Shown here: positions 1 through 51,141 of the stretch, piece by piece
Position numbering within the stretch: the first letter of the stretch is position 1
Layout of the letters: each line of letters opens with the position of its first letter
Assembly (NCBI GenBank): GCA_022865275.1
Contig: JALIDQ010000001.1
Coordinates: 1 to 51,141 of the forward strand
Direction of reading: 5' to 3'
DNA from: Candidatus Nanohalarchaeota archaeon QJJ-9
GTDB lineage: Archaea > Nanohalarchaeota > Nanosalinia > Nanosalinales > Nanoanaerosalinaceae
Length of the DNA: 51,141 nucleotides
Translations under genes and position numbers: made by a program
The notes under the pieces: generated by a model
Seen by the model: only the letters and a program-made list of their open reading frames with translations
Told to the model about the DNA's origin: nothing
The model's database searches: none

Positions 1-2
1 AT

Positions 3-713
3 CGTCTGCAGGTTCTTCAGGGGGATCTGCAGTTAAATGGTGACTATGAGAGGGTTGAGAATCTCAGAAATGTTAACGAAAAGTTTGTAGAGTATCTTTC
101 TGGAGAGGAGGGTGAGGAGGTTTATTCTTCTTTAAAATCTATAAAGGAGGATTTGGATGGTGGAAAGGCTCTTAAAAACTTTAAAAGCGTATATAACTGC
201 GTTTTAGGTATTTATGAGTATAAAAAGGACTTTGCCCGTATTCAGAATGCTTCCTCTCTCGATGAGCTGGAGGAATTGGGCTATGTTTCTCTGGATGAGG
301 TTCTTGAACCTTTTAAGGAGAAGGCTACTGAGTTTGACGGTCTGGATTCGGGGGAGGTTGTTGGCGACAGAGCTTTGTATCTTGTCTCCCATACTATTAT
401 GAAAAACTATAGAAGCTATGTGGAGCCTAGGGTAGATAATCCGGAACTTTACGTGGATGTCAAAGATTCTGGGCGTTATTATGTGGTCGATATTTTGAAT
501 AATGGACCAAGCCTTGAAAAGCATCCTGAGGAGATTTTCAGGCACAAGGATGGTTCTTCTGGAAGAGGTCTATATCTTGCTTCGTTTATTTCAGATTCTT
601 TCGGCGGTTCTATCTCATATTCTGAGGAGCTTTCTGAGGAGATTGAAAAGGATGGAAGGGGATTCGGTCTTCGATGGTATCTTCCAAAGCCTCCGAAAGA
701 TACAAAATACTGA
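3..713 (+). CDS. Histidine-kinase-type ATPase (HATPase_c-like) protein, 5' end outside window
   Basis: Frame stays open from nt 3; the track ORF 153-713 starts at an internal TTG. C-terminal boxes resemble HATPase_c N/G boxes: YYVVDILNNGPSL ... GSSGRGLYLASFISDSFGGSISY. Confidence 0.55.
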   Translation, partial: RLQVLQGDLQLNGDYERVENLRNVNEKFVEYLSGEEGEEVYSSLKSIKEDLDGGKALKNFKSVYNCVLGIYEYKKDFARIQNASSLDELEELGYVSLDEVLEPFKEKATEFDGLDSGEVVGDRALYLVSHTIMKNYRSYVEPRVDNPELYVDVKDSGRYYVVDILNNGPSLEKHPEEIFRHKDGSSGRGLYLASFISDSFGGSISYSEELSEEIEKDGRGFGLRWYLPKPPKDTKY

Positions 714-731
714 GGAGGTTATTTTTCTGCG

Positions 732-1355
732 ATGAGGGAGAACGACTTTCCTGGAGTTTTTATCGTTGTAGAAGGGATAGATGGGGCTGGGACTACTACT
801 CAGACTAGAAAGCTTGCTGATTATCTGGACGCGTATAGGACGCATGAGAACTGTAACCAGACCTCGGATTACAGCTACTGGAACAGGGTTGGAGAAAAAG
901 TCGAGGAGATGATTTCTGATGGAGGTTATTCGCCTGAAGCTGTGGCTTTGGGATTTGCTTCTGATAGGCTGATTCATTTAGAGGAAGATGTGGTTCCTAG
1001 GCTTGAGGAGGGGAGGATGGTTGTCTCTGACCGCTACTATTATTCCTCTCTTGCCTACCAGACTACGATGGGTGCGGATTTTGGTTGGGTTAAGAGGATT
1101 AACAGTAGGGCTGTAAGGCCTGATCTGACTATAATACTGGATGTTTCTGCTGACGAGGGGATGGAGAGGTTGGATAGGCGTGGAGAAGAAAAAGATATCT
1201 TTGAAAACCTTGATTTCCAGGAAGAGGTCTCTCTGAGGTATAGGAACCTTAAGGATAGGTTGGATGACAATATTGTTTACGTGGACGGCTCTCAATCAAA
1301 GGGAGAGGTGTTTGAAGCGGTTAAACAGGTGGTGGAGGAGTTTTTGGAAAGATGA
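732..1355 (+). CDS. tmk: Thymidylate (dTMP) kinase
   Basis: P-loop FIVVEGIDGAGTTTQTRKLADYL and VVSDRYYYSSLAYQ motif; about 200 aa. Stop overlaps next start (ATGA at 1352-1355). Confidence 0.85.
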   Translation: MRENDFPGVFIVVEGIDGAGTTTQTRKLADYLDAYRTHENCNQTSDYSYWNRVGEKVEEMISDGGYSPEAVALGFASDRLIHLEEDVVPRLEEGRMVVSDRYYYSSLAYQTTMGADFGWVKRINSRAVRPDLTIILDVSADEGMERLDRRGEEKDIFENLDFQEEVSLRYRNLKDRLDDNIVYVDGSQSKGEVFEAVKQVVEEFLER

Positions 1356-1708
1356 AAGGTACTTATGTTCTGTTTTTAAGGCTTTACGAGGATTTGGACG
1401 TTGAGGTTGGTTCTCTAGGGCCTGCCAGGTTTGAAAAAGGTCTTTACGCTTATGTGGGAAGTGCTTTCGGTTCTGGAGGTTTTAAAAGAATTGAAAGGCA
1501 TCTGGAGGTTTCTAGGGGGTTAAACGGTTCTAGGCACTGGCATATCGATTACCTTTTAGGACGGGATTGTTCCTGTGTGGTTTCTGTTCTTAGAGTTCCT
1601 GAGAAACGGGTTGAGTGCGAGTTAAACCATAGAATCGATGGCGATAAGGTTGAAGGATTTGGCTCTTCTGACTGCGGATGTTCTTCCCACCTAACTTTTC
1701 TGGGCTAG
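1352..1708 (+). CDS. DUF123 / GIY-YIG superfamily protein
   Basis: GLYAYVGSAFGSGGFKRIERHL and SRHWHIDYLL motifs typical of DUF123 (Uri-type nuclease superfamily); translationally coupled to tmk. Confidence 0.65.
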   Translation: MKGTYVLFLRLYEDLDVEVGSLGPARFEKGLYAYVGSAFGSGGFKRIERHLEVSRGLNGSRHWHIDYLLGRDCSCVVSVLRVPEKRVECELNHRIDGDKVEGFGSSDCGCSSHLTFLG

Positions 1709-1968
1709 TCTCTTTCTTTGACTGATTTGTCCATCTCTTCTTCTAGTTTTTCTAGCTGTTCGTCTATCTCGTCTACTTTTTTCTTTGCTTTCTGGTGTTT
1801 TACCGGGTGTTCGTCTGCTTCTCCTGATTCTTCCAGGTTGTCTAGCTCTTCTTTTATCTGGTTGATTCCTTTCTGTAGTTCTTTATATGTTTCTTTGTAG
1901 CGCTCTAGGACGTTTTCTATCTCTTCTTCTCTCCGCTTTCTCTTGCTTTCTTGGTTTTGTTTTTCCAT
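1705..1968 (-). CDS. Small charged coiled-coil protein (unknown function)
   Basis: 87-aa K/E-rich ORF. The opposite-strand ORF 1718-1900 is a low-complexity Ser-rich artefact. ATG at 1968 lies 3 nt downstream of the tRNA-Val discriminator base. Confidence 0.45.
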   Translation of the reverse strand: MEKQNQESKRKRREEEIENVLERYKETYKELQKGINQIKEELDNLEESGEADEHPVKHQKAKKKVDEIDEQLEKLEEEMDKSVKERD

Positions 1969-1970
1969 AA

Positions 1971-2064
1971 TGGGCCTGAGCGGATTTGAACCGCTGATCT
2001 TCGCCTCGTGAAGGCGACGTCTTAGTCCCGAGTTCTTCGGTCTAACCAGCTAGACCACAGGCCC
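1971..2064 (-). tRNA. tRNA-Val (anticodon CAC) with a non-canonical intron of about 21 nt between D-arm and anticodon stem
   Basis: Minus-strand read: GGGCCTG-TG-GTCT-AGCTGGTT-AGAC ... G-TCGCC-TTCACGA-GGCGA-AGATC-AGCGG-TTCAAAT-CCGCT-CAGGCCC-A. The cloverleaf closes only if about 21 nt (roughly 2019-2039, CGAAGAACTCGGGACTAAGAC) are removed. The exact boundary is ambiguous because AGAC is duplicated. CCA is not encoded. Confidence 0.8.
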
Positions 2065-2104
2065 TTGTGGTTTTTCTATCTTTGAACTGTTATAAAAAAA
2101 TAGG

Positions 2105-2710
2105 CTATTTTTTGGCTAGAACTCTTACCCAGTCCTCTTTTCTGTCTTTTTCTGTGTCTTCTTTTAGGACGTTTAGACCTGCTTTTTCGACTTTTTCTCT
2201 AAGCTCTTTTTCTGTGTAGAGCGCGAAGAATCTTCTGCCTTCGCTGTAATGGTCTCGTTCGATATATTTTTCTTTTTCTCCCTTCTTCACTGAGATGTGG
2301 ACTGTTCCTCCTTCTTTGAGGACTCTGTGGAGCTCTTCAAGTGCTTTATCTGCTTCCTGTTTAGGTAGGTGGTGCAGGGAGGCGCATGCCCAGATCCCGT
2401 TGAAACTTGCGTCTCCGAATTTCAGGTATCTCATGTCCATCTTCCTGAACTCTGCCTGTGGGACTTTTTCCCTTGCGATTTCGAGGAATTTTTTAACTGG
2501 ATCGATTCCTACCACGTCTTTACCTTTCTTTGCGAAGAATTTCGCGTCTCTTCCAGGCCCGCATCCTACATCAAGAATTTTTTTACCGTCAACCTCTTCT
2601 AGAAACCTTTTCAGAGTTCCTTCTATCTCTTCTATAGAGTTATGGTAGTCGTCGTACTCTTCCGCCATGTTTTTGTAAGCTTCGATAGTCTCCTCAAGCT
2701 CTTTTTCCAT
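2105..2710 (-). CDS. Class I SAM-dependent methyltransferase
   Basis: SAM-binding motif ILDVGCGPGRDAKFFAKKGKDVVGIDP; about 200 aa, Methyltransf_11-like layout. Confidence 0.85.
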   Translation of the reverse strand: MEKELEETIEAYKNMAEEYDDYHNSIEEIEGTLKRFLEEVDGKKILDVGCGPGRDAKFFAKKGKDVVGIDPVKKFLEIAREKVPQAEFRKMDMRYLKFGDASFNGIWACASLHHLPKQEADKALEELHRVLKEGGTVHISVKKGEKEKYIERDHYSEGRRFFALYTEKELREKVEKAGLNVLKEDTEKDRKEDWVRVLAKK

Positions 2711-2857
2711 AACTTAACTTTACCTCTTTCTGTTTAAGTGAGTTTGTAGAGTTCTATGTTTGGGTTTTCTTGGTAATCAATTTTCTGACTTCTTGTAATC
2801 TCTGCATTTTTACGGGAAGAATCTACAAAGCTATGTTCTAAATTTCTCCCAAGAAAA

Positions 2858-2910
2858 TGGACTCGCGGGGATTTGAACCCTGAGATTCTCGCCAGAGAAT
2901 CGAGGTTATG
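2858..2910 (-). repeat. Orphan copy of the tRNA-Ala 3' end (T-loop to discriminator) preceded by a GATTCTC-TGGC-GAGAATC hairpin
   Basis: 23-nt exact direct repeat tggactcgcggggatttgaaccc at 2858-2880 and 2947-2969 (the latter inside tRNA-Ala). The orphan has a mismatched T-stem 5' strand (CAGGG vs CCCCG) and no acceptor 5' strand nearby. Confidence 0.6.
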
Positions 2911-2946
2911 AAATCCTTTGGAGCGAAGAAACGGAGCGTAGCGAAG

Positions 2947-3109
2947 TGGACTCGCGGGGATTTGAACCCCGGGCCTCTTCCAATTTGGCTCTTGGTTCGG
3001 ACACGAACCTCGTGTCGAAGATCAAAGATCTTCTCCAACCGTTTTCCCTCAAAGATTCGGAAAAACGGTGTTGCCAAGGAAGCGTTCTGCCAAGCTGAAC
3101 TACGAGCCC
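2947..3109 (-). tRNA. tRNA-Ala (anticodon GGC) with 89-nt intron
   Basis: GGGCTCG-TA-GTTC-AGCTTGGCA-GAAC-G-CTTCC-TTGGCAA [intron 2982-3070] GGAAG-AGGCC-CGGGG-TTCAAAT-CCCCG-CGAGTCC-A. The G3:U70 alanine identity pair is present. Mature length 74 nt. Confidence 0.85.
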
Positions 3110-3248
3110 TTTTTATGACAGGGTGCTCCGACCTGAAGGTCACCTGCGGTCCACCTTCGGCGACCTCAGGTCCGAAGGTTCTACTTCACTTCGTTCAGTC
3201 CTGAGCTTTTCTCGTGTCTAAAGTTTGAGGTGATAAAGGTTTTTATTT

Positions 3249-3563
3249 CTACAGGTCTTGGTCCTTGGATTCTACAGGAGGCTTCCTAACTACAAGAAGC
3301 TCCATCTCTCCTTCTAAAGTATGGCTTTCCTCCTTCGCGTATACTACGTCTTTTTCCTCCATATCGATTATCTCATCGCCTACATGGATATGTCCGTCTC
3401 CTTCCAGGACGTAGTAAGCGATCTCCGCCTTGGATTCATTCCTATGCGTTCCATCGACCTTTAAACGACTCATTGAAAAGCTTGTACCTTCTCTGAGATA
3501 ATGTTCTATAACCGAGGACTCGTCAGGGTTGTATTCCTCAGTGTCATTTCTCCTTATCCTCAT
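3249..3563 (-). CDS. Cupin-domain protein
   Basis: YYVLEGDGHIHVGDE ... HTLEGEMELLVV pattern of a small single-domain cupin; stop/start overlap with the upstream phosphoesterase gene. Confidence 0.65.
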   Translation of the reverse strand: MRIRRNDTEEYNPDESSVIEHYLREGTSFSMSRLKVDGTHRNESKAEIAYYVLEGDGHIHVGDEIIDMEEKDVVYAKEESHTLEGEMELLVVRKPPVESKDQDL

Positions 3564-4171
3564 ACCAGTTCAACCTCCTCATAGTCCTTTACACCGTCTT
3601 CACCCAGCTCTACTGCGAAGCCTTTCCCGGTCTCTACCGCGGAGCAGTTGAATACCTCGGTATCCATCAGATGGAAGTGGCCGAAGTCTTCGTGTATATG
3701 TCCTGTAAACCATGCAGCAGGCTTTTCCTTAAGTATAAGCTTTCTGAATCCTGGCATCCCAGCCCTGTTACCGCTTCTTGTAGCGTCACCCAGCCTATCA
3801 GGAGGATAATGGGATAAAAATATAGTCTTGCGTCCATCCTCACCGCTTAGCCATTCCTGAACGTCTTTTTTATAGTCTTCAGGGAAAACTGAGCCTATGA
3901 CAACTATCCTATACTCTCCGAACTCCACTTTCATATATCTGAAAAGGTTCTCGAACTCTTCGTTCTTTGGAGGTGTAAAGTCGAAATCCCAGTTCCCCAC
4001 CGCTGCAAACATAGGGATCTCTACGTTGTTTAGAAGCTTCTCGTAGTCCTCTTCCTTTACAAAATCTCCTCCTGAGAGGAACAGGTCGTACTCTCCAGAG
4101 TTCGCTTCTTTGATCGCCGCGTCGATAAGCTCGTCTCTGCTATGGAAGTCTGAAACGCATAGAATCTTCAT
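3560..4171 (-). CDS. Metallophosphoesterase (calcineurin-like)
   Basis: MKILCVSDFHS, LSGGDF, AVGNWD and TGHIHED motifs. The track start at 4183 is an alternative; I prefer ATG 4171 (MKILCVSD). Confidence 0.8.
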   Translation of the reverse strand: MKILCVSDFHSRDELIDAAIKEANSGEYDLFLSGGDFVKEEDYEKLLNNVEIPMFAAVGNWDFDFTPPKNEEFENLFRYMKVEFGEYRIVVIGSVFPEDYKKDVQEWLSGEDGRKTIFLSHYPPDRLGDATRSGNRAGMPGFRKLILKEKPAAWFTGHIHEDFGHFHLMDTEVFNCSAVETGKGFAVELGEDGVKDYEEVELV

Positions 4172-4199
4172 TGCTAGAAACAAAGTTTAGGTTCAGGAT

Positions 4200-4601
4200 T
4201 TAAAAATAGGGAAGGTCGTATTCCAGAACTCTCTTCAAAACCTTGTCAGGGGCCAGGGTTAGGGTTATAGTTCCTGTCAGACAGGAGAAGACCAGTATGC
4301 TGATAAGGACTGAAGCACCTTTTAGGCTAAGATATGCTTGGATAGCAACGTAGGAAAACGAAGCTCCGACTATGAAAGCGACTATAGCCTTGATACGCCA
4401 GTCATCCAGCTGCTCGTTGCTGTAGTATTCTTTCCTGATAAATTCGTTGGTTCTGATCATCATGAACTTTACCATGACACTGGTAAGGAAGACTATGAAG
4501 ATGTATATGACTCCTCTAGACGTTGAACCGGACAGGCTCATTATGAAAGTACCTGCTATAAGAAGTGCTTCTAAAAATTTCAGCCTGCTGTTCTGGTCCA
4601 T
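4200..4601 (-). CDS. Small integral membrane protein
   Basis: 133 aa with about four hydrophobic segments; no recognisable family. Confidence 0.45.
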   Translation of the reverse strand: MDQNSRLKFLEALLIAGTFIMSLSGSTSRGVIYIFIVFLTSVMVKFMMIRTNEFIRKEYYSNEQLDDWRIKAIVAFIVGASFSYVAIQAYLSLKGASVLISILVFSCLTGTITLTLAPDKVLKRVLEYDLPYF

Positions 4602-4649
4602 ATTTTACAATTATAGTTTCTCTTGTAAAAACTTTGCGAAAAAAGTGAT

Positions 4650-4834
4650 TGGACCCTCCGGGGTTCGAACCCGGGACCGCCGCCTATCTCACGACTGGCG
4701 TCCCAGTCGGCAGGACGGTCGCGTTCAAGGGAACGCTCCGACGCTCCGCGGCTGGTATGTTTCGCGCCACTTCTGAGTATATGGGCGCGATGTCCGTATA
4801 AGGACGGTGCTCTAACCAACTGAGCTAAGGGTCC
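4650..4834 (-). tRNA. tRNA-Ile (anticodon UAU) with 111-nt intron at 37/38
   Basis: GGACCCT-TA-GCTC-AGTTGGTTA-GAGC-A-CCGTC-CTTATA [intron 4686-4796] A-GGCGG-CGGTC-CCGGG-TTCGAAC-CCCGG-AGGGTCC-A. Loop CTTA can pair with intron-terminal TGAG, flanked by 3-nt bulges (bulge-helix-bulge-like). Confidence 0.7.
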
Positions 4835-4953
4835 TTAACAAAATTACCTAATAGAGCATGTTTTCTCTCAATTTTTTAAAGTTTCTCGCCTCGAACAACT
4901 TCCTTTCTGCTGAATCTTTATATAGGCGCTGGACCAATTTTTAAACGATAGCA

Positions 4954-5583
4954 ATGAACACCCCGGCTTTACAGGCAGCATTCCAGCCTGTTCTCGAAGG
5001 AGCGCAACAGTACATTCCGAACATAGTCTACGCACTGATCGTGCTTGTAATAGGTTACATCATAGGTAGGATTGTGTTCTCAGTAGCCAAGAAGTTCTTC
5101 AAGCACACCAAGGTAGACGACTACTTCGAGGAAGAAGGACATCTTGAACTGAAACTCAGTGATCTGTTCCCAGTAGTATTCAAATGGGCAGTCTATCTTG
5201 TAACCTTGCAGGTTTCAGCTGAGTTCCTGGGAGTTCAGGCAGTGATAGACATCCTACAGAAAATCATAGGTTGGATTCCAGGAGTCATAGGAGCGATCGC
5301 AGTATTCCTAACTGGTTACGGAATAGCGATCTACACTAAGGATCGTATAATCGGTTCTGAGACTCTTTACTCCGACATCCTAGGAAAGCTGGTGTTCTTC
5401 TTCGTAATCTACATCTCAGTCTCGACAGCGATGCCTCTAGTAGGGATCGGCTCGGACCTACTAAACAACATCTTACTCATCCTAGTAGGAGCAGTCTCGT
5501 TCGCATTCGCTATAGCAGCAGGACTAGGACTTAGAGATGTGTTCGAGGAACAGGCGCGGAAATATGTTGAGGAGAGCCAGTAA
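4954..5583 (+). CDS. Integral membrane protein (TM-helix repeat type)
   Basis: 209 aa with several long hydrophobic helices (IVYALIVLVIGYIIGRIVF, VFFFVIYISVSTAMPLV). Resembles conserved-TM-helix repeat proteins seen at MscS N-termini; weak call. Confidence 0.5.
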   Translation: MNTPALQAAFQPVLEGAQQYIPNIVYALIVLVIGYIIGRIVFSVAKKFFKHTKVDDYFEEEGHLELKLSDLFPVVFKWAVYLVTLQVSAEFLGVQAVIDILQKIIGWIPGVIGAIAVFLTGYGIAIYTKDRIIGSETLYSDILGKLVFFFVIYISVSTAMPLVGIGSDLLNNILLILVGAVSFAFAIAAGLGLRDVFEEQARKYVEESQ

Positions 5584-5685
5584 AACCGGCTCCCTTCTTT
5601 TTCTTTTTTTATTCGATCAGGGATGGATTTAAGAATTTTAATGGTGTATACAAAATTTAGTTCTTGAAAATTCTAGGTGATTACT

Positions 5686-7359
5686 ATGGCAAATTTAGGA
5701 GGACAACCAATCTTCATAATGTCGGAAGACGCTGAGCGTCAGACCGGCAAAAATGCTCAAGAAAACAACATAAACGCTTGTAAATCAGTTGCTAACGCGA
5801 TAAGGACTACTCTAGGTCCTAAAGGGATGGACAAGATGATGGTAGATTCTGTAGGCGACCTAGTCGTAACCAATGACGGAGTCACCATCCTCGACGAGAT
5901 GGAGCTAGAGCATCCCGCCGCCAAGATGATGGTAGAGATTGCAAAGACGCAGGACGAGGAGGTAGGCGATGGAACAACTACAGCAGTAGTCCTTGCAGGA
6001 GAGCTTCTCAAGAAGTCGGAAGACCTTCTTGATCAGGACATCCACCCCACAGTTATAAGCTCCGGTTACAGGCTAGCAAAGGAAAGAGCTCTGGAGGAGC
6101 TTAATCAGATAGCGGAAGACGTGAGCTTTGATGACCGTGAAAAGCTTGAATCGGTAGCGAAGACTGCTATGACAGGCAAGTCCGCAGAAGCTTCTAAGGA
6201 TTATCTAGCTTCAATAGCTGCGGACGCTGTAACCAGCATTGCGGACAGTCTTGACGGTAGCTTCGAAATCGACCGTGATCTTATAAAGGTTGTAAAAAGC
6301 CAGGGAGGCTCTGTAGACGATACAGAGCTAGTTGAGGGAGTTGTAATAGACAAGGAAAAAGTACATCCTGACATGCCTTCGAGGAAAAGCGAAGCGGATA
6401 TAGCGCTCCTTAACACTGCGATGGAGGTACAGGAGACCGAAACCTCTGCGGAGATTCAGATAAACGATCCGAATAAGCTTCAGGAGTTCGTCGACCAGGA
6501 AGAAGAAAGTCTTAAAGAGATGGTTGAACAGGTTAAGGAATCTGGTGCGGATGTTGTTCTATGCCAGAAAGGTATAGACGATATAGCCCAGCATTACCTT
6601 GCCAAGAATGATATCATGGCTGTTAGGAGGGTCAAAAAGTCTGATATGGAGAAGCTTGCAAAGGCTACAGGTGGAAGAGTGGTAACAAGCCTTACCGACC
6701 TAAGCCAGAGCGATCTAGGAAAAGCTGGAAATGTAGGCCAGGAGAACGTTTCAGGAGATAGCATGCTTTTCGTAGAGGACATAGAAGAAGCTGAATCCGT
6801 GACTATTGTTGTAAGGGGAGGAACTGAACATGTAGTGGACGAGATAGAGCGCGCGTTTGAAGATGCATTAGGAGGAATCGCCTCTGCTATAAGAGTAGGA
6901 AAGGTAGTCGGTGGAGGAGGCGCTCCAGAAGTCGAAGTCTCAAAGGAACTTAAAAACTACGCAGATAGAGTTGGCGGAAGAGAGCAGCTTGCGATAAACG
7001 CTTTCGCGGAAGCTTTGGAAATAGTGCCGAGGACTCTCGCGGAAAACGCAGGCCTGGACCCGATTGATATCCTTGTAGATCTGAGGAACAAGCATGAAGC
7101 AGGGGACAAATGGTCAGGAATTGATGTCTTTTCAGGTGAGGCTGACGATCTTTTCGACCGGGACGTGGTTGAACCGCTCCAGATTAAGACTCAGGCGGTA
7201 CAGTCCGCGTCTGAGGCGGCTGAGTTGATCCTCAGAATTGATGATGTAATCTCTGCCTCAGGTTTCGGCGGTGGAGAAGGTGGCGGTGAACCACCTGCCC
7301 CAGGCGGTGCCCCAGGAGGAGCTGGAGGAATGCCTGGTGGGATGGGAGGAATGATGTAA
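5686..7359 (+). CDS. ths: Thermosome subunit (group II chaperonin)
   Basis: [42 protein letters not shown] and C-terminal [11 protein letters not shown] tail. ATG 5686 is preceded by AGGTGA; the track GTG 5677 is an alternative. Confidence 0.95.
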
Positions 7360-7512
7360 GGTATTTCCTCCTTTACTGTCTTTTCTTTTTTCTTCACTCC
7401 TTCTTTCCTTGACTATCTCCCTATTCGAGGCTGAAACCGAGCCAGAGGGGAAAGTTATTTATAGAGGGATGGATAGTTTGATTATGTAAGTATAAAACCA
7501 GGTGTGTTAAAA

Positions 7513-8061
7513 ATGCCAGACGAAGAAGAGGTAAAGCTATCTGCTGATAATCAGGATTCTGACGAATATGAGATAATCCCTATGGGTCCTGTGAGGAAGC
7601 TTGAAAAGAGGATTGACGAACTTGAGGAACAGAAAAGCCAGAGTATGTCCGGCAACGAGAACCTTGTCCGCGATATTCTCGATATAATGAAAGCCAATCA
7701 AAAGATTGTCAACGACATGGTGCAGTCCAACACCGAGCTCCATAACTCTATCGAGGAGCTTACCACTAAGATGGATAAGGTTATGGGCAATATGAGTGAT
7801 TTTATGGGGCTTTTGGAGGAAGCTTCTGAAGCTTCACTCGAGGAAGATGTATCCGCTAACCTCAGCGAGGATCTTGTCTCCCCTATTTCTGACAGTATGG
7901 AGAATCTCAAGCACACGAACGAAAAGATGCTTGAAGGTTTAGGAAAGATTGATGAAAGCCTAAACCAGCTTGATAAGCGGATGAAGAGGTTGTACGCTTC
8001 TCAACGGAGTTCTTCAAACCGTGGTACTACTAGACAATCGTCTAGAGGCCAGTCCCAATAA
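7513..8061 (+). CDS. Acidic coiled-coil protein immediately upstream of the pilus operon
   Basis: About 180 aa, heptad-rich and D/E-rich with a basic Ser/Arg tail. Stop is 3 nt before the first pilin ORF. No family recognised. Confidence 0.5.
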   Translation: MPDEEEVKLSADNQDSDEYEIIPMGPVRKLEKRIDELEEQKSQSMSGNENLVRDILDIMKANQKIVNDMVQSNTELHNSIEELTTKMDKVMGNMSDFMGLLEEASEASLEEDVSANLSEDLVSPISDSMENLKHTNEKMLEGLGKIDESLNQLDKRMKRLYASQRSSSNRGTTRQSSRGQSQ

Positions 8062-8082
8062 ATAATGTGGAGGAAAGATACT

Positions 8083-8628
8083 ATGTTTACGAAAAAAACT
8101 AGGAAGGGTATCACCCCAGTGATCGCTGTTGTACTACTTCTTATGATGACAGTTGGAGCGGCAGGAGCTTTCTACTCTTACTACTCCGGTATGCTTGACA
8201 AGTTTATGGGTAAGGCGACGGAGAGGCAGAACACCCAGTTCAGTATCAGTAGTCTGGAGTGTGGTACTGGAAACACCAACAATATCACAGTAGTCTTTTC
8301 CAATAACGGTCAGACAACTTTGGATCTTAGCCCTGCAAATATCTATGTCCATCAGGGAGACTCGGAAATTTACGGGCTTAGTAAGCAGGGAATTTCTCTT
8401 ATGAGCTCTAGTGTAACCGACAACGATAATATCACAACGATCAGCACCTTGGACGATGATTTTTCAACCACTAACTCGCGAGCTGGTTACAATATAGAGC
8501 TGGATCCTGACAGTACTTCGGACAACGACTTCCAGGAATATAGCTCCTATACTATAGAATTCCAGTTCCCACAGATAGCTGGGGGTAGAAGCAAGTCTGC
8601 TACATGTTCCGCTGAGTCTTTGGACTGA
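8083..8628 (+). CDS. Archaeal type IV pilin-like protein (class III signal peptide)
   Basis: N-terminus MFTKKTRKG/ITPVIAVVLLLMMTVGAAGAF matches the archaeal pilin N-terminal domain pattern (KG then hydrophobic helix). GGAGG lies 9 nt upstream of ATG 8083. Confidence 0.75.
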   Translation: MFTKKTRKGITPVIAVVLLLMMTVGAAGAFYSYYSGMLDKFMGKATERQNTQFSISSLECGTGNTNNITVVFSNNGQTTLDLSPANIYVHQGDSEIYGLSKQGISLMSSSVTDNDNITTISTLDDDFSTTNSRAGYNIELDPDSTSDNDFQEYSSYTIEFQFPQIAGGRSKSATCSAESLD

Positions 8629-8704
8629 TCGGCTCAGCCTGTTTTTTATCTTTCTCTACAAATCTTTTTATGGGAGGCTGACTATTCTAATTATAGGGAT
8701 TGTT

Positions 8705-9340
8705 ATGCTAAGTCTTACAAGAAAAGCTCAGTCACAGGTTATATCCGCTGTTATAATCGGTGGTATCCTTGTGGGAGGGATAAGTGCGGCATATGTCTGG
8801 GGTGTGCCTCTACTACAGAAAAACCGGGACGTTGCCAATATCAAAGAAACTATATCAACATTCAACGATCTTAACGATGCGATAAAGGCTGCAAAGACCA
8901 GAGGAAGCTCTGGTGAAATACCTATCTCTGTGGGCTCGGGAGAGCTTAGGATAGATCCGGATAATGGCTCTATAACCTATACAGTAAGCACGAACGCCGC
9001 CTACGTAGATTTGGAGGGATGGACTCCTATAAACGAGAACGATATGCGGGGAGTAACCGAGCCGGGCCACGGTTTCCAGGGAGATGATGAACCTGGAGTC
9101 CTTGTAGGGAAAGCTGTTGAACTTCAGAAGGACAGGTACCAGAACACTTACAAGCTTGCCTACAGGCAGATGAAGGAGTCGGACTCGGATAGGTACCATC
9201 TAATAGACCTTGAGCAGAATGGTAACCTAGATGCTTCAGGAGGGGATCATAGTATAGTTGTAAAGCCTGGAGATAAGGAAACAGTCGATATGGGAGATAA
9301 GACCCTTGTTAACCATACTGTACTAGTCAGGATAGAATGA
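8705..9340 (+). CDS. Pilin-like protein (class III signal peptide)
   Basis: N-terminus MLSLTRKA/QSQVISAVIIGGILVGGISAAYVW: short basic leader, small residue, then a hydrophobic helix. Confidence 0.6.
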   Translation: MLSLTRKAQSQVISAVIIGGILVGGISAAYVWGVPLLQKNRDVANIKETISTFNDLNDAIKAAKTRGSSGEIPISVGSGELRIDPDNGSITYTVSTNAAYVDLEGWTPINENDMRGVTEPGHGFQGDDEPGVLVGKAVELQKDRYQNTYKLAYRQMKESDSDRYHLIDLEQNGNLDASGGDHSIVVKPGDKETVDMGDKTLVNHTVLVRIE

Positions 9341-9774
9341 TTAGGATGTTTAACTCCAGAAAAGGGCAGTATTCTGTAATAGAGCAGGTGATACTTTTCG
9401 GGTTAGGCATAGCTGTCCTAACCGGATTCCTAACCACTTTCCAGAACTTTGGGGAGGAGGCTAAGCAGGAGGCTATGGACCGCCAGTCTCGACTGTTAGC
9501 GGAACTGGTCAGGATGAATATTGTTCACCTTGAATCGTTGGGAGAGAAGTCCAGTATAAGATTTTCTCTTCCAGAGAAGCTCGCAGGGGAGGGTTATAGG
9601 ATAAACCTTACAGATGACGGTGTAGCGGTCCAGGTCATAGGAACTGGTTCCAACTATCTTAAAGGGTGTGCCGGACTTGAGGATGAATACCGGTTCAATG
9701 GCTCTGTTACCAATATCTATAACAAAGGTGTATTAAAACTGGAGAACAATAAGATTGTTTTAGGGGCGCCATAA
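9337..9774 (+). CDS. Pilin-like protein (class III signal peptide)
   Basis: N-terminus MFNSRKG/QYSVIEQVILFGLGIAVLTGF, with an acidic residue early in the mature helix as in type IV pilins. Overlaps neighbouring genes at both ends. Confidence 0.6.
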   Translation: MIRMFNSRKGQYSVIEQVILFGLGIAVLTGFLTTFQNFGEEAKQEAMDRQSRLLAELVRMNIVHLESLGEKSSIRFSLPEKLAGEGYRINLTDDGVAVQVIGTGSNYLKGCAGLEDEYRFNGSVTNIYNKGVLKLENNKIVLGAP

Positions 9775-11561
9775 TGTCGTTTGATTTTTCCAACCTAGTA
9801 AAGAGAGTAAAGAAAGCAAAGAAGAGGAAGAAGGAGGTGGAGAAAAAGAAGGCTGAGAAGATTGAGATAGAGAGCGGCCCCGCTAAGCTAGAGAGCGATA
9901 TATCACGTGGAAGACCTGCAGAAGATGTTTCAGAGCCTGAAGAGGAAGAAGGCTACCAGGAGACTAAGGAGAAGGTAAGCCTTACACCTACTGTTAAGGG
10001 ACCGGGTGAGTGGATAGAGAAGGATAAGGATGAGGACAAGGTTTCTGATGAGGCTAAAAAGGACATAGATGTGGAATACCCTCTTATTCCTGAGGAACCT
10101 GCTGAAGATGAGAGGTTGATGGCTAAGGCGCATATTTTCTATGATGAATCATCACAGGAGCTTATGTATCATCTATACGAGCCTGAGAGGAATGAGAAGG
10201 TAGAAAAAGCTCTGAAGAGGATAAAGAAGGAGCTTAAGGATAGTATAGACGTTGACTTCGCCCAGCTAAAGAAGGAGGAGGCGAAGAACTATCTCCAGGA
10301 GAAGGTCGAGGACATGCTGGAGCGGCAGAACTTTGGATTAAGCGAGGAGGAACGGGATGTAATCCAGTACTACGCCTACAGGGACTTTGTAGGGCTGGGT
10401 AAGATAGAGCCTCTTATGCACGATACTGAGATAGAGGATATATCATGCGATGGAACAGGCATTCCTATCTATATCTACCATAGAAACCCTAAGATAGGTT
10501 CTGTAAAGAGTAATATAGTGTTTGAAGGAGACGAGAACCTGGACAAGTTTGTAAGAAAGCTTGCACAGAGGTGTGGAAGAAGCATATCTATGGCTGAGCC
10601 TTTGCTTGACGGTTCTCTACCTGATGGCTCACGTGTACAGGCTACTTTGTCCACAGATATAGCTAGGCGTGGGACTAACTTTACTATAAGAAGATTTACA
10701 GAGGAACCTCTTACACCTATTCACCTGATGGATTATGGTTCTATAAGTGCTGATATGCTAGCCTATCTCTGGGTATGTATTGAGAACGGTAAGTCAGTGC
10801 TTATTCCTGGAGCAACCGCTGCAGGTAAAACTACACTCCTCAATGCTCTCAGTCTTTTCATCAGACCTGAGCTGAAGATTGTGTCTATCGAGGACACTCC
10901 TGAGCTAAGACTTCCGCATCCTAACTGGGTTCCGGAGGTTGCAAGAGAAGGTTTCGGGTTTGGAGAGCAGGATACTGGTCAGGTAACGATGGACGATTTG
11001 CTTAAGGAATCCTTGAGACAGCGTCCTGACTATATTATAGTGGGTGAGGTACGAGGAGAGGAAGCTTATATTCTGTTCCAGCAGATGGCTACGGGCCATC
11101 CTGGAATGTCTACTATCCACGCTTCCAGTCTGTCAAAAGTAATGGACCGCCTTACAACTAAGCCTATAGATTTGCCCCCATCTCTTATAAGCAATATAGA
11201 TATGTTGGTATTTACTAAGAGGGTAAAGACACAGGAAACAACTCTAAGGCGTGTAGGCTCGGTTCACGAATTCCGAGAGTATGATAAGGATCAGGACAAG
11301 CCGATAGTAAATAATATATTTCAGTGGGATGCTTCAGAGGACGAATTCGACAATATAAATGATTCATTCCTTATCTCGGAGATTGCGGAGGAACATGGGA
11401 GGGATGTTGAGGATATACAGGAGGAGATAGAGAGGAGGAAGAAGATTCTGAACTGGATGCTTGAGAAGGATATAAAGCATTACGAAGAAGTGGGAAGGAT
11501 AATTTCAACCTACTACCAGAACCCTGACCAGATAGTCAGAAGAGTTAAAGAGGAGATATAG
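9774..11561 (+). CDS. Type IV pilus/archaellum-family assembly ATPase (FlaI/PilB, T2SSE family)
   Basis: Walker A IPGATAAGKTTLLNAL, Walker B/Asp box RPDYIIVGEVRGEEAY and His box ATGHPGMSTIHASS. Carries a K/E-rich N-terminal extension of about 110 aa. Confidence 0.9.
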   Translation: MSFDFSNLVKRVKKAKKRKKEVEKKKAEKIEIESGPAKLESDISRGRPAEDVSEPEEEEGYQETKEKVSLTPTVKGPGEWIEKDKDEDKVSDEAKKDIDVEYPLIPEEPAEDERLMAKAHIFYDESSQELMYHLYEPERNEKVEKALKRIKKELKDSIDVDFAQLKKEEAKNYLQEKVEDMLERQNFGLSEEERDVIQYYAYRDFVGLGKIEPLMHDTEIEDISCDGTGIPIYIYHRNPKIGSVKSNIVFEGDENLDKFVRKLAQRCGRSISMAEPLLDGSLPDGSRVQATLSTDIARRGTNFTIRRFTEEPLTPIHLMDYGSISADMLAYLWVCIENGKSVLIPGATAAGKTTLLNALSLFIRPELKIVSIEDTPELRLPHPNWVPEVAREGFGFGEQDTGQVTMDDLLKESLRQRPDYIIVGEVRGEEAYILFQQMATGHPGMSTIHASSLSKVMDRLTTKPIDLPPSLISNIDMLVFTKRVKTQETTLRRVGSVHEFREYDKDQDKPIVNNIFQWDASEDEFDNINDSFLISEIAEEHGRDVEDIQEEIERRKKILNWMLEKDIKHYEEVGRIISTYYQNPDQIVRRVKEEI

Positions 11562-11569
11562 GTGGTTTG

Positions 11570-12454
11570 ATGGGTGAAAAAAGCAGCTACTACCGTTTTG
11601 CGGACAAGTATCTCAACCAGTATTCCTATAATCTTTCTGAATACTTCCGGGATCTTAAAACCGACTTGAAAAAGGCTAATATACCTTATACACTTTCCGA
11701 ATATCTAAGCGGGGCTTTAATGACCTCTATATTAGTATTTATTTTTGTAACACCTACAATATCTGTTCTGGCAGGTTTGATAGCGGGTAACTTTACAGGA
11801 ATGATAGCAGGACTTATTATGGGGCTTTTCATAGGAATATTTCTCAGTGTGGCGACTTTTATGGGATTTTATATCTATCCCCGGATACAGGTCTCGAGGC
11901 GGAGGACTAATATCAACCATAACCTCCCGTTCGCTACAATGTACCTTTCCACTGTTGCGGGCACGGGTACACCGCCTGCAGCCATGTTCAAGCTTCTGGG
12001 CCAGTTCGATGAATATGGGGAGGTTTCGGGAGAAGCGGAAAAAATTGCGAATAACGTCTACAATTTTGGTGCTGATATAAACGAGGCTATAGCATCTGCG
12101 GCAAATAATACTCCATCACCAAAGTTTAAAGAGCTATTATGGGGCATGAACTCTATTCTAAAGACTGGTGGGGATATGAAAAGCTTTTTGAGGAGCAAGA
12201 CGAAGGAGTACATGGCTGACTACCGCAGAGATCTGGACAAGTTTACTGAGACTCTTTCTTTACTTGTAGAGATGTATATTACTCTTGTAATCGTTGGCTC
12301 GGTGTTTGTTATGATTATATCTACGATAATGTCTGCTTTAGGTGGAAGCAATATGATGATACTGGCTATACAGGTTGCTACTGTGGTTTTCTTACTTCCG
12401 TTAGCCGCTATTATGTTTATTGTTATAGTTAAGGGTACTTCACCTCTTGAATAA
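11570..12454 (+). CDS. T2SSF-domain polytopic membrane protein (FlaJ/TadC-like, first half-equivalent)
   Basis: LPFATMYLSTVAGTGTPPAAMFKLL motif, a cytoplasmic T2SSF-like domain and flanking TM helices. ATG 11570 follows AGGTGG. Confidence 0.8.
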   Translation: MGEKSSYYRFADKYLNQYSYNLSEYFRDLKTDLKKANIPYTLSEYLSGALMTSILVFIFVTPTISVLAGLIAGNFTGMIAGLIMGLFIGIFLSVATFMGFYIYPRIQVSRRRTNINHNLPFATMYLSTVAGTGTPPAAMFKLLGQFDEYGEVSGEAEKIANNVYNFGADINEAIASAANNTPSPKFKELLWGMNSILKTGGDMKSFLRSKTKEYMADYRRDLDKFTETLSLLVEMYITLVIVGSVFVMIISTIMSALGGSNMMILAIQVATVVFLLPLAAIMFIVIVKGTSPLE

Positions 12455-12500
12455 CTTTTTAGTATCAGGTATGGGAAGTATAATATGAGGAGAGAATGAG

Positions 12501-13415
12501 ATGGAGTTAGAAGAAGGACTTTCAGGGAAGCAGAAGGTTGAATATCTTTCGCTTGGAGCCGGAGGTATCCTTCAATTCTTTGGAATCTCTGTCTACGTGG
12601 TTTTCAATCCTTCTCTAGGAGCTGCAATATTTATAGCAGGTCTTATAGCTGCTTTTCTACCTTACGGTCTTTATACATACTTTCACGGTAAGAAAATAAG
12701 CAAAGTAGAGCAGGAGTTCCCTAACTTCCTTAAAAACCTTTCAGAGTCCCGTAAATCTGGTATGTCTGTTTCACAGTCTTTTAGAAACGCTGCAAATTCG
12801 GACTACGGTGAGCTAGATTCTTATGTGCGAAAGGCGGCAAATCAGCTTTCCTGGGGTATAACGTTTCCTGAGGTGATGAAAAACTTCCAGAAAAGCCTTA
12901 AGGAGTCTAGTATAGTTGCAAGGTCTATTTCGGTAATACTACAGTCCTACAGGTCGGGTGGAGACGTAGCGGAAACTATGGATTCTATAGCAGAGGATGC
13001 TAACAAGATAAAATCTGCTGAGAAGGAGAGGAAGTCGGTACTGACCCAGCAGGTCTTTATAATCTATGCGATCTACTTCCTGTTTATTGGGATACTTGTA
13101 GCTCTCTACAAGATACTTGTACCGTTGCTTGAAATCGGAGGAGGAGGTTTTATGGGAACCCCTCCAAATTTCTGTAATAGTGTTATAGGCCCTGTATGCA
13201 GTCTCTGCCCTACTTTCTTTGGTACACAGGGGGGAAGCCGTTTGTGCTACTATAAGGCTATCTTCCTTGTTATGATTGTTGTAGAAGGATTTTTCAACGG
13301 TCTTGTAGCGGGAGAAGTGCGTTCAGGGGATATCGCTTCAGGGTTCAAACATATAATGATAATGTTGCCTGTAGGATTCATTTCCTATGTAGGAGCTCTC
13401 CGTATTATGGGGTGA
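12501..13415 (+). CDS. T2SSF-domain polytopic membrane protein (FlaJ/TadC-like, second half-equivalent)
   Basis: EQEFPNFLKNLSESRKSGMSVSQSF ... SGGDVAETMDSIAED T2SSF-like domain between TM helices. Confidence 0.75.
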   Translation: MELEEGLSGKQKVEYLSLGAGGILQFFGISVYVVFNPSLGAAIFIAGLIAAFLPYGLYTYFHGKKISKVEQEFPNFLKNLSESRKSGMSVSQSFRNAANSDYGELDSYVRKAANQLSWGITFPEVMKNFQKSLKESSIVARSISVILQSYRSGGDVAETMDSIAEDANKIKSAEKERKSVLTQQVFIIYAIYFLFIGILVALYKILVPLLEIGGGGFMGTPPNFCNSVIGPVCSLCPTFFGTQGGSRLCYYKAIFLVMIVVEGFFNGLVAGEVRSGDIASGFKHIMIMLPVGFISYVGALRIMG

Positions 13416-13419
13416 GAAG

Positions 13420-14259
13420 ATGCATAAGGAGGGACAGATTTCTATAGACTATGTAGGGGGAGCTATGATATTCTTTGTTTCGATAGTTTTCGTTGTGCAG
13501 GGTATCGTAGGGACTATCCCTCAGTATTCCAGCATCGCCGAATCTAACCGTGAGGAGATAGCGGCATGGGGCCTATCAACTTCTCTTGTAAGTGATACAG
13601 GGTACTGGTCTGATGTGTACGATGGCACCAACTGGGAGGACAATGTTATCACAGGAAAGGTGAAGCGGATAGGTCTAAAGTCGCCGGAGGGATCTGGGGT
13701 TTCACGTGAGAAGATAAACAAGCTACTTGGTATGGATTATAAGGAGATAAAGAAGCTATTCGAGACAGGGAAGGATTTCAGCATAGAGTTTACAGAATAT
13801 GCGGTTGTAAAGCTTTCAGGAGAGTTTTATAGAGGAGGGGATATAGACGGTATAGAGACCTATAACGGTTTTAAACCTCCCAGTGATGGTTTAGGCGGTG
13901 CGGATAGGTATATGCGGTATGGGACTATATCTATCAATGGATCGGAGAGGTATTTTCTAGCATCCTTTGATGACTCTGATTTCGATGGTCTTTATGTTTC
14001 CGACTCTATAGATTTTTCAAGCTCTGAGAAACTTGAGCAGGGAGAACTTAAGACACTCGACTTTAACGGTAGAAGGTTCAGGTTCGGTTTAGGGAGTTCA
14101 GGCCTTTCTACCAGTAACGGAAAGATTCTGCTGGTGGAGAGGGTGATGGGTAGGATAGGTAGGAGGATCCCGACATCGGAGGAAACCGTTACCCGCGTTA
14201 AAAGATATTCAAACACTCAGAAATCGATTATAATGCTTGATATGAGGGTCTGGAAATGA
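13420..14259 (+). CDS. Pilin-like secreted protein (class III signal peptide), 279 aa
   Basis: N-terminus MHKEG/QISIDYVGGAMIFFVSIVFVVQGIVG; overlaps the next gene (ATGA-type junction at 14256-14259). Confidence 0.5.
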   Translation: MHKEGQISIDYVGGAMIFFVSIVFVVQGIVGTIPQYSSIAESNREEIAAWGLSTSLVSDTGYWSDVYDGTNWEDNVITGKVKRIGLKSPEGSGVSREKINKLLGMDYKEIKKLFETGKDFSIEFTEYAVVKLSGEFYRGGDIDGIETYNGFKPPSDGLGGADRYMRYGTISINGSERYFLASFDDSDFDGLYVSDSIDFSSSEKLEQGELKTLDFNGRRFRFGLGSSGLSTSNGKILLVERVMGRIGRRIPTSEETVTRVKRYSNTQKSIIMLDMRVWK

Positions 14260-16418
14260 GGAAGGGTTATCTGCATGCGGTGGAGGGGGTTATAGCCAGC
14301 CTTTTAGCAGTGCTATACCTCGGAACGATTATATCTACCCCTCCCGCCACCGACTGGGAGAAAACCTCTCTCAACAAGCGTTCAGGCGATCTGCTTGGAG
14401 CGATGTCGGAGACAGGTGTTATCGACTATGCGGTACTGGAAGACGATTCTTCTATAGTACGGGGAACAAAGAATGTTCTTGGCTCTAATCTAGAATATTC
14501 TATGCATATCTCAGGCCTTCCGAAAAGGGATATGGAGATTTCTATGATACTGCCGCAGGAGGATGTTACTAGAGCTCCCTCCTTCAACGATTCGTATATA
14601 AACAGTAACTGGGCGGATCTAGGCCTTCCACCGTCAGAAGACGGTGCTGGATACCGTTCCGGAGAGATTATGGGTATAGATTTTGTTGTCTACGATCTTA
14701 TTGAGAACGGTGTAGCTGATTACAATGGGGTTAGCTTTGATATTAACAGAGACGGGGACTTTGGAGACACTGGGATAGACTTTGAGGAAGGTCCTTACCG
14801 TGCCAGGAAAAAGATAGACTGTCGTTCCACCTTCTGCCCTGATACTATAATAGGTTATATCGGTAAATCGCTTACTCTATACAATACCTCGGGAGAGCAG
14901 GAATACGCTCCCGGCCTTTCAGGAGTAGAGATTGGAGGTATTGATGTGGAGACCAGTATTATTCCTGAGGAGATCTACCCTGTTATCAACGTTTCCTCAA
15001 GCGATTTCTCGTATGAAGACGGTTACTGGGTAGCTGACAGGAATATGCAGGGGTTAAATGTAGATTTCAATATATCCGATTCTTCAGGTAATTCTACGCT
15101 CTATATTAATGATTCAGAGCATTTTAGAGGATCTTTTTACTCTGGAGACTCTGTGAGGGTTGCTGGAGGAATCTATTCGATAGAATCAGTTATGCCTCTA
15201 CACTTGAAACCTCAGACCCGGGTGGACTCGGATGTTCTGTTCCTAGAGAGACTGGAACCAGGTTATATAGACAACCATTCCTCTACTATTTACTCCACAC
15301 TGTCCAACGGAGGGACGATTATCGATATGTCTAACTGGACTGAGGAGGATTATCTAGGATCTTGTATGGAAAATCTTGGGATAGGTTGGAGAAACTTTCC
15401 TTACAGCTCTCCTGGAACTGGGTCGAGGTTTTATAGGGGTGAAGACTCTCCCGACTATATAAGGCAGTCTTTCAACAGTATGGGGATCGGATTGAATTCC
15501 AGCCTTTTCGAGGAGCATGGTTCGTATAGTATAGCGAACCTTACGCTTAAAGGCGAGGAGTTTTATGTCAATATAAGTTCCGGCGAGGTCTCTATTAATA
15601 GAACGAAGGAGTTTGATGAATGGTATTCACAGGGAGAAAGGTTGTTCCTTGCTGGCGAGTCTTACAGGATACAGCAGATACAGCCATATCCTTTTGTCCT
15701 GAATACAGGAGATGAATACCGTTTTAAGAATTATCCCGCATCAAACTTTACTGGTGAGACTGTATTAACGGTTGAAAAAGCGGTATGGAATGTTGAAGAG
15801 TCCAGCTACAATGCTACAGGTATGTTTGAATATTCAGGAGATGATTCAACTCTCCCTAACTCTAAATGCGGTAACCGCCGTGTAAATAAAAGCTTTAGCG
15901 TGGGAGAGAACACATTTAATGTTGTATTAACGGATAAAGAGCCTTGTGGAGATTTTGACTATGTCAATTTTGACTTTAACTCTAACGATGCCTACAACGA
16001 CTCCGAGGAGGATACTCCTGCAGGATTCGGTGCGGAAGGGATATACAGGAGGGGAGAAGAGGTGGTTATAGACGGGGAGCCGTATAGGATAGAACTGGGT
16101 AATGAAGTGGACTCTGATCCTTCCGGGGACTGGGTTTACCTTGAGAGAGAGGTGCCTAACCATGTTCCAGCTGCGGTCTGGCATTCTGGTGTGTTTAACG
16201 GTCGAGGAAACCTATTCCAAATGCCTGATGTTAAAATAGGTGATGACGGCATGTCTCTCCTAAAGTCTGTGATAGTCCGCGCGTCAGTTGAGCGTTACAG
16301 GTTTTCGCAGTCAAAGATATCTGGAGGTAACGCTATAGGACTGACCTATGCGGAGGAGCTTGACAACGAAGTCTATCTACCCTATACTATAGAATCTCTA
16401 TGGTGGTACGGTGAATAG
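14256..16418 (+). CDS. Large pilin-like/surface protein (class III signal peptide), 720 aa
   Basis: N-terminus MRKG/YLHAVEGVIASLLAVLYLGTII. Acidic, with many N-x-S/T sequons; no catalytic motifs recognised. Confidence 0.5.
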   Translation: MRKGYLHAVEGVIASLLAVLYLGTIISTPPATDWEKTSLNKRSGDLLGAMSETGVIDYAVLEDDSSIVRGTKNVLGSNLEYSMHISGLPKRDMEISMILPQEDVTRAPSFNDSYINSNWADLGLPPSEDGAGYRSGEIMGIDFVVYDLIENGVADYNGVSFDINRDGDFGDTGIDFEEGPYRARKKIDCRSTFCPDTIIGYIGKSLTLYNTSGEQEYAPGLSGVEIGGIDVETSIIPEEIYPVINVSSSDFSYEDGYWVADRNMQGLNVDFNISDSSGNSTLYINDSEHFRGSFYSGDSVRVAGGIYSIESVMPLHLKPQTRVDSDVLFLERLEPGYIDNHSSTIYSTLSNGGTIIDMSNWTEEDYLGSCMENLGIGWRNFPYSSPGTGSRFYRGEDSPDYIRQSFNSMGIGLNSSLFEEHGSYSIANLTLKGEEFYVNISSGEVSINRTKEFDEWYSQGERLFLAGESYRIQQIQPYPFVLNTGDEYRFKNYPASNFTGETVLTVEKAVWNVEESSYNATGMFEYSGDDSTLPNSKCGNRRVNKSFSVGENTFNVVLTDKEPCGDFDYVNFDFNSNDAYNDSEEDTPAGFGAEGIYRRGEEVVIDGEPYRIELGNEVDSDPSGDWVYLEREVPNHVPAAVWHSGVFNGRGNLFQMPDVKIGDDGMSLLKSVIVRASVERYRFSQSKISGGNAIGLTYAEELDNEVYLPYTIESLWWYGE

Positions 16419-18687
16419 GAGAAAAGCGCAGTTTTTCATACTTACAGCAGTTTTAGTAGCTGGATCTCTTTCGATTACGATGGAGGCTCTCGATGACTAC
16501 ACACAGATAGGCTACACGGAGATATCGGAGAGCAGTTTCCCTATGCAGGTAAGCTCTATAGCTAATACAATAGAAAAATCCTGGTACAGCGAGTCCTGGA
16601 ATTACAGAAAGACTGTAAAGGTGTTTGAGACGAGTGGTAGAGCTGTAGAAAACTTCCCTGTAAGTTTTGATATAAACAGTTCAGCCCTTATTAGCTCTGA
16701 TGGGCTGAAATCGGACTGTGGAGACCTTAGAGTGGTAGAAGACGGTGAAGAAATTCCTTACCAAATAGAGGAAGGGGAGTGTGATTCGGAAAATACTACT
16801 GTATGGTTCATGGTGTCTCTTGAGCCAGGCGAGTCGAAGGACGTCTATCTTTACTATGGAAACAAGGATATAGAAGAGCCTACTTATGGTACTGACCTCT
16901 ACATGGGCGAGGATGGGTTTGGTAACAGTCAGGTTGATTTCGTTACAGGGAGTTTTGACGGCGGTGAAGGTGTATCTGAGGTGAATGTCCAGGGCGAGGA
17001 TATTACAGGCAACGGTGGAGCGATATATGAGGGTTCTCCTAGTTTTGACGTTGTTGAGAGAGGAGAAGTCTATATGGATGTGGAGCTAGGAGGTGAGACC
17101 TACCGATTGTTCTCGGACAACCAGTTCCTCCGTTGGTTAGGGAGTAAGTCGCTTGATCCTGGATTCGAGTTCTGGTACGGTGAAAACGACGGCTTTTCGC
17201 ATTGGGAGGCTGGGAACGAGAGCAACAGCTTTCCCATAAGCAACTACTGGTCGGGAAGCTTTTCTGAAGGTAGTCTACCCTACCTTGCCGCGTATAACGC
17301 TTCCAGTGGCAACTATCTAGCCGCGGCTACCAGCATCCGACAGTCTAACGTGGATGGTTACGGATTCGAGAACAGGAGTTTAGGCCAGTATATGAACTTT
17401 AGCTCTGAAGACAATGGAGACATACCCTACATCGACTTTCTGGTTGGGAAAAACGGTATAAACCACTTCAGGACTAACTATCATACTGTAACACCTAGAG
17501 TAGAACTCTTGGATGGTTCGGAGGAGTTTGGAAAATTTAACCCTACTGATGGCTGGAATAGTAAGGTTAGAGTTTCTGTAAAGGAACGTAACGGAAGCTA
17601 TCTAGAAGAGTATCCTGTAAACTTAAGTCTTAACCTAGGAAGGATGGATACTAAGAGAGATTGCTCCGATCTGGTGGTTGTGGAGGACGGGGATATAGTT
17701 CCTCACAGATTAGCTAGTCGGTGCGACAGTCTCTCGTTTGAGGAGCCGGACAATTACTTTACCCGCTGGGATATGGATGGAGGAGAGGGCGACCGGGTAC
17801 ATAGTACGGACGGGCTTTTCTACGGCGAACTAACCGGTAGTCCACAGCCTGAATGGGATGTGGGAAGGTTTGGTCTGGGGCTAAGGTTTGACGGGGATAA
17901 CTATGTTGAGGTTCCGGATTCCCACAATATTGACCTTTACGACCTTTCTTATACTCTTTCACTCTGGTTTAGAGGGGATGTGAACGAGTTTGATTACGAT
18001 GGAGGCAAGTCCAAGCTTTTCTATTATCCTGAAGAGTCTCCTGGACTCTCTGTTGTAAATGAGACAGGGTATTATTATCTTCAGGCCTCTTTCAGAAACG
18101 AGACAGGAGATCTATCATCTATCAGGGAGGATATAAGTTCTTACGACTCCTCTGAATGGCACCATGTGTCCTATGTGTACAATAAGACTGGTTCGGAGAT
18201 TTTACTATATATTGACGGGGATCAGAAGGGCTCTCAAGATGTTAAAGGCTCTTTAGAAACAGATTCAGACTCTATAAAAATTGGAGAAGGTTTGAAGGGC
18301 TATATGGATGAGATTAAGCTCTATACTACACCGCTAGAAGCAAGGGAGATAAGAGACCAGTATGTTACAACCTCTATAGTAACCTTCAAGACTAACCTTT
18401 CTGCGGGAGAGGTTGAGAGAGATGTGGCGGTATTTGTAGGCAATAATGCGGGTTTGGATAAAGATTTCTCAGGAGAGTTTCCCGCGCCTAATCCCCTTGA
18501 TTCAGACCATAGACCGGTTGTGGTGTCTAAGAACACCTTGACCTACTCTGAAATGATAGGGAGGATTTCTAGGCATATAGAGGAGACTAGCAGCCTTGCT
18601 TCATTCCTTGATATAAGTGTAGAAGGAGGATGTGCTGTTCTAGATTTTGACGCGGGCAGTATAAAGGTAAACAAGAGAATCTGCTAG
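16411..18687 (+). CDS. Large pilin-like protein with DUF2341-like modules and a LamG (Laminin_G_3-like) domain, 758 aa
   Basis: N-terminus MNRRKA/QFFILTAVLVAGSL. DUF2341-like WNYRKTVKV...ENFPVSF...CGDLRVVEDGEEIPYQIE...VWFMVSL...VYLYYGN (aa 62-151), with a partial second copy at aa 380-440. LamG-like GLGLRFDGDNYVEVP...HHVSYVY...LLYIDGDQKG...YMDEIKLYTTPLEAREI (aa 452-648). Confidence 0.65.
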   Translation: MNRRKAQFFILTAVLVAGSLSITMEALDDYTQIGYTEISESSFPMQVSSIANTIEKSWYSESWNYRKTVKVFETSGRAVENFPVSFDINSSALISSDGLKSDCGDLRVVEDGEEIPYQIEEGECDSENTTVWFMVSLEPGESKDVYLYYGNKDIEEPTYGTDLYMGEDGFGNSQVDFVTGSFDGGEGVSEVNVQGEDITGNGGAIYEGSPSFDVVERGEVYMDVELGGETYRLFSDNQFLRWLGSKSLDPGFEFWYGENDGFSHWEAGNESNSFPISNYWSGSFSEGSLPYLAAYNASSGNYLAAATSIRQSNVDGYGFENRSLGQYMNFSSEDNGDIPYIDFLVGKNGINHFRTNYHTVTPRVELLDGSEEFGKFNPTDGWNSKVRVSVKERNGSYLEEYPVNLSLNLGRMDTKRDCSDLVVVEDGDIVPHRLASRCDSLSFEEPDNYFTRWDMDGGEGDRVHSTDGLFYGELTGSPQPEWDVGRFGLGLRFDGDNYVEVPDSHNIDLYDLSYTLSLWFRGDVNEFDYDGGKSKLFYYPEESPGLSVVNETGYYYLQASFRNETGDLSSIREDISSYDSSEWHHVSYVYNKTGSEILLYIDGDQKGSQDVKGSLETDSDSIKIGEGLKGYMDEIKLYTTPLEAREIRDQYVTTSIVTFKTNLSAGEVERDVAVFVGNNAGLDKDFSGEFPAPNPLDSDHRPVVVSKNTLTYSEMIGRISRHIEETSSLASFLDISVEGGCAVLDFDAGSIKVNKRIC

Positions 18688-19895
18688 AGTTCTTCGATAA
18701 ACTCTACCTCGTCCTCTGTAAGCTCTAGTTCTTCAGCTATACTTTTCTTCCATCCTTCTCTCTGGAAAAGTACCTGGAGGAAGGGTAGTATATCTACTGC
18801 CTTTGAGATAGAGATATGCATGTTTTCTCCTATTTTCTCTCCTATATCCTGCCTTTTCTTCCTCTGGGACTTGCTCTGTCCCATCTTTTTGATCCTTGAA
18901 GGGTAGCTGTAGCGTGTGAATCCTTTGTATTTTTCTTCCTTGCTTAGAGCTACTCCAACGGTCATAAGGCTGTACACGTATTTCAGCAGGGACCAGTTCT
19001 GGCTTTTTCTTATCCTACCGTTGAATAAGTCAGCTTTGGATATTTCCTCCATCGCTCTCGCCACATCTTCCTGCTTCTTGTATTCTTTGGGTATGTTCTC
19101 CCTTATCCACTGGAGTATCTCATCCGGTCCTTCGGAAAGATCTTCTGTCGCGTCTGAGGCGGTTTCCGCGTCCCCGGTCTTGAAGATGATTTTTAGGGCT
19201 TCGAATATATCTTTCTCGGTGTCACGATAGCCTAGCTCTTTTACTTCCTCTCTTGTAACCTTGTCATGCTTTTCTCCAAGGCTTTCGAGATCGTTTATAG
19301 CGGAGCGCATATCTCCGTCTGCATGTCTTGCTATGGACTTTAGAGCGGATTTTTCATATTCTATTCCTTCCTTTTCTGTGATTTCCTTCAGCTTTGCGTT
19401 TACTGAGTTTGTATGGACTTTTCCAAGTTCTACTACTTTGCTCTTCTTTCTTATAGACTGCATCCCGTTCGCGTATGCGTCGTTTGCGGTTAGTATTACG
19501 GGGAACTTTGACTTTTCGATTATACGGTTTATCTCGGACTTTCCTCCTCGATCCTTCGATGACATACCGTCTACTTCGTCTATCAAGATTATTTTGGTCT
19601 TCCCTGTAAGGGAGCGTTGTTTTACGGCCCTCATAACTTTTTCTTTAAGCGCTTTTTTTGTTCGTACGTCCGATGCGTTGGTCTCGTACACCTCGTAACC
19701 TAGCTCGTTCGCTACAACGTACACTAGCGCGGTCTTGCCTGAGCCTGGAGGTCCTGGCATAAGAAGTGATTGCGATTTCCTGTTGTGCCAGTTCTGTACC
19801 CAGTCTTTGACTTCCTCTACTTTCTTTGTGTTTCCCTGATATTCGTCAAGGTTTTCGGGTCTATATTTTTCTACCCATAGTTTGCTCTCTCCCAT
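18684..19895 (-). CDS. rfcL: Replication factor C large subunit
   Basis: LWVEKYRPENLDEYQGN, LLMPGPPGSGKTALV and KIILIDEVDGMSS; about 400 aa with the typical C-terminal extension. Confidence 0.9.
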   Translation of the reverse strand: MGESKLWVEKYRPENLDEYQGNTKKVEEVKDWVQNWHNRKSQSLLMPGPPGSGKTALVYVVANELGYEVYETNASDVRTKKALKEKVMRAVKQRSLTGKTKIILIDEVDGMSSKDRGGKSEINRIIEKSKFPVILTANDAYANGMQSIRKKSKVVELGKVHTNSVNAKLKEITEKEGIEYEKSALKSIARHADGDMRSAINDLESLGEKHDKVTREEVKELGYRDTEKDIFEALKIIFKTGDAETASDATEDLSEGPDEILQWIRENIPKEYKKQEDVARAMEEISKADLFNGRIRKSQNWSLLKYVYSLMTVGVALSKEEKYKGFTRYSYPSRIKKMGQSKSQRKKRQDIGEKIGENMHISISKAVDILPFLQVLFQREGWKKSIAEELELTEDEVEFIEEL

Positions 19896-19951
19896 ACTGC
19901 TAAGCTTTTCTACTCCGAACCTTTTAATTTATCTGTCCCCCTTTTCTTTGT

Positions 19952-20758
19952 ATGGGAAAGGGAATAACTCCTATAATAGCGGTTCTGATACTGACGGGTA
20001 TAGTCCTTTCTGGAGCCCTGGTAGCGCAGCAGTTTGTTCTTGATAGGCAGGAAGATATAAAAAACCACCTAGAAGAGGCTTTAAGGAATAATTTGGAAGT
20101 TGAAAGGGTATACTGTAACGGTAAGAAGCTTAGCTTTCTTTTAAACAATACTGGAGGCTATCATATCGATGAAGCGGGTGTGGATGTCTATATATACCAT
20201 GGAGCCGAGGCTAACTACTCAATGTCCCGCCGAGGTCTTACTTTTGAAGGAGGTTTTCAGGAGCCGCACAGCTCGGGCTATTTCAACGTAACTATAAACG
20301 GCTTATTCCTATCCGACCAGGTTTACTCAGTGGAGCTTGCTGGAACGGATGAACAGGCTTCTTTGAGGAAATCCTGCCGTGGAGGAAGGAGGTGGTGGGA
20401 TATCAACTGGGACTATAGAAGGCAGGTTGTTGTGGAGAACCAGGATAGCTCCGGAATAACCGATGGAATAGCTTCTGTAGAACTTAATACTTCCAGTCTT
20501 ATTGACGAGGGTAGGATGAATCCTGACTGCTCCGATCTGCGCGTGGTGGAGAAGGAAGAGGTTGTGGACTATTCGATAGATTCTTGCAACAGCCCTTCCA
20601 GTACTATAAAGTTTAGAAACTCTGTATCAGGTTATGGCCGGGCTTTCGACACGTATATCTATTATGGAAATCTTAGAGCGGAGGATGAGAGTGTTTCTAT
20701 AACTGATACTACTTCCTCGGATCTTGTTACTGACCTGAGATACGAAGAGTCTCGCTAG
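19952..20758 (+). CDS. Archaeal pilin N-terminal domain fused to a DUF2341-like domain
   Basis: MGKG/ITPIIAVLILTGIVLSGAL, then WWDINWDYRRQVVVEN...CSDLRVVEKEEVVDYSID...DTYIYYGN. Its stop codon overlaps the rfcS stop in a CTAG palindrome (20755-20758). Confidence 0.65.
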   Translation: MGKGITPIIAVLILTGIVLSGALVAQQFVLDRQEDIKNHLEEALRNNLEVERVYCNGKKLSFLLNNTGGYHIDEAGVDVYIYHGAEANYSMSRRGLTFEGGFQEPHSSGYFNVTINGLFLSDQVYSVELAGTDEQASLRKSCRGGRRWWDINWDYRRQVVVENQDSSGITDGIASVELNTSSLIDEGRMNPDCSDLRVVEKEEVVDYSIDSCNSPSSTIKFRNSVSGYGRAFDTYIYYGNLRAEDESVSITDTTSSDLVTDLRYEESR

Positions 20759-21702
20759 TCTTTTAGACTTGATATCTGAGCCAGTAAGCTTTCTATTTGG
20801 AGGTCTGGTGAGCCTCCTTCTACTATACGGAATTCGTACTCTCCCATCTGCTCGATGACTTCTAGCTTCTTTTGTTCGGATATGTCTAGGTTGTATATTT
20901 CTCTGTTGATCGCTTTTATCACGTCCAGTCCGTCCAGTCCTCTATTGACCATCAGGTCGCTTAGTTCTTTTCTCGCTTCTATAAAATCGCCTTCTAGCGC
21001 TTTGTCCAACACTTCTTTGACCTCTTCAGGCCTCAAGGAGGCGGCGACTTCGAAGACTTTCTCTTCGTCTATCTCTCCACCCTGGATTGAAGCGGCTTGG
21101 AGTACGTTTGTCGCTTTCCTTAGGTCTCCTGAAGATACTCTCTTCAGAGCGTCCATTCCTGTTTCAGTAACTTCCAGTCCTTCTCCTTCTGCTAGGTTGT
21201 CTAGGTATTTCCCTACTTCGTCGTCTTCTAGTCTATTAAAGCGGAAGATAGCGCATCTTGACTGGATTGGAGGTATGATCTTAGAGGAGTAGTTGCAGGA
21301 GAGTATGAAGCGGCAGGATTCTGAATACTTTTCCATTGTACGCCTTAAAGCTTGCTGTGCATCGTTTGTTAGGGCGTCGGACTCGTCTAGAAATATTATC
21401 TTGAAGTCCGCGTTGATTGGCTTGGATCTTGCAAAGTCCTTTATCTGGTTCCTTACCACGCCTATACCTCTATCGTCCGAGGCGTTTGTCTCCATAAAGT
21501 TCTGCTTCCATTCTTCGCCGTACAGGTCTTTGGCTAGTGCTATTGCTGAAGTGGTCTTCCCAGTACCTGCTGGACCTGCGAACATCATATGAGGGACTCT
21601 TTCTTTTTTTACAAACGCTTTAAGACGTTCTGTGATGTTTTTATGCCCTATCACTTCGTCCAGCGTATCTGGTCTGTACTTTTCTGTCCATACATCTATC
21701 AT
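20755..21702 (-). CDS. rfcS: Replication factor C small subunit
   Basis: WTEKYRPDTLDEVIGH, MMFAGPAGTGKTTSA, IIFLDESDALT and SRCAIFRF (SRC motif). Confidence 0.95.
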   Translation of the reverse strand: MIDVWTEKYRPDTLDEVIGHKNITERLKAFVKKERVPHMMFAGPAGTGKTTSAIALAKDLYGEEWKQNFMETNASDDRGIGVVRNQIKDFARSKPINADFKIIFLDESDALTNDAQQALRRTMEKYSESCRFILSCNYSSKIIPPIQSRCAIFRFNRLEDDEVGKYLDNLAEGEGLEVTETGMDALKRVSSGDLRKATNVLQAASIQGGEIDEEKVFEVAASLRPEEVKEVLDKALEGDFIEARKELSDLMVNRGLDGLDVIKAINREIYNLDISEQKKLEVIEQMGEYEFRIVEGGSPDLQIESLLAQISSLKD

Positions 21703-21823
21703 TTTATCACCGAAACCATTACTTTACTGTAAAGAATTTCTGTAACTGAGACTTTTATTGGTTGTGCAGTGTTTCTGAAAAAAAGTTGAAAAGGGTTTAA
21801 AGTTCGGGGAAAAAGTCTTTGCT

Positions 21824-22354
21824 ATGATCGTCTCTATCACAGGTACTCCTGGAACAGGCAAGAGTTCTGTTTCCGAGATCCTTGCAGAGGAGCTGGGTTT
21901 TAAGCTTTTAGATGTCAACGAGGTAGCGTTCTCCGAAGAGGTTGGGACGAGTGAGGGGGATGAACGAGATACTACTGAGGTAGATATAGATACGCTTATT
22001 CCCGCGCTGGAGGAGGAGGTTGGAGAAAACTCGGTTCTGGAAGGACATTTAAGCCACTACTTTCCTTCTGACCTGGTTGTAGTGCTGAGAACGATGCCTG
22101 AGGAGCTGAAAAAAAGGCTTGAGGAAAAGGGCTGGTCTGAGGAAAAGGTTGAGGAAAACTTGGAGTCGGAGGTCCTTGACGGAATCCTACAGGAAGCGGT
22201 TAACCAGCAGGAAGATGTTGTCGAAGTCGATACCACAGGGAAGTCGCCTGGAGAGACTGCAAAACTTGTAAAAAAACTGGTCGAGAATAAGGATAAACGC
22301 GAGGAGTACAGGCCGGGAACTGTTTCCTGGGATCTGGACAAGTATTTAGGGTGA
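21824..22354 (+). CDS. Fap7/AK6-like putative adenylate kinase
   Basis: P-loop MIVSITGTPGTGKSSVSEILA; about 175 aa, with the length and layout of archaeal Fap7-type kinases. Confidence 0.7.
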   Translation: MIVSITGTPGTGKSSVSEILAEELGFKLLDVNEVAFSEEVGTSEGDERDTTEVDIDTLIPALEEEVGENSVLEGHLSHYFPSDLVVVLRTMPEELKKRLEEKGWSEEKVEENLESEVLDGILQEAVNQQEDVVEVDTTGKSPGETAKLVKKLVENKDKREEYRPGTVSWDLDKYLG

Positions 22355-22358
22355 TACT

Positions 22359-23189
22359 ATGGGATTTTTAAGCAAGATAAGGCTTACTGCGTTGTTTGCG
22401 GTTCTGGTAGCGGTATTCGGAGCTGTAGGTCTTTACTTCGGAGGAGCTTCTGGGATGGTGCTGGGATTAATCGTCGCGGGAGCTATGAACTTTGTATCCT
22501 ACTTCTATTCCGATAAGATGGTCGTGAAGATGCATCGTGCGGAGGCTTTAAGCGAGGAAGAAGCTCCTGAAATCCATTCGATAGTGGAGAAGCTTTCAGA
22601 GAAGGCTGGTATACCTAAGCCGAAAGTCTATGCGATGGATGAATCAACTCCTAACGCTTTTGCGACGGGAAGAAAGCCGAGCAAGTCTATTGTATGCGTT
22701 ACATCAGGCTTGATTTCCAACCTTTCTAAGGATGAGGTTGAAGGGGTTCTTGCTCACGAGCTATCCCACATAAAGAACCGAGACACTTTGATTCAGACTG
22801 TTGCAGGCACTCTTGCTGGCGCGATTTCGATTATAGCGCATTTTCTATGGTTTTCTACGTTTGATAATGATAACCAGAATCCTCTTTTTCTTATAGGCGC
22901 GATTGTGCTTGCTCCGCTTGCCGCATCGATGATCAAACTAGCTATATCCCGCTCCAGAGAGTTTTCCGCGGATTCTTCGGCTTCGAAGTTAACCGAACCG
23001 GAGAAACTTGCTTCCGCGCTTGAGTCTATAGAGAGTTCGGTAAGCGCTTCTAGAAAGCCTATGAAAAGAGGTTCTGAGGGAACTTCGCATCTCTACATAG
23101 TCAACCCGTTCAGGAAGTCGGGCCTGGCGAAGCTTTTCTCTACACATCCTCCTACAGAGGAGAGAATTGAGAGGCTTAGGAGTCTGTAG
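22359..23189 (+). CDS. htpX: HtpX-type M48 zinc metalloprotease
   Basis: HELSHIKNRD zinc motif, N-terminal and central TM helices, C-terminal HPPTEERI. Confidence 0.9.
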   Translation: MGFLSKIRLTALFAVLVAVFGAVGLYFGGASGMVLGLIVAGAMNFVSYFYSDKMVVKMHRAEALSEEEAPEIHSIVEKLSEKAGIPKPKVYAMDESTPNAFATGRKPSKSIVCVTSGLISNLSKDEVEGVLAHELSHIKNRDTLIQTVAGTLAGAISIIAHFLWFSTFDNDNQNPLFLIGAIVLAPLAASMIKLAISRSREFSADSSASKLTEPEKLASALESIESSVSASRKPMKRGSEGTSHLYIVNPFRKSGLAKLFSTHPPTEERIERLRSL

Positions 23190-23394
23190 ATTTTTTCCTT
23201 TTATGAATCCTTTTCCTGTCTATTTCTATTTTTCCGAGCTTAATTCCTTTTTCTATGGCTTTTTCAATTCCCTTCTTTTGTTTTTTTCCCATCCATTTCT
23301 ATAGAATAATGTGGTAAGTGCTTTTAATGATTTAGCCCCTCTTTCGACAACCTATTTAAAAGTATGTAGGTCAAGTTTTGGCAGGGAGATAAAC

Positions 23395-23559
23395 ATGGCT
23401 GAGAGGTTCAAGGAAGCGGATGAGAGGATTTTTAAAGACGTGTATATCTGTAGGAAGTGCAATGCCAGGAACAAGGTCCACGATCCTGAAGATGCTAAAT
23501 GCAGGAAGTGCGGCTATGACGGGCTTAGACCTAAGAATAAGGAGTTTGCATCCGAGTAA
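23395..23559 (+). CDS. rpl40e: Ribosomal protein eL40
   Basis: [13 protein letters not shown]...[31 protein letters not shown] zinc-ribbon pattern of eL40. The track ORF start at 23311 is an upstream in-frame extension. Confidence 0.8.
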
Positions 23560-23608
23560 TGCCTGTTTCTTTTTCCTTCTAAAATCCAGGCTTTTTTGAG
23601 GTGAGACA

Positions 23609-25204
23609 ATGCAAAAACACTGGGCTGACCAACTTGCTGGAAAGGTGAAGGACGAGAGAGGAGACAAGGACAGTTATATATTCAACTCCGGGATGTCTAT
23701 CTCCGGTAAAATGCATATAGGAAACTTGAGAGGAGAGCTCGCGATCCCTTCCCGAGTCAAGCGTATTCTCGAGCAGGAGGGGAAGGATGTGAAGTTTTAT
23801 GGTATATACTACACCCAGGACAGGTTTAAAGCGAAAGACTCGCAGCTTGAGAAGTTTGATGATCCGGAGGAAGCGGAGAAGTATGAGGGGTGGAGGCTTG
23901 TTGATGTGCCTGATCCGGAAGGCTGTCACGAAAACTGGGTAGAGCATTTTAACTCGGAGAACCAGCCCTACCTTCCTGAATACGGTATAGAGGTTGAGCC
24001 TCTTACGACTACGGAGTTCTACAGGATGGATGAGACCAAGGAGCTCATCCGCAAGTTTCTTGAAAACAAAGAGAGGGTTAGGCAGGTCCTGAACGAGTAC
24101 AGGGACAGGCAACCGTATCCTGAAGGATGGATTCCGTTTGATCCTCGCTGTGAGAGCTGTAATAGGATAGATAAGACTGATGCGAAGGAGATAGATTTTG
24201 AAGAAGACAGGGTTAGATATGAATGTAAAGCATGCGGAGACGAGGGATGGTCTCCTATAGAGAAAGGAAAGCTTGCATGGAGGCTTGAATGGTCTGCTTT
24301 ATGGGAGGTACTAGATGTGGACTTTGAACCGTACGGAAAGGACCATGCGACTCCAGGAGGCTCCAGGGACTCTTGCGTAGCTCTTGCGGAGGAATTTGAC
24401 TTGAACTATCCTACCGGTTTCTCCTTCAACTGGGTCTACTGGAAGCGGGAAGGAGAGGTGAAGGGTGATATGACCTCTTCAGGCGATCGAGGAATAACGA
24501 CTAAGGCTTTCCTTGACTATGCGGAGCCTGAGGTTTTAACCTACCTCTATCTCTCTACTAAGCCTATGAAGGAAATCTACTTCGACCCGGACAAGCTGCC
24601 TGACTATGTAAGGCGTTTCGATCGTGCTGAGTCTATCTACTTTGGAGAGGAAGAGGCAAGAGACGAGAAGCGCGAGGAGAACATAAAGAGGAACTATGAA
24701 CTAGCGATGCTGGATTTACCTGAAAAAAGCCCGGTAAGGATTCCCTACAAGGCTGCATGTATGATATACCAGCTTGTAGAATCTGAGGACAGGCGTGTAA
24801 AGGTTGCGAAGAAGCTTGAAGATGTTCCATCACAGTTATCTGAGGAAGACAGGAAGAGAGTCCTTGAGAGGATTGAGATGGCTGGGAACTGGCTTGGAGA
24901 ATATCCTGTCGAAGACTTCAGGATAGAGGTTCAGGAGGAAGTCTCTGAGGAAGCTAGAGATGAGCTTTCCGAGGAGGAGCTTAAGGCTCTGAAGTCTCTA
25001 GGAGAGGATTTAGAGGAGGAATTGTCTGCCAAAGAGGCTCAGTCCAAGGTCTACGAGCTCAGCGATGATTTCGATATAGGTGCGGGAGAGGCCTTCCAGT
25101 CCGTATACCTTACCATCCTAGGAAAAGAGTCAGGACCGAGAGCAGGCAACCTGATAAAGGCGGTAGGCCAAGAGAAGGTCCGGGACCTGATAGACCAGCT
25201 CTGA
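23609..25204 (+). CDS. lysK: Lysyl-tRNA synthetase, class I
   Basis: N-terminal HWADQLA...NSGMSISGKMHIGNLRGE (HIGH-type motif) and about 530 aa fit archaeal class I LysRS, which is not the class II architecture. Confidence 0.9.
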   Translation: MQKHWADQLAGKVKDERGDKDSYIFNSGMSISGKMHIGNLRGELAIPSRVKRILEQEGKDVKFYGIYYTQDRFKAKDSQLEKFDDPEEAEKYEGWRLVDVPDPEGCHENWVEHFNSENQPYLPEYGIEVEPLTTTEFYRMDETKELIRKFLENKERVRQVLNEYRDRQPYPEGWIPFDPRCESCNRIDKTDAKEIDFEEDRVRYECKACGDEGWSPIEKGKLAWRLEWSALWEVLDVDFEPYGKDHATPGGSRDSCVALAEEFDLNYPTGFSFNWVYWKREGEVKGDMTSSGDRGITTKAFLDYAEPEVLTYLYLSTKPMKEIYFDPDKLPDYVRRFDRAESIYFGEEEARDEKREENIKRNYELAMLDLPEKSPVRIPYKAACMIYQLVESEDRRVKVAKKLEDVPSQLSEEDRKRVLERIEMAGNWLGEYPVEDFRIEVQEEVSEEARDELSEEELKALKSLGEDLEEELSAKEAQSKVYELSDDFDIGAGEAFQSVYLTILGKESGPRAGNLIKAVGQEKVRDLIDQL

Positions 25205-25281
25205 GCTCTTTTTCTTTTTATTCCTCTCCAGGGTTAAGAAATAAAAAGGTGTGTCCCCCTGAAACCTATGTTAGCGTCTAA

Positions 25282-25408
25282 GCCCCGTTAGCTCAGCTGG
25301 GAGAGCACGTCCTTGGTATCTCAGGACACACTCCGAACCCGATGCCAACGCGAGTTGAGTCTGAGAACAGAAAGGACGAGGTCCCGGGTTCGAATCTCGG
25401 ACGGGGCT
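25282..25408 (+). tRNA. tRNA-Thr (anticodon GGU) with 54-nt intron
   Basis: GCCCCGT-TA-GCTC-AGCTGGGA-GAGC-A-CGTCC-TTGGTA [intron 25319-25372] A-GGACG-AGGTC-CCGGG-TTCGAAT-CTCGG-ACGGGGC-T. Confidence 0.85.
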
Positions 25409-25467
25409 TCACTCTGTTTATTATTCTGTAAAAGGTTCAAAGGCCCAGGAATGAATAAAAAGAGCTG

Positions 25468-28400
25468 TTACGAAGTTACGCATGCTTTTTGTGATTTTTG
25501 GGATTCTCCTGCTTCGTTGAACGCGGCTATTCTGTAACAAGCTTTTTCTCCTTGTTCTAGGTTTTTGTCTATGAAGTTTGTGTTTCTTTGGCCTGTTCCT
25601 CCTACATTGTTTGATTGGAAGCTGTGGACTTTTTTCCAGGTGCCTGAGGAGTTGGTGTAGACGTTGAATCCGTCCTCCACAACAGAAGCATCCCTAAAGG
25701 TTAGGTTTATTCCTAGACCAACCTCGAAAGTAAAAGTATCGGAAGTATAGTTTCCTTTTCCGTCTGATACGTTTACGTACCAGTTGTAGGTTGTGTTTGC
25801 TTCTAGTCCTGTCCATGAGACGCTTGCTGAACCGCTTCCATTGATTTCTGTCTGTTTGGAGCCGATTTGCTCGTTGTTGTTTGCGTTGAAGAACCATGCG
25901 TCCATCGAATCACCGTCCGCATCCGAAACATTAACATCTAGATCTGCAACAGTCGAACCAAGAACCTTCCCGCCCGAAGGAGAAGGATTGGATACTGTAG
26001 GTAGTTTATTGACGTCATTAATCATCAACTTAAAGCTATCGATACTAGGAGAATGGGAATGTCCACTATCCGTTACAGAAAGGTTTGTTTCTATTTGGTA
26101 TCTGTAGCCGCCGGATAGATTGAAATCATTGTCCTTAAATGTGTTTAATCCGTCTGAAAGGCTTACTCCATCACTCTCTGAATGACTCCAGGATTCAATA
26201 CTCCCGTCATCATCCGTATCAACACCCAACCTAACCAAAGCCTTTTCACCATTACCTATAGAAGCATTAACCTTCAAACTGTTAACCTGCTGCTCAACAG
26301 AAGTTCCTGCATCCCAGATATTAGACCTCCAAAAACCCTTCTCAGAACCTTTGAAAAACTCAATCCTACCAGTAACCATCCTACAAGTATCCCCATTAGA
26401 AACCGTATTCCACATCCTAACCGAATCAAAACTGCTTGGAACAGTTTTAGAAGTATTTGAAGAATCAAAAACATACCACTCCTCCCCATCCGCACCAACA
26501 ACAGTCCCAACATCATCCTGAGACCAATCACTCTCCGCCCAAGCACTAGAACCCTCAGATTTATCCGTAAGAACATCAAAAGACTTAACCAAATTATCAT
26601 TCTCATCAAAGAAATCTACCGCAAGACCATCAGACTGAGCTGTATTACTATCAATCCTCAAAGGAGTAGTCCTCAAATACAACCTAAACCGTTCAGCACC
26701 CTGATAAGCCCCAGGAAAACCATATTGACCCTCAAGCCAATAACGCACACCCCTATTACTACTCCCACCATCCTGATTCCAGTAAAAAGAACCAGAACCC
26801 TCCTCAAAATAATAACTATCCGTAAAATAATCACCAGCATCCACACCATTAAGATTACGTAAATCCACCGGATAATTGGACAAACCATCCTGAGAATCAT
26901 GCGGAACAACAGTAACACGATCCAACCTCAAAGAACCCGCCTCAGTAGTAGTATTCGAAAAACTACCTAAACCCCAATCACCCCCCGAAACAACCCTCCA
27001 AACCTCCCCAGTCTCAACACGAAAACCACGCTCAGAAAGAGAAACAGTATCAGAACCATCAGAAACCACCACATACCAACTATAATCCGAAAAATCCTCC
27101 AAACCACTCCAAGTAACAGAAGCAGTACCACCAGAACTTACACCAGTAACCTTCTCAATCAACGAACCATCAGAAGCATCGTAGAACGAAACATTCATAT
27201 CCTCACCCTCCCTATGCTCCAAACTAACATTCAACTCAGGACTAGAAGTCTCCAAGACCTTACCATCCGCAGGACCATAACCCGCAACATCCAACCAACC
27301 ATCACGCGTAAACAACTCAAAACCACCAACACCCGGAGAATGAGAAAAATTACCATCAGTCACAGACAAATTAAACTCAGCCTGATAACGATAACCTGAA
27401 GAAAGATCAAAATCACCGCCTCCCAAACTATTCAAACCATCAGAAACACTTACACCACCACCCTCAGAATGACTCCAGGTATCAATACTCCCGTCATCAT
27501 CCTCATCAACACCCAAACGAACCCTAACAGACTCATTCACACCAACAGAAGCATTAACCTCCAAACCATCAACCTGCTGCTTAACAGAAGTCCCAGCATC
27601 CCAAACCCTACTACTCCAAAAACCAGAATCAATAGAACTGTTCTCAAAACTATCAGGCCTAGTACGATTATACAACTGCCCAATCTCACTCTCCGACAAA
27701 GCCCGGTCGTATATGCGGACCTCATCTATTTTGCCGTTGAAATAATCTGCCCATCCATCGCCCATACCTCCTTGGTCGTTCCCTAGTGAATCATAATAGC
27801 TTCCGGTGGAAGGACTTGAGCTGAAACTTGCCACTTCTTGACTGTTTTTGTAAATCGTAAATGTGGAACCATCTTCTACTGCTGTTAAGTGAGTCCAAGT
27901 ATCAGCTGAGATAGTAGTTAAATCGCTATGGTAGTTGCCGTTTTGCCATGTTGATATGTAACCATTTGAGTTCTCTGCAATCCAGAATGGAAGGAAGCTG
28001 GCAGAGCCCCTCAAAGCTATAACTCTCTGAGAACTAGAGACAGTATCAGGATTCAACCATAAGGACACTGTCTTAGGCGAAGGATTAGGCAATAGACTTG
28101 GAAGATCTGTATAATCATCGCTTCCATCAAAACTCAGAGCGTTCCCATACATTCCGTCTGTCCAGATGGCTCCGTTGATGGTTCCGTCGTTGTTGTTTCC
28201 TGATATGTCGTATGCTGTGGTTCCTGTTCCTTCGTCCATGGACCACCATCCGACTGCATCCTTACCTGTTAGGCTGACTTGGCTGTTGTTCGCAACAGTA
28301 CGAATGTCACGACCTAGCTCCCAGTCCAACCAATCGTTTTGAGAACTAACTGTCCAGAGTTCTTTGTTCTCGGTTCTAAAGCTTCTTGGTGATAGGTTAG

Positions 28401-29574
28401 CGGTGTTAGTTCCGTCTGTGACTTTGATGTACCATGTGTAGTTTGTAAAGTCCTGCAGGCTAGACCAGGTAATAGAAGCAGTAGATCCAGAACTTACACC
28501 CGTAACTTTCTCTATTAACGAGTCGTCGGAAGCATCGTAGAACGACACGTTCATATTTTCGCTATTGTTATGTTCTAAGGTAGCATTCAATACCGGGTTA
28601 ACAGTATCCAAGACTTTACCATCTTCTGGAGATAGTGAAATATTCGACAACCATCCTTCATGGGTTTCAAGCTCGAAAGAGCTAATAGAAGGTGTATGGG
28701 AGGTGTAACCATCAGTGATACTTAGATTATACTCTATTTTATACCGGTAGCCCGGAGGTAAACCAAAATCAGAACCATCCAACATATTCGAACCATCAGA
28801 AACACTTACTCCGTCTCCTTCTGAATGGCTCCAGGAATCTATTGTACCGTCATCATCCGTATCAACACCTAAACGAACCTTAACAGACTCATTCACACCA
28901 ACAGAAGCATTAATACGGAGATAATCTATCTTTTGAAAAGATACAGCGTCTGTATCCCAGACTGGAGAAGACCATAAACCATCAGAATAGTATGAACTGG
29001 TTCTTAAATTATCAACAGAAAAATCTATAATCTGGCCACCATAATCTGATCCAACAAATTTCCCATAAAACTTAACTGTATGTGTTCCCGAATAACTAGA
29101 AATATTTACAGATACCGGGGTTTTTGTCAGTCCGTCATTAGTAGTGACCCAGACAGTACTTCCATCAATTCTTAACTGAGCCTCATCATCGGAACCGCCA
29201 TCAAGATCCCTAACATTTATATCAAAGTAAAGAGTACCGCCATCAAGATTAAAATCCTTATACATCTCCGGCTCCGGAGTATTACCTTCATCACCTCCTA
29301 AATTTAGGGCGCCAGTACCTTCAGTATACCAAGTCGAATCATTCTGAGCCTCAGGCCCGCTCCAACCACTTTCACAGGAATCTCTAGGAACTTCCAGAGT
29401 TAGAGTAGTATTATAGTTAGTCCGGTTAAAATATCCTTCCCCCCATTCAGTTTGATTGTTAACGTTCCAGTTTGTTGCTGTTACACTTGTAGAGAAAAGA
29501 GGTAGTAGTATAAGGAAGGATAATAGAAGGAACGAACTCTTCTTGCTTCCTAACTTTTTTCTTGTGCTGGCCAA
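25468..29574 (-). CDS. Giant secreted adhesin-like protein (1368 aa): signal peptide, three tandem modules of about 205 aa, LamG domain, FN3-like C-terminal module
   Basis: TTG start with AGGTGG 6 nt upstream and signal-like LLLSFLILLPLFSTSVTA. LamG-like WWSMDEGTGTTAYDISGNNNDGTINGA...IDEVRIYDRALSESEI. Repeats carry RLGVDxDDDGxIxxWSHSE. Many N-x-S/T sequons. Confidence 0.85.
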   Translation of the reverse strand: MASTRKKLGSKKSSFLLLSFLILLPLFSTSVTATNWNVNNQTEWGEGYFNRTNYNTTLTLEVPRDSCESGWSGPEAQNDSTWYTEGTGALNLGGDEGNTPEPEMYKDFNLDGGTLYFDINVRDLDGGSDDEAQLRIDGSTVWVTTNDGLTKTPVSVNISSYSGTHTVKFYGKFVGSDYGGQIIDFSVDNLRTSSYYSDGLWSSPVWDTDAVSFQKIDYLRINASVGVNESVKVRLGVDTDDDGTIDSWSHSEGDGVSVSDGSNMLDGSDFGLPPGYRYKIEYNLSITDGYTSHTPSISSFELETHEGWLSNISLSPEDGKVLDTVNPVLNATLEHNNSENMNVSFYDASDDSLIEKVTGVSSGSTASITWSSLQDFTNYTWYIKVTDGTNTANLSPRSFRTENKELWTVSSQNDWLDWELGRDIRTVANNSQVSLTGKDAVGWWSMDEGTGTTAYDISGNNNDGTINGAIWTDGMYGNALSFDGSDDYTDLPSLLPNPSPKTVSLWLNPDTVSSSQRVIALRGSASFLPFWIAENSNGYISTWQNGNYHSDLTTISADTWTHLTAVEDGSTFTIYKNSQEVASFSSSPSTGSYYDSLGNDQGGMGDGWADYFNGKIDEVRIYDRALSESEIGQLYNRTRPDSFENSSIDSGFWSSRVWDAGTSVKQQVDGLEVNASVGVNESVRVRLGVDEDDDGSIDTWSHSEGGGVSVSDGLNSLGGGDFDLSSGYRYQAEFNLSVTDGNFSHSPGVGGFELFTRDGWLDVAGYGPADGKVLETSSPELNVSLEHREGEDMNVSFYDASDGSLIEKVTGVSSGGTASVTWSGLEDFSDYSWYVVVSDGSDTVSLSERGFRVETGEVWRVVSGGDWGLGSFSNTTTEAGSLRLDRVTVVPHDSQDGLSNYPVDLRNLNGVDAGDYFTDSYYFEEGSGSFYWNQDGGSSNRGVRYWLEGQYGFPGAYQGAERFRLYLRTTPLRIDSNTAQSDGLAVDFFDENDNLVKSFDVLTDKSEGSSAWAESDWSQDDVGTVVGADGEEWYVFDSSNTSKTVPSSFDSVRMWNTVSNGDTCRMVTGRIEFFKGSEKGFWRSNIWDAGTSVEQQVNSLKVNASIGNGEKALVRLGVDTDDDGSIESWSHSESDGVSLSDGLNTFKDNDFNLSGGYRYQIETNLSVTDSGHSHSPSIDSFKLMINDVNKLPTVSNPSPSGGKVLGSTVADLDVNVSDADGDSMDAWFFNANNNEQIGSKQTEINGSGSASVSWTGLEANTTYNWYVNVSDGKGNYTSDTFTFEVGLGINLTFRDASVVEDGFNVYTNSSGTWKKVHSFQSNNVGGTGQRNTNFIDKNLEQGEKACYRIAAFNEAGESQKSQKACVTS

Positions 29575-29722
29575 GTCTTTCCACCTTATAGTTTTTTTGT
29601 AGAGGAGCAGTTGTTATACTACAAAAATACGGAGAACTAGCTATTAAATCTTTGGAAAAGGAAGGAAAAACATCTTTCCAATTTTACTGTTTTTTAACCA
29701 AATAAGCGCGAACAGTACTTTT

Positions 29723-30049
29723 TCACTTCTCCACTATCCAGACTGCTTCTTGTTCTGTTGATTCCAGTTCTTGCTTGTCGAATCCTCCGTATACCTTCCA
29801 GTCTGAGAATCCTACAAGCTTTAAAAGTAGCTCAAACTCTCGTTTAGAAACAAGCTTAGTCTTGAAGTCGTTCTCCCATACAAGCTTTCCTTCAGGACTG
29901 TAGAGGCGGTTTTTTATTCTACGTATCTGCTCCACTTCATCCACCCATTCTACCTCTACCTCCCTGCGGTAGGTTTCTCCGTCTACTTCAACCTTCTTAA
30001 CCTCCTTAAGATAGAAATCAATATCTTCCTGATCCTCACTGTGGAACAT
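29723..30049 (-). pseudogene. C-terminal fragment of a SAM-dependent methyltransferase-like gene (N-terminal SAM-binding half absent)
   Basis: The 108-aa ORF ends like class I methyltransferase C-termini (REFELLLKLVGFSDWKVYGGFD...AVWIVEK). An in-frame TAG lies 5 codons upstream of the ATG, and no GxGxG region is upstream. Confidence 0.35.
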
Positions 30050-30173
30050 ATCATAGAACTCTGCCTATCCTGGAAAAGGATCTTCTCCAGCCATAGAATC
30101 TAATCCCTCTCCTTCCTATTTAAACATTGTCCGCTCCAAAAAGTATAAGTTGCTGGACTACTAAACTGGAAGT

Positions 30174-30650
30174 ATGAGGGAACTAGGGAAGAACGGATTT
30201 GGAAAACTCCTCGCATCCATTTTTCTGACTTTAGGCACAGGCCTTTTAGCTGGTTTTCTGACCTCCACACAGACCCAGTGGTACCAAGGCTTAGTTAAGC
30301 CTTTTTTCCAGCCGCCTGGGTGGTTGTTTGGTCCTGTATGGACTGTGCTATACGTGCTTATGGGTGTGTCGCTGTATATGGTCTGGAAGGAAGGATTTAA
30401 AGGGAACAGGAACGCGATACTGGTCTTCCTAATCCAGCTTCTTCTAAACTTCACCTGGTCCATCGTATTTTTCTCCATGCAGAACCTCGTCCTGGCTTTT
30501 GTGAATATCTTAGCGTTAATTGCTGCGATAACCTTCACTTACAGAGAGTTCAGGAAGGTTTCAAGAAGAGCTGGGCAGCTTTTATTGCCTTACCTTGCGT
30601 GGGTAAGCTTTGCAACCTTGCTTAACCTCACGCTGCTCCTCTTAAACTGA
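30174..30650 (+). CDS. tspO: TspO/MBR family tryptophan-rich membrane protein
   Basis: GWLFGPVWTVLYVLMGVSLYMVW, NFTWSIVFF and LPYLAWVSFATLLN; five TM helices in about 158 aa. Confidence 0.9.
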   Translation: MRELGKNGFGKLLASIFLTLGTGLLAGFLTSTQTQWYQGLVKPFFQPPGWLFGPVWTVLYVLMGVSLYMVWKEGFKGNRNAILVFLIQLLLNFTWSIVFFSMQNLVLAFVNILALIAAITFTYREFRKVSRRAGQLLLPYLAWVSFATLLNLTLLLLN

Positions 30651-30664
30651 AGGATATATGGATT

Positions 30665-30979
30665 CTACTCCAGCTTTACAGCTGTACCGTACGCCAGGAT
30701 CTCTGAGCCTCCATTGGCAACCTGAGATGTAACAAATCTCACGTTAACCACTGCATCAGCTCCTTTATCCTTTGCCTGCTCTTCCATCCTTTCAAGAGCT
30801 TCTTCCCTTGCTTCAGTCATCAGGTCGGAGTATCCTTTCAGCTCTCCACCGAAGAAGTTTCTTATTCCCTGTATTATATCGTTTCCGACGTTTTTAGCCC
30901 TTACAGTATTCCCTTTTACAAGCCCGAGATCCTCGACGATTTTCTCACCTTCGATCTTCTCAGTGTTAGTCGTTTGCAT
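30665..30979 (-). CDS. YbjQ/UPF0145 family protein
   Basis: GGELKGYSDLMTEAREEALERMEEQAKDKGADAVVNVRF...GTAVKL. I use ATG 30979; the track start at 31051 adds an implausible hydrophobic leader. Confidence 0.8.
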   Translation of the reverse strand: MQTTNTEKIEGEKIVEDLGLVKGNTVRAKNVGNDIIQGIRNFFGGELKGYSDLMTEAREEALERMEEQAKDKGADAVVNVRFVTSQVANGGSEILAYGTAVKLE

Positions 30980-31125
30980 AGGAGGGTTTTGGTATGGAAA
31001 AGTTATAAATACGAAGAGAAGCTTCAGAAAGCACCGGATTACATGTTCCATGAAAAGTTTCTTTACAGGTCCTGGTTAGGCAGTTGCCAAACGTTTTGGA
31101 ATGATTTATTAAACAGAACCTCCTA

Positions 31126-33075
31126 ATGTATGTTATGGCTCTGAAAAAGATAGTAGCTGCTCTGTTCATAATCGGAATCGCATCAACTGCATACTTTACA
31201 GGAACAGTCCAACTTCCTGGAGGGGAAGACGATCAAATAAACCTCCAGACTTTTGAATCAGAGGAAGATTTCATAAAGTACCTTAACGAGTCAGGAGCAG
31301 CTATAGGGGGAATGGAGTCTTATGCTGCGTCTAGTCGGCTTGAAAGTCAGTCGTCCGATATTGGTGAGACTGATACATCCGGAGATAGTTCTGTTAAGCG
31401 TTATTCCGAGACCAATGTTCAGGAACAGGGAATCCAGGAGTCTGATATATTAAAGACGGACGGCGAACATTTCTACTTCTCCCCAGAGAGGCATTTCTAC
31501 GGTATAATGCCTGTAGGCTCTCCAGCCACTTTTAGAGACCATACCAGAGAGGAAAACCTCTCAATATTCAACTCCCTTCCACCAGAAAACGTTTCGGAGA
31601 AGGCGCAGATAGAAGGAACAGGCAAGCTTCTACTCAAGGACGACACGCTCGTGGTTGTTTCGAACAGAAAAATAAAAGGAATAGACGTTTCGGACCGTTC
31701 AAATCCTAAGATCTCCTGGGAATACCAGTTAAACAGCTCTGTAGTGACTTCCAGGCTCTACGATGGAGATATCTACCTTGTATTGAGGAAAAATGTATAC
31801 AAATCCGATCCCTGCCCACTCGAGATAGCCGAGGCTAAAGGACCTGTTAAGGTTCGGTGTACAGACATCTATCATCCCTCCGAGCCCGTGGAAGTCGATA
31901 CCACGTATAACATACTTAAGATGAGTACTGGAGGTGAAATTAAGGAAAAAACTTCCTTTGTAGGCTCTACAGGCAATTCAGAGGTATATATGTCTGAGGA
32001 CTCGATATACACAACCTATCTGGAGAGAAAGAGCCGTCAAGAAATTTTCTTGGACTTTATGGTATCCGATAGAGCAAAGGATATTTTTGATTCCGAACTG
32101 CACCAGAAGATGGTAGAGATAGAATCCTCTGACATGGACTCTTGGGAAAAAATGAGAAAGATGGGAGAGGCCTTTGAAAACTATACAGAAAATATGACAC
32201 GAGAGGAAAGGCAGGAGAGGTCTGAAGAGATAGAATACGCGTTTGGAAACTATACAAAAGACCATCTGAGAGAGTTCTCGGAAACAGGTATAGTCAAAGT
32301 CTCCGCTGAAAGTCTGGAAGTCGATAGTACAGGCAAGGTTCCAGGAAAAACTCTCAACCAGTTCTCTATGGACCAGTACAATGGAGACCTCCGTATAGCT
32401 ACTACAGTAGGAGCGAATCTCTTCGGAACAGGAGGCAGTACAGAGAATGACCTGTACGTTTTAGGAGACGACTTAGATATCAAAGGTTCTGTAAAAGGGA
32501 TGGGAGTAGATGAGAGGATTTATTCGGTACGTTTCATAGACGATCAGGGCTATGTTGTCACCTTTAGAAGAATCGATCCTTTCCATGTACTAGATTTATC
32601 TGAGCCGTCCGATCCTACCCTTGAAGGAGAGCTAAAGCTTCCAGGATTCTCATCGTACCTCCATCCTCTCTCAGAGGACAGGATTCTCGGTATAGGTGAG
32701 GAGGATGGTAAGGTAAAAGCAGTAGTGTTCGACGTCTCTGATCCCACGGATCCAAAGGTGGAGGACGACAGGATAATCGATTCGTACGGTTCAGAGATAT
32801 CACAGACCCATCACGCGTTTATGATAGACAGGAAGCATAAGATATTCTTCCTCCCAGCATCCAAAGGCGGGTATATCTTCTCCTACAAGGATGGATTAGA
32901 GGAAGTCAAGCGAGTGGATATAGAAGATCCATTAAGAGCTAGGTACATCAACGATTATCTCTACATCTTCTCGAACCATGAGATAGCTGTTGTAGACGAG
33001 ACAGACTGGGAAACTGTGAATACACTCCAGTTCAGGGAGGAAGAATCAGATTATGGGGAACTCCCTGTACGCTAG
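31126..33075 (+). CDS. Membrane-anchored beta-propeller domain protein (Beta_propel family)
   Basis: N-terminal anchor IVAALFIIGIASTAYF and the family signature RYSETNVQEQGIQESDILKTDGEHFYF; about 650 aa. Confidence 0.7.
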   Translation: MYVMALKKIVAALFIIGIASTAYFTGTVQLPGGEDDQINLQTFESEEDFIKYLNESGAAIGGMESYAASSRLESQSSDIGETDTSGDSSVKRYSETNVQEQGIQESDILKTDGEHFYFSPERHFYGIMPVGSPATFRDHTREENLSIFNSLPPENVSEKAQIEGTGKLLLKDDTLVVVSNRKIKGIDVSDRSNPKISWEYQLNSSVVTSRLYDGDIYLVLRKNVYKSDPCPLEIAEAKGPVKVRCTDIYHPSEPVEVDTTYNILKMSTGGEIKEKTSFVGSTGNSEVYMSEDSIYTTYLERKSRQEIFLDFMVSDRAKDIFDSELHQKMVEIESSDMDSWEKMRKMGEAFENYTENMTREERQERSEEIEYAFGNYTKDHLREFSETGIVKVSAESLEVDSTGKVPGKTLNQFSMDQYNGDLRIATTVGANLFGTGGSTENDLYVLGDDLDIKGSVKGMGVDERIYSVRFIDDQGYVVTFRRIDPFHVLDLSEPSDPTLEGELKLPGFSSYLHPLSEDRILGIGEEDGKVKAVVFDVSDPTDPKVEDDRIIDSYGSEISQTHHAFMIDRKHKIFFLPASKGGYIFSYKDGLEEVKRVDIEDPLRARYINDYLYIFSNHEIAVVDETDWETVNTLQFREEESDYGELPVR

Positions 33076-33078
33076 CTC

Positions 33079-34230
33079 TTAGAGCTGGATTTTTTTGTCC
33101 CACATCTTTTTAGCCAGATTACCCTCGTACATCATCTTTTCGACCAGCTCGTCTCCCTTTTCCTCCTTTCTCCTCTGGTGCTCCTTTAGAAACTCTCCAA
33201 GCTTTTCCCCGAGTATCTGCTTTATCTCTCCTGTAAGCATCTCTCCGTTCTCGTACTTTCTTCCTATCTCTTCAACCCTCTCGTCGTCCTGCATGAAGAG
33301 GTTGTACAACCATTGATATGCCACATCTACCGACAAATCCGCCCCTTTCTCCCTATGCTCTTCTTTGGACTGCTTTCCGCCTGAGTAGGCTTCTTGCAGT
33401 ATCTTATCCTTGGCTTCTTCAGGAGAATCGCTAAGCATCACTGCTGTCTTAGGCTTTGAGGAGGACATCTTTCCTTCAGGTCCTGTCAAAGCGGGTACGA
33501 ACTTGTTGTGAACCTGTGCAGCTTTTTTATAGCCGAACTTAGGAGCTATATCCCTCTGGATTCTCCAGTAAGGATCCTGGTCTATTCCTGCGGGAATCAG
33601 GCACCGCTTGTCCTCGAAAAATGTAGGGAGAAGCTGTAAAGCAGGGTAGAAGTTCAGGCCTATATTGGTAGAAGAGTCGAAACCGAATACAGCGCTTGCA
33701 ACAGAGTTGTTTATCTTCTCAGCTACCTTTGAAGCGGCTTTGTACATATGACCGATGTACTCAGTATTCTTGAATACAAACGTCTTGTCGGGATCAAATC
33801 CTACCGCTGCAATATCCTTTAGATTGTCCTCTGCAAACTTTTCTATATCATCGTAGTCCACATCTCTGCTCCAGAACTTTTCATCGTCTGGGAACTGGAT
33901 GTATACGTTTACATCAAACTTCTCCTGTATCCACTGAGTCATCTGGAAAGCTATAATATGGCCTATATGCATTGGACCGGATGGACCTACTCCGGTGTAT
34001 AGGAAAAAACCTTCACCGTTTTCATAATCGTCTAAGACTTTTTCAAGATCTCTATGGGAGAATACGAAATCTCTCTTCATGTAGAGGTTCTCCTCTCCGG
34101 CATCCTTGAAAAACCGTTTCTTGAGAGAGGGATTTATCCTCTTCGTTCCAAACTTTTCGATAAGCTTCTGATAGTCCACGTTTCCCTCTACATCCCAGGG
34201 AGTTACTTCAAAGCTTTCTTCTTCTGTCAT
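33079..34230 (-). CDS. trpS: Tryptophanyl-tRNA synthetase (archaeal/eukaryotic type)
   Basis: VTPWDVEGNVDYQKLIEKFGT, GPSGPMHIGHII (HIGH) and KMSSSKP (KMSKS-like); 383 aa. Confidence 0.85.
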   Translation of the reverse strand: MTEEESFEVTPWDVEGNVDYQKLIEKFGTKRINPSLKKRFFKDAGEENLYMKRDFVFSHRDLEKVLDDYENGEGFFLYTGVGPSGPMHIGHIIAFQMTQWIQEKFDVNVYIQFPDDEKFWSRDVDYDDIEKFAEDNLKDIAAVGFDPDKTFVFKNTEYIGHMYKAASKVAEKINNSVASAVFGFDSSTNIGLNFYPALQLLPTFFEDKRCLIPAGIDQDPYWRIQRDIAPKFGYKKAAQVHNKFVPALTGPEGKMSSSKPKTAVMLSDSPEEAKDKILQEAYSGGKQSKEEHREKGADLSVDVAYQWLYNLFMQDDERVEEIGRKYENGEMLTGEIKQILGEKLGEFLKEHQRRKEEKGDELVEKMMYEGNLAKKMWDKKIQL

Positions 34231-34303
34231 TGTTTTTACCTTTATAGCCTAGTTTTTAGTTTCTTGGCTAAATTAAATAAACTTCTCCCTCGGAAGACAA
34301 ACC

Positions 34304-34540
34304 ATGGTCGAAAGATGCGAAAGCTGTGGGAGGGAGATGGTCTCCGAAGAAGACCATGCTGCGGACGACCTATCCGTACCTTACTGCAGCGAATGCGCGG
34401 ACCACAAAGGAAACCTTCTATCCAGAAAAGCGGTAGAAAACAAGCTTACAGAACGTGTAATGCAGGAAAGAGAAGTTCCAAGAGAACAGGCAAGAGAGTA
34501 TGTAAAGAGAAAGATGGACGAGATGCCTGCATGGGAGTGA
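34304..34540 (+). CDS. Small zinc-ribbon protein
   Basis: CESCG ... YCSECADHKGN: two CxxC pairs resembling the putative zinc-ribbon (Zn_ribbon_2-like) family; 78 aa. Confidence 0.55.
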   Translation: MVERCESCGREMVSEEDHAADDLSVPYCSECADHKGNLLSRKAVENKLTERVMQEREVPREQAREYVKRKMDEMPAWE

Positions 34541-34543
34541 TTT

Positions 34544-34810
34544 TCACTCGTAAGCGTTATCCCTCTTCATTACGGCAAGTACTTGTATCTCCTTACTATC
34601 CTGTTCAAGGTCTATGAACACTCGGTAGTCTCCTACTCGCAGCCTATAGACCTTCTCCGTATCTATCCACTTTAGAAAGTATTCAGGAGATATGTTCTTA
34701 GACTTCATCCTGATTTCCCTAAGCTTGTTTCTAATTCTCTTCTGAACAGATTCTTCTATACTATCCAAATCGTCTCGTGCTGTAGGAGATAAAACCACTT
34801 TCCATTGCAT
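34544..34810 (-). CDS. relE: RelE/ParE-family type II toxin
   Basis: 88 aa with YRLRVGDYRVFIDL...ILAVMKRDNAYE, a typical RelE/ParE C-terminal pattern; 4 nt downstream of the RHH gene. Confidence 0.75.
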   Translation of the reverse strand: MQWKVVLSPTARDDLDSIEESVQKRIRNKLREIRMKSKNISPEYFLKWIDTEKVYRLRVGDYRVFIDLEQDSKEIQVLAVMKRDNAYE

Positions 34811-34814
34811 TTAT

Positions 34815-35027
34815 CTAGCCTAGTTCTTCTCCCTTAGCCTTCTCTATTTCCTTCCTCGCATTCTTTATCTTTTCCTTTGCCTGCTCTGTAAGTTCTGGCT
34901 CAAGCTCTTTCCTCACAAGGTCTCTGAGCAGTTCTCCTTTGGATGTATAACCTTTCTCCTCTACAAGCTTTTCTATCATCTTCACCTGCTTTTCCGGGGC
35001 TTTGAACGATACGGTCTTGGTCGCCAT
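34815..35027 (-). CDS. Ribbon-helix-helix (CopG-like) antitoxin
   Basis: KTVSFKAPEKQVKMIEKLVEEKGYTSKGELLRDLV beta-strand/helix pattern of RHH proteins; 70 aa. Confidence 0.7.
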   Translation of the reverse strand: MATKTVSFKAPEKQVKMIEKLVEEKGYTSKGELLRDLVRKELEPELTEQAKEKIKNARKEIEKAKGEELG

Positions 35028-35213
35028 GTTTACTAAAGTAAACTATAGTCTTTTCAAGGTAAGGGTCTTTCCAGTTTTTCTAAAAGCTTCTTGTCTGCGT
35101 AGTTTATTAAACCGGTATAAGTTTCCATTGCCGCTTCAAATGGAAATAGGTCCGAGCGTTCGGACCCTCCGGAAGAGTTTTTAATCTCCCAGCTAATTCT
35201 TCCCTGTGATACC

Positions 35214-35357
35214 ATGGCTAAGATTGAGATAGAGATGGATGATGAGGGGAAGTTCAATACTAACTCAGGATTCGACCTTGCAACAACCATCCTGATCCTT
35301 GAGAAGGTAAAATCCGAGCTTGTTCAGCGCGCCCAGATTGAGAAGCAGGAGAATGAG
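35214..35357 (+). CDS. Possible small ORF (47 aa), below the track cutoff
   Basis: ATG 35214 to TGA 35355-35357: MAKIEIEMDDEGKFNTNSGFDLATTILILEKVKSELVQRAQIGEAGE. Its composition looks more protein-like than the overlapping track ORF 35054-35290(-). Confidence 0.25.
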
Positions 35358-35359
35358 GA

Positions 35360-36142
35360 TTAGGTTTCGTAGTCTGCCTGGAACTGGTTCAGCTCTGCCT
35401 GGGACTGATCTAAGGACTCGTAGGAGGGGATTACGTCTTCCATATCCACTTCTACGAACTCTAGGTTTTTCTTTTCTAGGTATTCTTTGACGTTATCCGA
35501 GCATTTTGGCGCGACTAGGATTCCTCTTATTTCTCTTCCAGGATATTCTTCTTCTATCTCGTCTACGTAACGACCTAGCTGGAGGACTGAGTTGTGGTCG
35601 GGATTTCTCTTGACTTCTATAACGACTAGTTGGTTGTCTTTGCTCCTTGCGAATACGTCTATAAATCCTGCGTCTGTCTCTTTTTCTCTTTCTACTATTT
35701 TGAGGTCTTCTTCTACTAGTTCTGGGTTTTCTTCTATTGCTTCGTGTATATCTATTTCGTGGCCTTTGATTTTGAGGTCTGACTTGTCTACTAGCTGGGT
35801 TATATGAAGCATCTCTATCTCTCCGAATCTGATTTCTACGGTTTCTTCTGGATTGTTTCTTTTTGATTCGAGGATGAGTTCTTCTTTGTCAGCTCTAAGA
35901 TTGAACTGGTCTGTATCTGGCTGCCAGTTCTTGGGCTGGTAGTTTTCTGGTCCATGGACTAGTAATGAGTTGTCCTGTTTAACTATAACTAGTCTTTCTC
36001 CTCTATCGAGCTTTGACTTGGTTCTTCCTTGGTAGTTTACTGAGCAGAGTCCTGTTAAGGTTACTGTGTAGTTCCTTCTGAGGTATTCTTCGAGTAGTTC
36101 TTTTGCTTCTGTTTTGCTGGGAGATTCTACTAGTTTTTCCAT
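35360..36142 (-). CDS. nucS: Endonuclease NucS (EndoMS)
   Basis: C-terminal RecB-like core GFIDVFARSKDNQLVVIEVKRNPDHNSVLQLGRYV and an N-terminal half-barrel region (RLVIVKQDNSLLVHGP); 260 aa. Confidence 0.85.
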   Translation of the reverse strand: MEKLVESPSKTEAKELLEEYLRRNYTVTLTGLCSVNYQGRTKSKLDRGERLVIVKQDNSLLVHGPENYQPKNWQPDTDQFNLRADKEELILESKRNNPEETVEIRFGEIEMLHITQLVDKSDLKIKGHEIDIHEAIEENPELVEEDLKIVEREKETDAGFIDVFARSKDNQLVVIEVKRNPDHNSVLQLGRYVDEIEEEYPGREIRGILVAPKCSDNVKEYLEKKNLEFVEVDMEDVIPSYESLDQSQAELNQFQADYET

Positions 36143-36166
36143 CGCTTAACTCTTTGCTTTCTGGTT

Positions 36167-36319
36167 TTAAATTTCTGTTTTCCCAGCTACCATAGCCTCT
36201 TCCATTTCTGCCAGCTTGTCTTGGAAGCATCTCTGACAGAGTTTTTGGCCTCCTCCTGCTTCTTCTGTGTTTAGGACGAGCTGTTTGTCTGTTTTTTCAC
36301 CGCATTTTTCGCATCGCAT
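36167..36319 (-). CDS. Small zinc-ribbon protein (50 aa), below the track cutoff
   Basis: MRCEKCGEKTDKQLVLNTEEAGGGQKLCQRCFQDKLAEMEEAMVAGKTEI: two CxxC pairs, with GGAGGT about 8 nt upstream of the ATG (36319). The overlapping track ORF 36003-36230 is in another frame and looks non-coding. Confidence 0.45.
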   Translation of the reverse strand: MRCEKCGEKTDKQLVLNTEEAGGGQKLCQRCFQDKLAEMEEAMVAGKTEI

Positions 36320-36321
36320 TG

Positions 36322-36635
36322 TTTAAGACCTCCGAAGCCCGCCTGCCTGGGTCGAACAGGCATCTCCGGGTTTAACTGGTGTGTTGCCTGGACGCTTGCG
36401 GGGGATTTTAGAAGTAGTAGACTGCGTCCTTTTACACTAAGGCGGGTTGAGTTAGAAGGTTTCGTCCACCTTTCCACCCACCTGGCTTATTTCCTGGCGG
36501 GTTTCGAGGAGAACTACTCCTCAGAATTATCTCCACATGATATCTGTGGAGTAGAAGTGTAGCTTTGTGACTAGGCCGATCTTTTCTCCGCTATTGTCCG
36601 AAGGCCCAGTCGCATTTATCATTTTGACCAACGCA
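36322..36635. ncRNA. Unassigned structured non-coding region (candidate RNA gene; identity and strand unresolved)
   Basis: About 310 nt without a credible ORF and visibly more GC-rich than neighbouring spacers. Several perfect hairpins (CTCCACA-N7-TGTGGAG, GAGGAG-N5-CTCCTC, GGACGC...GCGTCC). On the minus strand there is a tRNA-like T-arm plus acceptor (GCCTG-TTCGACC-CAGGC-AGGCGGG, pairing with upstream CCCGCCT). A TTTTTAAAT box sits at 36654-36662 on the minus strand. Confidence 0.3.
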
Positions 36636-36739
36636 CAACTCTGTCTCGCTGTGATTTAAAAAGTTTTCTGTTGGTGATATCTTTTTTAAGCGTTCGTTTC
36701 TAGTTTGTTTTAGAGGTTCTGAGCTGAGAGTCTGTGAAT

Positions 36740-36812
36740 GGCGGGTTGGTGTAGTGGCCTATCATCGCTGCCTTGGGCGCAGTGGACCCCGGTTCAAATC
36801 CGGGACCTGCCA
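36740..36812 (+). tRNA. tRNA-Pro (anticodon UGG), intronless
   Basis: Acceptor GGCGGGT/ACCTGCC, anticodon arm GCTGC-CTTGGGC-GCAGT, T-arm CCCGG-TTCAAAT-CCGGG, discriminator A; 73 nt. Confidence 0.85.
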
Positions 36813-36817
36813 CTATG

Positions 36818-36844
36818 CTTTTTCTTTTTAGAAAAAAGAAAAAG
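36818..36844. terminator. Perfect 12-bp A/T hairpin downstream of tRNA-Pro
   Basis: CTTTTTCTTTTT-AGA-AAAAAGAAAAAG at 36818-36844. It presents a T-run on either strand and lies between convergent tRNA-Pro and the phosphoribosyltransferase gene. Confidence 0.35.
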
Positions 36845-36971
36845 TAAAGTTTTACAAAAAGAAAAACGTATGGATTCGGTTAGCAAGCTAACCGACTTGT
36901 AGTTCTTGTAAAGAAAGATTTTCTGCGCCGCAGTTCCCTCTATTCTTAGCTTTTTATTCCTTCTCTACTCC

Positions 36972-37421
36972 TTACTCTTCCCACGGATAGACTATCCAGA
37001 TGCTGCTGTCGATGTTGCTGTATGTGAAGTCGGGCTTGTAGACGGTTCGTTCTTTGGTGTGGATTGATGCGGTTTTTATGCAGTCTACTTTTTCGTATCC
37101 TTCCAGTTTCTTCTCTACTTCTTCCATTGTCTTTCCGGTGTCTACGATATCGTCCACGAGAATCACGTCTCCTTCTACTGGTTCAAGAATCTTTCCCTGG
37201 ATTTCTACTATTTCCTGCCTCTCCTCTCCGTCGTAGTGGTTTGCGTTAACTATCCCTTGAGGGATGTTGAACCGGTGGCTTATTCTTATCCCTAGAGGAT
37301 CGCCTCCTCTGTGTATGCTTACTACAGAATCAGGTGAGAAACCGCTTTCCTCTATCTCTCTGTACAGTTCGTTGATAGCTTTTTCGAGTTCTCCGTAGGC
37401 CAGGTGTTGCTTGTTCCCCAT
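36972..37421 (-). CDS. Purine phosphoribosyltransferase (Hpt/Gpt-like)
   Basis: PRPP-binding motif DVILVDDIVDTGKTM; about 150 aa, as in archaeal hypoxanthine/guanine PRTases. Confidence 0.8.
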   Translation of the reverse strand: MGNKQHLAYGELEKAINELYREIEESGFSPDSVVSIHRGGDPLGIRISHRFNIPQGIVNANHYDGEERQEIVEIQGKILEPVEGDVILVDDIVDTGKTMEEVEKKLEGYEKVDCIKTASIHTKERTVYKPDFTYSNIDSSIWIVYPWEE

Positions 37422-37517
37422 ATTATGGATGTGGTTCTCTTCTCAAAAAAGGTTTTGGCGGATGGGCTTGGAAGAGTTTATTAAGTTTAAAAGCCAATCT
37501 TTGGGTAGGCGTCTACT

Positions 37518-38909
37518 ATGAGGAGGAAGACTTTACTTTTAGCTATGCTGGTTCTGGTTGCCTCTACTGCTTCTGCAGTTGATTCTTTCGAGGTAGATAT
37601 AACATCTGAAAACACGAGGTTAAATCCAAGCGAGGGAGAGACAGCCGCGTTTTATGTGAATGTTACAAACACAGGCGACTCGGAGGGGACTTTTGAGACA
37701 AGCTATTCCTCTGCTGCTTCTCCTGTATGGATAAATGCCAAGTCTCCTATCAATACTCTGGCTCCTGGGGAATCGGGAGTGACTGAGATTACGGTTTCTC
37801 CTGATGAAAAGGCGGTGAGCAATTCATGGGGACTGGATATAAGGGTTGTTTCGTGGGATGATGGGGAGGAGTTCCAGACTCTTGAGTCCTTTGATGTTGT
37901 ACGGGATAGGGATCTTGTTATAACTAATTTCAAGGGTGCAAGGTCTAGTTACAAACCTAACTCGCATGTAAATGTTTCTGTTGATGTTAAGAATGTTAGA
38001 GTTGATGAACTACCAGCGAACCAGTACCAGGTGGTTCTGGACGTTGAGGGGGATAATGTTACTGAACCTATTCCGTCGCTGGAGTTGGGAGAGTCTGCCT
38101 CGGTTGGTATAGATTTGAAGCTTGAGAACTATGAGGCGGGAGTTTACGACCTTGAAGCGGTTGTAAGGGAGATTCAGGGAGATGTGCACAGCACTTATGG
38201 TTCGAAGATTGAGGTTGAGCCGTTTAAAGATGTTGTAAAGGAGGAGGAGTCTACTTCCAAGTTTTTCGGTTCCCAAAGGAGCTTTAAAGTCTCTAATAAT
38301 GGGAATATAAGGGCGGAGAATGTTACTAGGACTTTCTCACTTCCATGGTATGCCTCACCTTTTGTCTCGTTCTCTGAGGAGCCTGTAAAGGAGGGGGATC
38401 AGTATACCTGGAAGGTTGAGGAGCTTGAGCCTGGAGAAGAAGCTAGTTTTACTTATTCTGTAAGCTACTGGCCTCTTGCTGCGGTCGCTGTTATCATCGC
38501 GGCGATCCTTGTTATGCTCTACTGGAGTATGCGGAAGGTTTCGATTGTTAAGTCGGTGAGGCGGGGGGAGGACTATCATAATGTCCATTTAAGGGTTAAG
38601 AATAATACTGGAAGGACTGTAGGCAAGGTTAGGGTCCAGGATTTCGTGCCTGGAATTGCTTCTCTTATCGAGAAGTTTGATTCGAGGAGTCCTGAGAGGA
38701 TTCAGAATACTGAGGAGGGCACTAAGCTTACCTGGAGGCTTGGGCAGGTTGAACCTGGTGAGGAGAGGATTATCAGCTATAGGATAAAGCCTAAGGTTCA
38801 GGTTGAGGGAACTGTGTCGATTCCTAACGCGGAGGTTTTCTACCAGGTCGATGGTAAGAACCGCGAGGCGACTTCTAATCCTACCTCTACGGCTTTTCCG
38901 GAGCAGTAG
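37518..38909 (+). CDS. Bitopic surface protein with CARDB/Ig-like repeats
   Basis: Signal peptide MRRKTLLLAMLVLVASTASA, beta-rich repeats (ITNFKGARSSYKPNSHVNVSVDVKN...), a single TM helix (WPLAAVAVIIAAILVMLYW) at about aa 318-338, then a C-terminal domain of about 125 aa. Confidence 0.5.
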   Translation: MRRKTLLLAMLVLVASTASAVDSFEVDITSENTRLNPSEGETAAFYVNVTNTGDSEGTFETSYSSAASPVWINAKSPINTLAPGESGVTEITVSPDEKAVSNSWGLDIRVVSWDDGEEFQTLESFDVVRDRDLVITNFKGARSSYKPNSHVNVSVDVKNVRVDELPANQYQVVLDVEGDNVTEPIPSLELGESASVGIDLKLENYEAGVYDLEAVVREIQGDVHSTYGSKIEVEPFKDVVKEEESTSKFFGSQRSFKVSNNGNIRAENVTRTFSLPWYASPFVSFSEEPVKEGDQYTWKVEELEPGEEASFTYSVSYWPLAAVAVIIAAILVMLYWSMRKVSIVKSVRRGEDYHNVHLRVKNNTGRTVGKVRVQDFVPGIASLIEKFDSRSPERIQNTEEGTKLTWRLGQVEPGEERIISYRIKPKVQVEGTVSIPNAEVFYQVDGKNREATSNPTSTAFPEQ

Positions 38910-38996
38910 GTTTTTCCTTGTTTTCTTTGTTTTTCTGGTCCTATTAACGAAGCCTTTATAAAGTTTTGAATATATATTCATAAGTGGTGATTGAAG

Positions 38997-39296
38997 ATGC
39001 CAAACCTAGACGGAACCGGACCAAGGGGACGAGGCCCTCTTACGGGAAGAGGTCTCGGACCTTGCGGAAGAGGAAGAGCCCGTTCAAGAGCTCCTAAACG
39101 AGGATTCGCTTTTAGAAGGGGTGGAAGATTTGGAAGAGCTCCTCTTAGAGGTAGGAACGATTACGCTTACAGAAACAAACCTCGGAATACGAGGTTTACA
39201 GAGGAAGAGGAGAAGGAGATGATCAAACAGGAACTTGAGGAGCTTAAGAAGGAACGAGAAGACCTTGAGAAACGCCTTGAGGAGCTTGGGGGCTGA
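38997..39296 (+). CDS. DUF5320-family protein
   Basis: MPNLDGTGPRGRGPLTGRGLGPCG N-terminus typical of DUF5320, followed by a coiled-coil tail. Confidence 0.65.
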   Translation: MPNLDGTGPRGRGPLTGRGLGPCGRGRARSRAPKRGFAFRRGGRFGRAPLRGRNDYAYRNKPRNTRFTEEEEKEMIKQELEELKKEREDLEKRLEELGG

Positions 39297-39329
39297 ACCC
39301 CTTTTTACTTTTTATAACGGTGTTATACA

Positions 39330-39626
39330 ATGCCAAGACCGAGGAGGAGGAGAAGGGTTAGAAGAAGACCTGCAGCGGATTTTTACAAGCCGGCAGGAAT
39401 ACCTAAACGCGAGCTTGAAGAGGTCAATCTTAAAGTAGAAGAAGTCGAGGCTCTGAGGTTGAAGGACGCGGAAGGAAGGTCTCAGGAGGATGCTGCTGAC
39501 GAGATGGATGTCTCGCAGTCTACTTTCCATAGGATTCTGACTTCTGCAAGGGAGAAGGTTGCGGAGGCTGTAACTGAAGGAATGGCTCTTAGAATAGAGG
39601 GGGGAAGCTATGAGATTGAGGAGTAG
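39330..39626 (+). CDS. DUF134 (UPF0251) putative DNA-binding protein
   Basis: MPRPRRRRRVRRRPAADFYKPAGIP N-terminus and HTH-like DEMDVSQSTFHRILTSAREKVAEA. Confidence 0.8.
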   Translation: MPRPRRRRRVRRRPAADFYKPAGIPKRELEEVNLKVEEVEALRLKDAEGRSQEDAADEMDVSQSTFHRILTSAREKVAEAVTEGMALRIEGGSYEIEE

Positions 39627-40062
39627 AATAGTTAGTATTGATTATGAAGGACTTAGAAGCTCGTTTCGCAGAGCTGCGAAGGGTTTATCTAACGCTTTAC
39701 CTATGATAGTCGGAGTCGTCTTCTTGATGGGGCTTGTGAAGAGTTTTGTACCCAAGAGTTTCTATATAGAATTTCTAGGCGGATCCTGGCTCCGATCAAG
39801 TCTTATGGGTTCTGGTGTAGGAAGCGTTCTCGCAGGTAACCCTGTTACCTCGTATATAATCGGAGGGGAGATGCTTTCTCAAGGGGTTGGTCTCTATGCG
39901 GTAACCTCGTTTATCCTTGCATGGGTTACAGTTGGAATAGTCCAGTTCCCAGCGGAATCTGAGGAGCTTGGAAGAAGGTTTGCTTTGACGAGAAATGTTT
40001 TTAGCTTTTTACTAGCTCTTGCAGGTGGTTTTGTAACCGTGGCTATCCTGGGGGTGCTATGA
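39610..40062 (+). CDS. Small polytopic membrane protein (permease half)
   Basis: 150 aa with about 4 TM helices. Overlaps both neighbours and sits within the DUF134/NifX-like cluster. Confidence 0.5.
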   Translation: MRLRSRIVSIDYEGLRSSFRRAAKGLSNALPMIVGVVFLMGLVKSFVPKSFYIEFLGGSWLRSSLMGSGVGSVLAGNPVTSYIIGGEMLSQGVGLYAVTSFILAWVTVGIVQFPAESEELGRRFALTRNVFSFLLALAGGFVTVAILGVL

Positions 40063-40580
40063 TGCTTTACAGCTATTTTAAGAGGAGCTTTAGGAAATGG
40101 GTTTTTGTAGCTATTGTAGGAGGTTTTTACGGCCTAGGATGGTTTTTAAGACCTGAAAAAGCTGTTTCAGCTTTTTACAGCTCTGTTGGAATTTTTAGAA
40201 ATATACTGCCTGTTTTTGTTCTGGTATTTGCTCTGATGGGAGTTACTAACTATTTTGTAAAGCCTAAGAAGCTTCTGAACTATTTTGGGAGTCATAGAAG
40301 TGTTAAGGGGTGGATTATAGCGTCTCTAGCAGGGATTATTTCGCATGGACCGATTTTTATGTGGTATCCGTGGCTTTCTGATCTTCAGGAGAAAGGAGTC
40401 GGCAACGGTTTTATAGCTACATTTCTATACAACCGGGCTGTGAAGGTTCCTCTGATCCCTTTTATGGCGCTCTATTTTGGGATAGACTTTGTTGCTGTAC
40501 TTACTCTTGTTATGATAGTTTTTTCCCTTTTTCAAGGAGTTTTAGTCGGCAAACTTTTAGAAAACAAAGGAGGTGATTGA
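40059..40580 (+). CDS. Small polytopic membrane protein (permease half)
   Basis: 173 aa with about 5 TM helices; ATGA overlap with the preceding gene. Confidence 0.5.
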   Translation: MMLYSYFKRSFRKWVFVAIVGGFYGLGWFLRPEKAVSAFYSSVGIFRNILPVFVLVFALMGVTNYFVKPKKLLNYFGSHRSVKGWIIASLAGIISHGPIFMWYPWLSDLQEKGVGNGFIATFLYNRAVKVPLIPFMALYFGIDFVAVLTLVMIVFSLFQGVLVGKLLENKGGD

Positions 40581-40887
40581 TTTGAAAGTTGCTGTAGCTT
40601 CTGAATCTGATTCGAGGTCTGGAAAGGTTAGCAGTAAGGCTGGAAGAGCTCCTTTCTACCTGATTTTCGAGGACGGCGAGCTTGTTGAGACATGGAAGAA
40701 CGAGTATGCTGAGGCTCGTGGGGGGGCTGGAAGAAATGTTCCTGAGGAGCTTGACAGGAAGGGCGTTGATAAGGTTTTGGCTGGAAACTTTGGAGGGAAT
40801 ATGGAGACCAAGCTCAAGCAGCTCGGTATTGCCTATAGTACGGTGGGAGCTGTTGATGTGGAAGAGACTGTTGAGCTCGGGTCTTGA
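40573..40887 (+). CDS. NifB/NifX-family (dinitrogenase FeMo-cofactor-binding fold) small protein
   Basis: About 104 aa: KVAVASE...GRAPFYLIFEDGELV...GVDKVLAGNFGGN, the pattern of stand-alone NifX/NifB C-terminal-like proteins. GTG start follows AAGGAGG. Confidence 0.6.
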   Translation: MIDLKVAVASESDSRSGKVSSKAGRAPFYLIFEDGELVETWKNEYAEARGGAGRNVPEELDRKGVDKVLAGNFGGNMETKLKQLGIAYSTVGAVDVEETVELGS

Positions 40888-40985
40888 TTGGTTTTGGTTG
40901 TTGGAGGTAGGGCTGTGGGACAAAATTTATTTAAGTATACCCGCCGCCTATTTTTTCCGAGAGTTAGGAGTTTTTGAGGTAAATT

Positions 40986-41115
40986 CCCTCCTTAGCTCAG
41001 GTCACAGATCAGAGATCTGTTCGATGACCTAACGCTGGGATTTTTTGCAAAATCCCTCCTTAGCTCAGTTGAAAACCTGGCGGTTTTCGGCTATGAGCTA
41101 ATACCGGGATCAAAA
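40986..41115 (+). repeat. Two extra copies of the tRNA-Tyr 5' end (CCCTCCTTAGCTCAG), each followed by a different hairpin spacer
   Basis: The exact 15-mer occurs at 40986-41000, 41054-41068 and 41116-41130 (the last is the start of the real tRNA). Spacer hairpins: GGTCA-CAGATC-AGA-GATCTG-TTCGA-TGACC (41000-41029) and GAAAACC-TGGC-GGTTTTC (41071-41088). Confidence 0.7.
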
Positions 41116-41220
41116 CCCTCCTTAGCTCAGCCTGGCAGAGCGTCCGCCTGTAGCACCAGCCGGATGCTATCCACTGTTTCAGCCAGCGGATCGTCCCCCG
41201 TTCAAATCGGGGAGGAGGGA
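41116..41220 (+). tRNA. tRNA-Tyr (anticodon GUA) with 31-nt intron
   Basis: CCCTCCT-TA-GCTC-AGCCTGGCA-GAGC-G-TCCGC-CTGTAG [intron 41154-41184] A-GCGGA-TCGTC-CCCCG-TTCAAAT-CGGGG-AGGAGGG-A. Has the C1:G72 pair characteristic of archaeal tRNA-Tyr. Confidence 0.9.
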
Positions 41221-41267
41221 TTTCTATTTTTTCCTTTGATTTTTTCTCGTTTTACAGGTTTTTCAGA

Positions 41268-41336
41268 GATTTGAACGACCTTGATTCTCTTCGAGAACCG
41301 TGGAGTGCAAATCGGGGAGGAGGGATTTCTATTTTT
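41268..41336 (+). repeat. Orphan copy of the tRNA-Tyr 3' end preceded by an inverted T-loop fragment and a TTCTC-TTC-GAGAA hairpin
   Basis: 29-nt exact direct repeat caaatcggggaggagggatttctattttt at 41203-41231 and 41308-41336. Upstream lie GATTTGAAC (inverted partner of GTGCAAATC) and TTCTCTTCGAGAA (41285-41297). Confidence 0.65.
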
Positions 41337-41378
41337 CTTTCCGTTAACTGTTTAAGTCCTCCGAAAGAATTTTTGGGT

Positions 41379-41948
41379 ATGGATTTCAGAGACCGTTACA
41401 GCGAGTTTTTCGAACAGCTCGACGATAAGTTCTTCGACGAGGAGAGGTTTGTTCCTGCGGAAGGAACTCTGGAAGCGGAATACATGCTTGTAGGAGAGGC
41501 TCCTGGAGCTAACGAGGTAAAAGAAAAGGAACCTTTCGTGGGAAGGGCTGGGGAGAAGATGAATGATATACTTGAGGAGATAGGCGTGGAAAGAGAGGAG
41601 CTTTACATAACCAACCTGGTAAAGGTAAGACCACCGGACAACCGAGACCCAAGAAAGAATGAGATAGAGGCTTGGAGACCTCTTCTCGACAAGGAGATTC
41701 TTGATATCGATCCTGAAGTTATTCTTACGATGGGAAACTTTGCCTCGAGGCAGTTGCTTGATACTAAAAAAGGTATAACCCAGATACATGGCAGGCTGTT
41801 TACAAGGAACGGTAGGAAGATAATGCCTGTGTATCATCCTGCTGCAACTCTGTACGATAATTCTAAAACCCCTGTGTTCAAGGAAGACCTTAAGAAAGCG
41901 TTCGGAAAGGCTGATACGGGTCAGAAAACTTTTAAGGATAGTTTCTGA
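41379..41948 (+). CDS. udg: Uracil-DNA glycosylase, family 4
   Basis: LVGEAPGANEVKEKEPFVGRAGEKM (motif A) and VYHPAATLYD (motif B). The track start at 41271 reads through the orphan tRNA fragment, so ATG 41379 is preferred. Confidence 0.85.
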   Translation: MDFRDRYSEFFEQLDDKFFDEERFVPAEGTLEAEYMLVGEAPGANEVKEKEPFVGRAGEKMNDILEEIGVEREELYITNLVKVRPPDNRDPRKNEIEAWRPLLDKEILDIDPEVILTMGNFASRQLLDTKKGITQIHGRLFTRNGRKIMPVYHPAATLYDNSKTPVFKEDLKKAFGKADTGQKTFKDSF

Positions 41949-41959
41949 GGTCTTTAGTC

Positions 41960-42310
41960 ATGGAAAGGCTAGACGGTTCTGACTGGATTGATAGAGAGAA
42001 CTACCGCAAGAAGATTGTTGCTCCAGAAGGGGAGCTTGAAGGTGAGGGAACGTTTATGCAGGTTGTTGAAGTTCCAAAGGGCAATCACGTTCCTCTCCAT
42101 AGGCACGATACTACGGAGGAGGTCTTCTACATCCTGCAGTCGGGTGGTAGGCTGGTTATCAACGGAGAGGAGCTTAGGCCTGAGGAAGGTGATGTTATTG
42201 TCTGCGAACCAGGAGACGAGCACGAGGTCTTCAACAACTCTGGCCAGACGTTCTGCATCCTTGTCTTTAAGATCAACTATGAGGAGGACGATACCGAGTG
42301 GCTGGAATAA
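41960..42310 (+). CDS. Cupin-domain protein
   Basis: HRHDTTEEVFYILQSGGRLVINGEE...GDVIVCEPGDEHEVFN two-motif cupin pattern. Confidence 0.7.
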   Translation: MERLDGSDWIDRENYRKKIVAPEGELEGEGTFMQVVEVPKGNHVPLHRHDTTEEVFYILQSGGRLVINGEELRPEEGDVIVCEPGDEHEVFNNSGQTFCILVFKINYEEDDTEWLE

Positions 42311-43182
42311 TGGAGCGGTATGAGGAGATTATACCGGACTTTGAGAGGTTCAAGGAGGTTGCTAAGACCCACCAGCCCCGAGAGGTCCGCGTAAATACTC
42401 TAAAGTCTTCTGTCTCTGAGGTAAAGAGGATGTTTGATAGGGAAGGTGTAGAATACGAGCAGCGGGACTGGAACCCTCGTTTCTTTAGGATTGATTCGTC
42501 CCCTGGGAAGCTTTTTTCTCACTGGCTGGGGAAGATTTACGGGCAGGAGTCTGTCTCAGGGATTCCTAGCCTTGCTTTGGAGCCGAAGCCTGGTGAGAAG
42601 GTGTTGGACTTGTGTGCGGCTCCTGGCTCTAAGACCACTCAGATCGCCGCGTTGATGGGTAATCAGGGCGAAATCTTTGCGAACGATAAGTCGAGTAATC
42701 GGTTGAGGAGTCTTGTGGCGAATGTCTACCGGACCGGTGCATTAAACGTTCAGACTTTTCAGAGGGATGCTAGAAACCTTCCTGAGGACTGGAAGTTTGA
42801 CAAGGTCCTTGTCGATGCTCCGTGTTCTGCTGAGGGAAATCTTCGGGAGAAGGAGGAGCTAAGACAGGGAGCTGATATTTCCCAGGTGGAAAGCCTTTCT
42901 GAGCTGCAGAAGGCTTTGCTTGGGAAGGGTTTCAGGCTTCTTAAGGAGGGAGGAACTCTGGTCTATTCTACCTGTACCTTTGCTCCTGAGGAGAATGAGG
43001 AGGTTGTTGCTGAGTTTTTGGGTGGGGCGGAACTTGTTGATCTGAGTTTTGATTTTTCTCATTCGAATGGCTTGACTTCGTGGAAAGGCGAGGCTTTTCC
43101 TTCTAAACTTGAGAACGCTGTAAGGGTCTACCCGCACCAGCTTGATTCTGGAGGGATTTTTGTTGCCAAGTTTGAGGGATGA
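42310..43182 (+). CDS. NOL1/NOP2/Sun-family RNA cytosine-C5 methyltransferase
   Basis: VLDLCAAPGSKTTQIAAL (SAM), DKVLVDAPCSAEG (motif IV PC) and LVYSTCTFAPEENE (motif VI TC). ATG 42310 overlaps the cupin stop (TAATG). Confidence 0.85.
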   Translation: MERYEEIIPDFERFKEVAKTHQPREVRVNTLKSSVSEVKRMFDREGVEYEQRDWNPRFFRIDSSPGKLFSHWLGKIYGQESVSGIPSLALEPKPGEKVLDLCAAPGSKTTQIAALMGNQGEIFANDKSSNRLRSLVANVYRTGALNVQTFQRDARNLPEDWKFDKVLVDAPCSAEGNLREKEELRQGADISQVESLSELQKALLGKGFRLLKEGGTLVYSTCTFAPEENEEVVAEFLGGAELVDLSFDFSHSNGLTSWKGEAFPSKLENAVRVYPHQLDSGGIFVAKFEG

Positions 43183-43603
43183 GCTTGTGGATTATTTCGA
43201 GGAGAGGTTTGGTGTGGAACCTTCTTTCTGGGATGACTATGCGGCGTACGAGAAGAGTGGTTCTCTGTGGGTCGTTTCTGAGGAGGTTAGTAGGAGGGAA
43301 GGTTTTGAGACTGCTGGAATCCGTGCTTTGAGAAGGCTTAGGATTGGCTTGAAGCCTACGACTTATGTTCTCCAGTTCCTTGGTGAGGAGCTGGGTAGTA
43401 ATGTGGTTGATTTGGATGAGGAGGAGTTTAGGCGCGTGGTTCTAAACAGAGAAGTTGTTAGTTCCGATTTTTCAAGAGGATATGTCGCGTTGAGGTTCCG
43501 CGGTGAGGTTGTGGGTTGCGGTCTTGTCTCTGGAGAAGGACTTGAGACCCAGGTTCCCAAGTCTCGTGCTGAGCTTCTTGAAGGGGTTTTTTCTCTGGAC
43601 TGA
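43142..43603 (+). CDS. Hypothetical protein coupled to the m5C methyltransferase (start uncertain)
   Basis: ORF overlaps the methyltransferase 3' end. Possible TTG/GTG starts lie between 43142 and 43190. No motif recognised; it may be an RNA-binding accessory domain split from the methyltransferase. Confidence 0.4.
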   Translation: MILEGFLLPSLRDELVDYFEERFGVEPSFWDDYAAYEKSGSLWVVSEEVSRREGFETAGIRALRRLRIGLKPTTYVLQFLGEELGSNVVDLDEEEFRRVVLNREVVSSDFSRGYVALRFRGEVVGCGLVSGEGLETQVPKSRAELLEGVFSLD

Positions 43604-43644
43604 TTCTGGAAGAGTTTATAAGATTAAGGTGTTTAACATTTTCT

Positions 43645-43760
43645 TGCTGGCGGCCAGAGCGAGGGGGCAACACCTGTACCCATCCCGAACACAGAAGTAA
43701 AGTCCCTCAGCGATCTGGCCGGTACTGCCGGAAGGCGGGAAAACCAGGACGCTGCCAGCC
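43645..43760 (+). rRNA. rrf: 5S ribosomal RNA (not linked to 16S/23S in this window)
   Basis: GCTGGCGGCCAGAGCGAGGGGGCAACACCTGTACCCATCCCGAACACAGAAGTAAAGTCCCTCAGCG...GGACGCTGCCAGCC. Contains the conserved GTACCCATCCCGAACAC core, a terminal helix GCTGGC/GCCAGC, and a following TTTT. Confidence 0.95.
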
Positions 43761-43776
43761 TTTTGTTACTGTTCTT

Positions 43777-44319
43777 TTATCTGACTGTTCTCTGCCAGTA
43801 TCCGAGGATTTTTTCCTGGTAGTGCTCTTCTATCTCTTCCCAGTGTTTGTCTAAGTAGTCTTCTACTTCTTTTTCGTAGAAGTTTGTCAGATGGAAGTTG
43901 TATATGTCGTCGACTGTCTTGGTCAGGTTGTAGTCTATGTCTTTCTGATATTTTTCCTGGACTGGTCTGAGAGCCAGGGATAGGTGTGTTCCTAGGAGTT
44001 GTTTGACGTCTTTTCTTAGATTGTTTTCTGTTAGGTCTAGGTTTCTTGGTTCTCTGTCTTTCTCCATTTTGTTTAGAAGTTCTACAAAGCTTGAATCTGC
44101 TCCTGTTGGCTCTTTCTGAAGTTCTAGGAGGGTTTTGTGGATGTAATGAGGGAAGTAATATTGTTTGACGTATTCTGCAGCTTTTTTTATGTCGCCGAGG
44201 TGGGTGTTATAGCCTCGTTTTTCGAGAGTCTCTGCGTATTTTTTTGTGAAGAATTCTCCTGGACTGTTTTCCATTTTTTCCTTGGCTTTTTTTATCTGGT
44301 CTTTCTCGATTTTTTCCAC
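43777..44319 (-). CDS. Hypothetical protein (180 aa)
   Basis: K/E-rich helical ORF with normal codon periodicity; no family recognised. Confidence 0.5.
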   Translation of the reverse strand: MEKIEKDQIKKAKEKMENSPGEFFTKKYAETLEKRGYNTHLGDIKKAAEYVKQYYFPHYIHKTLLELQKEPTGADSSFVELLNKMEKDREPRNLDLTENNLRKDVKQLLGTHLSLALRPVQEKYQKDIDYNLTKTVDDIYNFHLTNFYEKEVEDYLDKHWEEIEEHYQEKILGYWQRTVR

Positions 44320-44424
44320 CTCTTTGCTTGGAAGGTTTTTCTCTGGGTGGTTGTGAATGAAAGGATTTAGTTCTGGAAACCTTCTTAAAACTATTCATAC
44401 AAAGATTTGGATGCTGAAGGGTTT

Positions 44425-44499
44425 GCCGAGATGGTGTAGTCCGGCCCATCATACCAGCCTGTCACGCTGGTGACGCGGGTTCAAATCCCGCTCTCGGCG
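44425..44499 (+). tRNA. tRNA-Asp (anticodon GUC), intronless
   Basis: Acceptor GCCGAGA/TCTCGGC, GGTGTAGTCCGGCCCATCAT D-region, anticodon arm CCAGC-CTGTCAC-GCTGG, T-arm GCGGG-TTCAAAT-CCCGC, discriminator G. Confidence 0.9.
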
Positions 44500-44774
44500 T
44501 CACTTCGTTCCTTGAAGAGTTTTTCAGGGGTTACAAGCTCTACTTCTCTTTCTTTCAGTTCTTCTGTCTTCTGGAAATTATAGTTGAGTGGAAAAATCTT
44601 ATGATCAGCAGCGGTCTGTACCCGTAAAATTCCTTGTCCAGACACCCAGTTAGTCTCATCAATTTTTTCTTCAACTATATAAGCATCATCTGAGAGCAGG
44701 GTGTCCTTCCAGCTTGAGTAGGTGTTTTCCCTGGACTGACAGTAGCCTCTGTACTGTTGACATACGGTTATCAT
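44481..44774 (-). CDS. Hypothetical protein whose last codons are antisense to the tRNA-Asp 3' end
   Basis: 97-aa ORF; the stop and final 6 codons overlap tRNA-Asp (44481-44499). A truncated, start-less homologue of its C-terminus (EELKEREIDLATPEKLLKDEINAESGV) follows the second att copy at about 46146-46250. Confidence 0.4.
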   Translation of the reverse strand: MITVCQQYRGYCQSRENTYSSWKDTLLSDDAYIVEEKIDETNWVSGQGILRVQTAADHKIFPLNYNFQKTEELKEREVELVTPEKLFKERSDAESGI

Positions 44775-44819
44775 AATTTATGTGTAAACGGTTTGCAAGG
44801 TTGAAAGAGAAAGACCTGC

Positions 44820-44912
44820 GGTATAATCTATACCTCAGTTGTGGTATAAAAAATACCAGAAGGTATTTAAATTTTGGTACAAAATATACCACCAGTTTGG
44901 TATAAAATATCC
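44820..44912. promoter_or_regulatory. Array of five GGTAT-N-ATACC-type palindromic/half-palindromic repeats in a divergent intergenic region
   Basis: GGTATAATCTATACC (44820-44834), GGTATAAAAAATACC (44843-44857), GGTATTTAAATTTT (44862-), GGTACAAAATATACC (44876-44890) and GGTATAAAATATCC (44899-44912). Start-to-start spacing is 23, 19, 14 and 23 nt. Confidence 0.45.
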
Positions 44913-45074
44913 GAGTTGTCTGATTGAGAGAGGTAGAAAAAGATTACAACTATAGAAGAGCACAAAAGGAAGATAAAAGAACATCTTGATGAAATAAACG
45001 AAGCCTTAGATATAGGAATCGATAAGAGACCGACTACGATTGGACTTCACACCTCTCTTTGCTCGACAGAGCTT

Positions 45075-45374
45075 TTGGAACTTTATCTTCACTTGGAGAA
45101 CAAGATAAGTATGGGAAAACAGATAAAGCATAACTGGTTCAAGAGACCAAAGGAAGACCAGAAAAAAGACCCTTTGCCAGATAGGAAAATAGGAGCGGAA
45201 TTTCCAAATAAGGAGAGGATTTATTCTCTTCTATATAGCATAGAGGAAGAAAGAGATAATTTGGTTTACGGAAGAGCGGAAGAGGAACAGACTAAAAAAG
45301 TGCTTAAATCTTTCCAAGAGTTGAAATCCATCTTAATTGAGAGAATAGAGAAAGAAGGTGTCGAACTTGAATAA
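45075..45374 (+). CDS. Hypothetical protein (possibly 5'-truncated)
   Basis: The frame is open from 44937 (KKITTIEEHKRKIKEHLDEINEALDIG...), but the first start-type codon is TTG 45075. Overlaps the nucleotidyltransferase start by 17 nt. Confidence 0.35.
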   Translation: MELYLHLENKISMGKQIKHNWFKRPKEDQKKDPLPDRKIGAEFPNKERIYSLLYSIEEERDNLVYGRAEEEQTKKVLKSFQELKSILIERIEKEGVELE

Positions 45375-45984
45375 ATACTCTCTGATAAGTTACGCAATAG
45401 AATATATATCCTTTATGTTGAGGAGCCAGGAATTAGAAAAGGATAATATCAAGAGTGTGATCTTGTTTGGATCAGTGGCGAGAGGAGATTTTGATAAGGA
45501 TAGTGATATTGACATCTTTATTGATCTTTATGATCTGGAAGATAGGGATAAAATTAAGGAAGAGGCCGAGCGAAGGCTTAAGAACTTTTACAAGTCCGAT
45601 AGTTTCCATAAATGGGAGCTGAGAGGGATTGATAACGAGATAAATTTGAAGATTGGAGATCTGGATAACTGGAAGTTAAAAGATTCAATTATAAGCGATG
45701 GAATTTCGCTCTACGGTTCCTATAAAGAAGTTCCTGAAGGAGATAGTTTTATCCTGTTCACCTTTGAACCGATCAAGCCTGTTAAAAAACGGAACAGAGT
45801 AATCAGAAATCTATTTGGAAGAAGCGATTACCCTTCCCAAGGTCTGGTTGAAGAAATGAATGGTGAAAAACTGACTTCCAGAAGTTTTGTAGTTCCTAAG
45901 AGGAACATGGAAGAAGTAAAGAAAGTACTGGATGATAACGATGTAGATTACTCTTTATACGAATTATACTCTTCACAGTTTTAG
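45358..45984 (+). CDS. Nucleotidyltransferase-domain protein (MNT-like)
   Basis: VILFGSVARGDFDKDSDIDIFI minimal-NTase signature (GS...D.D), followed by a C-terminal region of about 130 aa of unknown family. Confidence 0.75.
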   Translation: MSNLNKYSLISYAIEYISFMLRSQELEKDNIKSVILFGSVARGDFDKDSDIDIFIDLYDLEDRDKIKEEAERRLKNFYKSDSFHKWELRGIDNEINLKIGDLDNWKLKDSIISDGISLYGSYKEVPEGDSFILFTFEPIKPVKKRNRVIRNLFGRSDYPSQGLVEEMNGEKLTSRSFVVPKRNMEEVKKVLDDNDVDYSLYELYSSQF

Positions 45985-46144
45985 AGAAGCTTGAGGAAAG
46001 GGGGTCTAGTGAGTGGAAAGGGAAGTGGTCTGGTCAGGTATTATGTAGCCAAAGAGTAGAACTATGAACCGATTCTCCCCCCCAAATGAGTCAATTCCTG
46101 AGTCAGTTCTATTACTGATGCCTTCTCTTCGAGAAGTCTTGTAT

Positions 46145-46231
46145 CAAACCCCGCTCTCGGCGTTGATTTCATCCTTGAGAAGCTTTTCAGGGGTTGCAAG
46201 GTCTATTTCTCTTTCTTTCAGTTCTTCTGTG
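46145..46231 (+). repeat. att-like copy 2: tRNA-Asp 3' end plus about 70 nt of flanking arm
   Basis: An 87-nt alignment with 44482-44568 shows 14 mismatches by hand count (about 84 percent identity). It starts with caaaccccgctctcggcg versus caaatcccgctctcggcg. Confidence 0.7.
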
Positions 46232-47718
46232 AACCTGTTTTTGGAGATGCGTTTTTATTTAACTTTTCTTTCGTTGTTTCTCCACTGCAAGACTTTACCT
46301 GCTTTTTCTCTGATAGGGGCCCCAACGGTCGGAAAGAAAGAGTGTATTTGGTTCCACTTTTTCCCCTGAATTTACTGTATCTGTTTCCAACTTATCGTAA
46401 AGTTTTTATATACAAGATTCCAATAGATTCTGTATGGGTCTGGAAGATGAGATAGTTCGGCAGAATCCTCAGTGGAGAGGTGAAAAGCTTTCCAGGGGAA
46501 GTATCTGTAGGGAAAAGGAGGAGGAGATCAGAGAGGAGTTAGATGAGGATATTGTGACCGCTATAACAGGGATGAGAAGGGTGGGGAAGACGACTTTGAT
46601 GCAGAGGATTATAGATAGTTTAGAAGAGAGAGGTGAAAGAACATTCTACTATTCTTTCGATATAGACAAGGTTGAGGTAAGAGAACTATTGGAGACTTTC
46701 TTCCAGGAGATCGAGAACGAAAGCCCGGAACAAGCCGGTAGCGTGTACATCTTCCTGGACGAGGTGCAGAAAATCGAGGGCTGGAGCGACCATGTAAAGG
46801 CCTACCACGACCGTTACGAAAATCTGAAGTTTTTCGTGACCGGCTCTTCATCCGCAAATATCAGAAAAGGCGGTGGAGAAAGCCTGGTCGGAAGGATCAG
46901 CATCTACAGTTTAACGTCTTTCACATTCAGAGAGTTCCTGAGGTACCGCGGAATCAGTATACCGGAGAAAGACTTCGAAAAACTGGCTCTGCCTGAAAAC
47001 TCGAACCGGATAAAAGCAAAGCTACCGGAGTATCTGGAGACAGGAGGCTTCCCTGAGCTGATGGATAAGGAAGAGACTGTAAGGAGGGAAAGGCTGAACG
47101 ACATACTAGACCTGACGCTTTACAGGGATATTGTGGAGCTCTTTGGAGTAGGAAGACCAGAACTGCTCGAGGCAATATTCAAGTCGATAACTGAGACCAG
47201 CGGAAACACGGTAAACTACAATAAGCTCGGTAAAAACCTGGATGCGCAGTATAAAACAGTCAGAAAGTATGTTGATGCGCTGGAACAATCATTTCTGATA
47301 GAAAAAAGCCGGAGACTACAGAACAACAAGCTACAGGAATACAAGAAAAGGCCGAAAATCTATGCGGGAGAACACAGCTTCTGCTCACTTCAAGGAACAA
47401 AGAAAGGCCTGAAAGCAGAGACAGCAGCCTACAACCACCTCAAAACAAAAGGAGAAACAGGTTACTGGCGCAAAAAACAGGACGAAGTCGATATAATCCT
47501 CAAGCAAGGTGAGAATCTGAAGGCGTTTGAGGTCAAATACAGGAACCAGGAAGGAAAAACAGAGTTCAACAGCTTTAAAAAAGAGTGCCCGGAAGCGGAA
47601 ACATTCCAGATAACCAAAAACACGCTGGACAGAGACAAAGACAAAATACCGCTCTGGCTACTACTTGTACATATCTAAAGAAACCGCTGCAGACCTCTGC
47701 AAGCCTAGATATTTATGT
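46163..47718. mobile_element. Putative integrated-element remnant 2 at tRNA-Asp (no integrase present)
   Basis: Bounded by att-like copy 2 and copy 3 (47719-47736). Cargo is the AAA_14/DUF4143-type ATPase. Confidence 0.35.
46434..47678 (+). CDS. AAA_14/DUF4143-type ATPase
   Basis: Walker A ITGMRRVGKTTLMQ, Walker B VYIFLDEVQKIEGW, and a C-terminal DUF4143-like region with a nuclease-like tail (EVDIILK...FEVKY). Confidence 0.8.
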   Translation: MGLEDEIVRQNPQWRGEKLSRGSICREKEEEIREELDEDIVTAITGMRRVGKTTLMQRIIDSLEERGERTFYYSFDIDKVEVRELLETFFQEIENESPEQAGSVYIFLDEVQKIEGWSDHVKAYHDRYENLKFFVTGSSSANIRKGGGESLVGRISIYSLTSFTFREFLRYRGISIPEKDFEKLALPENSNRIKAKLPEYLETGGFPELMDKEETVRRERLNDILDLTLYRDIVELFGVGRPELLEAIFKSITETSGNTVNYNKLGKNLDAQYKTVRKYVDALEQSFLIEKSRRLQNNKLQEYKKRPKIYAGEHSFCSLQGTKKGLKAETAAYNHLKTKGETGYWRKKQDEVDIILKQGENLKAFEVKYRNQEGKTEFNSFKKECPEAETFQITKNTLDRDKDKIPLWLLLVHI

Positions 47719-47736
47719 CAAATCCCGCTCTCAGCG
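47719..47736 (+). repeat. att-like copy 3 (18 nt of the tRNA-Asp 3' end) followed by a T-run
   Basis: caaatcccgctctcagcg versus caaatcccgctctcggcg in the tRNA (1 mismatch). It is followed by ctttttttttgggg, which looks like the original tRNA terminator flank. Confidence 0.55.
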
Positions 47737-47799
47737 CTTTTTTTTTGGGGAAAAAGATTAAATATAGGAGTTTTTCATCTTATTTTGTTTGTGATATCA

Positions 47800-49506
47800 A
47801 TGGATTTTGATATCTCTAAGATGCTTTTGGTTTCAGCGATATTAGTGTTTCTATGCTCCAGTGCAGCTGCTTTTGCAGGCGGTGACGGCTCCTCTTCTGA
47901 TCCCTATGAGATTTCTAACTGTACAGAACTCCAGGATATGCAGAACGATTTAGATGCTCATTATGAGTTGGTGGATGATGTTAACTGTTCTAATACTTCT
48001 AGTTGGAACGGTGGCTCCGGATTCAACCCTATAGGTAGTAGTGGCAGTCGGTTCTACGGTTCTTTGAATGGGCAAAACCACATCGTTGACCAGCTATATA
48101 TTAACCGCGGCCACGACCATGTTGGGCTTATTGGATACACTCAGTATTGCGAGGTTAAAAATATCGGTTTGACGAATGTAGATATTACCGGCAAAGGTGA
48201 TACAGGTGGTGCTTTGGGAGTGAATAATAGGGGCACTATTTCTAACATTTACACCACAGGCAATGTAGTCGGCGAACATCGGGTGGGTGGTTTGGTCGGA
48301 ACCATCTACGGTAGTGGTGTTTATTCTAGTTTTTCTACGGGTAGTGTTTCCGGCGACTCTAGTGTGGGTGGTTTGGTCGGACAAAACAGCGGCAGTGTTT
48401 CTGATAGTTATGCGGTGGGTAGTTTGGTTGGATACAATGATGGAGGTAGTGTTGATGGTTCTGCTTTGTCTACTTCTGAGATGCAGGGTTCGGCTGCTGA
48501 AAGTAATATGAGTAGTTTGGATTTCACCAGTAAGTGGACTACAGTTTTATCTTCTGATTCTGATGCGACTTCGGATGGTTATCCGATTCTCCAGGGCTCG
48601 GATAGGCAGAGTCAGCTTGAGGCGCAGGGTATTTATACTGTACCGGATTCTTCTTCTCCTGTTTTTTCTGGTGTTTATGATGATTCTGGTGGGTCTGTGT
48701 TTGTAGGGGCGGTTGTTAATGTTTCTGTGTATTGGGAGGATTCTGTTTCTAATCTTTCGGAAGGATTTTTCAAGCATAATGGTTCGGGTTCTTGGTCTGT
48801 CTCGGATTCTGTTTCTTTTAACGGTACGAATGAGTCTTGGTATAATGTTTCTATTAATACTTCGGATCTTGGTGGTAGGACTTTGTGTTGGGTTCAGGAG
48901 GTGAATGATACGGTTGGGAATATGGATAGTTCGATGGATGTATCTGAGAATTGTTTTGATGTTAGGGAATATGGTTCTACTATTTCGATTTTGGGTGAGG
49001 AGCCTGTTGGTGGTTCTGTTGTGGACAGCGATACAGAAATTTCTGTTGAGGTCTTTGATAGTCAGGCTTCTACTTTAGATGTGTGGTTTTTTGATGGTTC
49101 TGGGGGTTTTTTGGGTTCTGATTTGGGTGTTGTGAATGGTTCTCGAGCTTCTTGGTTTTGGGATGGTTTGGAGGGTAATTCTTCCTATAGCTGGTTTGTG
49201 AATGTTTCGAATGGTAAAGGTAATTATACTTCTGAGGTTTTTGGTTTTGAGACTGGTTTGGGGGTTGAGTTGTCTTTTGAGGATGTTTCGGATCGTGAGT
49301 CTGGTTTTAATGTGTATAGTAATGCTTCGGGTTCTTGGGAGAGGGTTCATAGTTTTGAGTCTCAGAATGTTGGTGGTACTGGGCGGAGGTCTGTTAGTTT
49401 TATTGATGAGACTTTGTCTGAGGAGAAATATGCGTGTTATAGTGTTGCTGCGTTTAATGGGGCTGGTGAGTCTGGGCGGTCGCAGGAGGCGTGTTTGAGT
49501 CCTTAA
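47800..49506 (+). CDS. Secreted GLUG-motif adhesin-like protein with a C-terminal module shared with 25468-29574
   Basis: Signal peptide MDFDISKMLLVSAILVFLCSSAAAFA. GLUG-type repeats RVGGLVGTIYG, SSVGGLVGQNSG and VGSLVGYNDG. The C-terminal 170 aa are homologous to the giant protein C-terminus. The track start at 47665 reads through the att copy and is rejected. Confidence 0.8.
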   Translation: MDFDISKMLLVSAILVFLCSSAAAFAGGDGSSSDPYEISNCTELQDMQNDLDAHYELVDDVNCSNTSSWNGGSGFNPIGSSGSRFYGSLNGQNHIVDQLYINRGHDHVGLIGYTQYCEVKNIGLTNVDITGKGDTGGALGVNNRGTISNIYTTGNVVGEHRVGGLVGTIYGSGVYSSFSTGSVSGDSSVGGLVGQNSGSVSDSYAVGSLVGYNDGGSVDGSALSTSEMQGSAAESNMSSLDFTSKWTTVLSSDSDATSDGYPILQGSDRQSQLEAQGIYTVPDSSSPVFSGVYDDSGGSVFVGAVVNVSVYWEDSVSNLSEGFFKHNGSGSWSVSDSVSFNGTNESWYNVSINTSDLGGRTLCWVQEVNDTVGNMDSSMDVSENCFDVREYGSTISILGEEPVGGSVVDSDTEISVEVFDSQASTLDVWFFDGSGGFLGSDLGVVNGSRASWFWDGLEGNSSYSWFVNVSNGKGNYTSEVFGFETGLGVELSFEDVSDRESGFNVYSNASGSWERVHSFESQNVGGTGRRSVSFIDETLSEEKYACYSVAAFNGAGESGRSQEACLSP

Positions 49507-49537
49507 CTGTCTTTTGGTGGAAGAGATCAGAGTTTTT

Positions 49538-50164
49538 CTACGGTTCTAGCAGGTTAACCACGCCTTTAAAGTGTTTGTTGCTTTCCTCTCCTTCCTGCTC
49601 TTCTAGAGGCTTCATCGCGTCTATTGCTTTGTCCAGCTGTTTTATGTAGTCTCTTACTGACGGAGAGACGTCGTACTCCCACCGCTTGTCCTTTACGATT
49701 TTCTGTCTTATCTCTGTGGAGGAGAGTGTTATCTCCCATCCTTGTTCTCTCATTTTTTTGTATGGTTTTTCGACTTCTCTGGGCTGGTATATCACGCCTA
49801 TGTCTATGCCTGAGGTTTTGTATAGCTGTTTTGCTGTTTCTGCTATGTTTTTCCATTTCTTTTCTCTTGTGAAGTAGGTGAAGCTTCCTCCCAGTCTTTT
49901 CAACGCGTCTTTCTGGAAGGGGTTGTCTGCTATGATAGGTTCTACTCGGTAGTTTTCTGTTTTGTAGTCTTTGAATGCGAGTTCTATCATTTTTTCTTTT
50001 TCTTCTCCTGTGAACGGGTTTTTGGGTGTTCTTTCGTGGTTGTCCTGTGTTATCACGTATACCTGGTCCGCGCCGTATTCCTCTGCGAAGTATTTTACCA
50101 TTGAGCCGTGCTGGTTTCCGAACGGTGCGAATCTCCCTGAGGTTGCTATTATTTTTTCTGTCAT
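49538..50164 (-). CDS. Cytidylyltransferase-fold nucleotidyltransferase (NMN adenylyltransferase-like)
   Basis: TSGRFAPFGNQHG (a degenerate GRFxPxHxGH motif) and LSSTEIRQKI (ISSTxIR-like motif). Confidence 0.55.
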   Translation of the reverse strand: MTEKIIATSGRFAPFGNQHGSMVKYFAEEYGADQVYVITQDNHERTPKNPFTGEEKEKMIELAFKDYKTENYRVEPIIADNPFQKDALKRLGGSFTYFTREKKWKNIAETAKQLYKTSGIDIGVIYQPREVEKPYKKMREQGWEITLSSTEIRQKIVKDKRWEYDVSPSVRDYIKQLDKAIDAMKPLEEQEGEESNKHFKGVVNLLEP

Positions 50165-50222
50165 TGGATGGAGTTTTGAATTGGAAATAATTAAAGTTTT
50201 AACTCCGTGAAGATAACACCTA

Positions 50223-50699
50223 TCAGATGAACATTCTTGTTTTTTCTCTGTATTTTTCGTATTTTTCTTTACCTACTTCTTCTGCTACTTCTTTTTCTTC
50301 CTTTAGGGATAGTTTGTAGTAGGTGTAGACCAGTGCTGGAAACAAGGCTGTAGTTAACAGGGTTGGCCAGCCTATGAACCATCCTGCGGCGATTAGAATG
50401 ATTCCTAGATACTGTGGATGCCTTGAGTGGCTGTATATTCCTGACCTAACAAATCCTTCTCTGTTGTAGATGGTGTACCATCCTAACGCGATTATTAACA
50501 TTCCTATCAAGGTTATTCCCGCACCTACTAGCATCCAAAGATCCATTCCAAAGTTCTGACCTAGCAAGGAAAAGTTTAAAAGGTAGTTCGGTGGTGTGGG
50601 GTTGATGGGAGAAAGTGCGGTGGAGGATAGGTAGACTGTCAACGGAATACCGTACATCTCTATGAAGAGTGAGGCGATAAATGCTGCGTAGATTCCCAT
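50223..50699 (-). CDS. ICMT/PEMT-family membrane methyltransferase
   Basis: GIYSHSRHPQYLGIILIAAGW signature and 4-5 TM helices. Confidence 0.75.
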   Translation of the reverse strand: MGIYAAFIASLFIEMYGIPLTVYLSSTALSPINPTPPNYLLNFSLLGQNFGMDLWMLVGAGITLIGMLIIALGWYTIYNREGFVRSGIYSHSRHPQYLGIILIAAGWFIGWPTLLTTALFPALVYTYYKLSLKEEKEVAEEVGKEKYEKYREKTRMFI

Positions 50700-50727
50700 G
50701 GACTCCCAGCTAACCTTTCTACGGTAG

Positions 50728-51120
50728 TTGAGCGGGATTAGGAAGGCTAGGATAACTATCTTGAAGAAGATGGGAGTTCCTGAATCCAGTATAGATAAGC
50801 GTGTAGGGCATATTCCTGGGTCGGATACTACACGGGATTATACGAGGCTGGATGACTCTGATGCAAATAATAACTATGCGGAGGCATATGGAAAGGAGAC
50901 TGAAAACGAGGTAAAGGATTTGCAGCCTTTGAAATGTACGGATTGTGGCTTGGTTAACCCAGGGTTTAGAGATCGATGTTTGGAATGTAATAGTCATTTG
51001 GATATTTCTGAGATTGAGGATGTGGATGAGAAGCGTGATGAGCTGCGTGAACTAGTTGAGGATGTGATTGAGGAGGAGGGATTGATGGATGACTTGTTAG
51101 AAAGGGTGGGGAATGCTTGA
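50728..51120 (+). CDS. Tyrosine-recombinase C-terminal remnant fused to a zinc ribbon and acidic tail
   Basis: GVPESSIDKRVGHIPGSDTTRDYTRL resembles the final HxxxxxxxxY box of phage-type integrases, but a TAG lies directly upstream of codon 1 and the rest of the catalytic domain is absent. This is followed by CTDCGLVNPGFRDRCLECNSH. ATG 50770 is an alternative start. Confidence 0.4.
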   Translation: MSGIRKARITILKKMGVPESSIDKRVGHIPGSDTTRDYTRLDDSDANNNYAEAYGKETENEVKDLQPLKCTDCGLVNPGFRDRCLECNSHLDISEIEDVDEKRDELRELVEDVIEEEGLMDDLLERVGNA

Positions 51121-51141
51121 AAGCTGTGTTTGACAGGTATA

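Follow-up and report, generated by a model that had tools for sequence, protein, structure and literature searches.

A probable type IV pilus locus of a nanohaloarchaeon with one pilin-like protein enlarged by DUF2341 and LamG domains

Results

The window analyzed here, a 51,141-nucleotide stretch of DNA from the nanohaloarchaeon QJJ-9, contains what we consider likely to be a locus for the assembly of a type IV pilus (type IV filament), conserved among cluster-2 DPANN archaea and present here in a nanohaloarchaeal lineage. Nearly all nanohaloarchaea, and many other small symbiotic archaea of the DPANN group, carry this gene cluster. Its one unusual feature is a pilin-like subunit, normally of about 100 residues, which appears to have grown to 758 residues with sugar-binding-type domains. 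The locus itself is not new; it matches "Locus 1", which Hamm et al. 2024 (Nat Commun, PMC11291902) described as a type IV pilus locus of DPANN archaea, and what is probably the same operon in Ca. Nanohalobium constans was given the annotation 'archaella' by La Cono et al. 2020 (PMC7443923).

Organization and extent of the locus

On translation, the nine genes that the earlier note had placed at 8065-18687 were all found as ORFs of the + strand running in one direction, with start/stop overlaps at 9337-9340, 9774, 14256-14259 and 16411-18, and the N-termini quoted there proved correct. The products are a PilA-type pilin, two small pilin-like proteins, an ATPase, two T2SSF proteins and three proteins with a leader and helix (279, 720 and 758 aa). 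The unit had been drawn too short, however, as a coiled-coil gene upstream and a seventh pilin-like gene just downstream were missed (P0 and P10, Table 1). The promoter tool used has no coverage of archaeal promoters, and we infer the promoter region of the unit from the letters.

The same gene order is found in approximately 40 Nanohaloarchaeota genomes (P0-P1-P2-P3-ATPase-P5-P6-P7-P8-P9, then convergent RFC genes), and the core also occurs in Aenigmatarchaeota and Undinarchaeota. Here and in these approximately 40 relatives the flanks are housekeeping genes (thermosome and RFC), so no fla genes are hidden beside the locus.

Table 1. Features of the pilus locus and their positions in the window.
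Feature	Coordinates	Strand	Remarks
Putative promoter region of the unit	7450..7503	+	TATA-like box TTATTTATAG, ~7457-7466, ~40-55 nt 5' of first gene; read by eye
P0 cytoplasmic coiled-coil protein (CCP), 185 aa	7504..8061	+	
P1 PilA-type pilin	8065..8628	+	
P1-P2 intergenic	8629..8704	+	Terminator-like T-run CTGTTTTTTATCTTTCTCT, then TATA-like box TCTTTTTATGG 5' of P2; read by eye
P2 minor pilin-like, DUF7289 family	8705..9340	+	
P3 minor pilin-like, DUF7266 family	9337..9774	+	
P4 assembly ATPase, archaeal PilB/FlaI/GspE family	9774..11561	+	
P5 platform protein, N-terminal half, TadB-like	11567..12454	+	
P6 platform protein, C-terminal half, TadC-like	12501..13415	+	
P7 minor pilin-like, DUF7287 family	13420..14259	+	
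P8 large pilin-like protein, 720 aa	14256..16418	+	
P9 modular pilin-like protein, 758 aa	16411..18687	+	
P10 seventh pilin-like protein, 268 aa	19952..20758	+	Inserted between two RFC genes

Coiled-coil protein, ATPase and platform

P0 (182 aa if the start is the ATG at 7513) has neither a signal peptide nor a TM helix. It is a conserved first gene, with a homologue at the same position in 63 of the 80 related loci and a retained N-terminal motif, YE(V/I)(V/I)PxGP(I/V)RKLE, and it is the counterpart of the CCP described by Hamm et al. 2024. Searches of Pfam and the PDB returned only generic coiled-coil matches. Although 11 of the 64 P0 family members gave a weak match to ArlX (PF24151), and a coiled-coil protein would recall ArlX/ArlCDE of an archaellum, these matches were no better than those of dozens of unrelated coiled-coil families.

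The ATPase and the two T2SSF proteins claimed in the earlier note were confirmed by profile matches. P4, which carries an acidic/basic N-terminal extension, matched T2SSE (Pfam, E 1e-33) and the PilB3_C C-terminal domain (34 bits), and its Walker A (GATAAGKTT), Asp box (SIEDTPEL), Walker B (DYIIVGEVRGEE) and His box (GHPGMSTIHA) could be read in translation. Its best NCBIfam match was the FlaI equivalog model, as might suit an archaellum, but the score of 441 bits lies under the cut-off of 550, and among PDB entries P4 matched the chain of 2OAP, which was deposited as 'Type II secretion system protein', with 392 bits, ahead of FlaI with 287 and CpaF with 158. Identity of P4 across the 80 DPANN loci (Nanohaloarchaeota, Aenigmatarchaeota, Undinarchaeota) is 47-63%. 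The platform is split over two genes with one T2SSF domain each; P5 (E 2e-15) covers positions 10-248 of 555 of an ArlJ model, the first half of ArlJ/FlaJ, and P6 (E 6e-18) covers positions 200-458 of 465, the second half.

Leader motif and small pilin-like proteins

In leader logos of the six pilin-like families (34-64 orthologues per family) K(-2) and G/A(-1) were essentially invariant, and an acidic residue at +5/+6 was kept in P3, P7 and P8, as in bacterial pilins. The class III signal peptides proposed in the earlier note thus held at the family level, but the strict FlaFind 1.2 motif was found only in P1, P2 and P7 and failed in P3, P8 and P9, which have Y or F at +1/+2. A [KRDE][GA] pair followed by a hydrophobic stretch was present in 10 of the 71 window ORFs of at least 100 aa. 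Seven of these are in the locus, with leaders of 15 residues or fewer, and the motif is enriched there more than chance. The other three have it 15-29 residues into the ORF and matched, in Pfam, DUF1275 (weak), a mechanosensitive-channel TM helix and an ArsP permease (weak).

P1, with a likely start at 8083 (MFTKKTRKG/ITPVIAVVLLL), is the candidate major subunit. It matched the TIGR02537 archaellin/pilin N-terminal domain with 29.6 bits (cut-off 20) and, weakly, UpsA and Pilin_N; RKG/ITPVIA is kept in 42 of 42 orthologues, and the best PDB match was a chain of 8fk7, deposited as 'Flagellin'. The ArlF model was matched at E 3e-4 with 21 bits against a cut-off of 110. Judging from the T-run and TATA-like box that follow it, the P1 gene may be expressed at a higher level than the genes for the machinery.

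The other minor pilin-like proteins were compared with Pfam and, at the family level, by hhalign. P2 (RKA/QSQVISAVII) scored 28.7 bits against DUF7289 (GA 27), and its family aligned with haloarchaeal DUF7289 at 96.8% (E 3e-10). P3 (RKG/QYSVIEQ), with a conserved Glu at +6 and KG/Q kept in 44-47 of 47 leader-bearing orthologues (of 51), fell just below GA for DUF7266 (24.9 bits, GA 27.6), its family aligning at 92.6% (E 6e-8). P7 (KEG/QISIDY) was below GA for DUF7287 (22.6 bits, GA 27) and aligned at 82% (E 1e-6); its family occurs in 71 of the 80 loci with the motif KG/QxxxE[FY], like the bacterial Flp/TadE processing motif.

Large proteins P8, P9 and P10

The N-terminal ~75-200 aa of P8 (RKG/YLHAVEGVIA) are DUF7288-like, and a broad profile of this part aligned with DUF7288 at 90.6% (E 1.3e-6), four control families remaining below 0.5%. 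The other approximately 500 residues are rich in beta structure and carry 16 N-X-S/T sequons, and three weak repeats were detected within them (z = 5.7, 2.4 and 2.6); no recognisable lectin domain was found in P8, and the structure model was unusable (pLDDT 38.5). The family is present in 61 of the 80 loci, always directly after P7, and comprises 138 clusters among 1.84 billion representatives. Its members are large everywhere (430-610 aa across DPANN), so that 720 aa is roughly normal; relatives of 1040-2058 aa also exist, in which the shared part is C-terminal.

P9 starts with a pilin-type N-terminus (RKA/QFFILTAVLV). Behind it come a DUF2341 domain (~60-175), then a stretch rich in beta structure and another DUF2341-like copy (~380-440); a LamG/ConA-like domain (494-647) precedes the C-terminal tail. 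The Laminin_G_3 (E 1e-14) and DUF2341 (E 4e-9) matches sought in Pfam were both found, and the Foldseek matches of the model (pLDDT 63) were ConA-like jelly rolls; the N-terminal helix was not confidently predicted in this model either. The N-terminal ~60 aa align with a protein of ~105 aa at the same position in 34 loci, while full-length relatives occur in only 5 clusters. Because the counterparts are of ~105 aa, P9 is a real lineage-specific enlargement (~105 to 758 aa, ~7x) by gain of two DUF2341 and a LamG domain. Of the two giant proteins in the earlier note, only P9 is lectin-like. For the short-counterpart set the top Pfam family was DUF7261 (4 of 36), and in hhalign DUF7261 was again the best of five families, a weak link at 13.6% (E 2e-3) over 26 aligned columns.

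P10 joins a P1-type pilin half (GKG/ITPIIAVLIL; BLASTP against P1, E 4e-9 over the N-terminal 100 aa) to a DUF2341 module at its C-terminus, which shares homology with the P9 modules (E 1e-15 and 3e-4 against the two copies). Among 18 nanohaloarchaeal loci with downstream region listed, only one (L002) showed an equivalent gene between the two RFC genes.

Relation to known systems

Like Locus 1 of Hamm et al. (PMC11291902), the locus has a thermosome (GroEL) gene adjacent upstream, a coiled-coil first gene, PilA/FlaF-type pilins, a CpaF/FlaI-type ATPase and TadC-type platform genes, and the same distribution over Nanohaloarchaeota, Aenigmatarchaeota and Undinarchaeota. It differs from its relatives in the last pilin-like gene (758 against ~105 aa, with DUF2341 and LamG) and in the extra DUF2341-bearing pilin between the RFC genes. 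Hamm et al. reported conserved DPANN loci with CCPs, several locus proteins including CCPs in the proteome, and cytoplasmic exchange. The operon of Ca. Nanohalobium constans was annotated with FlaG, FlaI, FlaJ, FlaJ2 and hypotheticals, its cells bearing filaments and 'archaella-like' thick stalks (La Cono et al. 2020, PMC7443923). Neither description tells the five accessory proteins apart or relates them to haloarchaeal families.

In our hhalign comparisons P2, P3, P7 and P8 map one-to-one onto haloarchaeal DUF7289, DUF7266, DUF7287 and DUF7288 (off-diagonal controls below ~3%), and P9 maps tentatively onto DUF7261. The architectural plan of euryarchaeal type IV pili with multiple pilins was described by Makarova et al. 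2016, and clade 2 or 'system 2' (H. volcanii PilB4-type; their Fig. 4B) was represented here by plasmid loci of Halobaculum halophilum and Haloferax mediterranei. There a large ATPase gene and one platform gene are followed by the row DUF7287-7288-7261-7266-7289. The accessory families are shared, DUF7261 tentatively, the order is partly the same (7287-7288-7261), and over their catalytic part the ATPases share 41-45% identity, with PilB3_C in P4. The haloarchaeal loci however have one platform gene of ~680-700 aa, an ATPase of 833-989 aa and all five pilin-like genes downstream, whereas in QJJ-9 the platform is split, the ATPase has 595 aa, two of the five pilin-like genes lie upstream, a coiled-coil gene comes first and the DUF7288-like protein has a ~500-aa extension. 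With its split platform and an ATPase free of the long haloarchaeal extensions, the locus fits 'system 2' in its pilins but not as a whole machine.

[quoted passage not shown] 2019; 2026 TFF survey, bioRxiv 10.64898/2026.04.22.720090). The G/xxxxE[FY] motif of the P7 family likewise resembles Flp/TadE/TadF. Of the 'system 1' markers none was found, whether a 9-TM EppA-type peptidase, a short Flp-like major pilin or any other, and P4 scores much higher with 2OAP and FlaI than with CpaF.

Alternative readings

That P8 and P9, and perhaps P2, P3 and P7, are not filament subunits but membrane proteins with uncleaved signal anchors, serving as periplasm-side assembly or alignment parts or as stand-alone surface adhesins co-expressed with the pilus, is unlikely, though the least unlikely of the alternatives. 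ArlF and ArlG are pilin-like proteins that are not filament subunits, and this precedent, the failure of the strict FlaFind motif in P3, P8 and P9 and the C-terminal placement of the shared part in the longest P8 relatives would all agree with it. An invariant K(-2) and G/A(-1) before the helix is however unexpected for a mere anchor, and the acidic +5/+6 residue points to pilins. In the P9 family only the K is invariant and no twin-arginine signal is conserved, and there is strict conservation of gene order and of the translational coupling to the machinery.

It seems improbable that the machine makes only a short pseudopilus or piston of the T2SS or competence type, for secretion or for taking up DNA or nutrients from the host, and no long adhesive pilus. 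One PilA-type gene beside five accessory pilin-like proteins does resemble T2SS/Com layouts, DNA or nutrient import by DPANN pili has been proposed in print, and a host-dependent nanohaloarchaeon and the cytoplasmic exchange seen by Hamm et al. would suit such a function. Against this, P1 is a PilA-type pilin of the canonical kind whose gene carries expression signals of its own, Nanohalobium shows filaments, and we identified no retraction ATPase and no DNA receptor; the window content does not distinguish long from short filaments.

A divergent archaellum, a swimming organelle as in the annotation of the apparently orthologous Nanohalobium operon, was rejected as very improbable, as the earlier note had argued: despite the FlaI, ArlJ and ArlF matches and the thick stalks, every archaellum-specific score is under its curated cut-off (441 vs 550, 102 vs 550, 21 vs 110), no KaiC-like ArlH or archaellin domain was found by Pfam among the approximately 40 window ORFs scanned and no ArlF/G is present, the platform is split, and the accessory set fits haloarchaeal pilus-locus families rather than ArlF/G.

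Proposed machine

For the type IV pilus that we favor, a prepilin peptidase encoded elsewhere in the genome would cut after G/A; as the earlier note had stated, none was found among the approximately 40 window ORFs scanned with Pfam. The ATPase and platform would then extrude a filament mainly of P1, and the P1 gene's own terminator-like T-run is consistent with higher P1 expression. In bacterial type IV pili and type II secretion systems minor pilins form a priming/tip complex, and the five accessory pilins may do the same; the tip would be the only position able to hold the bulky extracellular parts of P8 and P9.

P9 and P10 would be modular pilins presenting glycan- or receptor-binding domains for attachment to a haloarchaeal host or a surface. 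The functional model for P9 is PilC of Streptococcus sanguinis, a minor pilin with a concanavalin-A-like lectin module that forms a tip complex with PilB (vWA module) (PMC9934059, PMC8179133). In both, the pilin moiety is short, has a class III leader and is followed by a grafted ConA-like/LamG domain, and the gene lies within the pilus locus; the archaeal P9 differs in its set of two DUF2341 plus LamG and has no sequence relationship to the streptococcal proteins. By this analogy P9 is a plausible host-grabbing tip, and the host-capture role that we infer was already proposed in Hamm et al. 2024. P0 would act as a cytoplasmic coiled-coil accessory or regulatory subunit.

Extent and gene content of the locus

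The nine co-directional open reading frames described in an earlier note (P1-P9) were all recovered, with start and stop codons overlapping at four junctions. The unit is bigger than that note had it, since a coiled-coil gene leads the locus (P0) and a seventh pilin-like gene lies downstream (P10). A TATA-like box was found upstream of P0, and the gap between P1 and P2 contains a T-run and a second TATA-like box. Taken together, the observation stood and its interpretation as a non-archaellar pilus-type machine was borne out in its core, with details that had been overstated.

Genes of the pilus-like locus and its surroundings in the window (RFC, replication factor C)
Gene	Position	Strand	Length	Description
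Thermosome gene	5677-7359			upstream of P0
P0	7504-8061			acidic coiled-coil protein; 3 nt upstream of P1
P1	8065-8628	+	187 aa	
P2	8705-9340	+	211 aa	
P3	9337-9774	+	145 aa	
P4	9774-11561	+	595 aa	ATPase
P5	11567-12454	+	295 aa	platform
P6	12501-13415	+	304 aa	platform
P7	13420-14259	+	279 aa	
P8	14256-16418	+	720 aa	
P9	16411-18687	+	758 aa	
P10	19952-20758			downstream, between two convergent RFC genes

The P0 product has no signal peptide and no transmembrane helix. Matches to the ArlX model (PF24151) were obtained for 11 of 64 family members at E ≥ 0.0058, many unrelated coiled-coil families scoring no worse, and FlaC_arch gave no match in the P0 family. P0 may be compared with ArlX or ArlCDE, but its matches, ArlX included, are generic coiled-coil noise and place it in no specific family. 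Ahead of the coiled coil the family carries an N-terminal motif, YE(V/I)(V/I)PxGP(I/V)RKLE, in which E23, P29 and E34 are invariant across 64 sequences and which has the look of a docking peptide whose partner may be the ATPase.

N-terminal leaders

Six proteins of the locus had been credited with class III signal peptides. When single sequences were compared with the strict FlaFind 1.2 motif ([KRDE][GA][ALIFQMVED][ILMVTAS] followed by a hydrophobic stretch; PMC4307647), P1, P2 and P7 conformed, as did P10; P3 (KG/QY, the slash separating positions -1 and +1), P8 (KG/YL) and P9 (KA/QF) did not, their K-G/A pair being nevertheless conserved in the family. Throughout the leader-bearing orthologues of the six families (34-64 per family) Lys at -2 and Gly or Ala at -1 are essentially invariant and +1 is mostly Gln, and the class III assignment appears far stronger at this level than from single sequences. 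P1 also scored 29.6 against the archaellin/pilin N-terminal domain TIGR02537 (cut-off 20). Ten pilin-like N-termini were found among the open reading frames of the window, seven of them inside the pilus locus. The remaining three show the motif only after 15-29 residues, and Pfam matched one of them weakly to DUF1275, one to a mechanosensitive-channel transmembrane helix and one weakly to the ArsP permease. For P9 a Tat signal (RRKAQFF) was rejected as unlikely because the RR of the leader varies among orthologues.

Glu at +6 is conserved in the P3 and P8 families, and the P7 family shares the motif KG/QxxxE[FY], which is the pattern of the bacterial Flp/TadE/TadF processing motif. DUF7287-type proteins show G/QxxxE[FY], with Glu/Asp at +5 and an aromatic residue at +6 (P7 family, 71 loci; Haloferax mediterranei, L084:13133-13672), an observation that bears on the proposed archaeal origin of Tad pili.

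As previously claimed, the window encodes no class III signal peptidase (prepilin peptidase) detectable by Pfam, none of the approximately 40 open reading frames scanned matching Peptidase_A24 or Arc_PepC. Nanohaloarchaeota are reported to encode TadV elsewhere (PMC9563170).

Assembly machinery and comparison with archaella

The proposed FlaI/PilB-family ATPase was confirmed by a T2SSE match (E 1e-33) accompanied by a PilB3_C domain, and its Walker A, Walker B, Asp and His boxes can be read directly in the P4 translation. Its PDB relatives are a 2OAP chain, FlaI and CpaF; the 2OAP chain, whose entry names it a type II secretion system protein, is the nearer of the first two at 392 bits, against 287 bits for FlaI. 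The two membrane proteins that had been ascribed to the T2SSF family, P5 and P6, each contain a single such domain (E 2e-15 and 6e-18) and correspond to the first and second halves of the ArlJ/FlaJ and UpsF models, so that the platform is split over two genes. With a T2SSE ATPase, a T2SSF platform and a class III pilin, the locus has the main components of an archaeal type IV filament system other than the signal peptidase, and is predicted to encode such a filament.

That this filament is not an archaellum, as the earlier note had argued from missing genes, was upheld for ArlH, ArlF/G, archaellin and ArlI/ArlJ. No KaiC-like ArlH/FlaH was found in the locus or among the approximately 40 window open reading frames scanned, and ArlG was likewise absent from these. 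The sole ArlF signal was a weak match of P1 (21 bits, E 3e-4; cut-off 110). Neither P1 nor P10 matched an archaellin (ArlA/ArlB) domain at E ≤ 1, the two sharing the N-terminal pilin/archaellin domain only. P4 remained below the FlaI equivalog level (440.9 against a cut-off of 550), as did the split platform for ArlJ (101.7 and 68.2; cut-offs 550 and 400). The conserved neighbourhoods of the listed nanohaloarchaeal loci likewise contained no KaiC-like ArlH. This result matters because the literature describes what seems to be the orthologous operon in Ca. Nanohalobium constans as encoding an archaellum (PMC7443923). The operon annotated as "archaella" in nanohaloarchaea lacks ArlH, ArlF/G, archaellin and equivalog-level ArlI/ArlJ, as tested in the window.

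Conservation across DPANN archaea

A search with P4 returned 80 loci, all from DPANN archaea, with a best match of 63% identity; among loci with a named lineage, identity was 53-59% in Nanohaloarchaeota and 47-56% in Aenigmatarchaeota and Undinarchaeota, which places the window in a nanohaloarchaeal lineage. Approximately 40 nanohaloarchaeal loci share one gene order, namely the coiled-coil gene, one or two PilA-type pilins, P2, P3, the ATPase and P5-P9, with convergent genes for the RFC large and small subunits after P9. The core of P0, P2, P3, ATPase, P5, P6, P7 and P8 recurs in Aenigmatarchaeota and Undinarchaeota. In two nanohaloarchaeal relatives (L004:17874-20981 and L030:17767-20955) the RFC small subunit reading frame is approximately 1035-1062 aa rather than approximately 315 aa, which suggests an intein or other large insertion.

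Members of the P8 family occur in 61 of the 80 loci, always immediately after P7; most nanohaloarchaeal ones are 570-610 aa long, and those of Aenigmatarchaeota 430-470 aa. The P8 profile recovered 138 clusters among 1.84 billion representatives, for which a full HMMER scan was needed, a word-based search having given only 3 relatives. Four P8-related database proteins (P0031, P0032, P0034 and P0035) are 1040-2058 aa long, and therefore the P8 module occurs in much larger proteins too; the C-terminal part of P8 matches at their own C-termini except in P0031, whose listed best match is the N-terminal part of P8.

The protein in the P9 position is normally approximately 105 aa long (KG/QFMLISAV...), reaches approximately 300 aa in four loci, and attains 758 and 778 aa only in the window and in its closest relative. 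Database-wide, full-length relatives of P9 fell into only five further clusters. The P9 family was defined by position and motif; an iterative HMM search seeded with the whole of P9 was set aside, since the N-terminal helix common to both families had led it into that of P7.

Accessory proteins and their haloarchaeal counterparts

P2 was the sole accessory protein to pass a Pfam gathering score (DUF7289), P3 and P7 giving sub-threshold matches to DUF7266 and DUF7287, and P8 no Pfam/NCBIfam match. Profile-profile comparison (hhalign) paired the P2 family with DUF7289 (96.8%), the P3 family with DUF7266 (92.6%), the P7 family with DUF7287 (82.4%) and the P8 N-terminus with DUF7288 (90.6%, E 1.3e-6), with off-diagonal comparisons at 3.1% or less. 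For the P9 family the best of the five families was DUF7261 (13.6%, E 2e-3, over the leader and helix only), which is also the top Pfam family in 4 of 36 P9-family members and fits the place of P9 in the gene order; this weak profile match, the gene position and the top Pfam family point faintly to a P9-DUF7261 kinship. Individual members of the P8 and P9 families gave only weak Pfam matches to DUF7288 and DUF7261, and a plain hmmsearch of haloarchaeal proteins with the P7 and P8 family profiles found nothing, so that only profile-profile comparison worked.

Because the DPANN families pair diagonally with the haloarchaeal ones, the "hypothetical" genes of the locus appear to encode the DPANN form of a pilin-like protein set that is already known and conserved; in DPANN its DUF7288-type member bears a large extra C-terminal region. 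Our literature search found no paper naming DUF7266 or DUF7287-7289.

A tblastn search of plasmids with the ATPase identified loci in Halobaculum halophilum, Haloferax mediterranei (pHME505) and Salinibaculum, each with a large ATPase and one large platform gene. After the platform, the Halobaculum locus encodes DUF7287, DUF7288, DUF7261 (a weak, sub-threshold match), DUF7266 and DUF7289, in that order by Pfam; Hfx. mediterranei has five genes of matching sizes in the same position, and Salinibaculum has three, DUF7288, DUF7266 and DUF7289. We infer that these loci resemble the PilB4-type euryarchaeal system of Makarova et al. (2016), with its long ATPase and own pilin set. Although the DUF7289, DUF7266, DUF7287 and DUF7288 families are common to the window and to these presumed clade 2/system 2 type IV pili, the window has a split platform and a 595-aa ATPase whereas the haloarchaeal loci have a single platform gene and an 833-989-aa ATPase; a split platform is given as a system 1 trait in a 2026 TFF survey (bioRxiv 10.64898/2026.04.22.720090).

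The large and modular proteins P8, P9 and P10

Two giant subunits had been described as lectin-like, which held for P9, whereas no evidence of a lectin was found for P8. The structure model of P8 was unusable (pLDDT 38.5, from a 4-sequence alignment). P8 is predicted to be beta-rich, with three weakly similar internal segments (z = 5.7, 2.4 and 2.6), and contains 16 N-X-S/T sequons.

In P9, a Pfam search found both of the expected domains, DUF2341 at residues 102-172 and Laminin_G_3 at residues 494-647, while the leader and helix are homologous to the approximately 105-aa family. The P9 model was of moderate confidence (pLDDT 63, domains 70-87), its confident parts being the DUF2341 domain, a beta-rich middle and the LamG domain. 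Foldseek matched it to concanavalin-A-like jelly rolls, the list including clostridial neurotoxin receptor-binding domains, trans-sialidases, the collagen IX NC4 domain and an AbnA arabinanase domain whose structure is in complex with ligand. P9 thus seems to consist of a short pilin-type N-terminus with grafted binding modules. The N-terminal 100 residues of P10 resemble P1 (E 4e-9), and its C-terminal 100 residues form a DUF2341 module homologous to both DUF2341 copies of P9 (E 1e-15 and 3e-4).

With a class III leader, a pilin helix and a grafted domain, P9 and P10 would both fit the modular type IV pilin design. P9 is formally of the same design as PilC, a modular minor pilin of Streptococcus sanguinis with a ConA-like lectin that is located in the tip complex (PMC9934059).

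A 1368-aa LamG protein encoded on the minus strand (25468-29574) was rejected as a further pilin on account of its ordinary Sec-type signal peptide (KKSSFLLLSFLILLPLFSTSVTA/TN). It is secreted, combines Laminin_G_3 with Ig/fn3-like domains, and represents a second large lectin-type surface protein.

Relation to published loci and proposed function

The locus as such is known because earlier papers cover it. In cluster-2 DPANN and Undinarchaeota, Hamm et al. (2024) described two conserved loci that resemble those of type IV pili and encode coiled-coil proteins. Their Locus 1 comprises GroEL, CCP (cytoplasmic coiled-coil protein), FlaF/PilA, CpaF and TadC; several proteins of the loci, the coiled-coil ones among them, are part of the proteome of Nha. 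antarcticus, and the authors proposed that they act in host interaction (PMC11291902). The locus studied here fits Locus 1, matched by description, in having a thermosome gene and then P0 to P9, and in its spread through cluster-2 DPANN. Zhao et al. (2022) noted Tad-like clusters in Nanohaloarchaeota with "no pilins annotated" (PMC9563170), Makarova et al. (2016, 2019) considered the pilins of DPANN loci to be fast-evolving and unrecognisable, and the 2026 survey reported that DPANN platforms are split (system 1) and that system 2 loci encode large proteins resembling adhesins. New here are an assignment of the accessory genes one family at a time, the identification of P8 as a large, conserved protein of the DUF7288 type, and the lineage-specific modular enlargement of P9, together with P10. 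The published locus is refined and the known picture of type IV filaments is unchanged.

Of the candidate machines by which DPANN archaea might attach to their hosts, this locus is one of few common to many DPANN lineages. The parts list, the homologies and their conservation are established, and from these we propose that a peptidase encoded elsewhere would cut the leaders, that P4 with P5/P6 would build a filament mainly of P1, and that P2, P3, P7, P8 and P9 would form a priming or tip complex on which the bulky parts of P8 and P9 are exposed. The modules of P9 and P10 may bind host or substrate glycans, and P0 would work on the cytoplasmic side. Alternatively, the products could form a short pseudopilus for uptake or secretion, or P8 and P9 could be membrane-anchored partners instead of filament subunits.

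We tentatively suggest, as a reading that is rather doubtful at present, that the DPANN pilus tip was re-armed in a small nanohaloarchaeal lineage, P9 and the duplicated PilA-type P10 having gained DUF2341, and P9 also LamG, to give with P8 a glycan-binding head of approximately 150 kDa that decides which haloarchaeal host is caught. If true, this would be an archaeal equivalent of the modular pilins at the tips of bacterial pili, and a candidate for what sets the host range of DPANN symbionts. A terminal component of 105, approximately 300 or approximately 770 aa according to lineage, which gains lectin-type domains, is what might be expected of a host-specificity determinant. The "hypothetical" genes would make up a complete minor-pilin set paired family by family with uncharacterised pilus loci of genetically tractable haloarchaea such as Haloferax, in which their roles could be tested.

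Other features of the window

Three further putative surface proteins are encoded in the window, a 649-aa Beta_propel family protein (31126-33075), a 463-aa CARDB/DUF11 protein (37518-38909) and a 613-aa GLUG-motif protein (47665-49506). A 5S rRNA gene lies at 43646-43760, and no 16S or 23S rRNA gene was found in the window. ARAGORN called a tRNA-SeC (anticodon tca) at 41143-41220 with no Rfam tRNA match at the gathering threshold; probably the call is false or the tRNA is aberrant. At four other places (1971-2064, 2947-3109, 4650-4834 and 25282-25408) tRNA matches spanning 94-185 nt had no ARAGORN call and presumably represent intron-containing archaeal tRNA genes. Two adjacent overlapping reading frames (39610-40062 and 40059-40580) both matched the same N-terminal part of the ArsP_1 model below threshold, and are either tandem half-size permease genes or a duplicated fragment.

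Follow-up and report, generated by a model that had tools for sequence, protein, structure and literature searches.

The closest analogue of the locus analyzed here is the vls cassettes of Borrelia, whose coding strand has a GC skew of 0.52 against 0.18 for the chromosome (PMC11499132). These cassettes also have a G+C content of 49% against 28%, an AT skew near zero, G runs of 3-5 and adjacent silent cassettes of ~90% identity (PMC11499132). A second line of comparison is mismatch recognition by NucS/EndoMS, which acts on G/T, G/G and T/T and hardly on A/C, A/A and C/C (PMC4838380; PMC6159521); NucS-bearing wild-type cells show an excess of A>G and C>T on the leading strand (PMC6159521). Directional base loss from one strand, in variable surface or receptor-binding genes, is also produced by AID/APOBEC (C>T), ADAR (A>G) and diversity-generating retroelements (DGRs; A>N), each of which changes one class of base and is blind to codon position. 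Codon usage linked to the replication strand has reportedly been described in spirochaetes and in further genomes of strong skew, for example by Lafay et al. in 1999, with leading-strand genes favouring codons that end in G or T.

The DNA compared with these systems was a stretch of 51,141 nt (the window, 51 kb), from a DPANN archaeon of a probable symbiont lineage. It holds two tracts of near-total synonymous bias, both in surface-protein genes. To our knowledge, intragenic blocks of this kind (Nc ~30, 93% G/T), with codon-sharp edges, have not been described for archaea.

Codon composition of two surface-protein genes

K3 was calculated as the fraction of G or T at codon position 3, with Nc used alongside as the effective codon measure. 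Segments were assigned to classes L, M and H by an HMM on K3, H-type denoting near-exclusive use of G/T-ending codons. The genes and blocks were as follows.

25468..29574, minus strand: 1368-aa ORF, predicted secreted or cell-surface protein (ORF list, translation, Pfam, repeat alignment)
26170..27705, minus strand: H-type block, 512 codons, aa 624-1135, 93% G/T third positions (composition, K3, HMM)
47800..49506, plus strand: P0091, second surface-protein gene, 568 aa, N-terminal GLUG repeats
48394..49506, plus strand: second H-type block, aa 199-569 of P0091, K3 0.92, running up to the stop codon

The 1368-aa protein has an N-terminal signal-like segment, a LamG domain (aa 483-631), three repeats of ~220 aa (starting at aa 199, 651 and 1080) and a C-terminal domain common to P0091; Pfam matches were Laminin_G_3 at 2e-25 and weak Ig/fn3. 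From the end of LamG the block runs through repeat 2 and a unique middle region to about codon 55 of repeat 3. In 300-nt windows across ~26200-27700, plus-strand GC skew was -0.45 to -0.59 (~-0.5 over the block) and ~0 on both flanks, and plus-strand AT skew was +0.3 to +0.44. Among all 1536-nt windows of the 51 kb, the block was the extreme (GC skew -0.51; G+T 0.30, median 0.54); on the sense strand its skew was +0.51, against -0.1 to +0.4 elsewhere in the window. Sense-strand composition was G 0.33, T 0.37, A 0.19 and C 0.11, and G+C (0.41-0.45) equalled that of the flanks and the window. A sequence-only reading had described a sharp-edged, cytosine-depleted block at about 26200-27700, in what it called a giant adhesin gene; a role as adhesin is putative. 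Its hand counts were exact (4 G in plus-strand 26761-26820, 14 G in 28141-28200), and the HMM placed the edges at 26170 and 27705; the effect was stronger than described. Cytosine was depleted from the sense strand as claimed; the description was incomplete, however, since the AT skew shows that A was depleted likewise.

K3 was 0.86-0.98 along aa ~624-1135 and 0.2-0.8 elsewhere; 475 of the 512 codons ended in G or T (P ~1e-25, even against p = 0.75), and Nc was 30.6 against ~50 elsewhere. Four-fold sites were T 0.77, G 0.17, A 0.04 and C 0.02. The signal was concentrated at position 3 (0.93), and the fraction rose moderately elsewhere in the codon, from 0.55 to 0.70 at position 1 and from 0.42 to 0.50 at position 2. 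Amino-acid composition followed the bias (K, I, N and T down; G, V, R and E up), Leu moved from CTN to TTG, and Arg codons moved away from AGR (0.72 to 0.57) and towards CGN. This Arg shift is in the wrong direction for selection specifically against cytosine, one of three causes previously offered for the block, and that proposal fails also on the equal depletion of A. An overlapping antisense gene was rejected, as only short low-complexity ORFs were present on the plus strand. A bisulfite-type artefact of sequencing chemistry was likewise rejected, as the pattern tracks codon position and positions 1 and 2 still contain C.

Codon usage was nearly alike in the two H-type blocks, with four-fold T of 0.69-0.77, Nc of 30-32 (~50 elsewhere), and two-fold sites at 93-94% T for Y and 86-91% G for R. 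The 5' edge of the second block was patchy and lay inside the GLUG VGGLVG repeats. The C-terminal ~170 aa of P0091 were 52% identical to the C-terminus of the 1368-aa protein. According to the HMM, these were the only two long H tracts among ~12,000 codons of the window. Both start mid-gene, and the keto bias follows the sense strand in both orientations (first block minus, second block plus).

Strand-linked baseline and direction of substitution

Across the window, plus-strand genes were G/T-rich at position 3 and minus-strand genes A/C-rich, more mildly than the H-type blocks. K3 was at least 0.39 in 28 of 28 plus-strand ORFs (0.39-0.79) and <0.37 in 7 of 10 minus-strand ORFs. The highest plus-strand value, 0.79, belonged to the gene holding the second H-type block, and Nc of plus-strand genes was 40-52. 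Four-fold compositions of plus- and minus-strand genes were near complements, and the plus-strand order at baseline (T>G>A>C) was also the order in the H-type block. Orientation set K3 in the other 37 ORFs, and the minus-strand block stood at 0.93 where 0.2-0.36 would be expected. The caveat that the block might be the extreme of a two-class codon usage was partly right: two strand-linked classes exist, but the block forms a discrete, far more extreme third class with the wrong sign for its strand.

This baseline is the setting described for replication-strand codon usage, and the block lies on the same axis, but with 0.93 against ~0.6, an intragenic start and end, and a sign opposite to that of its strand. 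It could be proposed that the block is the ordinary tail of that usage, a leading-strand sequence inverted onto the lagging strand and nothing more. The baseline itself and the complementary four-fold sites speak for this proposal, as does the direction of change, in line with the A>G and C>T preferences measured for the leading strand of a NucS-dependent bacterium (PMC6159521). It is nevertheless very unlikely. The values of 0.93 for K3 and 30 for Nc are well outside those of plus-strand genes, the two long H tracts both begin mid-gene, and the plus-strand keto fraction was just 0.545 in DNA free of ORFs of 150 aa or longer, in which small ORFs and RNA genes are still present. Leading-strand residence alone is insufficient, because K3 of the block exceeds both the plus-strand genes and these stretches.

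Direction was read from codon-aligned comparisons of H-type and non-H paralogues, namely repeat 1 to repeat 2 within the 1368-aa gene, and the C-terminal domains (L-type in the 1368-aa gene, H-type in P0091). Changes from A/C to G/T were of four types and occurred at all codon positions; from repeat 1 to repeat 2 the totals were A>G 60, C>T 51, A>T 45 and C>G 30. At synonymous third positions of the same pair the counts were A>T 11, A>G 10, C>T 17 and C>G 1, with ~90% of G/T sites retained, and at positions 1 and 2 the ratios were 39:4 for A>G and 22:2 for C>G. Four-fold sites gave 24 A>T against 4 A>G. The C-terminal domains, an independent comparison, gave the same direction (82 A/C to G/T against 21 opposite). 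Under this pressure, amino bases (A, C) give way to keto bases (G, T).

The alignment of the repeats bore out a directional bias, with all four classes present and no dominance of C-to-T. Strand-specific C-to-T hypermutation, another of the causes offered, does not account for the block, since A was lost as much as C, and A>T and C>G were about as common as transitions. A deaminase-type signature was absent, as no single transition class dominated and the effect depended on codon position (K3 0.93, K1 ~0.70, K2 ~0.50). AID/APOBEC, ADAR and DGRs share with the block a directional loss from one strand, but each involves one class irrespective of codon position, whereas here four classes are involved and position 3 is saturated. 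DGR tracts, moreover, are short and depend on both a reverse transcriptase and a template repeat; the present block is 1.5 kb, and neither was found. No reverse transcriptase was present among the scanned window ORFs, and the differences between repeats involved C as much as A. Because synonymous sites were near saturation and positions 1 and 2 only modestly affected, the pattern did not come from a single mutational burst, and deaminase hypermutation in one burst was rejected on the transversions together with the dependence on codon position.

A process acting in place was also considered, in which repeatedly exposed non-template ssDNA of these surface-gene segments (R-loops, transcription or a dedicated diversification enzyme) would be the target of sense-strand mutagenesis while selection kept the protein; changes of the damage type (C>T, A>G, A>T, G>T) would accumulate on the exposed strand. 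Such a process would account for a bias that tracks the sense strand in both gene orientations, for amino-acid composition being dragged along, and for T as the four-fold sink, as expected of deamination and abasic-site bypass. We consider it unlikely. A step edge in mid-gene and an L-type 3' end (K3 0.10-0.24) on the same transcript are a misfit for a transcription-wide process, C>G is frequent at positions 1 and 2, and the scanned window ORFs contained no deaminase and no reverse transcriptase. The thermosome gene, probably highly expressed, had a K3 of 0.50, and there was no excess of G runs for R-loops or G4 beyond composition.

Junctions and repeats of the 1368-aa gene

The HMM divided the 25468-29574 gene into a patchwork of L, M and H segments, whereas each of the other genes of the window was essentially uniform in K3 class. 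The junctions of its block, and an H-style patch outside it, were as follows.

27682..27729, minus strand: upstream junction, switch between codon 623 (ends 27706) and codon 624 (starts 27705)
26170..26337, minus strand: downstream junction, graded, at the start of repeat 3 (codon alignment, sliding identity, K3)
28846..28911, minus strand: H-style patch of repeat 1, matching 27490-27555 in repeat 2 at 61/66 nt (92%)

Read directly from the sequence, the upstream switch falls inside the conserved LamG C-terminal motif IDEVRIYD|RALSESEI, where the third-position string is 'mmmmmKKmmmmm' and then nearly all K. The downstream edge fades over ~50 codons and ends just past VRLGVDTDDDGSIESWSHSE, where DNA conservation among the repeats is highest; repeats 2 and 3 were 78% identical over 194 nt (27431-27624 vs 26144-26337). 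The closest relative of repeat 1 was repeat 2 of the same gene, with 58% aa identity and 62% nt identity overall, and residues conserved in the repeat family were retained. Repeat 1, earlier described as ordinary in composition, was mostly so, except for two short H-style patches called by the HMM. The 66-nt patch at 28846-28911 is likely an intragenic gene-conversion tract, judged by its identity to repeat 2.

Among the causes offered, this anatomy (a step edge within a motif, a patchwork gene and a patch in repeat 1) supports recombination or gene conversion with a donor of different codon bias. We put at about an even chance that the gene is a recombination mosaic with an imported H-type segment, shaped by long-acting keto pressure on the sense strand and by purifying selection. 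Homologous recombination or gene conversion most likely placed the 1.5-kb H-type segment in its present context, with crossover points that would lie in conserved motifs (the LamG C-terminus upstream, the conserved repeat core downstream). A candidate for the donor that we infer is a paralogous gene or cassette for a surface protein within this same genome, plausibly one on the opposite (plus, probably leading) strand. In the plus-strand gene at 47800-49506, the 3' 1.1 kb has the H-type composition. The sign of the block, opposite to that of its strand, is what a sequence with a history on the other strand would show. The H-type composition itself would have arisen gradually, under a long A/C to G/T pressure on the sense strand, presumably mutational and not selective, and filtered by purifying selection on the protein. 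Gradual change under selection is indicated by a nearly saturated position 3 beside moderate change at positions 1 and 2, and by the retention of conserved residues.

Alternatively, the composition might itself have been selected for a function. A G+T strand might aid pairing by RecA/RadA-family proteins and segmental conversion, a role that has been proposed for the skewed vls cassettes, or NNU/NNG wobble codons might tune translation. At ~0.5, the GC skew of the coding strand is the same as in the vls cassettes (PMC11499132), and RecA prefers TGG/GT-rich ssDNA (PMC3763553). Each block belongs to a surface-protein gene that bears repeats and shows signs of conversion, and the four types of A/C to G/T change fit selection on a base class and not one chemical lesion. 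Even so, selected composition is, in our estimate, also unlikely. No silent-cassette array was found in the 51-kb window (blastn, tblastn) or in public collections, G+C was not raised (0.42-0.45), and TGG was not above synonymous shuffles. Neither were G runs and G4-like motifs, and a G-quadruplex or G-run signal was rejected, with G3+, G4+ and G4-like motifs within 1.4 SD of the shuffles. Selection for unstructured mRNA was rejected as well, predicted folding being unchanged (-33.3 vs -30.7 kcal per 150 nt). No inverted repeats were found at 27705 or 26170, and no motif was shared by the junctions.

These observations also mark where the locus resembles vls and where it departs from it. In both cases a surface-protein segment has a GC skew of ~0.5, far above background, in a gene with signs of segmental conversion. 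Unlike in vls, G+C here stays at the level of the surroundings, the enrichment of T surpasses even that of G, G runs do not cluster, no cassette array is seen within the 51 kb, the junctions carry no inverted repeats, and the host is an archaeon rather than a spirochaete.

One gene of the window bears on the nature of the pressure.

35360-36142: NucS

The keto and amino classes separated by NucS/EndoMS are exactly those that separate the block from its paralogues. The correspondence is one of base class alone, and a genome-wide repair bias does not itself explain tracts of 1-1.5 kb. As a quite unlikely reading, the H tracts could be the footprint of a strand-polar, keto-directed drive confined to NucS/EndoMS-reliant organisms, within a surface-variation system that would be vls-like in outcome. 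Heteroduplexes or repair synthesis in often-recombining surface cassettes would resolve asymmetrically, and many rounds would push one strand to G+T at every site that the protein tolerates. The two blocks would then mark programmed or semi-programmed variation in a DPANN archaeon.

Surface proteins are expected to mediate host contact in such DPANN lineages. As recombination cassettes, the blocks would point to a means of surface variation in DPANN archaea. Were the bias mutational, it would provide a natural record of a process specific to one strand, possibly tied to the keto-mismatch specificity of NucS and strong enough to reshape amino-acid composition (Lys, Ile, Asn and Thr down; Gly, Val, Arg and Glu up).

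Homologues, donors and neighbouring DNA

A donor or close homologue was sought by word-indexed protein searches, a full HMMER search, contig scans and tblastn of phage and plasmid records. None was found in 5.8e9 or 1.8e9 proteins, in metagenome, genome or viral contigs, or in the phage and plasmid records; the nearest match was an 86-aa fragment of 62% identity. A second copy of the block was not found by blastn and tblastn within the 51-kb window. For the unique middle part of the block, the window offers no paralogue with which to recombine, which counts against a mosaic origin.

The nearest homologue of the block architecture was P0057 (32-37% identity), on a virus-like contig. All homologues with readable DNA were ordinary in K3 (0.53 on L016, 0.58 on L020 and 0.40-0.63 on L017), and a family-wide codon habit was rejected on this basis. 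At the LysRS loci of relatives (Aenigmatarchaeota MAGs, 60-63% identity), no tract exceeded a K3 of 0.73. We know of no genome described with a K3 near 0.93.

These results bear on whether the segment is foreign DNA gained by horizontal transfer, or an assembly chimera joined at conserved motifs. The edges do lie at conserved motifs, where recombination or assembler joins are possible, and the virus-like context of P0057 is in keeping with transfer. The ordinary K3 of every readable homologue argues otherwise, as do a block G+C equal to that of the window, a reading frame kept through four junctions in two genes, and a repeat 1 whose closest relative is repeat 2 of the same gene. No integrase was present among the scanned window ORFs, nor was an att-like repeat of a tRNA end found. 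Transfer or chimerism is accordingly rated highly unlikely. The neighbouring DNA could be read in its favour, as an intron-containing tRNA ends 60 nt from the 25468-29574 gene and an independent assembly of this population (run SRR18572986, 100% identity) breaks exactly at the tRNA 3' end. Searches for exact copies of the neighbouring proteins yielded nothing or a single 3.9-kb Logan contig of that assembly; the contig was identical to 21508-25408 and ended at 25408, short of the block.

Codon usage of the keto-rich block

A cytosine-depleted sense-strand block of about 1.5 kb had been proposed from sequence alone for a minus-strand gene at ~26200-27700, and GC skew in 300-nt windows confirmed it: plus-strand values fell to -0.45 to -0.59 over this interval and were near zero on both sides. 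The hand counts of plus-strand G (4 in 26761-26820, 14 in 28141-28200) were both exact. The loss of C is real but not specific, as plus-strand AT skew rose to +0.3 to +0.44 across the same windows and the sense strand of the block is poor in A as well as C (G 0.33, T 0.37, A 0.19, C 0.11). Among all 1536-nt windows in the 51 kb, the block is the extreme (plus-strand GC skew -0.51; G+T 0.30 vs. a median of 0.54), with G+C unchanged. Codon style was segmented with a three-state HMM (classes H, M and L) on K3, the G/T fraction at codon position 3. Two long H-class tracts were found in the window:

25468-29574 (-), large surface-protein gene, ORF of 1368 aa (ORF list and translation)
27705..26170 (-), first H-type block, 512 codons of this gene, K3 0.93 (three-state HMM on K3)
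47800-49506 (+), P0091, GLUG-repeat surface protein, 568 aa (ORF)
48394..49506 (+), second H-type block, 3' 371 codons of P0091 (HMM)

K3 was 0.86-0.98 across ~aa 624-1135 of the large gene and 0.08-0.80 in its remainder. The signal is centred on position 3, with smaller G/T shifts at position 1 (~0.55 to 0.70) and position 2 (0.42 to 0.50). G/T-ending codons made up 475 of 512 (P ~1e-25 even against p = 0.75), four-fold sites were T 0.77, G 0.17, A 0.04 and C 0.02, T ended 94% of two-fold pyrimidine codons and G ended 91% of two-fold purine codons; Nc was ~30 vs. ~50 in other genes. Leucine moved from CTN to TTG (0.72 vs. 0.11 in plus-strand genes), a synonymous position-1 change, and the encoded segment contains Lys 1.9%, Ile 1.6%, Gly 12.6% and Val 9.9%. 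Selection specifically against cytosine, one of the causes first suggested, would predict the opposite of the slight AGR to CGN shift seen for arginine, and A is depleted as well; it was not supported.

The second block has nearly the same codon table (four-fold sites T 0.69, G 0.23, A 0.05, C 0.03; Nc 32). The C-terminal ~170 aa of P0091 share 52% identity with the C-terminus of the large gene, which is opposite in style (K3 0.10-0.38), so that for both H-type blocks the window also contains a paralogue of non-H style.

Strand baseline and direction of substitution

The window is archaeal and encodes thermosome, RFC, class I LysRS and NucS; the closest LysRS relatives were from Candidatus Aenigmatarchaeota MAGs (60-63% identity). 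K3 was 0.39-0.79 in 28 of 28 plus-strand ORFs and 0.20-0.36 in 7 of 10 minus-strand ORFs. Four-fold sites of plus-strand genes (T 0.40, G 0.20, A 0.24, C 0.16) were approximately the complement of those of minus-strand genes (T 0.19, G 0.14, A 0.45, C 0.23). Example ORFs are 732-1355, 37518-38909 and 42298-43182 (+), and 35360-36142, 43777-44319 and 49538-50164 (-), the last with T at only 2% of third positions. The pattern fits a fairly strong asymmetry between replication strands in a NucS-encoding archaeon; the plus strand is moderately keto-rich, as expected of a leading strand. The baseline resembles strand-specific codon usage in strongly skewed bacterial genomes. The caveat of the sequence-only reading, that the block might be the extreme of a two-class codon usage, holds in that two strand-linked classes exist; the block goes far beyond them, however, and its sign is wrong for a minus-strand gene. 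Plus-strand G+T was only 0.545 in sequence outside ORFs of 150 aa or more, which still includes small ORFs and RNA genes; the neutral equilibrium of the strand therefore does not by itself explain K3 of 0.93.

The three repeats of the large gene were aligned codon by codon, with repeat 1 of ordinary and repeat 2 of H-type style. From repeat 1 to repeat 2, counts over all positions were A>G 60 vs. G>A 5, C>T 51 vs. T>C 7, A>T 45 vs. T>A 15 and C>G 30 vs. G>C 2. Synonymous comparisons were restricted to codons that agreed in amino acid and in their first two bases; third-position G/T was ~90% kept, and A/C became G/T in 39 of 45 (A>T 11, A>G 10, C>T 17, C>G 1). The C-terminal domains of the two genes gave an independent comparison, with synonymous A>T 15, A>G 10, C>T 31 and C>G 2. 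At four-fold sites only, with the two comparisons pooled, A>T (24) far exceeded A>G (4). Positions 1 and 2 changed in the same direction, with A>G 39:4 and C>G 22:2 between the repeats, giving the amino-acid replacements S>G, T>S, I>V, D>G and N>D, and with 82 A/C to G/T changes vs. 21 in reverse in the C-terminal domains. As both paralogue comparisons are directional, the sense-strand pressure favours keto (G, T) over amino (A, C) bases; it acts through all four substitution types, with enough strength to alter amino-acid composition. Synonymous sites are saturated and replacement sites partly changed, which indicates gradual action under purifying selection and not a single burst. The directional bias anticipated for codon-aligned repeats was thus present; the dominance of C-to-T was not. 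Strand-specific C-to-T hypermutation, another of the causes first suggested, was not supported as stated.

Mosaic structure and donor searches

The L/M/H patchwork was found in the large gene alone, and the remaining genes of the window were essentially uniform by HMM. An H-style patch within repeat 1 (28846-28911) is identical to repeat 2 (27490-27555) at 61 of 66 nt, with 62% identity between the repeats overall, and is a conversion-like tract. At the upstream edge of the first block, codon style switches in one step from codon 623 to codon 624, within the LamG C-terminal motif (IDEVRIYD/RALSESEI); the downstream edge is gradual, over ~50 codons, and stops just past the best-conserved part of repeat 3, VRLGVDTDDDGSIESWSHSE. 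Both edges thus lie at the LamG C-terminal motif or the repeat core, the sequences most likely to be common to paralogues, and the 5' edge of the second block falls in the reiterated GLUG VGGLVG motif. No inverted repeats or common motif were found at the junctions. This mosaic structure supports the earlier suggestion of recombination or gene conversion with a donor of different codon bias. The best explanation, at about even odds, is that the gene is a recombination mosaic, in which recombination would have brought in a segment whose compositional class is distinct and extremely keto-biased and had itself arisen gradually under sense-strand-specific pressure.

No second copy of the block was found in the window, and no close homologue of the whole protein or of the block in a 5.8e9-protein index, or of the block in a 1.8e9-protein HMMER library. 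The best matches covered the LamG domain or a common Ig-like module of ~80 aa, and metagenome, viral, phage and plasmid searches were negative. With the 512-aa block as query, the word-indexed search missed the window's own protein, which the full HMMER search recovered, and word-index negatives for this low-complexity, G/S/V-rich query need caution. Codon usage of readable relatives was ordinary (K3 0.53 in P0057 and 0.58 in P0265, and likewise the contig of P0211). P0057 (1535 aa, 32-37% identity) was the only homologue with the wider architecture of the block; its gene lies at 3702-8309 of a 20.9-kb contig (L016; JGI 3300017826, Ga0189785_1006), whose called genes (18.3 kb read) are on one strand throughout, tightly packed and mostly without Pfam matches, and which resembles a virus or mobile element of archaea. 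A 505-bp contig (L019; ENA ERZ1034537, ~1x coverage) carries a fragment 62% identical to repeat 2, with ~130 ordinary codons, then ~33 codons 85% G/T-ending up to the stop, and an in-frame stop upstream. It may be another mosaic, on a contig too short and too thinly covered to trust, and weakly hints that H-like tracts exist elsewhere.

A Logan contig from SRR18572986, an independent assembly of the same population, was 100% identical to 21508-25408, and its end coincides exactly with the 3' end of a tRNA gene near the block's gene:

25282-25408 (+), intron-containing tRNA gene (intron 56 nt), ending 60 nt away from the large gene's stop codon

Independent assembly support therefore reaches the tRNA only and does not include the block. 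The break may stem from variation within the population or mark where an insertion begins; a search for an att-like repeat of the tRNA found none.

Candidate mechanisms and other features

The ORFs scanned in the window included no reverse transcriptase, deaminase, integrase or recombinase. Relative to synonymous-codon shuffles, the block showed no enrichment of G runs, of G4-like motifs or of the words TGG, GTG and GGT, and predicted mRNA folding energy did not differ inside vs. outside. The nearest documented analogue is the vls cassettes of Lyme Borrelia, in which coding-strand GC skew averages 0.52 vs. 0.18 for the chromosome leading strand, and the authors view the skew as important for segmental gene conversion (PMC11499132). 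The block matches vls in coding-strand GC skew but has no raised G+C, G-run clustering or visible cassette array.

NucS/EndoMS, encoded in the window, recognises G/T, G/G and T/T mispairs ('made of G and T') and A/C, A/A and C/C barely (PMC4838380; PMC6159521). In wild-type NucS-dependent cells, leading-strand counts were A>G 48 vs. T>C 13 and C>T 67 vs. G>A 40 (PMC6159521). Where amino/amino mispairs escape NucS, an A or C in the template would be replaced by G or T, and the four substitution types that follow are precisely those observed in the block. NucS specificity could underlie the strand baseline, and we infer that NucS acting on heteroduplexes in frequently recombining cassettes could underlie the extreme tracts.

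Shorter G/T-ending runs were seen in the RsmB-like methyltransferase and its PUA partner (42979-43432, +; K3 0.85-0.97 over 30-97 codons) and in LysRS (23840-23917, +; K3 0.96 over 26 codons). These are near chance given the baseline and could be small tracts of the same process. Other features were:

8065-18687 (+), type IV pilus/archaellum-like cluster, including pilin-like proteins and two large proteins
9774-11561 (+), FlaI-type ATPase
11567-12454 and 12501-13415 (+), ArlJ/FlaJ-like membrane protein, split in two ORFs
16411-18687 (+), one of the two large proteins, with DUF2341 and a second LamG domain, ordinary codon usage
1971-2064, 2947-3109 and 4650-4834 (-), three more Rfam tRNA matches, missed by ARAGORN
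39610-40062 and 40059-40580 (+), two ORFs with a 4-nt overlap

The three tRNA matches span 94-185 nt, so introns are probable. An ARAGORN tRNA-SeC(tca) call at 41143-41220 (+), absent from Rfam at gathering score, is doubtful. Each of the two overlapping ORFs resembles the N-terminal half of an ArsP_1 permease, below the curated cutoff, and the pair may be a split or duplicated permease.

Follow-up and report, generated by a model that had tools for sequence, protein, structure and literature searches.

The window, the whole 51,141-nt stretch of DNA analysed here, is contig C11 of a 625 kb genome (G000; 34 contigs, 88% complete). Its minus strand carries, in order, a TATA-like box, a small open reading frame (sORF1), a long irregular hairpin (element X), a tRNA-like RNA, a Shine-Dalgarno motif and a second small open reading frame that encodes a zinc ribbon (sORF2); nucS comes after sORF2. 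The same order from TATA-like box to zinc-ribbon ORF occurs in genera g1 and g5 and at copy 2 of the element in genome G005. The sequence-only reading had proposed that 36322-36635 is one unassigned RNA gene of about 310 nt. The GC content of 36250-36500 is 0.50-0.57 compared with 0.36-0.45 in the flanking sequence, in agreement with its description of a region richer in GC than the neighbouring spacers, and the helices that it quoted are all present (CTCCACA/TGTGGAG at 36531-36551, GAGGAG/CTCCTC at 36504-36520 and GGACGC/GCGTCC at 36390-36429). Folding of the whole spacer against shuffled sequences resulted in z = -3.0 for the minus strand and z = -1.6 for the plus strand. A covariance-model search of 36150-36760 against Rfam, which that reading had named as a check, returned no match even at E<=10. 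The region is structured and has no Rfam family, but it is a composite of parts and not one RNA: a small ORF, a hairpin module and a tRNA-like RNA of about 110 nt, which would belong to the same transcription unit as the zinc-ribbon ORF. The five public runs with this stretch all consist of DNA contigs from hypersaline lake or brine metagenomes, and mapping five run contigs onto the stretch yields DNA variants only.

The putative promoter of the unit is a TATA-box-like motif, CTTTTTAAAT, read from the sequence at 36654-36663 (minus strand). The TATA motif is found 39-44 nt 5' of the sORF1 start codon in g5, in G005 copy 2 and in the window. The box is nearly palindromic (ATTTAAAAAG/CTTTTTAAAT) and sits between the minus-strand unit and a divergent tRNA-Pro gene (36740-36813, plus strand). 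Another T-rich box, at about 36682-36691, has a more suitable position for the tRNA-Pro gene.

The first small ORF, sORF1 (36527-36622, minus strand), is predicted to encode 31 amino acids (MINATG...DIMWR) from an ATG at 36622, with an in-frame TTG at 36631. Counterparts of 30-35 aa occur at the same position in the four genomes of g5 and in g2, giving three genera with the window, and share a C-terminus of the form NIVWG, NIMWR or DIMWR. The differences between G004 and G007 or G008 at the first, second and third codon positions are 7/6/16 and 7/5/16, an excess at third positions. Given the conserved length, the start spacing and the third-position changes, sORF1 appears to be coding, contrary to the earlier claim that no credible ORF exists here. 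The same reading rightly set aside the 68-aa ORF at 36271-36477, which is not conserved and overlaps the tRNA-like RNA. A search of Pfam and NCBIfam with sORF1 matched no family. The hairpin CUCCACA-GAUAUCA-UGUGGAG (36531-36551, minus strand) lies within the 3' end of sORF1 and spans the conserved Trp codon, and both g5 and G005 copy 2 have an equivalent CCAC...GUGG hairpin; therefore, constraint on the RNA and on the coding sequence may overlap here.

Element X is a long irregular hairpin at 36447-36521 (minus strand) which was aligned in eight sequences from three genera. It is bracketed by AGUAG (36514-36518) and GGACGAA (36461-36467). The alignment shows little or no variation in AGUAG and GGNCG-AA, and double changes occur in 5 of the 14 consensus pairs. 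With a flanking G-C pair the element fits an AGUA/GAA consensus, suggesting a module like the loop-E or bulged-G type. It ends 8-30 nt before the 5' end of the tRNA-like RNA.

The tRNA-like RNA occupies 36337-36446 on the minus strand, as determined from the sequence, the fold, the covariance models and covariation, and scores 117 bits with covariance model R1 and 102 bits with R2. The T arm, the acceptor strand (together 36338-36361) and the partner strand CCCGCCT had been correctly recognized in the sequence-only reading. The acceptor stem has 7 bp (36440-36446, CCCGCCT, paired with 36338-36344), and the D stem pairs 36434-36437 with 36381-36384. The D loop contains an insert of 42 nt (36390-36431) with the hairpin GGACGC/GCGUCC. 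A short third arm (36366-36379) is followed by a 4-nt variable loop, AGAU (36362-36365), the T arm (36345-36361; T loop UUCGACC) and a discriminator C at 36337. The body also has U8 and G18G19, and the molecule of about 110 nt combines a 12-bp helix of acceptor and T arm, a D-loop/T-loop elbow and a free discriminator. Across genera the conserved parts are the acceptor stem, U8, a purine at 9, the short hairpin, the 4-nt variable loop and a T arm with UUCGA. The D arm follows the pattern GUGU-AA, an insert of 0-66 nt, and NGGNA-ACAC-A, which gives A14, G18G19 and A21. The most conserved segment across genera is the GGNAACACA block. Of the features of the tRNA family (RF00005), the acceptor stem, the D arm with G18G19 and the UUCRA T loop are present, with helices 100% paired in seven sequences.

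A DNA similarity search of 60 relatives gave a sole match of 27 nt, which is the T arm. This weak T-arm match and pattern searches led to G007 and G008, and a covariance model then led to G004, G009, G006, G005 (two copies) and G001. The search with a 21-nt pattern contributed G007 together with one chance match inside a coding region. Scans of metagenome and viral collections with the loose pattern GTGTAA-N35-65-GGNAACACNCC returned chance matches among those listed, and none of the retrieved loci, among the matches listed, passes a stricter tRNA-like filter. Outside family f1 the covariance models find weak matches only, none of them a member. The R1 match in G054 (24.6 bits) is the 5' end of a Kae1-like gene as judged by translation, and the R2 matches of 28-38 bits, found in family f3 and G010, correspond to ordinary tRNAs for Gln, Tyr and Asp. 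The element occurs in one Nanohaloarchaeota family, in three genera at least, and a fourth genus has an anticodon-less look-alike. This look-alike, in G006, a genome assigned to that family by binning, lacks the D-loop insert and lies within a 3-kb array of 15 tRNA-type genes with 61% GC (C51:1120-4198) which could be viral or plasmid DNA. A literature search found no description of this tRNA-like element, and Rfam likewise has no matching family.

Comparison of the homologues supports the fold, as the sequence-only reading had asked of compensatory changes in relatives. Standard pairs fill 98.6% of the 140 pair cells in seven sequences from four genera, and 11 of the 20 pairs have changed on both sides. 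None of 500 shuffles matches the observed values (0/500), and slid alignments are only 35-44% paired. The tertiary pair 15-48 also covaries, being A-U in g1 and g5 and G-C in G006. Several conserved pairs are G.U in some members and would be C.A on the opposite strand; therefore, the RNA is read from the minus strand. The strand had earlier been called unresolved because of one mismatch. A relative in an independent brine metagenome (run X4), 95% identical, has four differences within the tRNA-like RNA. Two affect paired sites, a change from G-C to G.U in the T stem and one from A.C to A-U in the short hairpin, and the latter removes the mismatch behind that doubt. The others are a change at unpaired position 26 and one base inserted in the loop of the D-loop insert, and all of these variants fit the tRNA-like fold. 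Between G007 and G008 the identity of sORF1, element X and the tRNA-like core is 93-100%, compared with 72-75% for the D-loop insert and 45-78% for unconstrained spacers, which suggests that the insert changes at close to a neutral rate.

These comparisons also bear on whether the element is a dead remnant, either a tRNA gene in decay or the scar of integrating elements at an attachment site. Against decay, covariation between genera extends to both acceptor strands, the D stem and the T stem, and the changes over the short distance to the X4 relative keep the structure. The position of the element is constant in a conserved gene order, and the 60-75% divergence of the homologues argues against recent transfer of one sequence. 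It is very unlikely that the element is such a relic.

RNase P RNA and SRP RNA had been suggested as candidates for the region, since its size suits either and neither appeared elsewhere in the window. The spacer has no match at E<=10 to the RF00373, RF02357-type or SRP (RF01857) models, and the SRP RNA of the genome is located at C1:5716-5985 (123 bits). The RNase P RNA of the genome is nowhere located; a search of all its contigs (88% complete) with RF00373 found none at E<=10. However, the g5 and g2 genomes have RNase P RNA at another locus besides the element, with scores of 160-174 bits in G004, G007, G008 and G009. Since both RNAs coexist in these relatives, the element is not RNase P RNA, and a divergent form of either RNA at this position can be dismissed almost entirely. 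In relatives of the same family the RNase P RNA scores 81-174 bits and has an unrelated gene context. The orthologue of the g5 gene beside RNase P RNA is at C14:4254-4946 in G000; upstream of this orthologue lies coding DNA without an RNase P match. The genome encodes RNase Z (C33:22408-23286; 325 bits) and the RNase P proteins Rpp29 (C22:9659-9904) and Rpp30 (C29:25378-26004). Because both proteins are present, the RNase P RNA probably sits in the unassembled 12% of the genome.

The third arm distinguishes the element from a tRNA. In g1, g4 and g5 it is only 12-14 nt long, with a stem of 4-5 bp and a loop of 4-6 nt without conserved sequence, and therefore it holds no anticodon. In G005 the arm is expanded by 40-57 nt and has no plausible anticodon loop. 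The anticodon arm expected of a tRNA, a 5-bp stem and a 7-nt loop with U33, the anticodon and a purine at 37, was not found in the element. The insert-free G006 copy scores 51.4 bits with the Rfam tRNA model (RF00005; gathering threshold 29 bits), shows a 4-nt loop where a tRNA has its 7-nt anticodon loop, and is labelled tRNA-??? by ARAGORN. The same model has no match to the window copy at E<=10, to G007 and G008 at E<=5, or to G005 copy 2 and G001 at E<=1. Pair 1-72 is C-G, A-U or G-C depending on the genus and discriminator 73 is C, A, U or G, so that no conserved charging identity is visible across the members at these positions. Since the acceptor end is not conserved, charging is unlikely.

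A real decoding tRNA could still be present if it were split by odd introns, as in other DPANN archaea. ARAGORN in intron mode reports a tRNA-Trp(CCA) at 36337-36446 with a 36-nt intron, many tRNAs in the genome carry introns (one of them in the D loop), and only 22-33 tRNA genes are detected genome-wide by Rfam and ARAGORN. However, the ARAGORN model requires a C.A mismatch and an 8-nt variable loop, receives no support from the homologues and places the cross-genus conserved GGNAACACA block within its intron. A brute-force search over single-intron models produced no better anticodon arm, and the statement in the sequence-only reading that a standard anticodon arm cannot be built is borne out: a 5-bp stem with a 7-nt loop is impossible in every homologue, including the insert-free G006 copy with its 4-nt loop. 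Our own scan of nine loci for bulge-helix-bulge motifs of strict form found none that recurs at the edges of the D-loop insert. As a control, the scan gave at least one candidate in each of the five intron-bearing tRNA genes of the window, and the expected splice sites fitted where checked. The genome also has a normal tRNA-Trp(CCA) with a 122-nt intron at C8:448-642. A decoding function for the element is thus highly improbable.

An anticodon-like second hairpin in the insert of g5 was also considered. It reads UUC for G007 and UUU for G008; G004, G009 and the window lack this hairpin, and it was rejected.

The tRNA genes of this genome are often broken by long or unusually sited introns. Five tRNA genes in the window have introns of about 20-112 nt: 1971-2064, 2947-3109 and 4650-4834 on the minus strand, and 25282-25408 and 41116-41220 on the plus strand. 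The intron is in the D loop in 1971-2064 and apparently displaced from 37/38 in 4650-4834. The intron of the tRNA-Trp(CCA) gene on C8 (448-642, minus strand) is at the canonical position and contains GAUGAU and CUGA motifs, like box C/D guide introns of tRNA-Trp genes in other archaea.

On its 3' side the tRNA-like RNA is followed closely by a translation start. The Shine-Dalgarno motif GGAGG (36329-36333, minus strand) lies 3 nt past the discriminator, and a similar motif is found 2-6 nt past the discriminator in all of the non-array family members (8/8), the distance being 3-6 nt in g1, g5 and G005 copy 2. The ORF which it precedes, sORF2 (36167-36319, minus strand), encodes a 50-aa zinc ribbon with two CxxC pairs, assigned to DUF7685 by a Pfam match (PF24734) of 30.8 bits compared with a cut-off of 27. 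Its similarity to the ORF at the same position in g5 is weak (30% identity), and word-based homologue searches with both zinc-ribbon ORFs returned only self or one near-identical protein. The X4-run relative has 7 nucleotide changes in sORF2, of which 4 are synonymous. The zinc-ribbon ORF is linked to the tRNA-like RNA in g1, g5 and G005 copy 2 and is missing or degenerate at G005 copy 1, G001 and G006. The paralogues at G005 copy 1 and G001 (L026 at about 1661-1690, and L053 on the minus strand just 3' of 1501) have a Shine-Dalgarno motif, a start codon and an immediate stop (AUG-UAG and AUG-UGA). The downstream ORF has decayed to a start-stop in these paralogues, yet the 3' end of the RNA still adjoins a ribosome-binding site. 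Elsewhere on the minus strand of the window (34544-35027) there are adjacent ORFs of 88 and 70 aa, which by their translations alone we take to resemble a RelE/ParE-type toxin and a ribbon-helix-helix antitoxin.

Another reading is a cis-acting translational switch, in which the pyrimidine-rich loop of the insert (CCUCC) would mask the motif of sORF2 until the RNA is cut or refolded. CCUCC is present in the insert loops of G004, G007, G008 and G005 copy 2, and no zinc-ribbon ORF lies downstream of the G006 copy, which is free of the insert. However, the inserts of the window and of G009 lack CCUCC, the insert shows the near-neutral identity of 72-75% between G007 and G008, and the duplex energies of insert and leader are not exceptional, with a fraction of 0.14-0.90 of shuffled inserts at least as good in 6/6 loci. 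A switch of this kind is therefore improbable.

The features required for end processing are kept and those required for decoding are lost; therefore, the tRNA-like RNA is most likely a t-element, a non-decoding tRNA-shaped RNA cut by RNase P and tRNase Z, although this assignment is tentative and held with slightly less than even confidence. The conserved features are those recognized by RNase P, tRNase Z and the CCA-adding enzyme, and the missing features those recognized by the ribosome and most synthetases. The element has a non-decoding tRNA-like fold and adjoins RNA whose end it would define, as expected of a t-element. We infer a single minus-strand transcript that would run from the promoter through sORF1, hairpin X, the tRNA-like RNA, the Shine-Dalgarno motif and sORF2, and then into nucS. 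Cleavage by RNase P at the 5' end of the tRNA-like RNA would leave an sORF1 message ending in hairpin X. Cleavage by tRNase Z past the discriminator would produce an sORF2 or sORF2-nucS message with a 5' end 2-6 nt before the ribosome-binding site. A stable tRNA-shaped RNA of about 110 nt would be released as a by-product, and these two cuts may affect the expression of the neighbouring genes.

A t-element of this kind has a precedent in Haloferax volcanii, in which a tRNA-like structure upstream of 5S rRNA is cut by RNase P and tRNase Z (Hoelzle et al. 2008 and 2012, as cited in PMC4326828). Both are archaeal, non-decoding and tRNA-shaped and lie beside RNA that needs end formation. In contrast to the Haloferax t-element, which belongs to an rRNA operon, the present candidate t-element is situated between two protein-coding mini-genes and has a full D arm, a D-loop hairpin insert of 0-66 nt and a preceding AGUA/GAA hairpin. 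The t-elements of plant mitochondria set mRNA 5' and 3' ends in polycistronic transcripts (Forner et al. 2007, PMC1920247). These are organellar, often mimic only the acceptor and T arm and have no sequence relation to this element.

Further tRNA-shaped RNAs were compared with the element. It resembles a canonical archaeal tRNA (RF00005) in its acceptor stem, D and T arms, variable loop and the pattern of its tertiary pairs; it differs in lacking a 7-nt anticodon loop, conserved identity elements and a bulge-helix-bulge at the insert. In the MALAT1 and MEN-beta transcripts, a cut by RNase P forms the upstream RNA's 3' end and frees a small tRNA-like RNA (mascRNA in the case of MALAT1). The element resembles mascRNA (RF01684), which is eukaryotic, in being a tRNA-like RNA with a reduced anticodon arm, and the RF01684 model has no match to the window element at E<=10. 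YrlA Y RNAs (RF02553) and the tRNA-like domain of tmRNA are also tRNA-shaped and non-decoding. An assignment to the YrlA/Y RNAs was rejected, with no PF05731 match in the genome (88% complete). An assignment to tmRNA was also rejected: no SmpB was found in the genome (88% complete), pair 3-70 is C-G or U-A and not G3.U70, and ARAGORN finds no tmRNA.

There are also observations that speak against the t-element. The search of this 88%-complete assembly gave no RNase P RNA, the partner of the proteins that would make the 5' cut. Most predicted tRNA-like structures of Haloferax were reportedly not cut in vitro. The G006 copy lies in an array of 15 tRNA genes, and the real tRNAs there could already serve as cut sites; therefore, a punctuation role alone does not account for its retention. 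The fully conserved D arm and the 15-48 pair exceed the needs of a processing signal, which hints at a possible role for the excised RNA itself.

The tRNA-shaped RNA could accordingly be a functional non-coding RNA that imitates tRNA, for example a scaffold or decoy, possibly acting with the two neighbouring mini-proteins, and cleavage would then serve maturation only. This is less likely than the t-element, though it retains appreciable weight. The whole tRNA core is kept, with D arm, G18G19 and the covarying 15-48 pair, which is more than a cut site requires. There are two copies in G005 and the anticodon-less copy inside the G006 tRNA array, the zinc-ribbon ORF is tied to the RNA in g1, g5 and G005 copy 2, and sORF1, element X and the core stand out from the unconstrained spacers in the G007 and G008 comparison (93-100% and 45-78% identity). 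However, a search of the genome (88% complete) for the partners Ro60/TROVE (PF05731) and SmpB (PF01668) gave no match. The varying acceptor end makes charging unlikely, and the loci of G005 copy 1, G001 and G006 have either no zinc-ribbon ORF or a degenerate one. A more specific proposal, somewhat less probable again, is that this Nanohaloarchaeota family makes a dedicated anticodon-less RNA from a conserved mini-operon, along with the 31-35-aa peptide, the DUF7685 zinc ribbon and the loop-E-type hairpin, and that the RNA and the two peptides form a small RNP or a tRNA decoy, which would be novel in archaea.

The t-element remains the preferred reading. Cutting signals of tRNA-like shape have been described from plant mitochondria, from long non-coding RNAs of mammals and from one archaeal site, that of Haloferax. 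If the t-element is confirmed, it would be a second independent archaeal case, with covariation across the genera of an uncultured, genome-reduced symbiont lineage. The locus also draws attention to two micro-proteins and a hairpin module which gene callers miss. Since the intron mode of ARAGORN reports a tRNA-Trp(CCA) here and the G006 copy is a tRNA according to Rfam, the tRNA inventories of DPANN archaea may be inflated or distorted. A genome of 0.6 Mb would, if the t-element is real, devote a non-decoding tRNA body to organising the expression of very small genes.

Follow-up and report, generated by a model that had tools for sequence, protein, structure and literature searches.

The tRNA-Tyr gene in the window (the whole 51,141-nucleotide stretch analyzed here) carries small gene-less hairpin modules at both of its ends, and these modules belong to an apparently undescribed family that flanks several tRNA genes in Nanohaloarchaeota. 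We read the modules as repeated site-specific DNA insertions with target duplication, that is, as miniature or eroded integrative elements, a reading we hold at about even confidence. The array on the 5' side would then consist of one working tRNA-Tyr (41116-41220) behind two tandem gene-less insertions, with the following features:

40924..40935, + strand: TATA-like core AATTTATTTAAG of a putative promoter, recognized by sequence and recurring in relatives
40986..41000, + strand: outer copy 1 of tRNA-Tyr nt 1-15 (pseudo-5' end), an exact 15-mer with no tRNA after it
41004..41020, + strand: module 1 hairpin ACAGATC-aga-GATCTGT, a perfect 7 bp that aligns with the hairpins of other 5' modules
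41025..41046, + strand: module 1 inverted segment TGACCTAA..GGGA, antisense to tRNA nt 7-14 (7/8), then a T6 run
41054..41068, + strand: outer copy 2 of tRNA-Tyr nt 1-15 (pseudo-5' end), an exact 15-mer, also in the independent contig L041
41071..41088, + strand: module 2 hairpin GAAAACC-tggc-GGTTTTC, read from the sequence
41094..41110, + strand: module 2 inverted segment TGAGCTAA-tacc-GGGAT, perfect antisense of nt 7-14, with GGGAT pairing with ATCCC
41116..41220, + strand: predicted functional tRNA-Tyr(GTA), ARAGORN with introns allowed (-i), with a 31-nt intron

The first-pass annotation had reported a triplicated tRNA-Tyr 5' end, and CCCTCCTTAGCTCAG was indeed observed as an exact match at 40986, 41054 and 41116 on the + strand, with no further matches in the window when up to two mismatches were allowed. 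Three matches were reached by 0 of 100 dinucleotide shuffles. Re-reading of the sequence agreed with the earlier account of the A-rich tract ahead of each copy and of both spacers between the copies, and ARAGORN likewise found a complete tRNA only from copy 3 (41116), with no tRNA after copies 1 and 2. The intron-aware prediction that had been proposed as a check (ARAGORN -i) gave one tRNA-Tyr(GTA) at 41116-41220, and the bulge-helix-bulge check placed its intron at 41154-41184 (H 3/4, h 5/5, h' 4/5); introns related to this one were also observed in two relatives (L066, L070). Default ARAGORN, run with no intron option, wrongly called the locus as tRNA-SeC, and the Rfam tRNA model did not detect the gene even at E<=10.

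A TATA-like box had been placed ahead of the array; the box is real and its position was one base off, tttatttaagtata occupying 26-39 of the 409xx block. The core AATTTATTTAAG was also observed about 40 nt upstream of tRNA-Tyr in L066 and L061, and the TATA-like variants AACTTATTTAAG and AAGGTATTTAAG were observed ahead of tRNA-Tyr in L071, L072, L064 and L068. The whole 5' array lies downstream of the AATTTATTTAAG promoter-like motif. The 5' modules would presumably be transcribed as a long structured leader and cut off by RNase P, in which case the extra 15-mers would not be exons.

Two Logan contigs from two other sequencing runs matched the window at 100% identity, covering 41041-42447 and 41194-42448, with copy 1 lying outside both. 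Because both contigs match fully, copies 2 and 3 and both copies of the 3' repeat described below were independently confirmed. Short repeats near tRNAs can mis-assemble, and one relative (L061) does contain a real scaffolding artifact, an N-gap flanked by duplicated tRNA-Tyr. An assembly or scaffolding origin of the array nevertheless has a negligible probability in our judgment, given these identical contigs from two runs and the same module architecture in the complete genomes CP046106 and CP012986 and in many MAGs.

Spacer 1 reads GGTCA-CAGATC-AGA-GATCTG-TTCGA-TGACC ... GGGATTTTTT and spacer 2 reads GAAAACC-TGGC-GGTTTTC ... CTATGAGC, and the two insertions measure 68 and 62 bp from copy start to copy start. 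Both fold as rods, module 1 with a z of -2.94 and module 2 with a dG of -28.7 kcal/mol and a z of -5.95. The T6 run at the end of module 1 (41041-41046) is a possible archaeal terminator. Copy 2 had been described as a D-arm carrying an intron-like insertion; the description was right, as GAGC does follow the copy, but this GAGC is probably better read as part of TGAGCTAA, an 8-bp inverted copy that zips the outer copy into the rod. No ORFs were observed inside the modules, no other copies of the two spacers were found in the window or the related loci by blastn-short, and BLAST of the window 5' modules against phage and plasmid records gave no related match. Rfam 15 over 40800-41500 at E<=10 returned nothing relevant, only noise far under threshold (SNORA77, msiK).

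On the 3' side, the first-pass annotation had noted the second AGGAGGG strand and missed the 3' repeat containing it. The features of this side and of the sister module at another tRNA gene are:

41200..41231, + strand: 3' direct repeat copy A, GT[T/G]CAAATCGGGGAGGAGGGATTTCTATTTTT, spanning T-loop, 3' end and 11 nt of trailer and reaching into the first T6 run
41268..41277, + strand: 3' module inverted segment GATTTGAACG, antisense to the T-arm CGTTCAAATC (10/10)
41283..41299, + strand: 3' module hairpin GATTCTC-ttc-GAGAACC, with a near-equal hairpin in the 3' module of the window's tRNA-Ala
41305..41336, + strand: 3' direct repeat copy B, pseudo-3' end GTGCAAATCGGGGAGGAGGGATTTCTATTTTT, 31/32 identical to copy A
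2858..2916, - strand: sister 3' module at tRNA-Ala(GGC), with GGATTTCATAACC, hairpin GATTCTC-tggc-GAGAATC and outer copy GGGTTCAAATCCCCGCGAGTCCA

Copy B is unable to form a tRNA because it is without the T-stem 5' strand. Two T6 runs follow tRNA-Tyr, at 41227-41232 and 41240-41245. The GATTTGAACG-type inverted element was also observed in L005, L066, L061, L068 and L070, and the rod of the tRNA-Ala 3' module had a z of -2.68.

Among the options offered by the first-pass annotation, scars of repeated 5'-side integration came closest to the evidence, in that the copies behave as target- or attachment-type direct repeats bounding two gene-less insertions, and insertions bounded likewise were observed at the tRNA-Tyr 3' end and at other tRNAs. 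Neutral, decaying scars were rejected because the modules belong to a structured family recurring across Nanohaloarchaeota. Both 5' insertions would have landed at one point, after G15 in the D-loop, and the tRNA-Tyr gene would have stayed intact because each of them duplicated its target, nt 1-15, with a dead 5' end left at the distal border of each insertion. The third module, a mirror image, would have entered at the T-loop and duplicated the T-loop-to-trailer stretch. Insertion, presumably mediated by a recombinase, would have been repeated over time in Nanohaloarchaeota by tandem accretion. The anatomy matches one end of a tyrosine-integrase element that targets tRNA genes, with direct attachment-site repeats and an inverted tRNA fragment but nothing inside; in our reading the modules are therefore either non-autonomous miniature forms of such elements or what extreme deletion has left of them.

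The host of the window is itself a nanohaloarchaeon (DPANN). Comparison with related genomes, another check that had been suggested, found a duplicated tRNA-Tyr 5' end in 10 genomes and not in the window alone, with a total of eleven 5' modules at tRNA-Tyr (two in the window, the others in L070, L003, L007-L010 and L014-L016). Mirror-image 3' modules were observed at tRNA-Tyr in 10 genomes, and further 3' modules at tRNA-Ala (window), tRNA-Pro (two in L061, and L066) and tRNA-Ser (L011); the tRNA-Pro of L061 carries a 5' copy besides its 3' modules. Tandem modules were observed at both ends, two on the 5' side of the window tRNA-Tyr and two on the 3' side of the L061 tRNA-Pro. From the outside in, each module starts with a direct copy of the tRNA end (the outer copy), followed after 1-6 nt by a hairpin and, a few nt further, by a short inverted copy of that tRNA segment, then by a tail and the tRNA; it can be described as a rod-shaped palindrome because the outer copy and the inverted copy zip up. 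The hairpin has 5-8 bp, usually 7 bp, and is typically GAnnnTC-loop-GAnnnTC. The outer direct copy spans 15 bp on the 5' side (12 bp at the L061 tRNA-Pro) and 22-42 bp on the 3' side, with 47-73 bp between the repeats in the window and up to 105 bp in relatives. The 3' repeats begin at the T-loop and extend past the tRNA into the trailer, including the terminator T-run in the window and in L066.

The presence of modules was patchy. Of two sister genomes, L064 lacks a module whereas L068 has a 3' module, and 5' modules number 0, 1 or 2 per genome in the clade to which the window belongs. Normal tRNA-Tyr genes without modules were observed in L004, L064, L071 and L072, and L066 is without a 5' module. 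The 5' and 3' modules occur independently of each other in 6 of the 13 module-bearing genomes. Within the 286 kb examined (loci each <=51 kb), modules were seen only at tRNA genes; a total of 11 module-type hairpins was observed in these 286 kb, 9 of them tRNA-associated.

The independent occurrence of the two module types bears on a possible role of the fragments in RNA, be it as alternative exons, as pieces of a split or permuted tRNA, or as partners of the AGGAGGG strands, joined by a splicing endonuclease and a ligase. The genome is rich in tRNA introns, one of them in a D-arm region, the outer copies co-vary with the acceptor stem, and pairing over 10-11 bp is possible between the outer 5' copies and either AGGAGGGATTT. 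The fragments are nonetheless redundant with a complete tRNA gene, identical to it and without anticodon arms, and we consider such a role very improbable. The bulge-helix-bulge scan and in-register test covered all possible junctions, on the 5' as well as the 3' side, for the window and for all relatives, and the in-register result was negative for c1-c2, c2-c3, c1-c3 and every relative. The sole high scorer of the 5' in-register scan was a low-complexity A/U helix in the leader, while the true intron passes, and in-register 3' matches merely mirror the duplicated T-arm. The earlier suggestion of decoy or alternative 5' exons thus found no support, as the complete gene exists and no in-register bulge-helix-bulge joins the copies. 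The suggested pairing with the two AGGAGGG strands fared no better: 11 bp are possible on paper, but the modules are independent in those 6 of 13 genomes, and in the window T6 runs stand between tRNA-Tyr and its 3' module.

Two related structures were also considered and rejected. An outer cloverleaf, in which the outer 5' and 3' copies enclose the real tRNA, was rejected because the modules occur independently and a T-arm cannot form from the 3' copies of clade A. Decay of tandem tRNA genes was rejected as well: the 'TA' that pairs with U8-A9 is preserved in the segment after the hairpin, which makes this segment a genuine antisense copy rather than what is left of a D-stem and acceptor.

Returning to the insertion reading, the outer and inverted parts of the modules behave differently. 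Of 11 modules, 8 have an outer 5' copy without any difference from the resident tRNA and 3 have one that is 1 nt off, across the acceptor types TCC, GAC and GGC. The inverted segments, unlike the outer copies, do not track the resident tRNA. In L070, CTGAGCTAAGTCGG is perfect antisense of a GAC-type tRNA while the resident acceptor is CCCTCCT; the inverted segment of module 2 in the window fits a CCCGG-type acceptor better than the resident CCCTCC type, and for the inverted segments of both window modules (c1 and c2) the best match is a CCCG-type acceptor (GGC, with GGC and GCC tied for c1). This difference between copies and inverted segments is expected for an insert that brings its inverted part along, with the direct repeat either generated or matched when the insertion takes place. 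The argument cuts both ways, since a classical integrase element would itself carry resident-type nt 1-15, and identical copies are no proof of fill-in duplication.

Hairpins were alike within one genome, across its tRNAs, and unlike between genomes. The hairpin GAAAATC/GATTTTC is common to the Tyr and Pro modules of L061, the Tyr and Pro modules of L066 have near-identical hairpins, and GATTCTC/GAGAAYC is common to the Tyr and Ala modules of the window. The module 2 hairpin belongs to the GAAAAYC/GRTTTTC hairpin family, as in the 3' modules of L061 and L066.

These patterns can be set against an origin with no element at all, in which fork stalling at highly transcribed tRNA genes and template switching would produce X - X' - X micro-duplications, with gene conversion and palindrome correction then keeping the copies alike. 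The X - X' - X pattern was observed on both sides, and the 3' duplication ranges between 22 and 42 bp in length. The inverted segments match, as exact local antisense, the T-stem of the lineage concerned, with GATTTGAACG in genomes of the CCCCG/CGGGG T-stem and GGATTTGAA in genomes of the CCAGG/CCTGG T-stem, and L010 shows junction microhomology (..CTCGGAT / GGATTTGA..). However, this origin leaves unexplained a non-tRNA hairpin common to different tRNAs of one genome and to 5' and 3' modules, its constant position beside the outer copy, 5' inverted segments that match a non-resident acceptor type, and the integrase-linked analogue described below. We regard it as improbable.

Signs of constraint were observed in the modules. 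L009 and L015 agree at 100% over the core of the 3' module, while their neighboring trailer and downstream DNA cannot be aligned, and a compensatory stem change separates L061 (GAAAATC/GATTTTC) from L068 (GAAGATC/GATCTTC). Judged from these sequences, the conserved core and compensatory changes suggest selection, unlike a dead scar, and count against the insertion reading; other possible causes are host function, recent transfer and template switching that corrects palindromes.

Host function would make the modules leader and trailer rods of the pre-tRNA, with the decoy tRNA-end copy sequestering the adjacent antisense segment. Such rods could tune folding, RNase P or RNase Z timing, stability and termination, or could yield small hairpin RNAs, and this function may be compatible with an origin of the modules as insertions. 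The architecture has been kept across deep divergence though flanking direct repeats should ease deletion, the L009/L015 core is invariant between randomized flanks with substitutions concentrated in the hairpin loop, and pairing is kept through at least 9 stem sequences, including the A-T to G-C double change of L061/L068. Template switching in palindromes, however, can mimic compensatory changes without selection. Rod stability lies far beyond that of shuffles (z down to -5.95), but exact identity over nt 1-15 is unexplained by rod pairing, as c2 nt 4-6 are unpaired yet identical. The 5' modules lie downstream of a conserved promoter and are therefore probably transcribed, and clade B's only T-run comes after the outer 3' copy; against this, the window and L066 have T6 runs between the tRNA and the 3' module, and module 1 itself ends in T6, upstream of the tRNA. 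Sense-strand folds are better than antisense folds by 4-12 kcal/mol in L009, L015 and L010, yet an overall sense-strand bias is absent: the sense strand was not consistently more stable, and 9 of the 11 5' modules fold slightly better as antisense, a lack of bias that fits DNA palindromes. Many close relatives without modules keep a normal tRNA-Tyr. The modules match no Rfam family, and C/D box, K-turn and bulge-helix-bulge were not seen. On balance, we judge a host function unlikely.

The C/D box and K-turn candidates were checked by eye, and the CGAUGA-like and CUGA-like strings were not conserved. An acceptor-minihelix mimic was also not conserved, because nt 1-5 pairing is absent in L007, L008 and L014.

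Tests of 20 window ORFs and inspection of the gene tables for related loci revealed no integrase, transposase or Cas1, and no Phage_integrase domain was observed among the same 20 ORFs. A full-size nanohaloarchaeal element with module-type ends was not found in the search. When viral contigs were searched for attP sites using patterns from relatives' 5' and 3' modules and the 15-mer, the matches were only unrelated phage coding DNA and giant-virus tRNAs, a negative limited by viral and plasmid collections that likely hold few nanohaloarchaeal mobile elements. The pattern GAAAATC..GATTTTC..GTTCAAATC had 0 matches in viral contigs, GATTTGAACG..CGTTCAAATC matched 3 loci by pattern alone, and the 5' rod pattern matched generic palindromes, none of them tRNA-linked.

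The pattern GGATTTGAA-N8-38-GGTTCAAATCC was observed at 85 loci in the viral contig collection, mainly as an inverted copy of a tRNA 3' fragment abutting a direct fragment. An integrase homologue lay within 1.5 kb in 63 of the 73 loci checked (of 85), and one contig (L077) has X'-loop-X and a tRNA 3' fragment 60 nt from a Phage_integrase gene. These viral loci are unrelated, probably bacterial elements, and the analogue covers the 3' type only.

A circle of 60-130 bp is below the size that ordinary site-specific recombination of double-stranded DNA can handle. To be mobile, the modules would need a single-strand or hairpin-based mechanism; otherwise they are immobile now. A broader proposal, which we put forward tentatively as possible though clearly short of even probability, is that the modules would be undescribed 50-130-bp gene-less hairpin elements, specific for the D- and T-loop of tRNA genes, still active or under selection, and related to the hairpins within the tRNA introns of this lineage, or else antisense rods of the host. 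Such elements would possibly regenerate the tRNA gene by duplicating its end and use a single-strand or hairpin-recognizing recombinase; alternatively, they would be cis-acting antisense leader and trailer devices for host tRNA maturation.

For annotation, the tRNA genes of these tiny DPANN genomes are decorated with pseudo-5' and pseudo-3' ends, and standard tools miss or miscall genes here. Should the modules be miniature integrating elements, they would show that an element targeting tRNA genes can shrink to about 50 bp and still retain the attachment-site anatomy, and they would offer a tangible path leading from integrated mobile elements to tRNA fragments and perhaps to introns, whose origin has been an open question since the split-tRNA discoveries. 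If the broader proposal is true, the modules would be a living intermediate in the generation of archaeal tRNA introns, fragments and split genes. If they serve the host, they would be a new kind of self-mimicking leader or trailer element in pre-tRNA processing.

Among known systems, the modules resemble tRNA integrative elements (archaeal SSV/pNOB8-type elements and bacterial phage tyrosine integrases) in that an intact tRNA and a partial direct copy bound the inserted DNA, and in 3' repeats that start in the T-loop and run beyond the 3' end. A DNA-level 3' duplication of 22-42 bp starting at the T-loop has the size and position classical for tRNA attachment sites (PMC9897764, PMC3293823). 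Precedents on the 5' side are known from Caldiarchaeum, where a 5' fragment of tRNA-Thr is found 1.8 kb ahead of the gene (PMC3293823), and from Thermococcales (PMC9897764). The window's three repeats in a row resemble successive integrations at one site, and the order of an inverted tRNA fragment and then a direct fragment is that of the integrase-linked viral attachment sites. The modules differ in that their inserted DNA is 47-105 bp and gene-less, whereas known elements have 1.8-23 kb and an integrase, in that no cognate integrase or free form was found for them in our searches, and in their occurrence at several tRNAs and at both ends, with a small shared hairpin conserved across genera.

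Like MITEs and REPINs, the modules are small, non-coding and hairpin-forming, have several copies in a genome, resemble each other more closely there than across genomes, and presumably need a trans-acting enzyme. Their duplicated flank, however, is 12-42 bp of a specific tRNA end and not the fixed short target-site duplication of 2-11 bp, and their 'terminal repeats' are copies of the target itself; the modules form rods of which one arm is the duplicated target. Casposons, which are large and encode Cas1 and a polymerase, insert at specific sites in tRNA genes and duplicate an unusually long stretch of the target, 14-15 bp. The 15-bp 5' duplication of the modules is of this size, but their 3' duplications vary from 22 to 42 bp, and no cas1 was observed in the ORFs tested.

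Archaeal non-canonical tRNA introns, intron transposition and split tRNAs (Thermoproteales, Caldiarchaeum, Nanoarchaeum) differ from the modules, whose position is outside the mature tRNA owing to the duplicated tRNA end and which have no bulge-helix-bulge and need no splicing; with a complete tRNA-Tyr present, the fragments are not needed for a mature tRNA. The likeness lies in short structured D- and T-loop insertions complementary to the neighboring exon, and it extends to the canonical intron of the window's tRNA-Ala, inside which we observed a hairpin of module type (GAAGATC-ttt-GATCTTC). Mobile-element integration has been proposed as a source of tRNA introns and fragments (PMC3293823, PMC4390854).

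The 15-mer CCCTCCTTAGCTCAG, reported in the first-pass annotation as a triplicated tRNA-Tyr 5' end, was observed exactly at 40986, 41054 and 41116, with no further matches in the window even when two mismatches were allowed, and three matches were reached in none of 100 dinucleotide shuffles. The sequences flanking the copies also agreed with that description, as did the restriction of a complete tRNA-Tyr to the third copy. ARAGORN with introns allowed assigned 41116-41220 to a tRNA-Tyr(GTA) interrupted by a 31-nt intron (41154-41184; bulge-helix-bulge check: central helix 3/4, outer 5/5, inner 4/5), while default ARAGORN gave a spurious tRNA-SeC(TCA) call within the gene (41143-41220) and the Rfam tRNA model did not detect it even at E <= 10. 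A repeat search found the 3' end doubled as well, with GT[T/G]CAAATCGGGGAGGAGGGATTTCTATTTTT at 41200 and 41305. An assembly artefact was ruled out because two Logan contigs from other sequencing runs were 100% identical to 41041-42447 and 41194-42448, with copy 1 lying just outside both. The finding is real and reaches well past the interval first annotated.

tRNA-Tyr loci were collected from 18 genomes, the window and 17 nanohaloarchaeal relatives (within L003-L072), by way of uracil-DNA glycosylase loci, a pattern scan of metagenomes, and contigs with a gene for the CARDB-like protein, whose gene lies ahead of tRNA-Tyr in relatives. The glycosylase gene (41379-41948) lies just downstream of the array and has relatives in Candidatus Nanohaloarchaeota (64-72% identity); the remaining window genes are housekeeping (RFC, LysRS, a class I Trp/Tyr synthetase, thermosome, NucS and 5S rRNA). 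A rough neighbour-joining tree of the CARDB-like protein gave two clades, A (the window, L061, L064, L066, L068, L070, L071, L072; acceptor CCCTCC[T/C]) and B (L003-L010, L014-L016; acceptor CCCG[A/G/C]C). The tRNA-Tyr directly follows the CARDB-like gene in relatives, while in the window genome only, five small genes intervene (38991-40887), encoding a Gly/Arg-rich 101-aa protein, a 98-aa protein, two small membrane proteins and a 104-aa protein. The distance from the glycosylase gene to tRNA-Tyr is 160 bp in the window versus 2.6-4.9 kb in L009 and L007. The window 5S rRNA gene (43646-43760) is followed ~660 bp on by a tRNA-Asp (44424-44501); in relatives the 5S gene stays close to this region, and tRNA-Asp was not detected there.

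Comparison with related genomes showed the repeated 5' end to be shared in part: nt 1-15 of tRNA-Tyr were observed again upstream of the gene in 10 genomes, the window, which alone has two, and nine relatives (L070, L003, L007-L010, L014-L016), and in none of the others. Every outer copy begins precisely at +1 and has G15 as its last base, and is followed by 2-3 nt, a 5-7-bp hairpin, a short linker and an inverted segment of tRNA nt ~6-14 (GAG(a)CTAAG, CTGAGCTAAG, TGAGCTAA, TGACCTAA), which an A-rich tail of 6-26 nt joins to the tRNA. Each of these 5' modules forms a rod, since the outer copy pairs with the inverted segment (z = -5.95 at -28.7 kcal/mol for window module 2, begun by the copy at 41054; z = -2.94 for module 1, begun at 40986; z = -2.19 for L007). 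The hairpin stems vary by lineage with pairing retained, e.g. GAAGC/GCTTC, GAAGCC/GGCTTC, GAGGCA/TGCTTC, GAAGAGA/TCTCTTC, GAAAACC/GGTTTTC and ACAGATC/GATCTGT. Upstream of the outermost copy stands a conserved putative promoter motif (AATTTATTTAAG in clade A, AACCCTCTTAAA in clade B), which in genomes with no 5' module is found at about equal distance from the tRNA itself; the 5' modules therefore sit inside the leader.

A mirror-image 3' module was observed downstream of tRNA-Tyr in ten genomes, ordered as trailer, inverted T-loop and T-stem, linker, usually a 7-bp hairpin, 1-6 nt (19 nt in L010), and a direct copy that starts at the T-loop, takes in the 3' end and continues into the trailer. 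The inverted copy fits its own lineage's T-stem (GATTTGAACG with CCCCG/CGGGG; GGATTTGAA with CCAGG/CCTGG). The direct repeats span 22-42 bp, and those of the window and L066 include a putative terminator T-run. T-runs in general are established archaeal terminators, and two T6 runs lie between the window tRNA-Tyr and its 3' module. Because the 3' duplication takes in trailer sequence, it was a DNA-level event and no copy of mature RNA. The same module was found at other tRNAs:

Window tRNA-Ala: 3' module, outer copy at 2880-2858.
L066 tRNA-Pro: 3' module.
L061 tRNA-Pro(CGG), 1950-2300: two 3' modules in tandem and a 12-nt upstream 5' copy.
L011 tRNA-Ser, 7400-7590: 3' module.

With the same module at both ends and at other tRNAs, the threefold 5' end of the window array and the threefold 3' end of L061 tRNA-Pro, the most heavily decorated tRNA seen, are two manifestations of one phenomenon. 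In the complex L011 region a T-loop-like fragment separates two GAAAATC-type hairpins, the second of which is followed by a partial 3' copy. Orphan tRNA-Pro-like copies running from T-loop to 3' end (..GGTTCAAATCCGCGCCCTGCCA), with no tRNA body in view, were observed in L010 (1-90) and L015 (~13870-13900, minus strand); both lie at the margins of the loci analysed and may represent the far repeats of larger insertions. An N run in L061 (~4045-4143) with tRNA-Tyr sequence on both sides was rejected as a biological duplication and attributed to MAG scaffolding. After the window tRNA-Pro(TGG) there is, in place of a module, a long A/T palindrome (TTTTTCTTTTTAGAAAAAAGAAAAAG, 36814-36845), and a T-loop-like string (CCGTTCAAATCC, 31697-31720) within a beta-propeller ORF (31126-33075) is probably due to chance.

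The first-pass annotation had offered decoy or alternative 5' exons among its explanations. No in-register bulge-helix-bulge motif was found from copy to copy at either end in any genome examined, while the true intron passed the same check, and the fragments are redundant with the complete gene. Nor are the 5' and 3' modules tied to each other: of the 18 genomes, 7 have both, 3 a 5' module alone, 3 a 3' module alone, 4 have none, and one, L005, has a degenerate 3' remnant only. An Rfam search (E <= 10) over 40800-41500 gave nothing relevant. For these reasons alternative exons, split-tRNA pieces and an outer cloverleaf are not supported.

Several features point to repeated insertion into DNA. 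Of 11 outer 5' copies, 8 were identical to the resident tRNA and 3 differed from it by one base, across three acceptor types, whereas the inverted segments did not track the resident tRNA: L070 has CTGAGCTAAGTCGG, a perfect antisense of a GAC-type tRNA, though its own acceptor is CCCTCCT, and the window segments best fit CCCG-type acceptors (GGC, with module 1 tying GGC and GCC). The direct repeat thus looks as though it was created, or matched, at the time of insertion, and the inverted segment looks like cargo. Hairpins were alike at different tRNAs within a genome (GAAAATC/GATTTTC at L061 Tyr and Pro; GAAAATC and GAAAATTC at L066 Tyr and Pro; GATTCTC/GAGAAYC at window Tyr and Ala) but unlike between genomes, and nearly always adjoined the outer non-functional copy, with the inverted segment on the tRNA side. 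In 286 kb, 11 hairpins of this type were observed, 9 of them tRNA-associated, including one within the canonical intron of the window tRNA-Ala. Presence was patchy, differing between the sisters L064 and L068, and genomes of the window's clade had 0, 1 or 2 5' modules. Taken overall, the sense and antisense strands of the modules folded to about the same stability.

Insertions or introns of about 20-112 nt were also observed in five of the seven other window tRNA genes:

1971-2064, minus strand: 21-23 nt of additional sequence in the D-arm region, where TTAGAC/TAAGAC is repeated.
2946-3109, minus strand: insertion or intron.
4650-4834, minus strand: insertion or intron.
25281-25410, plus strand: insertion or intron.
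36337-36446, minus strand: tRNA-Trp (CCA), found only by ARAGORN with introns, no Rfam match.

The tRNA-Ala intron (3000-3033, minus-strand gene) holds two adjoining perfect 7-bp hairpins, one of which (GAAGATC-ttt-GATCTTC) is of the flank-module type with stems identical to the L068 tRNA-Tyr 3' module; this similarity hints at building blocks common to introns and flank modules.

The mechanism best supported, at about even chances, is repeated site-specific insertion of gene-less hairpin modules. The modules would represent tRNA-targeting integrative elements in miniature or eroded form, whose insertion duplicates the tRNA end; they would be carried in the leader and trailer and removed during normal processing. 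The integration scars first suggested thus survive in part, as repeated insertion; the sequences of the modules, though, do not resemble scars in decay. The 3' core of L009 and L015 is identical save for its hairpin loop, next to a trailer and downstream DNA that are unalignable. This core, a compensatory A-T to G-C change between the L061 and L068 hairpins, and much better folding of the sense than the antisense strand in L009, L015 and L010 agree with either a role in the host or an element on which selection still acts; we consider a host-level RNA role of the modules unlikely. The same three signs could also come from recent exchange or palindrome-correcting template switching; pure template switching as the origin appears less likely still.

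Some results call for caution about the insertion mechanism: no integrase or transposase was found among 20 window ORFs tested, no parent element or recombinase was found, and the modules were absent from the viral, phage and plasmid collections searched. The literature searched gave no description of such modules. When a collection of viral contigs was scanned for an inverted T-loop with a direct T-loop within the next 8-38 nt, 85 loci were returned, dominated by a perfect palindrome in which an inverted tRNA 3' fragment abuts a direct fragment running on to ...CCCCGCTAC. In the viral contig L077, 60 nt separate the palindrome from a Phage_integrase-family gene; at 63 of 73 checked loci a homologue of this integrase lies within 1.5 kb. 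L077 (7884-8850) and ~60 similar contigs (L074-L153) have a tyrosine integrase gene beside a ~60-nt perfect palindrome of inverted and direct tRNA 3' fragments (..GGTTCAAATCCATGCCCCGCTAC), often close to contig ends, and are probably prophages of a high-GC bacterium. These elements are unrelated and probably bacterial (GC ~58% in L100; a GlgE neighbour in L077); they show an inverted copy, loop and direct tRNA fragment to be a recurrent attachment-site anatomy. In published cases, tRNA fragments made by integration lie 1.8-23 kb from the gene (PMC3293823, PMC9897764), whereas the interval between fragment and gene in the modules is 47-105 bp and gene-free.

Follow-up and report, generated by a model that had tools for sequence, protein, structure and literature searches.

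[quoted passage not shown] The reading we prefer, with slightly more belief than doubt, is that two small integrated elements, both degraded and integrase-less, sit in tandem at the tRNA-Asp 3' end, a case of archaeal "gene capture." The repeats, a shared arm, the intact tRNA, the cargo families, the nucleotide composition of segment 1, and the absence of a recombinase gene are observed, whereas the integrations, the order in which they took place, and the kind of recombinase are inferred. The features of the locus are listed in Table 1.

The 18-mer CAAATCCCGCTCTCGGCG was found at 44482-44499 without mismatch and at 46145-46162 and 47719-47736 with one mismatch each. Only 0.07 occurrences are expected, and three matches were seen in 0 of 100 shuffles. 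The three copies of the tRNA end claimed in the preliminary description were thus recovered, albeit with a repeat of 19 nt instead of 18, as an extra T on the 5' side is common to the copies. Near-identical direct repeats flank the segments, and one of them lies inside an intact tRNA gene; Rfam detected a complete tRNA at the first core copy only, and a T9 terminator was found only after the last one. The C+T9 run behind copy 3, which had been noticed previously and was seen again, is likely the original tRNA-Asp terminator and would mark where the host flank resumes. Recent activity is not indicated, because each of the core copies outside the tRNA bears a mismatch. The gene downstream of the C+T9 run encodes a GLUG-repeat surface protein, the Glug motif being located in a 613-aa ORF.

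Table 1. Features of the tRNA-Asp locus, with positions counted from the first nucleotide of the window.
Feature	Position	Strand	Remarks
tRNA-Asp(GTC), intact	44425..44499	+	Rfam tRNA match, 62.9 bits; anticodon GTC by ARAGORN
Core copy 1 (attL-like)	44481-44499	+	Last 19 nt of tRNA-Asp; repeat search
ORF97, 97 aa	44481..44774	-	Last 28 residues encoded by shared arm and core
Right (P'-like) arm of segment 1	44500..44567	+	~82% identical to 46163-46230; T5 run at 44520-44524
Palindrome array	44816..44915		Four or five imperfect 15-bp GGTAYA-N3-5-TATACC palindromes between divergent ORF97 and ORF99
ORF99, 99 aa	45075..45374	+	No family match; Logan gene caller: ATG at 45111, 87 aa
Nucleotidyltransferase, 208 aa	45358..45984	+	NTP_transf_2 (PF01909), E = 1.1e-10
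Small hairpin	46122..46136	+	CTTCTC-TTC-GAGAAG; stops 8 nt short of CAAAC in core copy 2
Core copy 2, TCAAACCCCGCTCTCGGCG	46144..46162	+	1 mismatch; putative attR (segment 1) and attL (segment 2)
Start-less ORF97-tail remnant, 36 codons	46144..46254	-	tblastn E = 2e-8
Right arm of segment 2	46163-46230		Counterpart of 44500..44567; overlapped by ORF97-tail remnant
AAA_14 + DUF4143 ATPase, 414 aa, COG1373 type	46434..47678	+	Sole gene of segment 2
Short palindrome CTGCAGACCTCTGCAA	47687..47702		3' of ATPase stop; 17 nt upstream of CAAAT in core copy 3
Core copy 3, TCAAATCCCGCTCTCAGCG	47718..47736	+	1 mismatch; attR-like array end
C+T9 run	47737..47746	+	Seen in sequence, directly after core copy 3

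The similarity between copies 1 and 2 extends beyond the core. Positions 44481-44567 and 46144-46230 gave a gapless 87-nt alignment with 85% identity (core plus a 68-nt arm, for which Smith-Waterman z = 24.7 against shuffles), bearing out the common right arm described earlier, and the similarity broke off abruptly after 87 nt, as expected if the arm meets the cargo there. In the arm comparison, copies 2 and 3 showed no similarity in their left arms, and the right arm of copy 3 matched neither that of copy 1 nor that of copy 2. Altogether, the anatomy fits the scheme B-O-P1' ... P1-O-P2' ... P2-O-B' put forward for two related elements in tandem, but the relatedness of the two applies to the 68-nt arm alone, as their left arms are unrelated. 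The hairpin ahead of copy 2 and the palindrome CTGCAGACCTCTGCAA ahead of copy 3 are likewise unrelated in sequence. The former includes the 13-mer TTCTCTTCGAGAA, which is also present ahead of a repeat at tRNA-Tyr (see below) and lies at a nearly equal distance to the repeat in the two left arms. The chance of such a shared 13-mer among four left arms is P ~1.5e-4, and the 13-mer was absent in 1.5 Mb of other loci.

Segment 1 contains a 97-aa ORF, a 99-aa ORF, and an NTP_transf_2 protein, as listed in the preliminary description. It is a clear compositional outlier, its GC content of 37.8% being the minimum among 1.6-kb stretches on this contig (mean 44.5%, sd 2.0; lowest 0.5% of such stretches). 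The translation of ORF97 terminates within the core, its stop codon TGA corresponding to TCA of the T-loop on the tRNA strand. Among 5.8 billion proteins searched, ORF97 found nothing but itself, and no match in Pfam, PHROG, NCBIfam, or PADLOC was obtained. Residues ~7-68 weakly resemble the internal repeat unit of two FN3-annotated proteins (E = 4.6e-8 and 4.5e-5), one of which has sub-threshold FN3 Pfam hits only. As an orphan with weak repeat-type matches only, ORF97 is probably not a genuine element gene. The palindromes between the two divergent ORFs, for which the repeat search gave a 40-nt direct repeat at 56-nt spacing and the inverted repeats I1-I4, could be an operator array or iterons. 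The frame of ORF99 is open from 44934 without a start codon until 45075; this start-less stretch and the fragment-like appearance of ORF97 fit decay. ORF99 overlaps the start of the nucleotidyltransferase gene by 17 nt, suggesting that the two form an operon. The nucleotidyltransferase consists of an MNT/Pol-beta-type N-terminal domain followed by ~120 C-terminal residues without assignment; it scored 32 bits against the MntA NCBIfam model (cut-off 60), and its match to PADLOC PDC-S09 was confined to the NTase motif. No PDB, phage, or viral match was found for this protein, and the ORF upstream of it had no HEPN match even when extended.

Segment 2 has a host-like GC content of 44.2%. The start-less copy of the ORF97 tail and the AAA_14/DUF4143 ATPase reported for this segment were both confirmed. 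The former is identical to ORF97 at 19 of 28 residues and stops at the same place. The ATPase combines an N-terminal AAA_14 P-loop domain (PF13173, E = 9.6e-33, 113 bits) with a C-terminal DUF4143 domain (PF13635, E = 1.3e-22, 81 bits), both above the cut-off, over a full-length profile; a YraN/UPF0102-like nuclease-fold signature was recognized at its C-terminus. The same protein is a full-length match to PADLOC PDC-S01 (PDLC04787, E = 1.8e-65, residues 24-405). The earlier notion that the cargo is typical of accessory or defence islands is upheld in that both families match PADLOC defence candidates, PDC-S01 over the full length and PDC-S09 in the motif only. The ATPase family was found on 317 plasmid records, and orthologues with 70-80% identity were detected in Nanohalobium and Nanohaloarchaea MAGs. 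Since the orthologues in other Nanohalarchaeota reside in five unrelated neighbourhoods, often near toxin-antitoxin genes, the ATPase gene appears to move.

As had been stated for the segments, no recombinase domain was found in their ORFs, nor in any ORF of at least 150 aa on the 51-kb contig. Viral, metagenome, and genome collections yielded no empty site and no excised circle (the best relative shared 63% RsmB identity and was without tRNA-Asp synteny), as well as no integrase-bearing relative with the tRNA-Asp core or arm; the metagenome scan returned unrelated loci only. An independently assembled Logan contig (SRR18572986; L001, corresponding to 44462-48353 of the window) carried the three copies and the same content with 2 SNPs. 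The repeats are hence not the artefact of one assembly, which the preliminary description had named as grounds for abandoning its proposal.

We propose that a site-specific recombinase, most likely of the tyrosine type, integrated circular DNAs into the tRNA gene by way of an attP whose 19-bp core would match tRNA positions 55-73 exactly. Each integration would keep the tRNA intact and leave a core copy at the far end, and a second integration, using one of the att sites made by the first, would generate the order tRNA/core1 - segment 1 - core2 - segment 2 - core3 - terminator. The two elements would have possessed related P' arms (68 nt) and different cargo, namely an AT-rich segment 1 with the palindrome array and a small-ORF/nucleotidyltransferase operon, and a segment 2 with a single defence-candidate ATPase. 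The recombinase gene may have been lost by deletion, or may never have been aboard and have acted in trans, and the segments would now be captured genes. Against this scenario stand the lack of an integrase and of an empty site or circle, the host-like GC content of segment 2, and the unrelated left arms. To our knowledge, segments of 1.6 kb are far smaller than any known autonomous integrative element.

The tRNA-Asp gene is not alone in having its 3' end repeated. Two other tRNA genes on the contig bear the same kind of repeat, in line with the tRNA hot spot proposed earlier: tRNA-Ala has an exact 23-nt repeat around a 66-nt insert and tRNA-Tyr an exact 29-nt repeat around a 76-nt insert, the two inserts being significantly similar to each other (z = 5.5). 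The tRNA-Tyr layout recurs in Asbonarchaeaceae L002 (32-nt repeat) and Nanohaloarchaea MAG L006 (40-nt repeat), and is thus present in three genera counting that in the window. The L002 and L006 inserts are similar (z = 7.8), the repeat in L006 follows a different acceptor sequence, and the tRNA-Tyr repeats stay identical to the local tRNA, i.e., they co-vary with the tRNA across genera. Because of this recurrence and co-variation, the tRNA-end repeats in this lineage need not all be passive scars. Such lasting identity to the neighbouring tRNA-Tyr is not what a scar should show, so another process may act at tRNA ends in this lineage, which counts against our preferred reading. As a less likely alternative, we entertain that the repeated tRNA ends belong to a maintained lineage-specific module rather than being scars, and that gene cassettes recombined into it as a landing pad at tRNA-Asp. 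The putative unit, downstream of some tRNA genes, would comprise a T-rich stretch, a GGAGATTTGA-type motif, a small hairpin, ~8 nt, and the tRNA 3'-end copy, and might be kept up because it is a miniature non-autonomous element that is mobilized in trans, or because it serves as a signal for processing or recombination. This idea gains from the presence of the 13-mer hairpin in the left arm of Asp copy 2 as well, from hairpins ending 8-9 nt before CAAAT in four loci, from further exact copies of the tRNA-Tyr 5' end upstream, and from the restriction of the 3'-end repeats to 5 of the 52 tRNAs in 1.39 Mb of loci. However, the hairpins are weak (the folding of two of the six does not surpass that of shuffled sequences), the similarity of the Asp right arms to the mini-inserts is not significant, the left arm of copy 3 differs, and the sample comprises only three genomes. 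Repeated independent integration of one element family, followed by decay, could leave similar remnants, and no mechanism is known for inserting cassettes at such a unit. It is fairly unlikely, in our view, that Nanohalarchaeota carry undescribed miniature tRNA-end modules of ~50-110 nt, of which the tRNA-Asp segments would be cargo-loaded versions, forming a small gene-capture platform without a resident recombinase. Such modules may be made up of a motif, a small hairpin, ~8 nt, and the 3' end of the local tRNA in an exact copy, with hairpin-bearing 5'-end copies upstream at tRNA-Tyr. They could act as functional RNA/DNA signals, or they could be integrative mini-elements that are non-autonomous and owe their homogeneity to repeated recombination.

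We regard as quite improbable a single integration at tRNA-Asp after which unequal or ectopic recombination copied attL and the arm (87 nt) inward, or joined two islands, so that the middle copy is secondary. Although the arm is common to copies 1 and 2 only, core and 68-nt arm form one uninterrupted duplicated block, and there is no trace of a second recombinase, the duplication would have to be old, given the 85% block identity with conservative changes. Furthermore, the GC contents of 37.8% and 44.2% favour separate origins of the segments, and the hairpin motif in the left arm of copy 2 is also seen at the corresponding place of the tRNA-Tyr repeat, as expected of a genuine element end. 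Chance similarity or an assembly artefact is scarcely credible: nothing but the small core length of 19 nt speaks for it, whereas the shuffles never gave three matches, the repeat reaches 87 nt, and the structure is found again in the independent assembly of SRR18572986. Moreover, assemblers typically use k-mers longer than the 19-nt core, making repeat-induced chimerism unlikely.

She et al. reportedly described archaeal "gene capture" in 2001. The subject has been reviewed (PMC8371274), and integrated elements often leave tRNA fragments, while those of archaea can become trapped once their integrase is lost or split (PMC9897764, PMC8371274). The tRNA-Asp locus resembles integrase-less archaeal remnants and tandem mobile elements in the tRNA 3' repeats around foreign DNA, the intact tRNA, several inserts per site, and recombinase loss with retained cargo. 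It differs in the size of the segments (only 1.6 kb each), in having no recognizable int(N)/int(C) fragments, in the core length (19 nt versus ~44 nt in PYG1; PMC9897764), and in the host, a DPANN nanohaloarchaeon. Tyrosine integrase genes are present in spindle viruses of nanohaloarchaea, one of which is known as an integrated provirus (bioRxiv 10.1101/2025.02.15.638363), the only integrated element that this preprint reports for the group. As a remnant of integrated elements, the locus is ordinary and displays a familiar pattern. Its interest lies in the apparent horizontal capture, at a tRNA gene of a reduced-genome DPANN symbiont, of an operon encoding a nucleotidyltransferase and of an ATPase that is a defence candidate, integrated elements being barely described for Nanohalarchaeota in the searchable literature, and, more widely, in the recurring tRNA-end repeats of the lineage, including the tRNA-Tyr arrangement of three genera. 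If these were active mini-elements or functional signals, they would bear on the disruption and rebuilding of archaeal tRNA genes and on accessory-gene uptake by ultra-small genomes.

Several other known systems share single traits with the locus. As in the suicidal integrase elements of the SSV/pTN3/pT26-2 type, ORF97 lies on the opposite strand and runs into the tRNA 3' end at the int(N) position. A split integrase with int(N)/int(C) flanks was rejected, as the reading frame of ORF97 is closed by a stop within the core of both copy 1 and copy 2 and cannot cross attP, no integrase domain is present, neither right end has an int(C), and no minus-strand ORF leaves copy 2 or 3. Casposons at tRNA-Pro 3' ends are alike in tandem inserts bounded by short repeats; they were dismissed since there is no Cas1 or polymerase gene and no terminal inverted repeat, and the repeat is 19-87 nt, not a 14-15-bp target duplication. 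Integrons have cassettes of one or a few genes, with a small palindrome at the end of each. The contig has no IntI and no attI/attC architecture, the repeated unit is a tRNA end, and the palindromes preceding the core copies are unrelated, which speaks against an integron cassette array. Bacterial genomic islets and IME/CIME are similar in att-flanked cargo without its own recombinase and in tandem accretion at tRNA genes, but no helper element was identified for the tRNA-Asp segments and the setting is archaeal. The cargo nucleotidyltransferase shares its catalytic motif with the MNT nucleotidyltransferases of toxin-antitoxin and defence islands and differs from them in its score below the MntA cut-off, the lack of a recognizable HEPN partner, and the extra 120-aa C-terminal region. 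For a type VII HEPN-MNT pair, in which an MNT adenylyltransferase goes with a HEPN (RX4-6H) toxin, the NTP_transf_2 domain speaks in favour, and the MntA score and the missing HEPN match against. The cargo ATPase resembles the PDC-S01/COG1373 ATPases over its full length, PDC-S01 being a defence candidate only.

The window is an entire contig of 51,141 nt. The last 18 nt of tRNA-Asp, which the preliminary description had reported at three sites, occur in the window at 44482, 46145, and 47719 with 0, 1, and 1 mismatches, respectively, against an expected count of 0.07, and three matches were found in none of 100 shuffles. The same layout was recovered in L001, a Logan contig of SRR18572986 that corresponds to 44462-48353 of the window, contains all three core copies, and differs from the window by two SNPs, one in each large gene. 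Because of the shuffle test and the agreement with L001, we regard the repeats as neither a product of chance nor an artefact of a single assembly, the latter being the concern raised in the preliminary description. Local alignment extended the core common to the three copies to 19 nt (TCAAATCCCGCTCTCGGCG). As described earlier, copies 1 and 2 continue rightward into a common arm; they share 68 nt more, giving 87 nt in total at 85% identity, after which the likeness ends sharply. To the left of the core, copies 2 and 3 showed no relationship to each other, and copy 3 bore no likeness to the other copies outside the core in the same alignments. The T-run noted after copy 3 is also present, as C+T9 directly following the core.

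Features of the tRNA-Asp locus, of the other tRNA genes flanked by repeats of their own ends, and of their surroundings
Feature	Position	Strand	Remarks
tRNA-Asp(GTC)	44425-44499	+	Position from Rfam, anticodon from ARAGORN
Segment 1	44500-46143		Opens with the shared arm
Array of 15-bp palindromes	44816-44915		Follows ORF97 in segment order
ORF99 (small ORF)	Frame open from 44934		Earliest start codon at 45075
Nucleotidyltransferase (NTase)			208 aa; gene overlapped by ORF99; PF01909, E = 1.1e-10; under the MntA cut-off
Segment 2	46163-47717		Opens with the second arm copy
tRNA-Ala, intron-containing	3109 to 2947	-	Exact second copy of the last 23 nt (GGGTTCAAATCCCCGCGAGTCCA) at 2880 to 2858; 66-nt spacer
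tRNA-Tyr, intron-containing	41116-41220		Exact 29-nt repeat at 41203-41231 and 41308-41336; 76-nt spacer
tRNA-Tyr, Asbonarchaeaceae MAG	L002:1-225		32-nt repeat at 114-145 and 190-221
tRNA-Tyr, Nanohaloarchaea MAG	L006:6745-7030		40-nt repeat at 6863-6902 and 6990-7029
Paired ArsP_1-matching ORFs	39610-40580		150 and 173 aa, neighbouring
RsmB/F-type methyltransferase and next ORF	42298-43603		294 aa and 153 aa (PUA-like domain); 41-nt overlap, different frames
Lone 5S rRNA gene	43646-43760		About 660 nt upstream of tRNA-Asp
Orphan 180-aa ORF	43777-44319	-	Between the 5S rRNA gene and tRNA-Asp
ATPase homologue cluster	L117:7764-11236		On a 663-kb ENA contig

No other 1.6-kb stretch of the contig is as low in GC as segment 1, the insert between copies 1 and 2 (37.8%, against a mean of 44.5% with sd 2.0). 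ORF97, a minus-strand ORF of 97 aa, crosses the arm into the tRNA and ends there on a stop codon whose reverse complement is the TCA of the T-loop. No family in any profile library used matched ORF97, which was an orphan in a word search of 5.8 billion proteins, and the matches from an exhaustive HMMER search were limited to two weak ones, each to an internal repeat. They were an RTX-repeat protein and a protein with sub-threshold FN3 hits, in which four aligned repeats follow the pattern W.D....G(F/Y).(I/V)..K......W. As the only matches are weak and to internal repeats, we tentatively regard ORF97 as a piece of some repeat-containing protein joined to codons that the arm supplies, which is more likely than a gene of the element. 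The NTase had no relatives in viral contigs, phages or PDB, and the DNA of segment 1 had none among plasmids.

In segment 2, what is left of the ORF97 tail in the second arm copy amounts to 36 codons and lacks a start; it ends at the same stop, and 19 of 28 residues are identical to those of ORF97. The composition of this segment is host-like, and its sole gene encodes a 414-aa AAA_14/DUF4143 ATPase with a full-length match to PDC-S01, a candidate system of PADLOC (E = 1.8e-65). Nanohaloarchaeal orthologues (70-80% identity) lie in unrelated neighbourhoods, for instance after enolase or beside a DUF433 gene; one begins roughly 400 nt away from a tRNA fragment located at a contig end, on the 5' side of that fragment, and a 58%-identical homologue adjoins an RHH/ParE pair. 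Since orthologues occupy unrelated contexts and plasmids, too, often carry members of the family, the ATPase gene has evidently been mobile in evolution. No tRNA-end repeats were found around ATPase homologues of 43-80% identity at eight loci (listed as L109-L115, L117, and L118). At L117, a 57%-identical homologue clusters with a HepT-MNT pair, a second Pol-beta-like NTase, NUDIX genes, and two further DUF4143 proteins; the cluster, with no tRNA nearby, looks like an accessory or defence island.

Domains of recombinases, transposases, or Cas1 were detected neither in the ORFs of the two segments nor in the scanned ORFs of at least 150 aa on the contig, in agreement with the earlier statement that no recombinase gene is present. 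ORF97 lies exactly where the int(N) half of an SSV-type split integrase is expected, but its frame stops within the core in both copies and it has no integrase domain. Furthermore, on the left of copies 2 and 3, where an int(C) half is expected, no ORF runs out of the copy on the minus strand. The in-core stop, the missing integrase domain, and the missing int(C) at either right end together rule out a split integrase of this type. A casposon is ruled out by the lack of Cas1 in the scanned ORFs and of terminal inverted repeats, and an integron by the lack of IntI in those ORFs and of attC.

A search for end repeats at all tRNAs of the window gave two further cases, tRNA-Ala and tRNA-Tyr. At tRNA-Ala, a T-run follows the second repeat copy only, and the spacer holds the hairpin GATTCTC-TGGC-GAGAATC. 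The repeat of tRNA-Tyr, which ARAGORN calls SeC when the intron search is omitted, covers the 3' end plus the trailer; two exact extra copies of the first 15 nt, each followed by a hairpin, lie upstream of the gene (40986-41000 and 41054-41068). Within its spacer, GATTTGAAC is perfectly complementary, over 9 nt, to the T-loop region of the same tRNA. The whole 366-nt tRNA-Tyr region folds with z = -4.8, and no credible match to a known RNA family was found in its flank. Similarity is significant between the spacers of Ala and Tyr (z = 5.5); between the Asp right arms and these mini-inserts, it is not significant. The window has the 13-mer TTCTCTTCGAGAA, a small hairpin, at exactly two sites: one precedes the Tyr repeat by 10 nt, the other Asp copy 2 by 9 nt. 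No copy occurs in a further 1.5 Mb of fetched loci. As a 13-mer common to members of the four left arms arose in only about 1.5e-4 of composition-matched shuffles, the right ends of segment 1 and of the tRNA-Tyr mini-insert are related to each other.

The fetched loci, 1.39 Mb drawn from many phyla, contain 52 tRNAs, of which only five have tRNA-end repeats, namely Asp, Ala, and Tyr of the window and the tRNA-Tyr genes of L002 and L006. The latter two are arranged as in the window, with a 5'-end copy upstream and a 3'-end copy downstream; their spacers are alike (z = 7.8) and have GGAGATTTGATAG-like motifs in common. In L006, the acceptor sequence of the tRNA differs and the repeat differs in step. 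At four loci, hairpins that are each weak by themselves stop 8-9 nt short of CAAAT. We found no support for the second repeat copies being hidden, split, or pseudo-tRNAs, as the second unit in L002, although tRNA-sized, has no Rfam tRNA match and the copies in the window have no T-stem partner.

The simplest account of the tRNA-Asp locus, which we favour with moderate confidence, is that two small elements with related P' arms would have integrated in tandem at the tRNA-Asp 3' end by site-specific recombination and later decayed, with the recombinase missing. The locus then corresponds to archaeal 'gene capture' and to the tRNA-fragment by-products of integration already on record (PMC8371274, PMC9897764). 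The recombinase could have been supplied in trans, and such a source is plausible because integrase-encoding viruses and one provirus have been reported for Nanohaloarchaeota (bioRxiv 10.1101/2025.02.15.638363). The tandem pair of related elements proposed in the preliminary description is partly supported, and our confidence in it is lowered by the absence of any recombinase trace, the very small size of the segments, and the host-like composition of segment 2.

Confidence is lowered further because tRNA-Tyr repeats that are conserved and co-vary fit passive scars poorly. The same repeats favour the main rival explanation, in which tRNA-end repeats and a hairpin-bearing spacer make up a module, be it a mini-element or a signal, that the lineage maintains, with the Asp segments as cargo that was inserted into this module or travels with it; we consider this unlikely. 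A single integration, after which the attL-arm block was duplicated internally, is less probable still, as the two segments differ in composition and an element-end motif lies left of copy 2. Taken as two decayed tandem inserts, the tRNA-Asp locus is, as it stands, an instance of a known phenomenon and moderately interesting; most interest attaches to the unexplained repeats of tRNA ends at other genes of the contig and in related genera.

Viral contigs contained no match to the core-plus-arm pattern or to those of the Asp, Tyr, and Ala cores, and a scan of metagenome contigs for the core returned 26 loci, all unrelated to tRNA-Asp of the window. Among genome contigs approached via the neighbouring RsmB gene, the nearest was 63% identical and tRNA-Asp synteny was absent. 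No exact-protein record was found for the genes flanking tRNA-Asp, and the two hypothetical proteins nearest the tRNA had no homologues among 5.8 billion proteins. The adjoining RsmB-like methyltransferase shares 63% identity with a protein of a Candidatus Asbonarchaeaceae MAG (Ca. Nanohalarchaeota, DPANN group) and the segment 2 ATPase 80% with one of a Ca. Nanohalobium MAG; by these similarities, the host is judged to be a nanohaloarchaeon without a close sequenced relative. Archaeal housekeeping genes on the contig include those for the thermosome, the large and small RFC subunits, class I LysRS, NucS, type IV pili, and 5S rRNA. Of the contig's eight tRNA genes, five bear introns, several of them large (tRNA-Ala, tRNA-Tyr, and those at 1971-2064, 4650-4834, and 25282-25408; gene lengths 94-185 nt), and four of the five were missed by ARAGORN in default mode. 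The methyltransferase and the following PUA-like ORF may be one frameshift-split gene or a true two-gene arrangement. The paired ORFs at 39610-40580 both align to one and the same N-terminal portion of the ArsP_1 permease profile and could represent a split, duplicated, or two-part permease.
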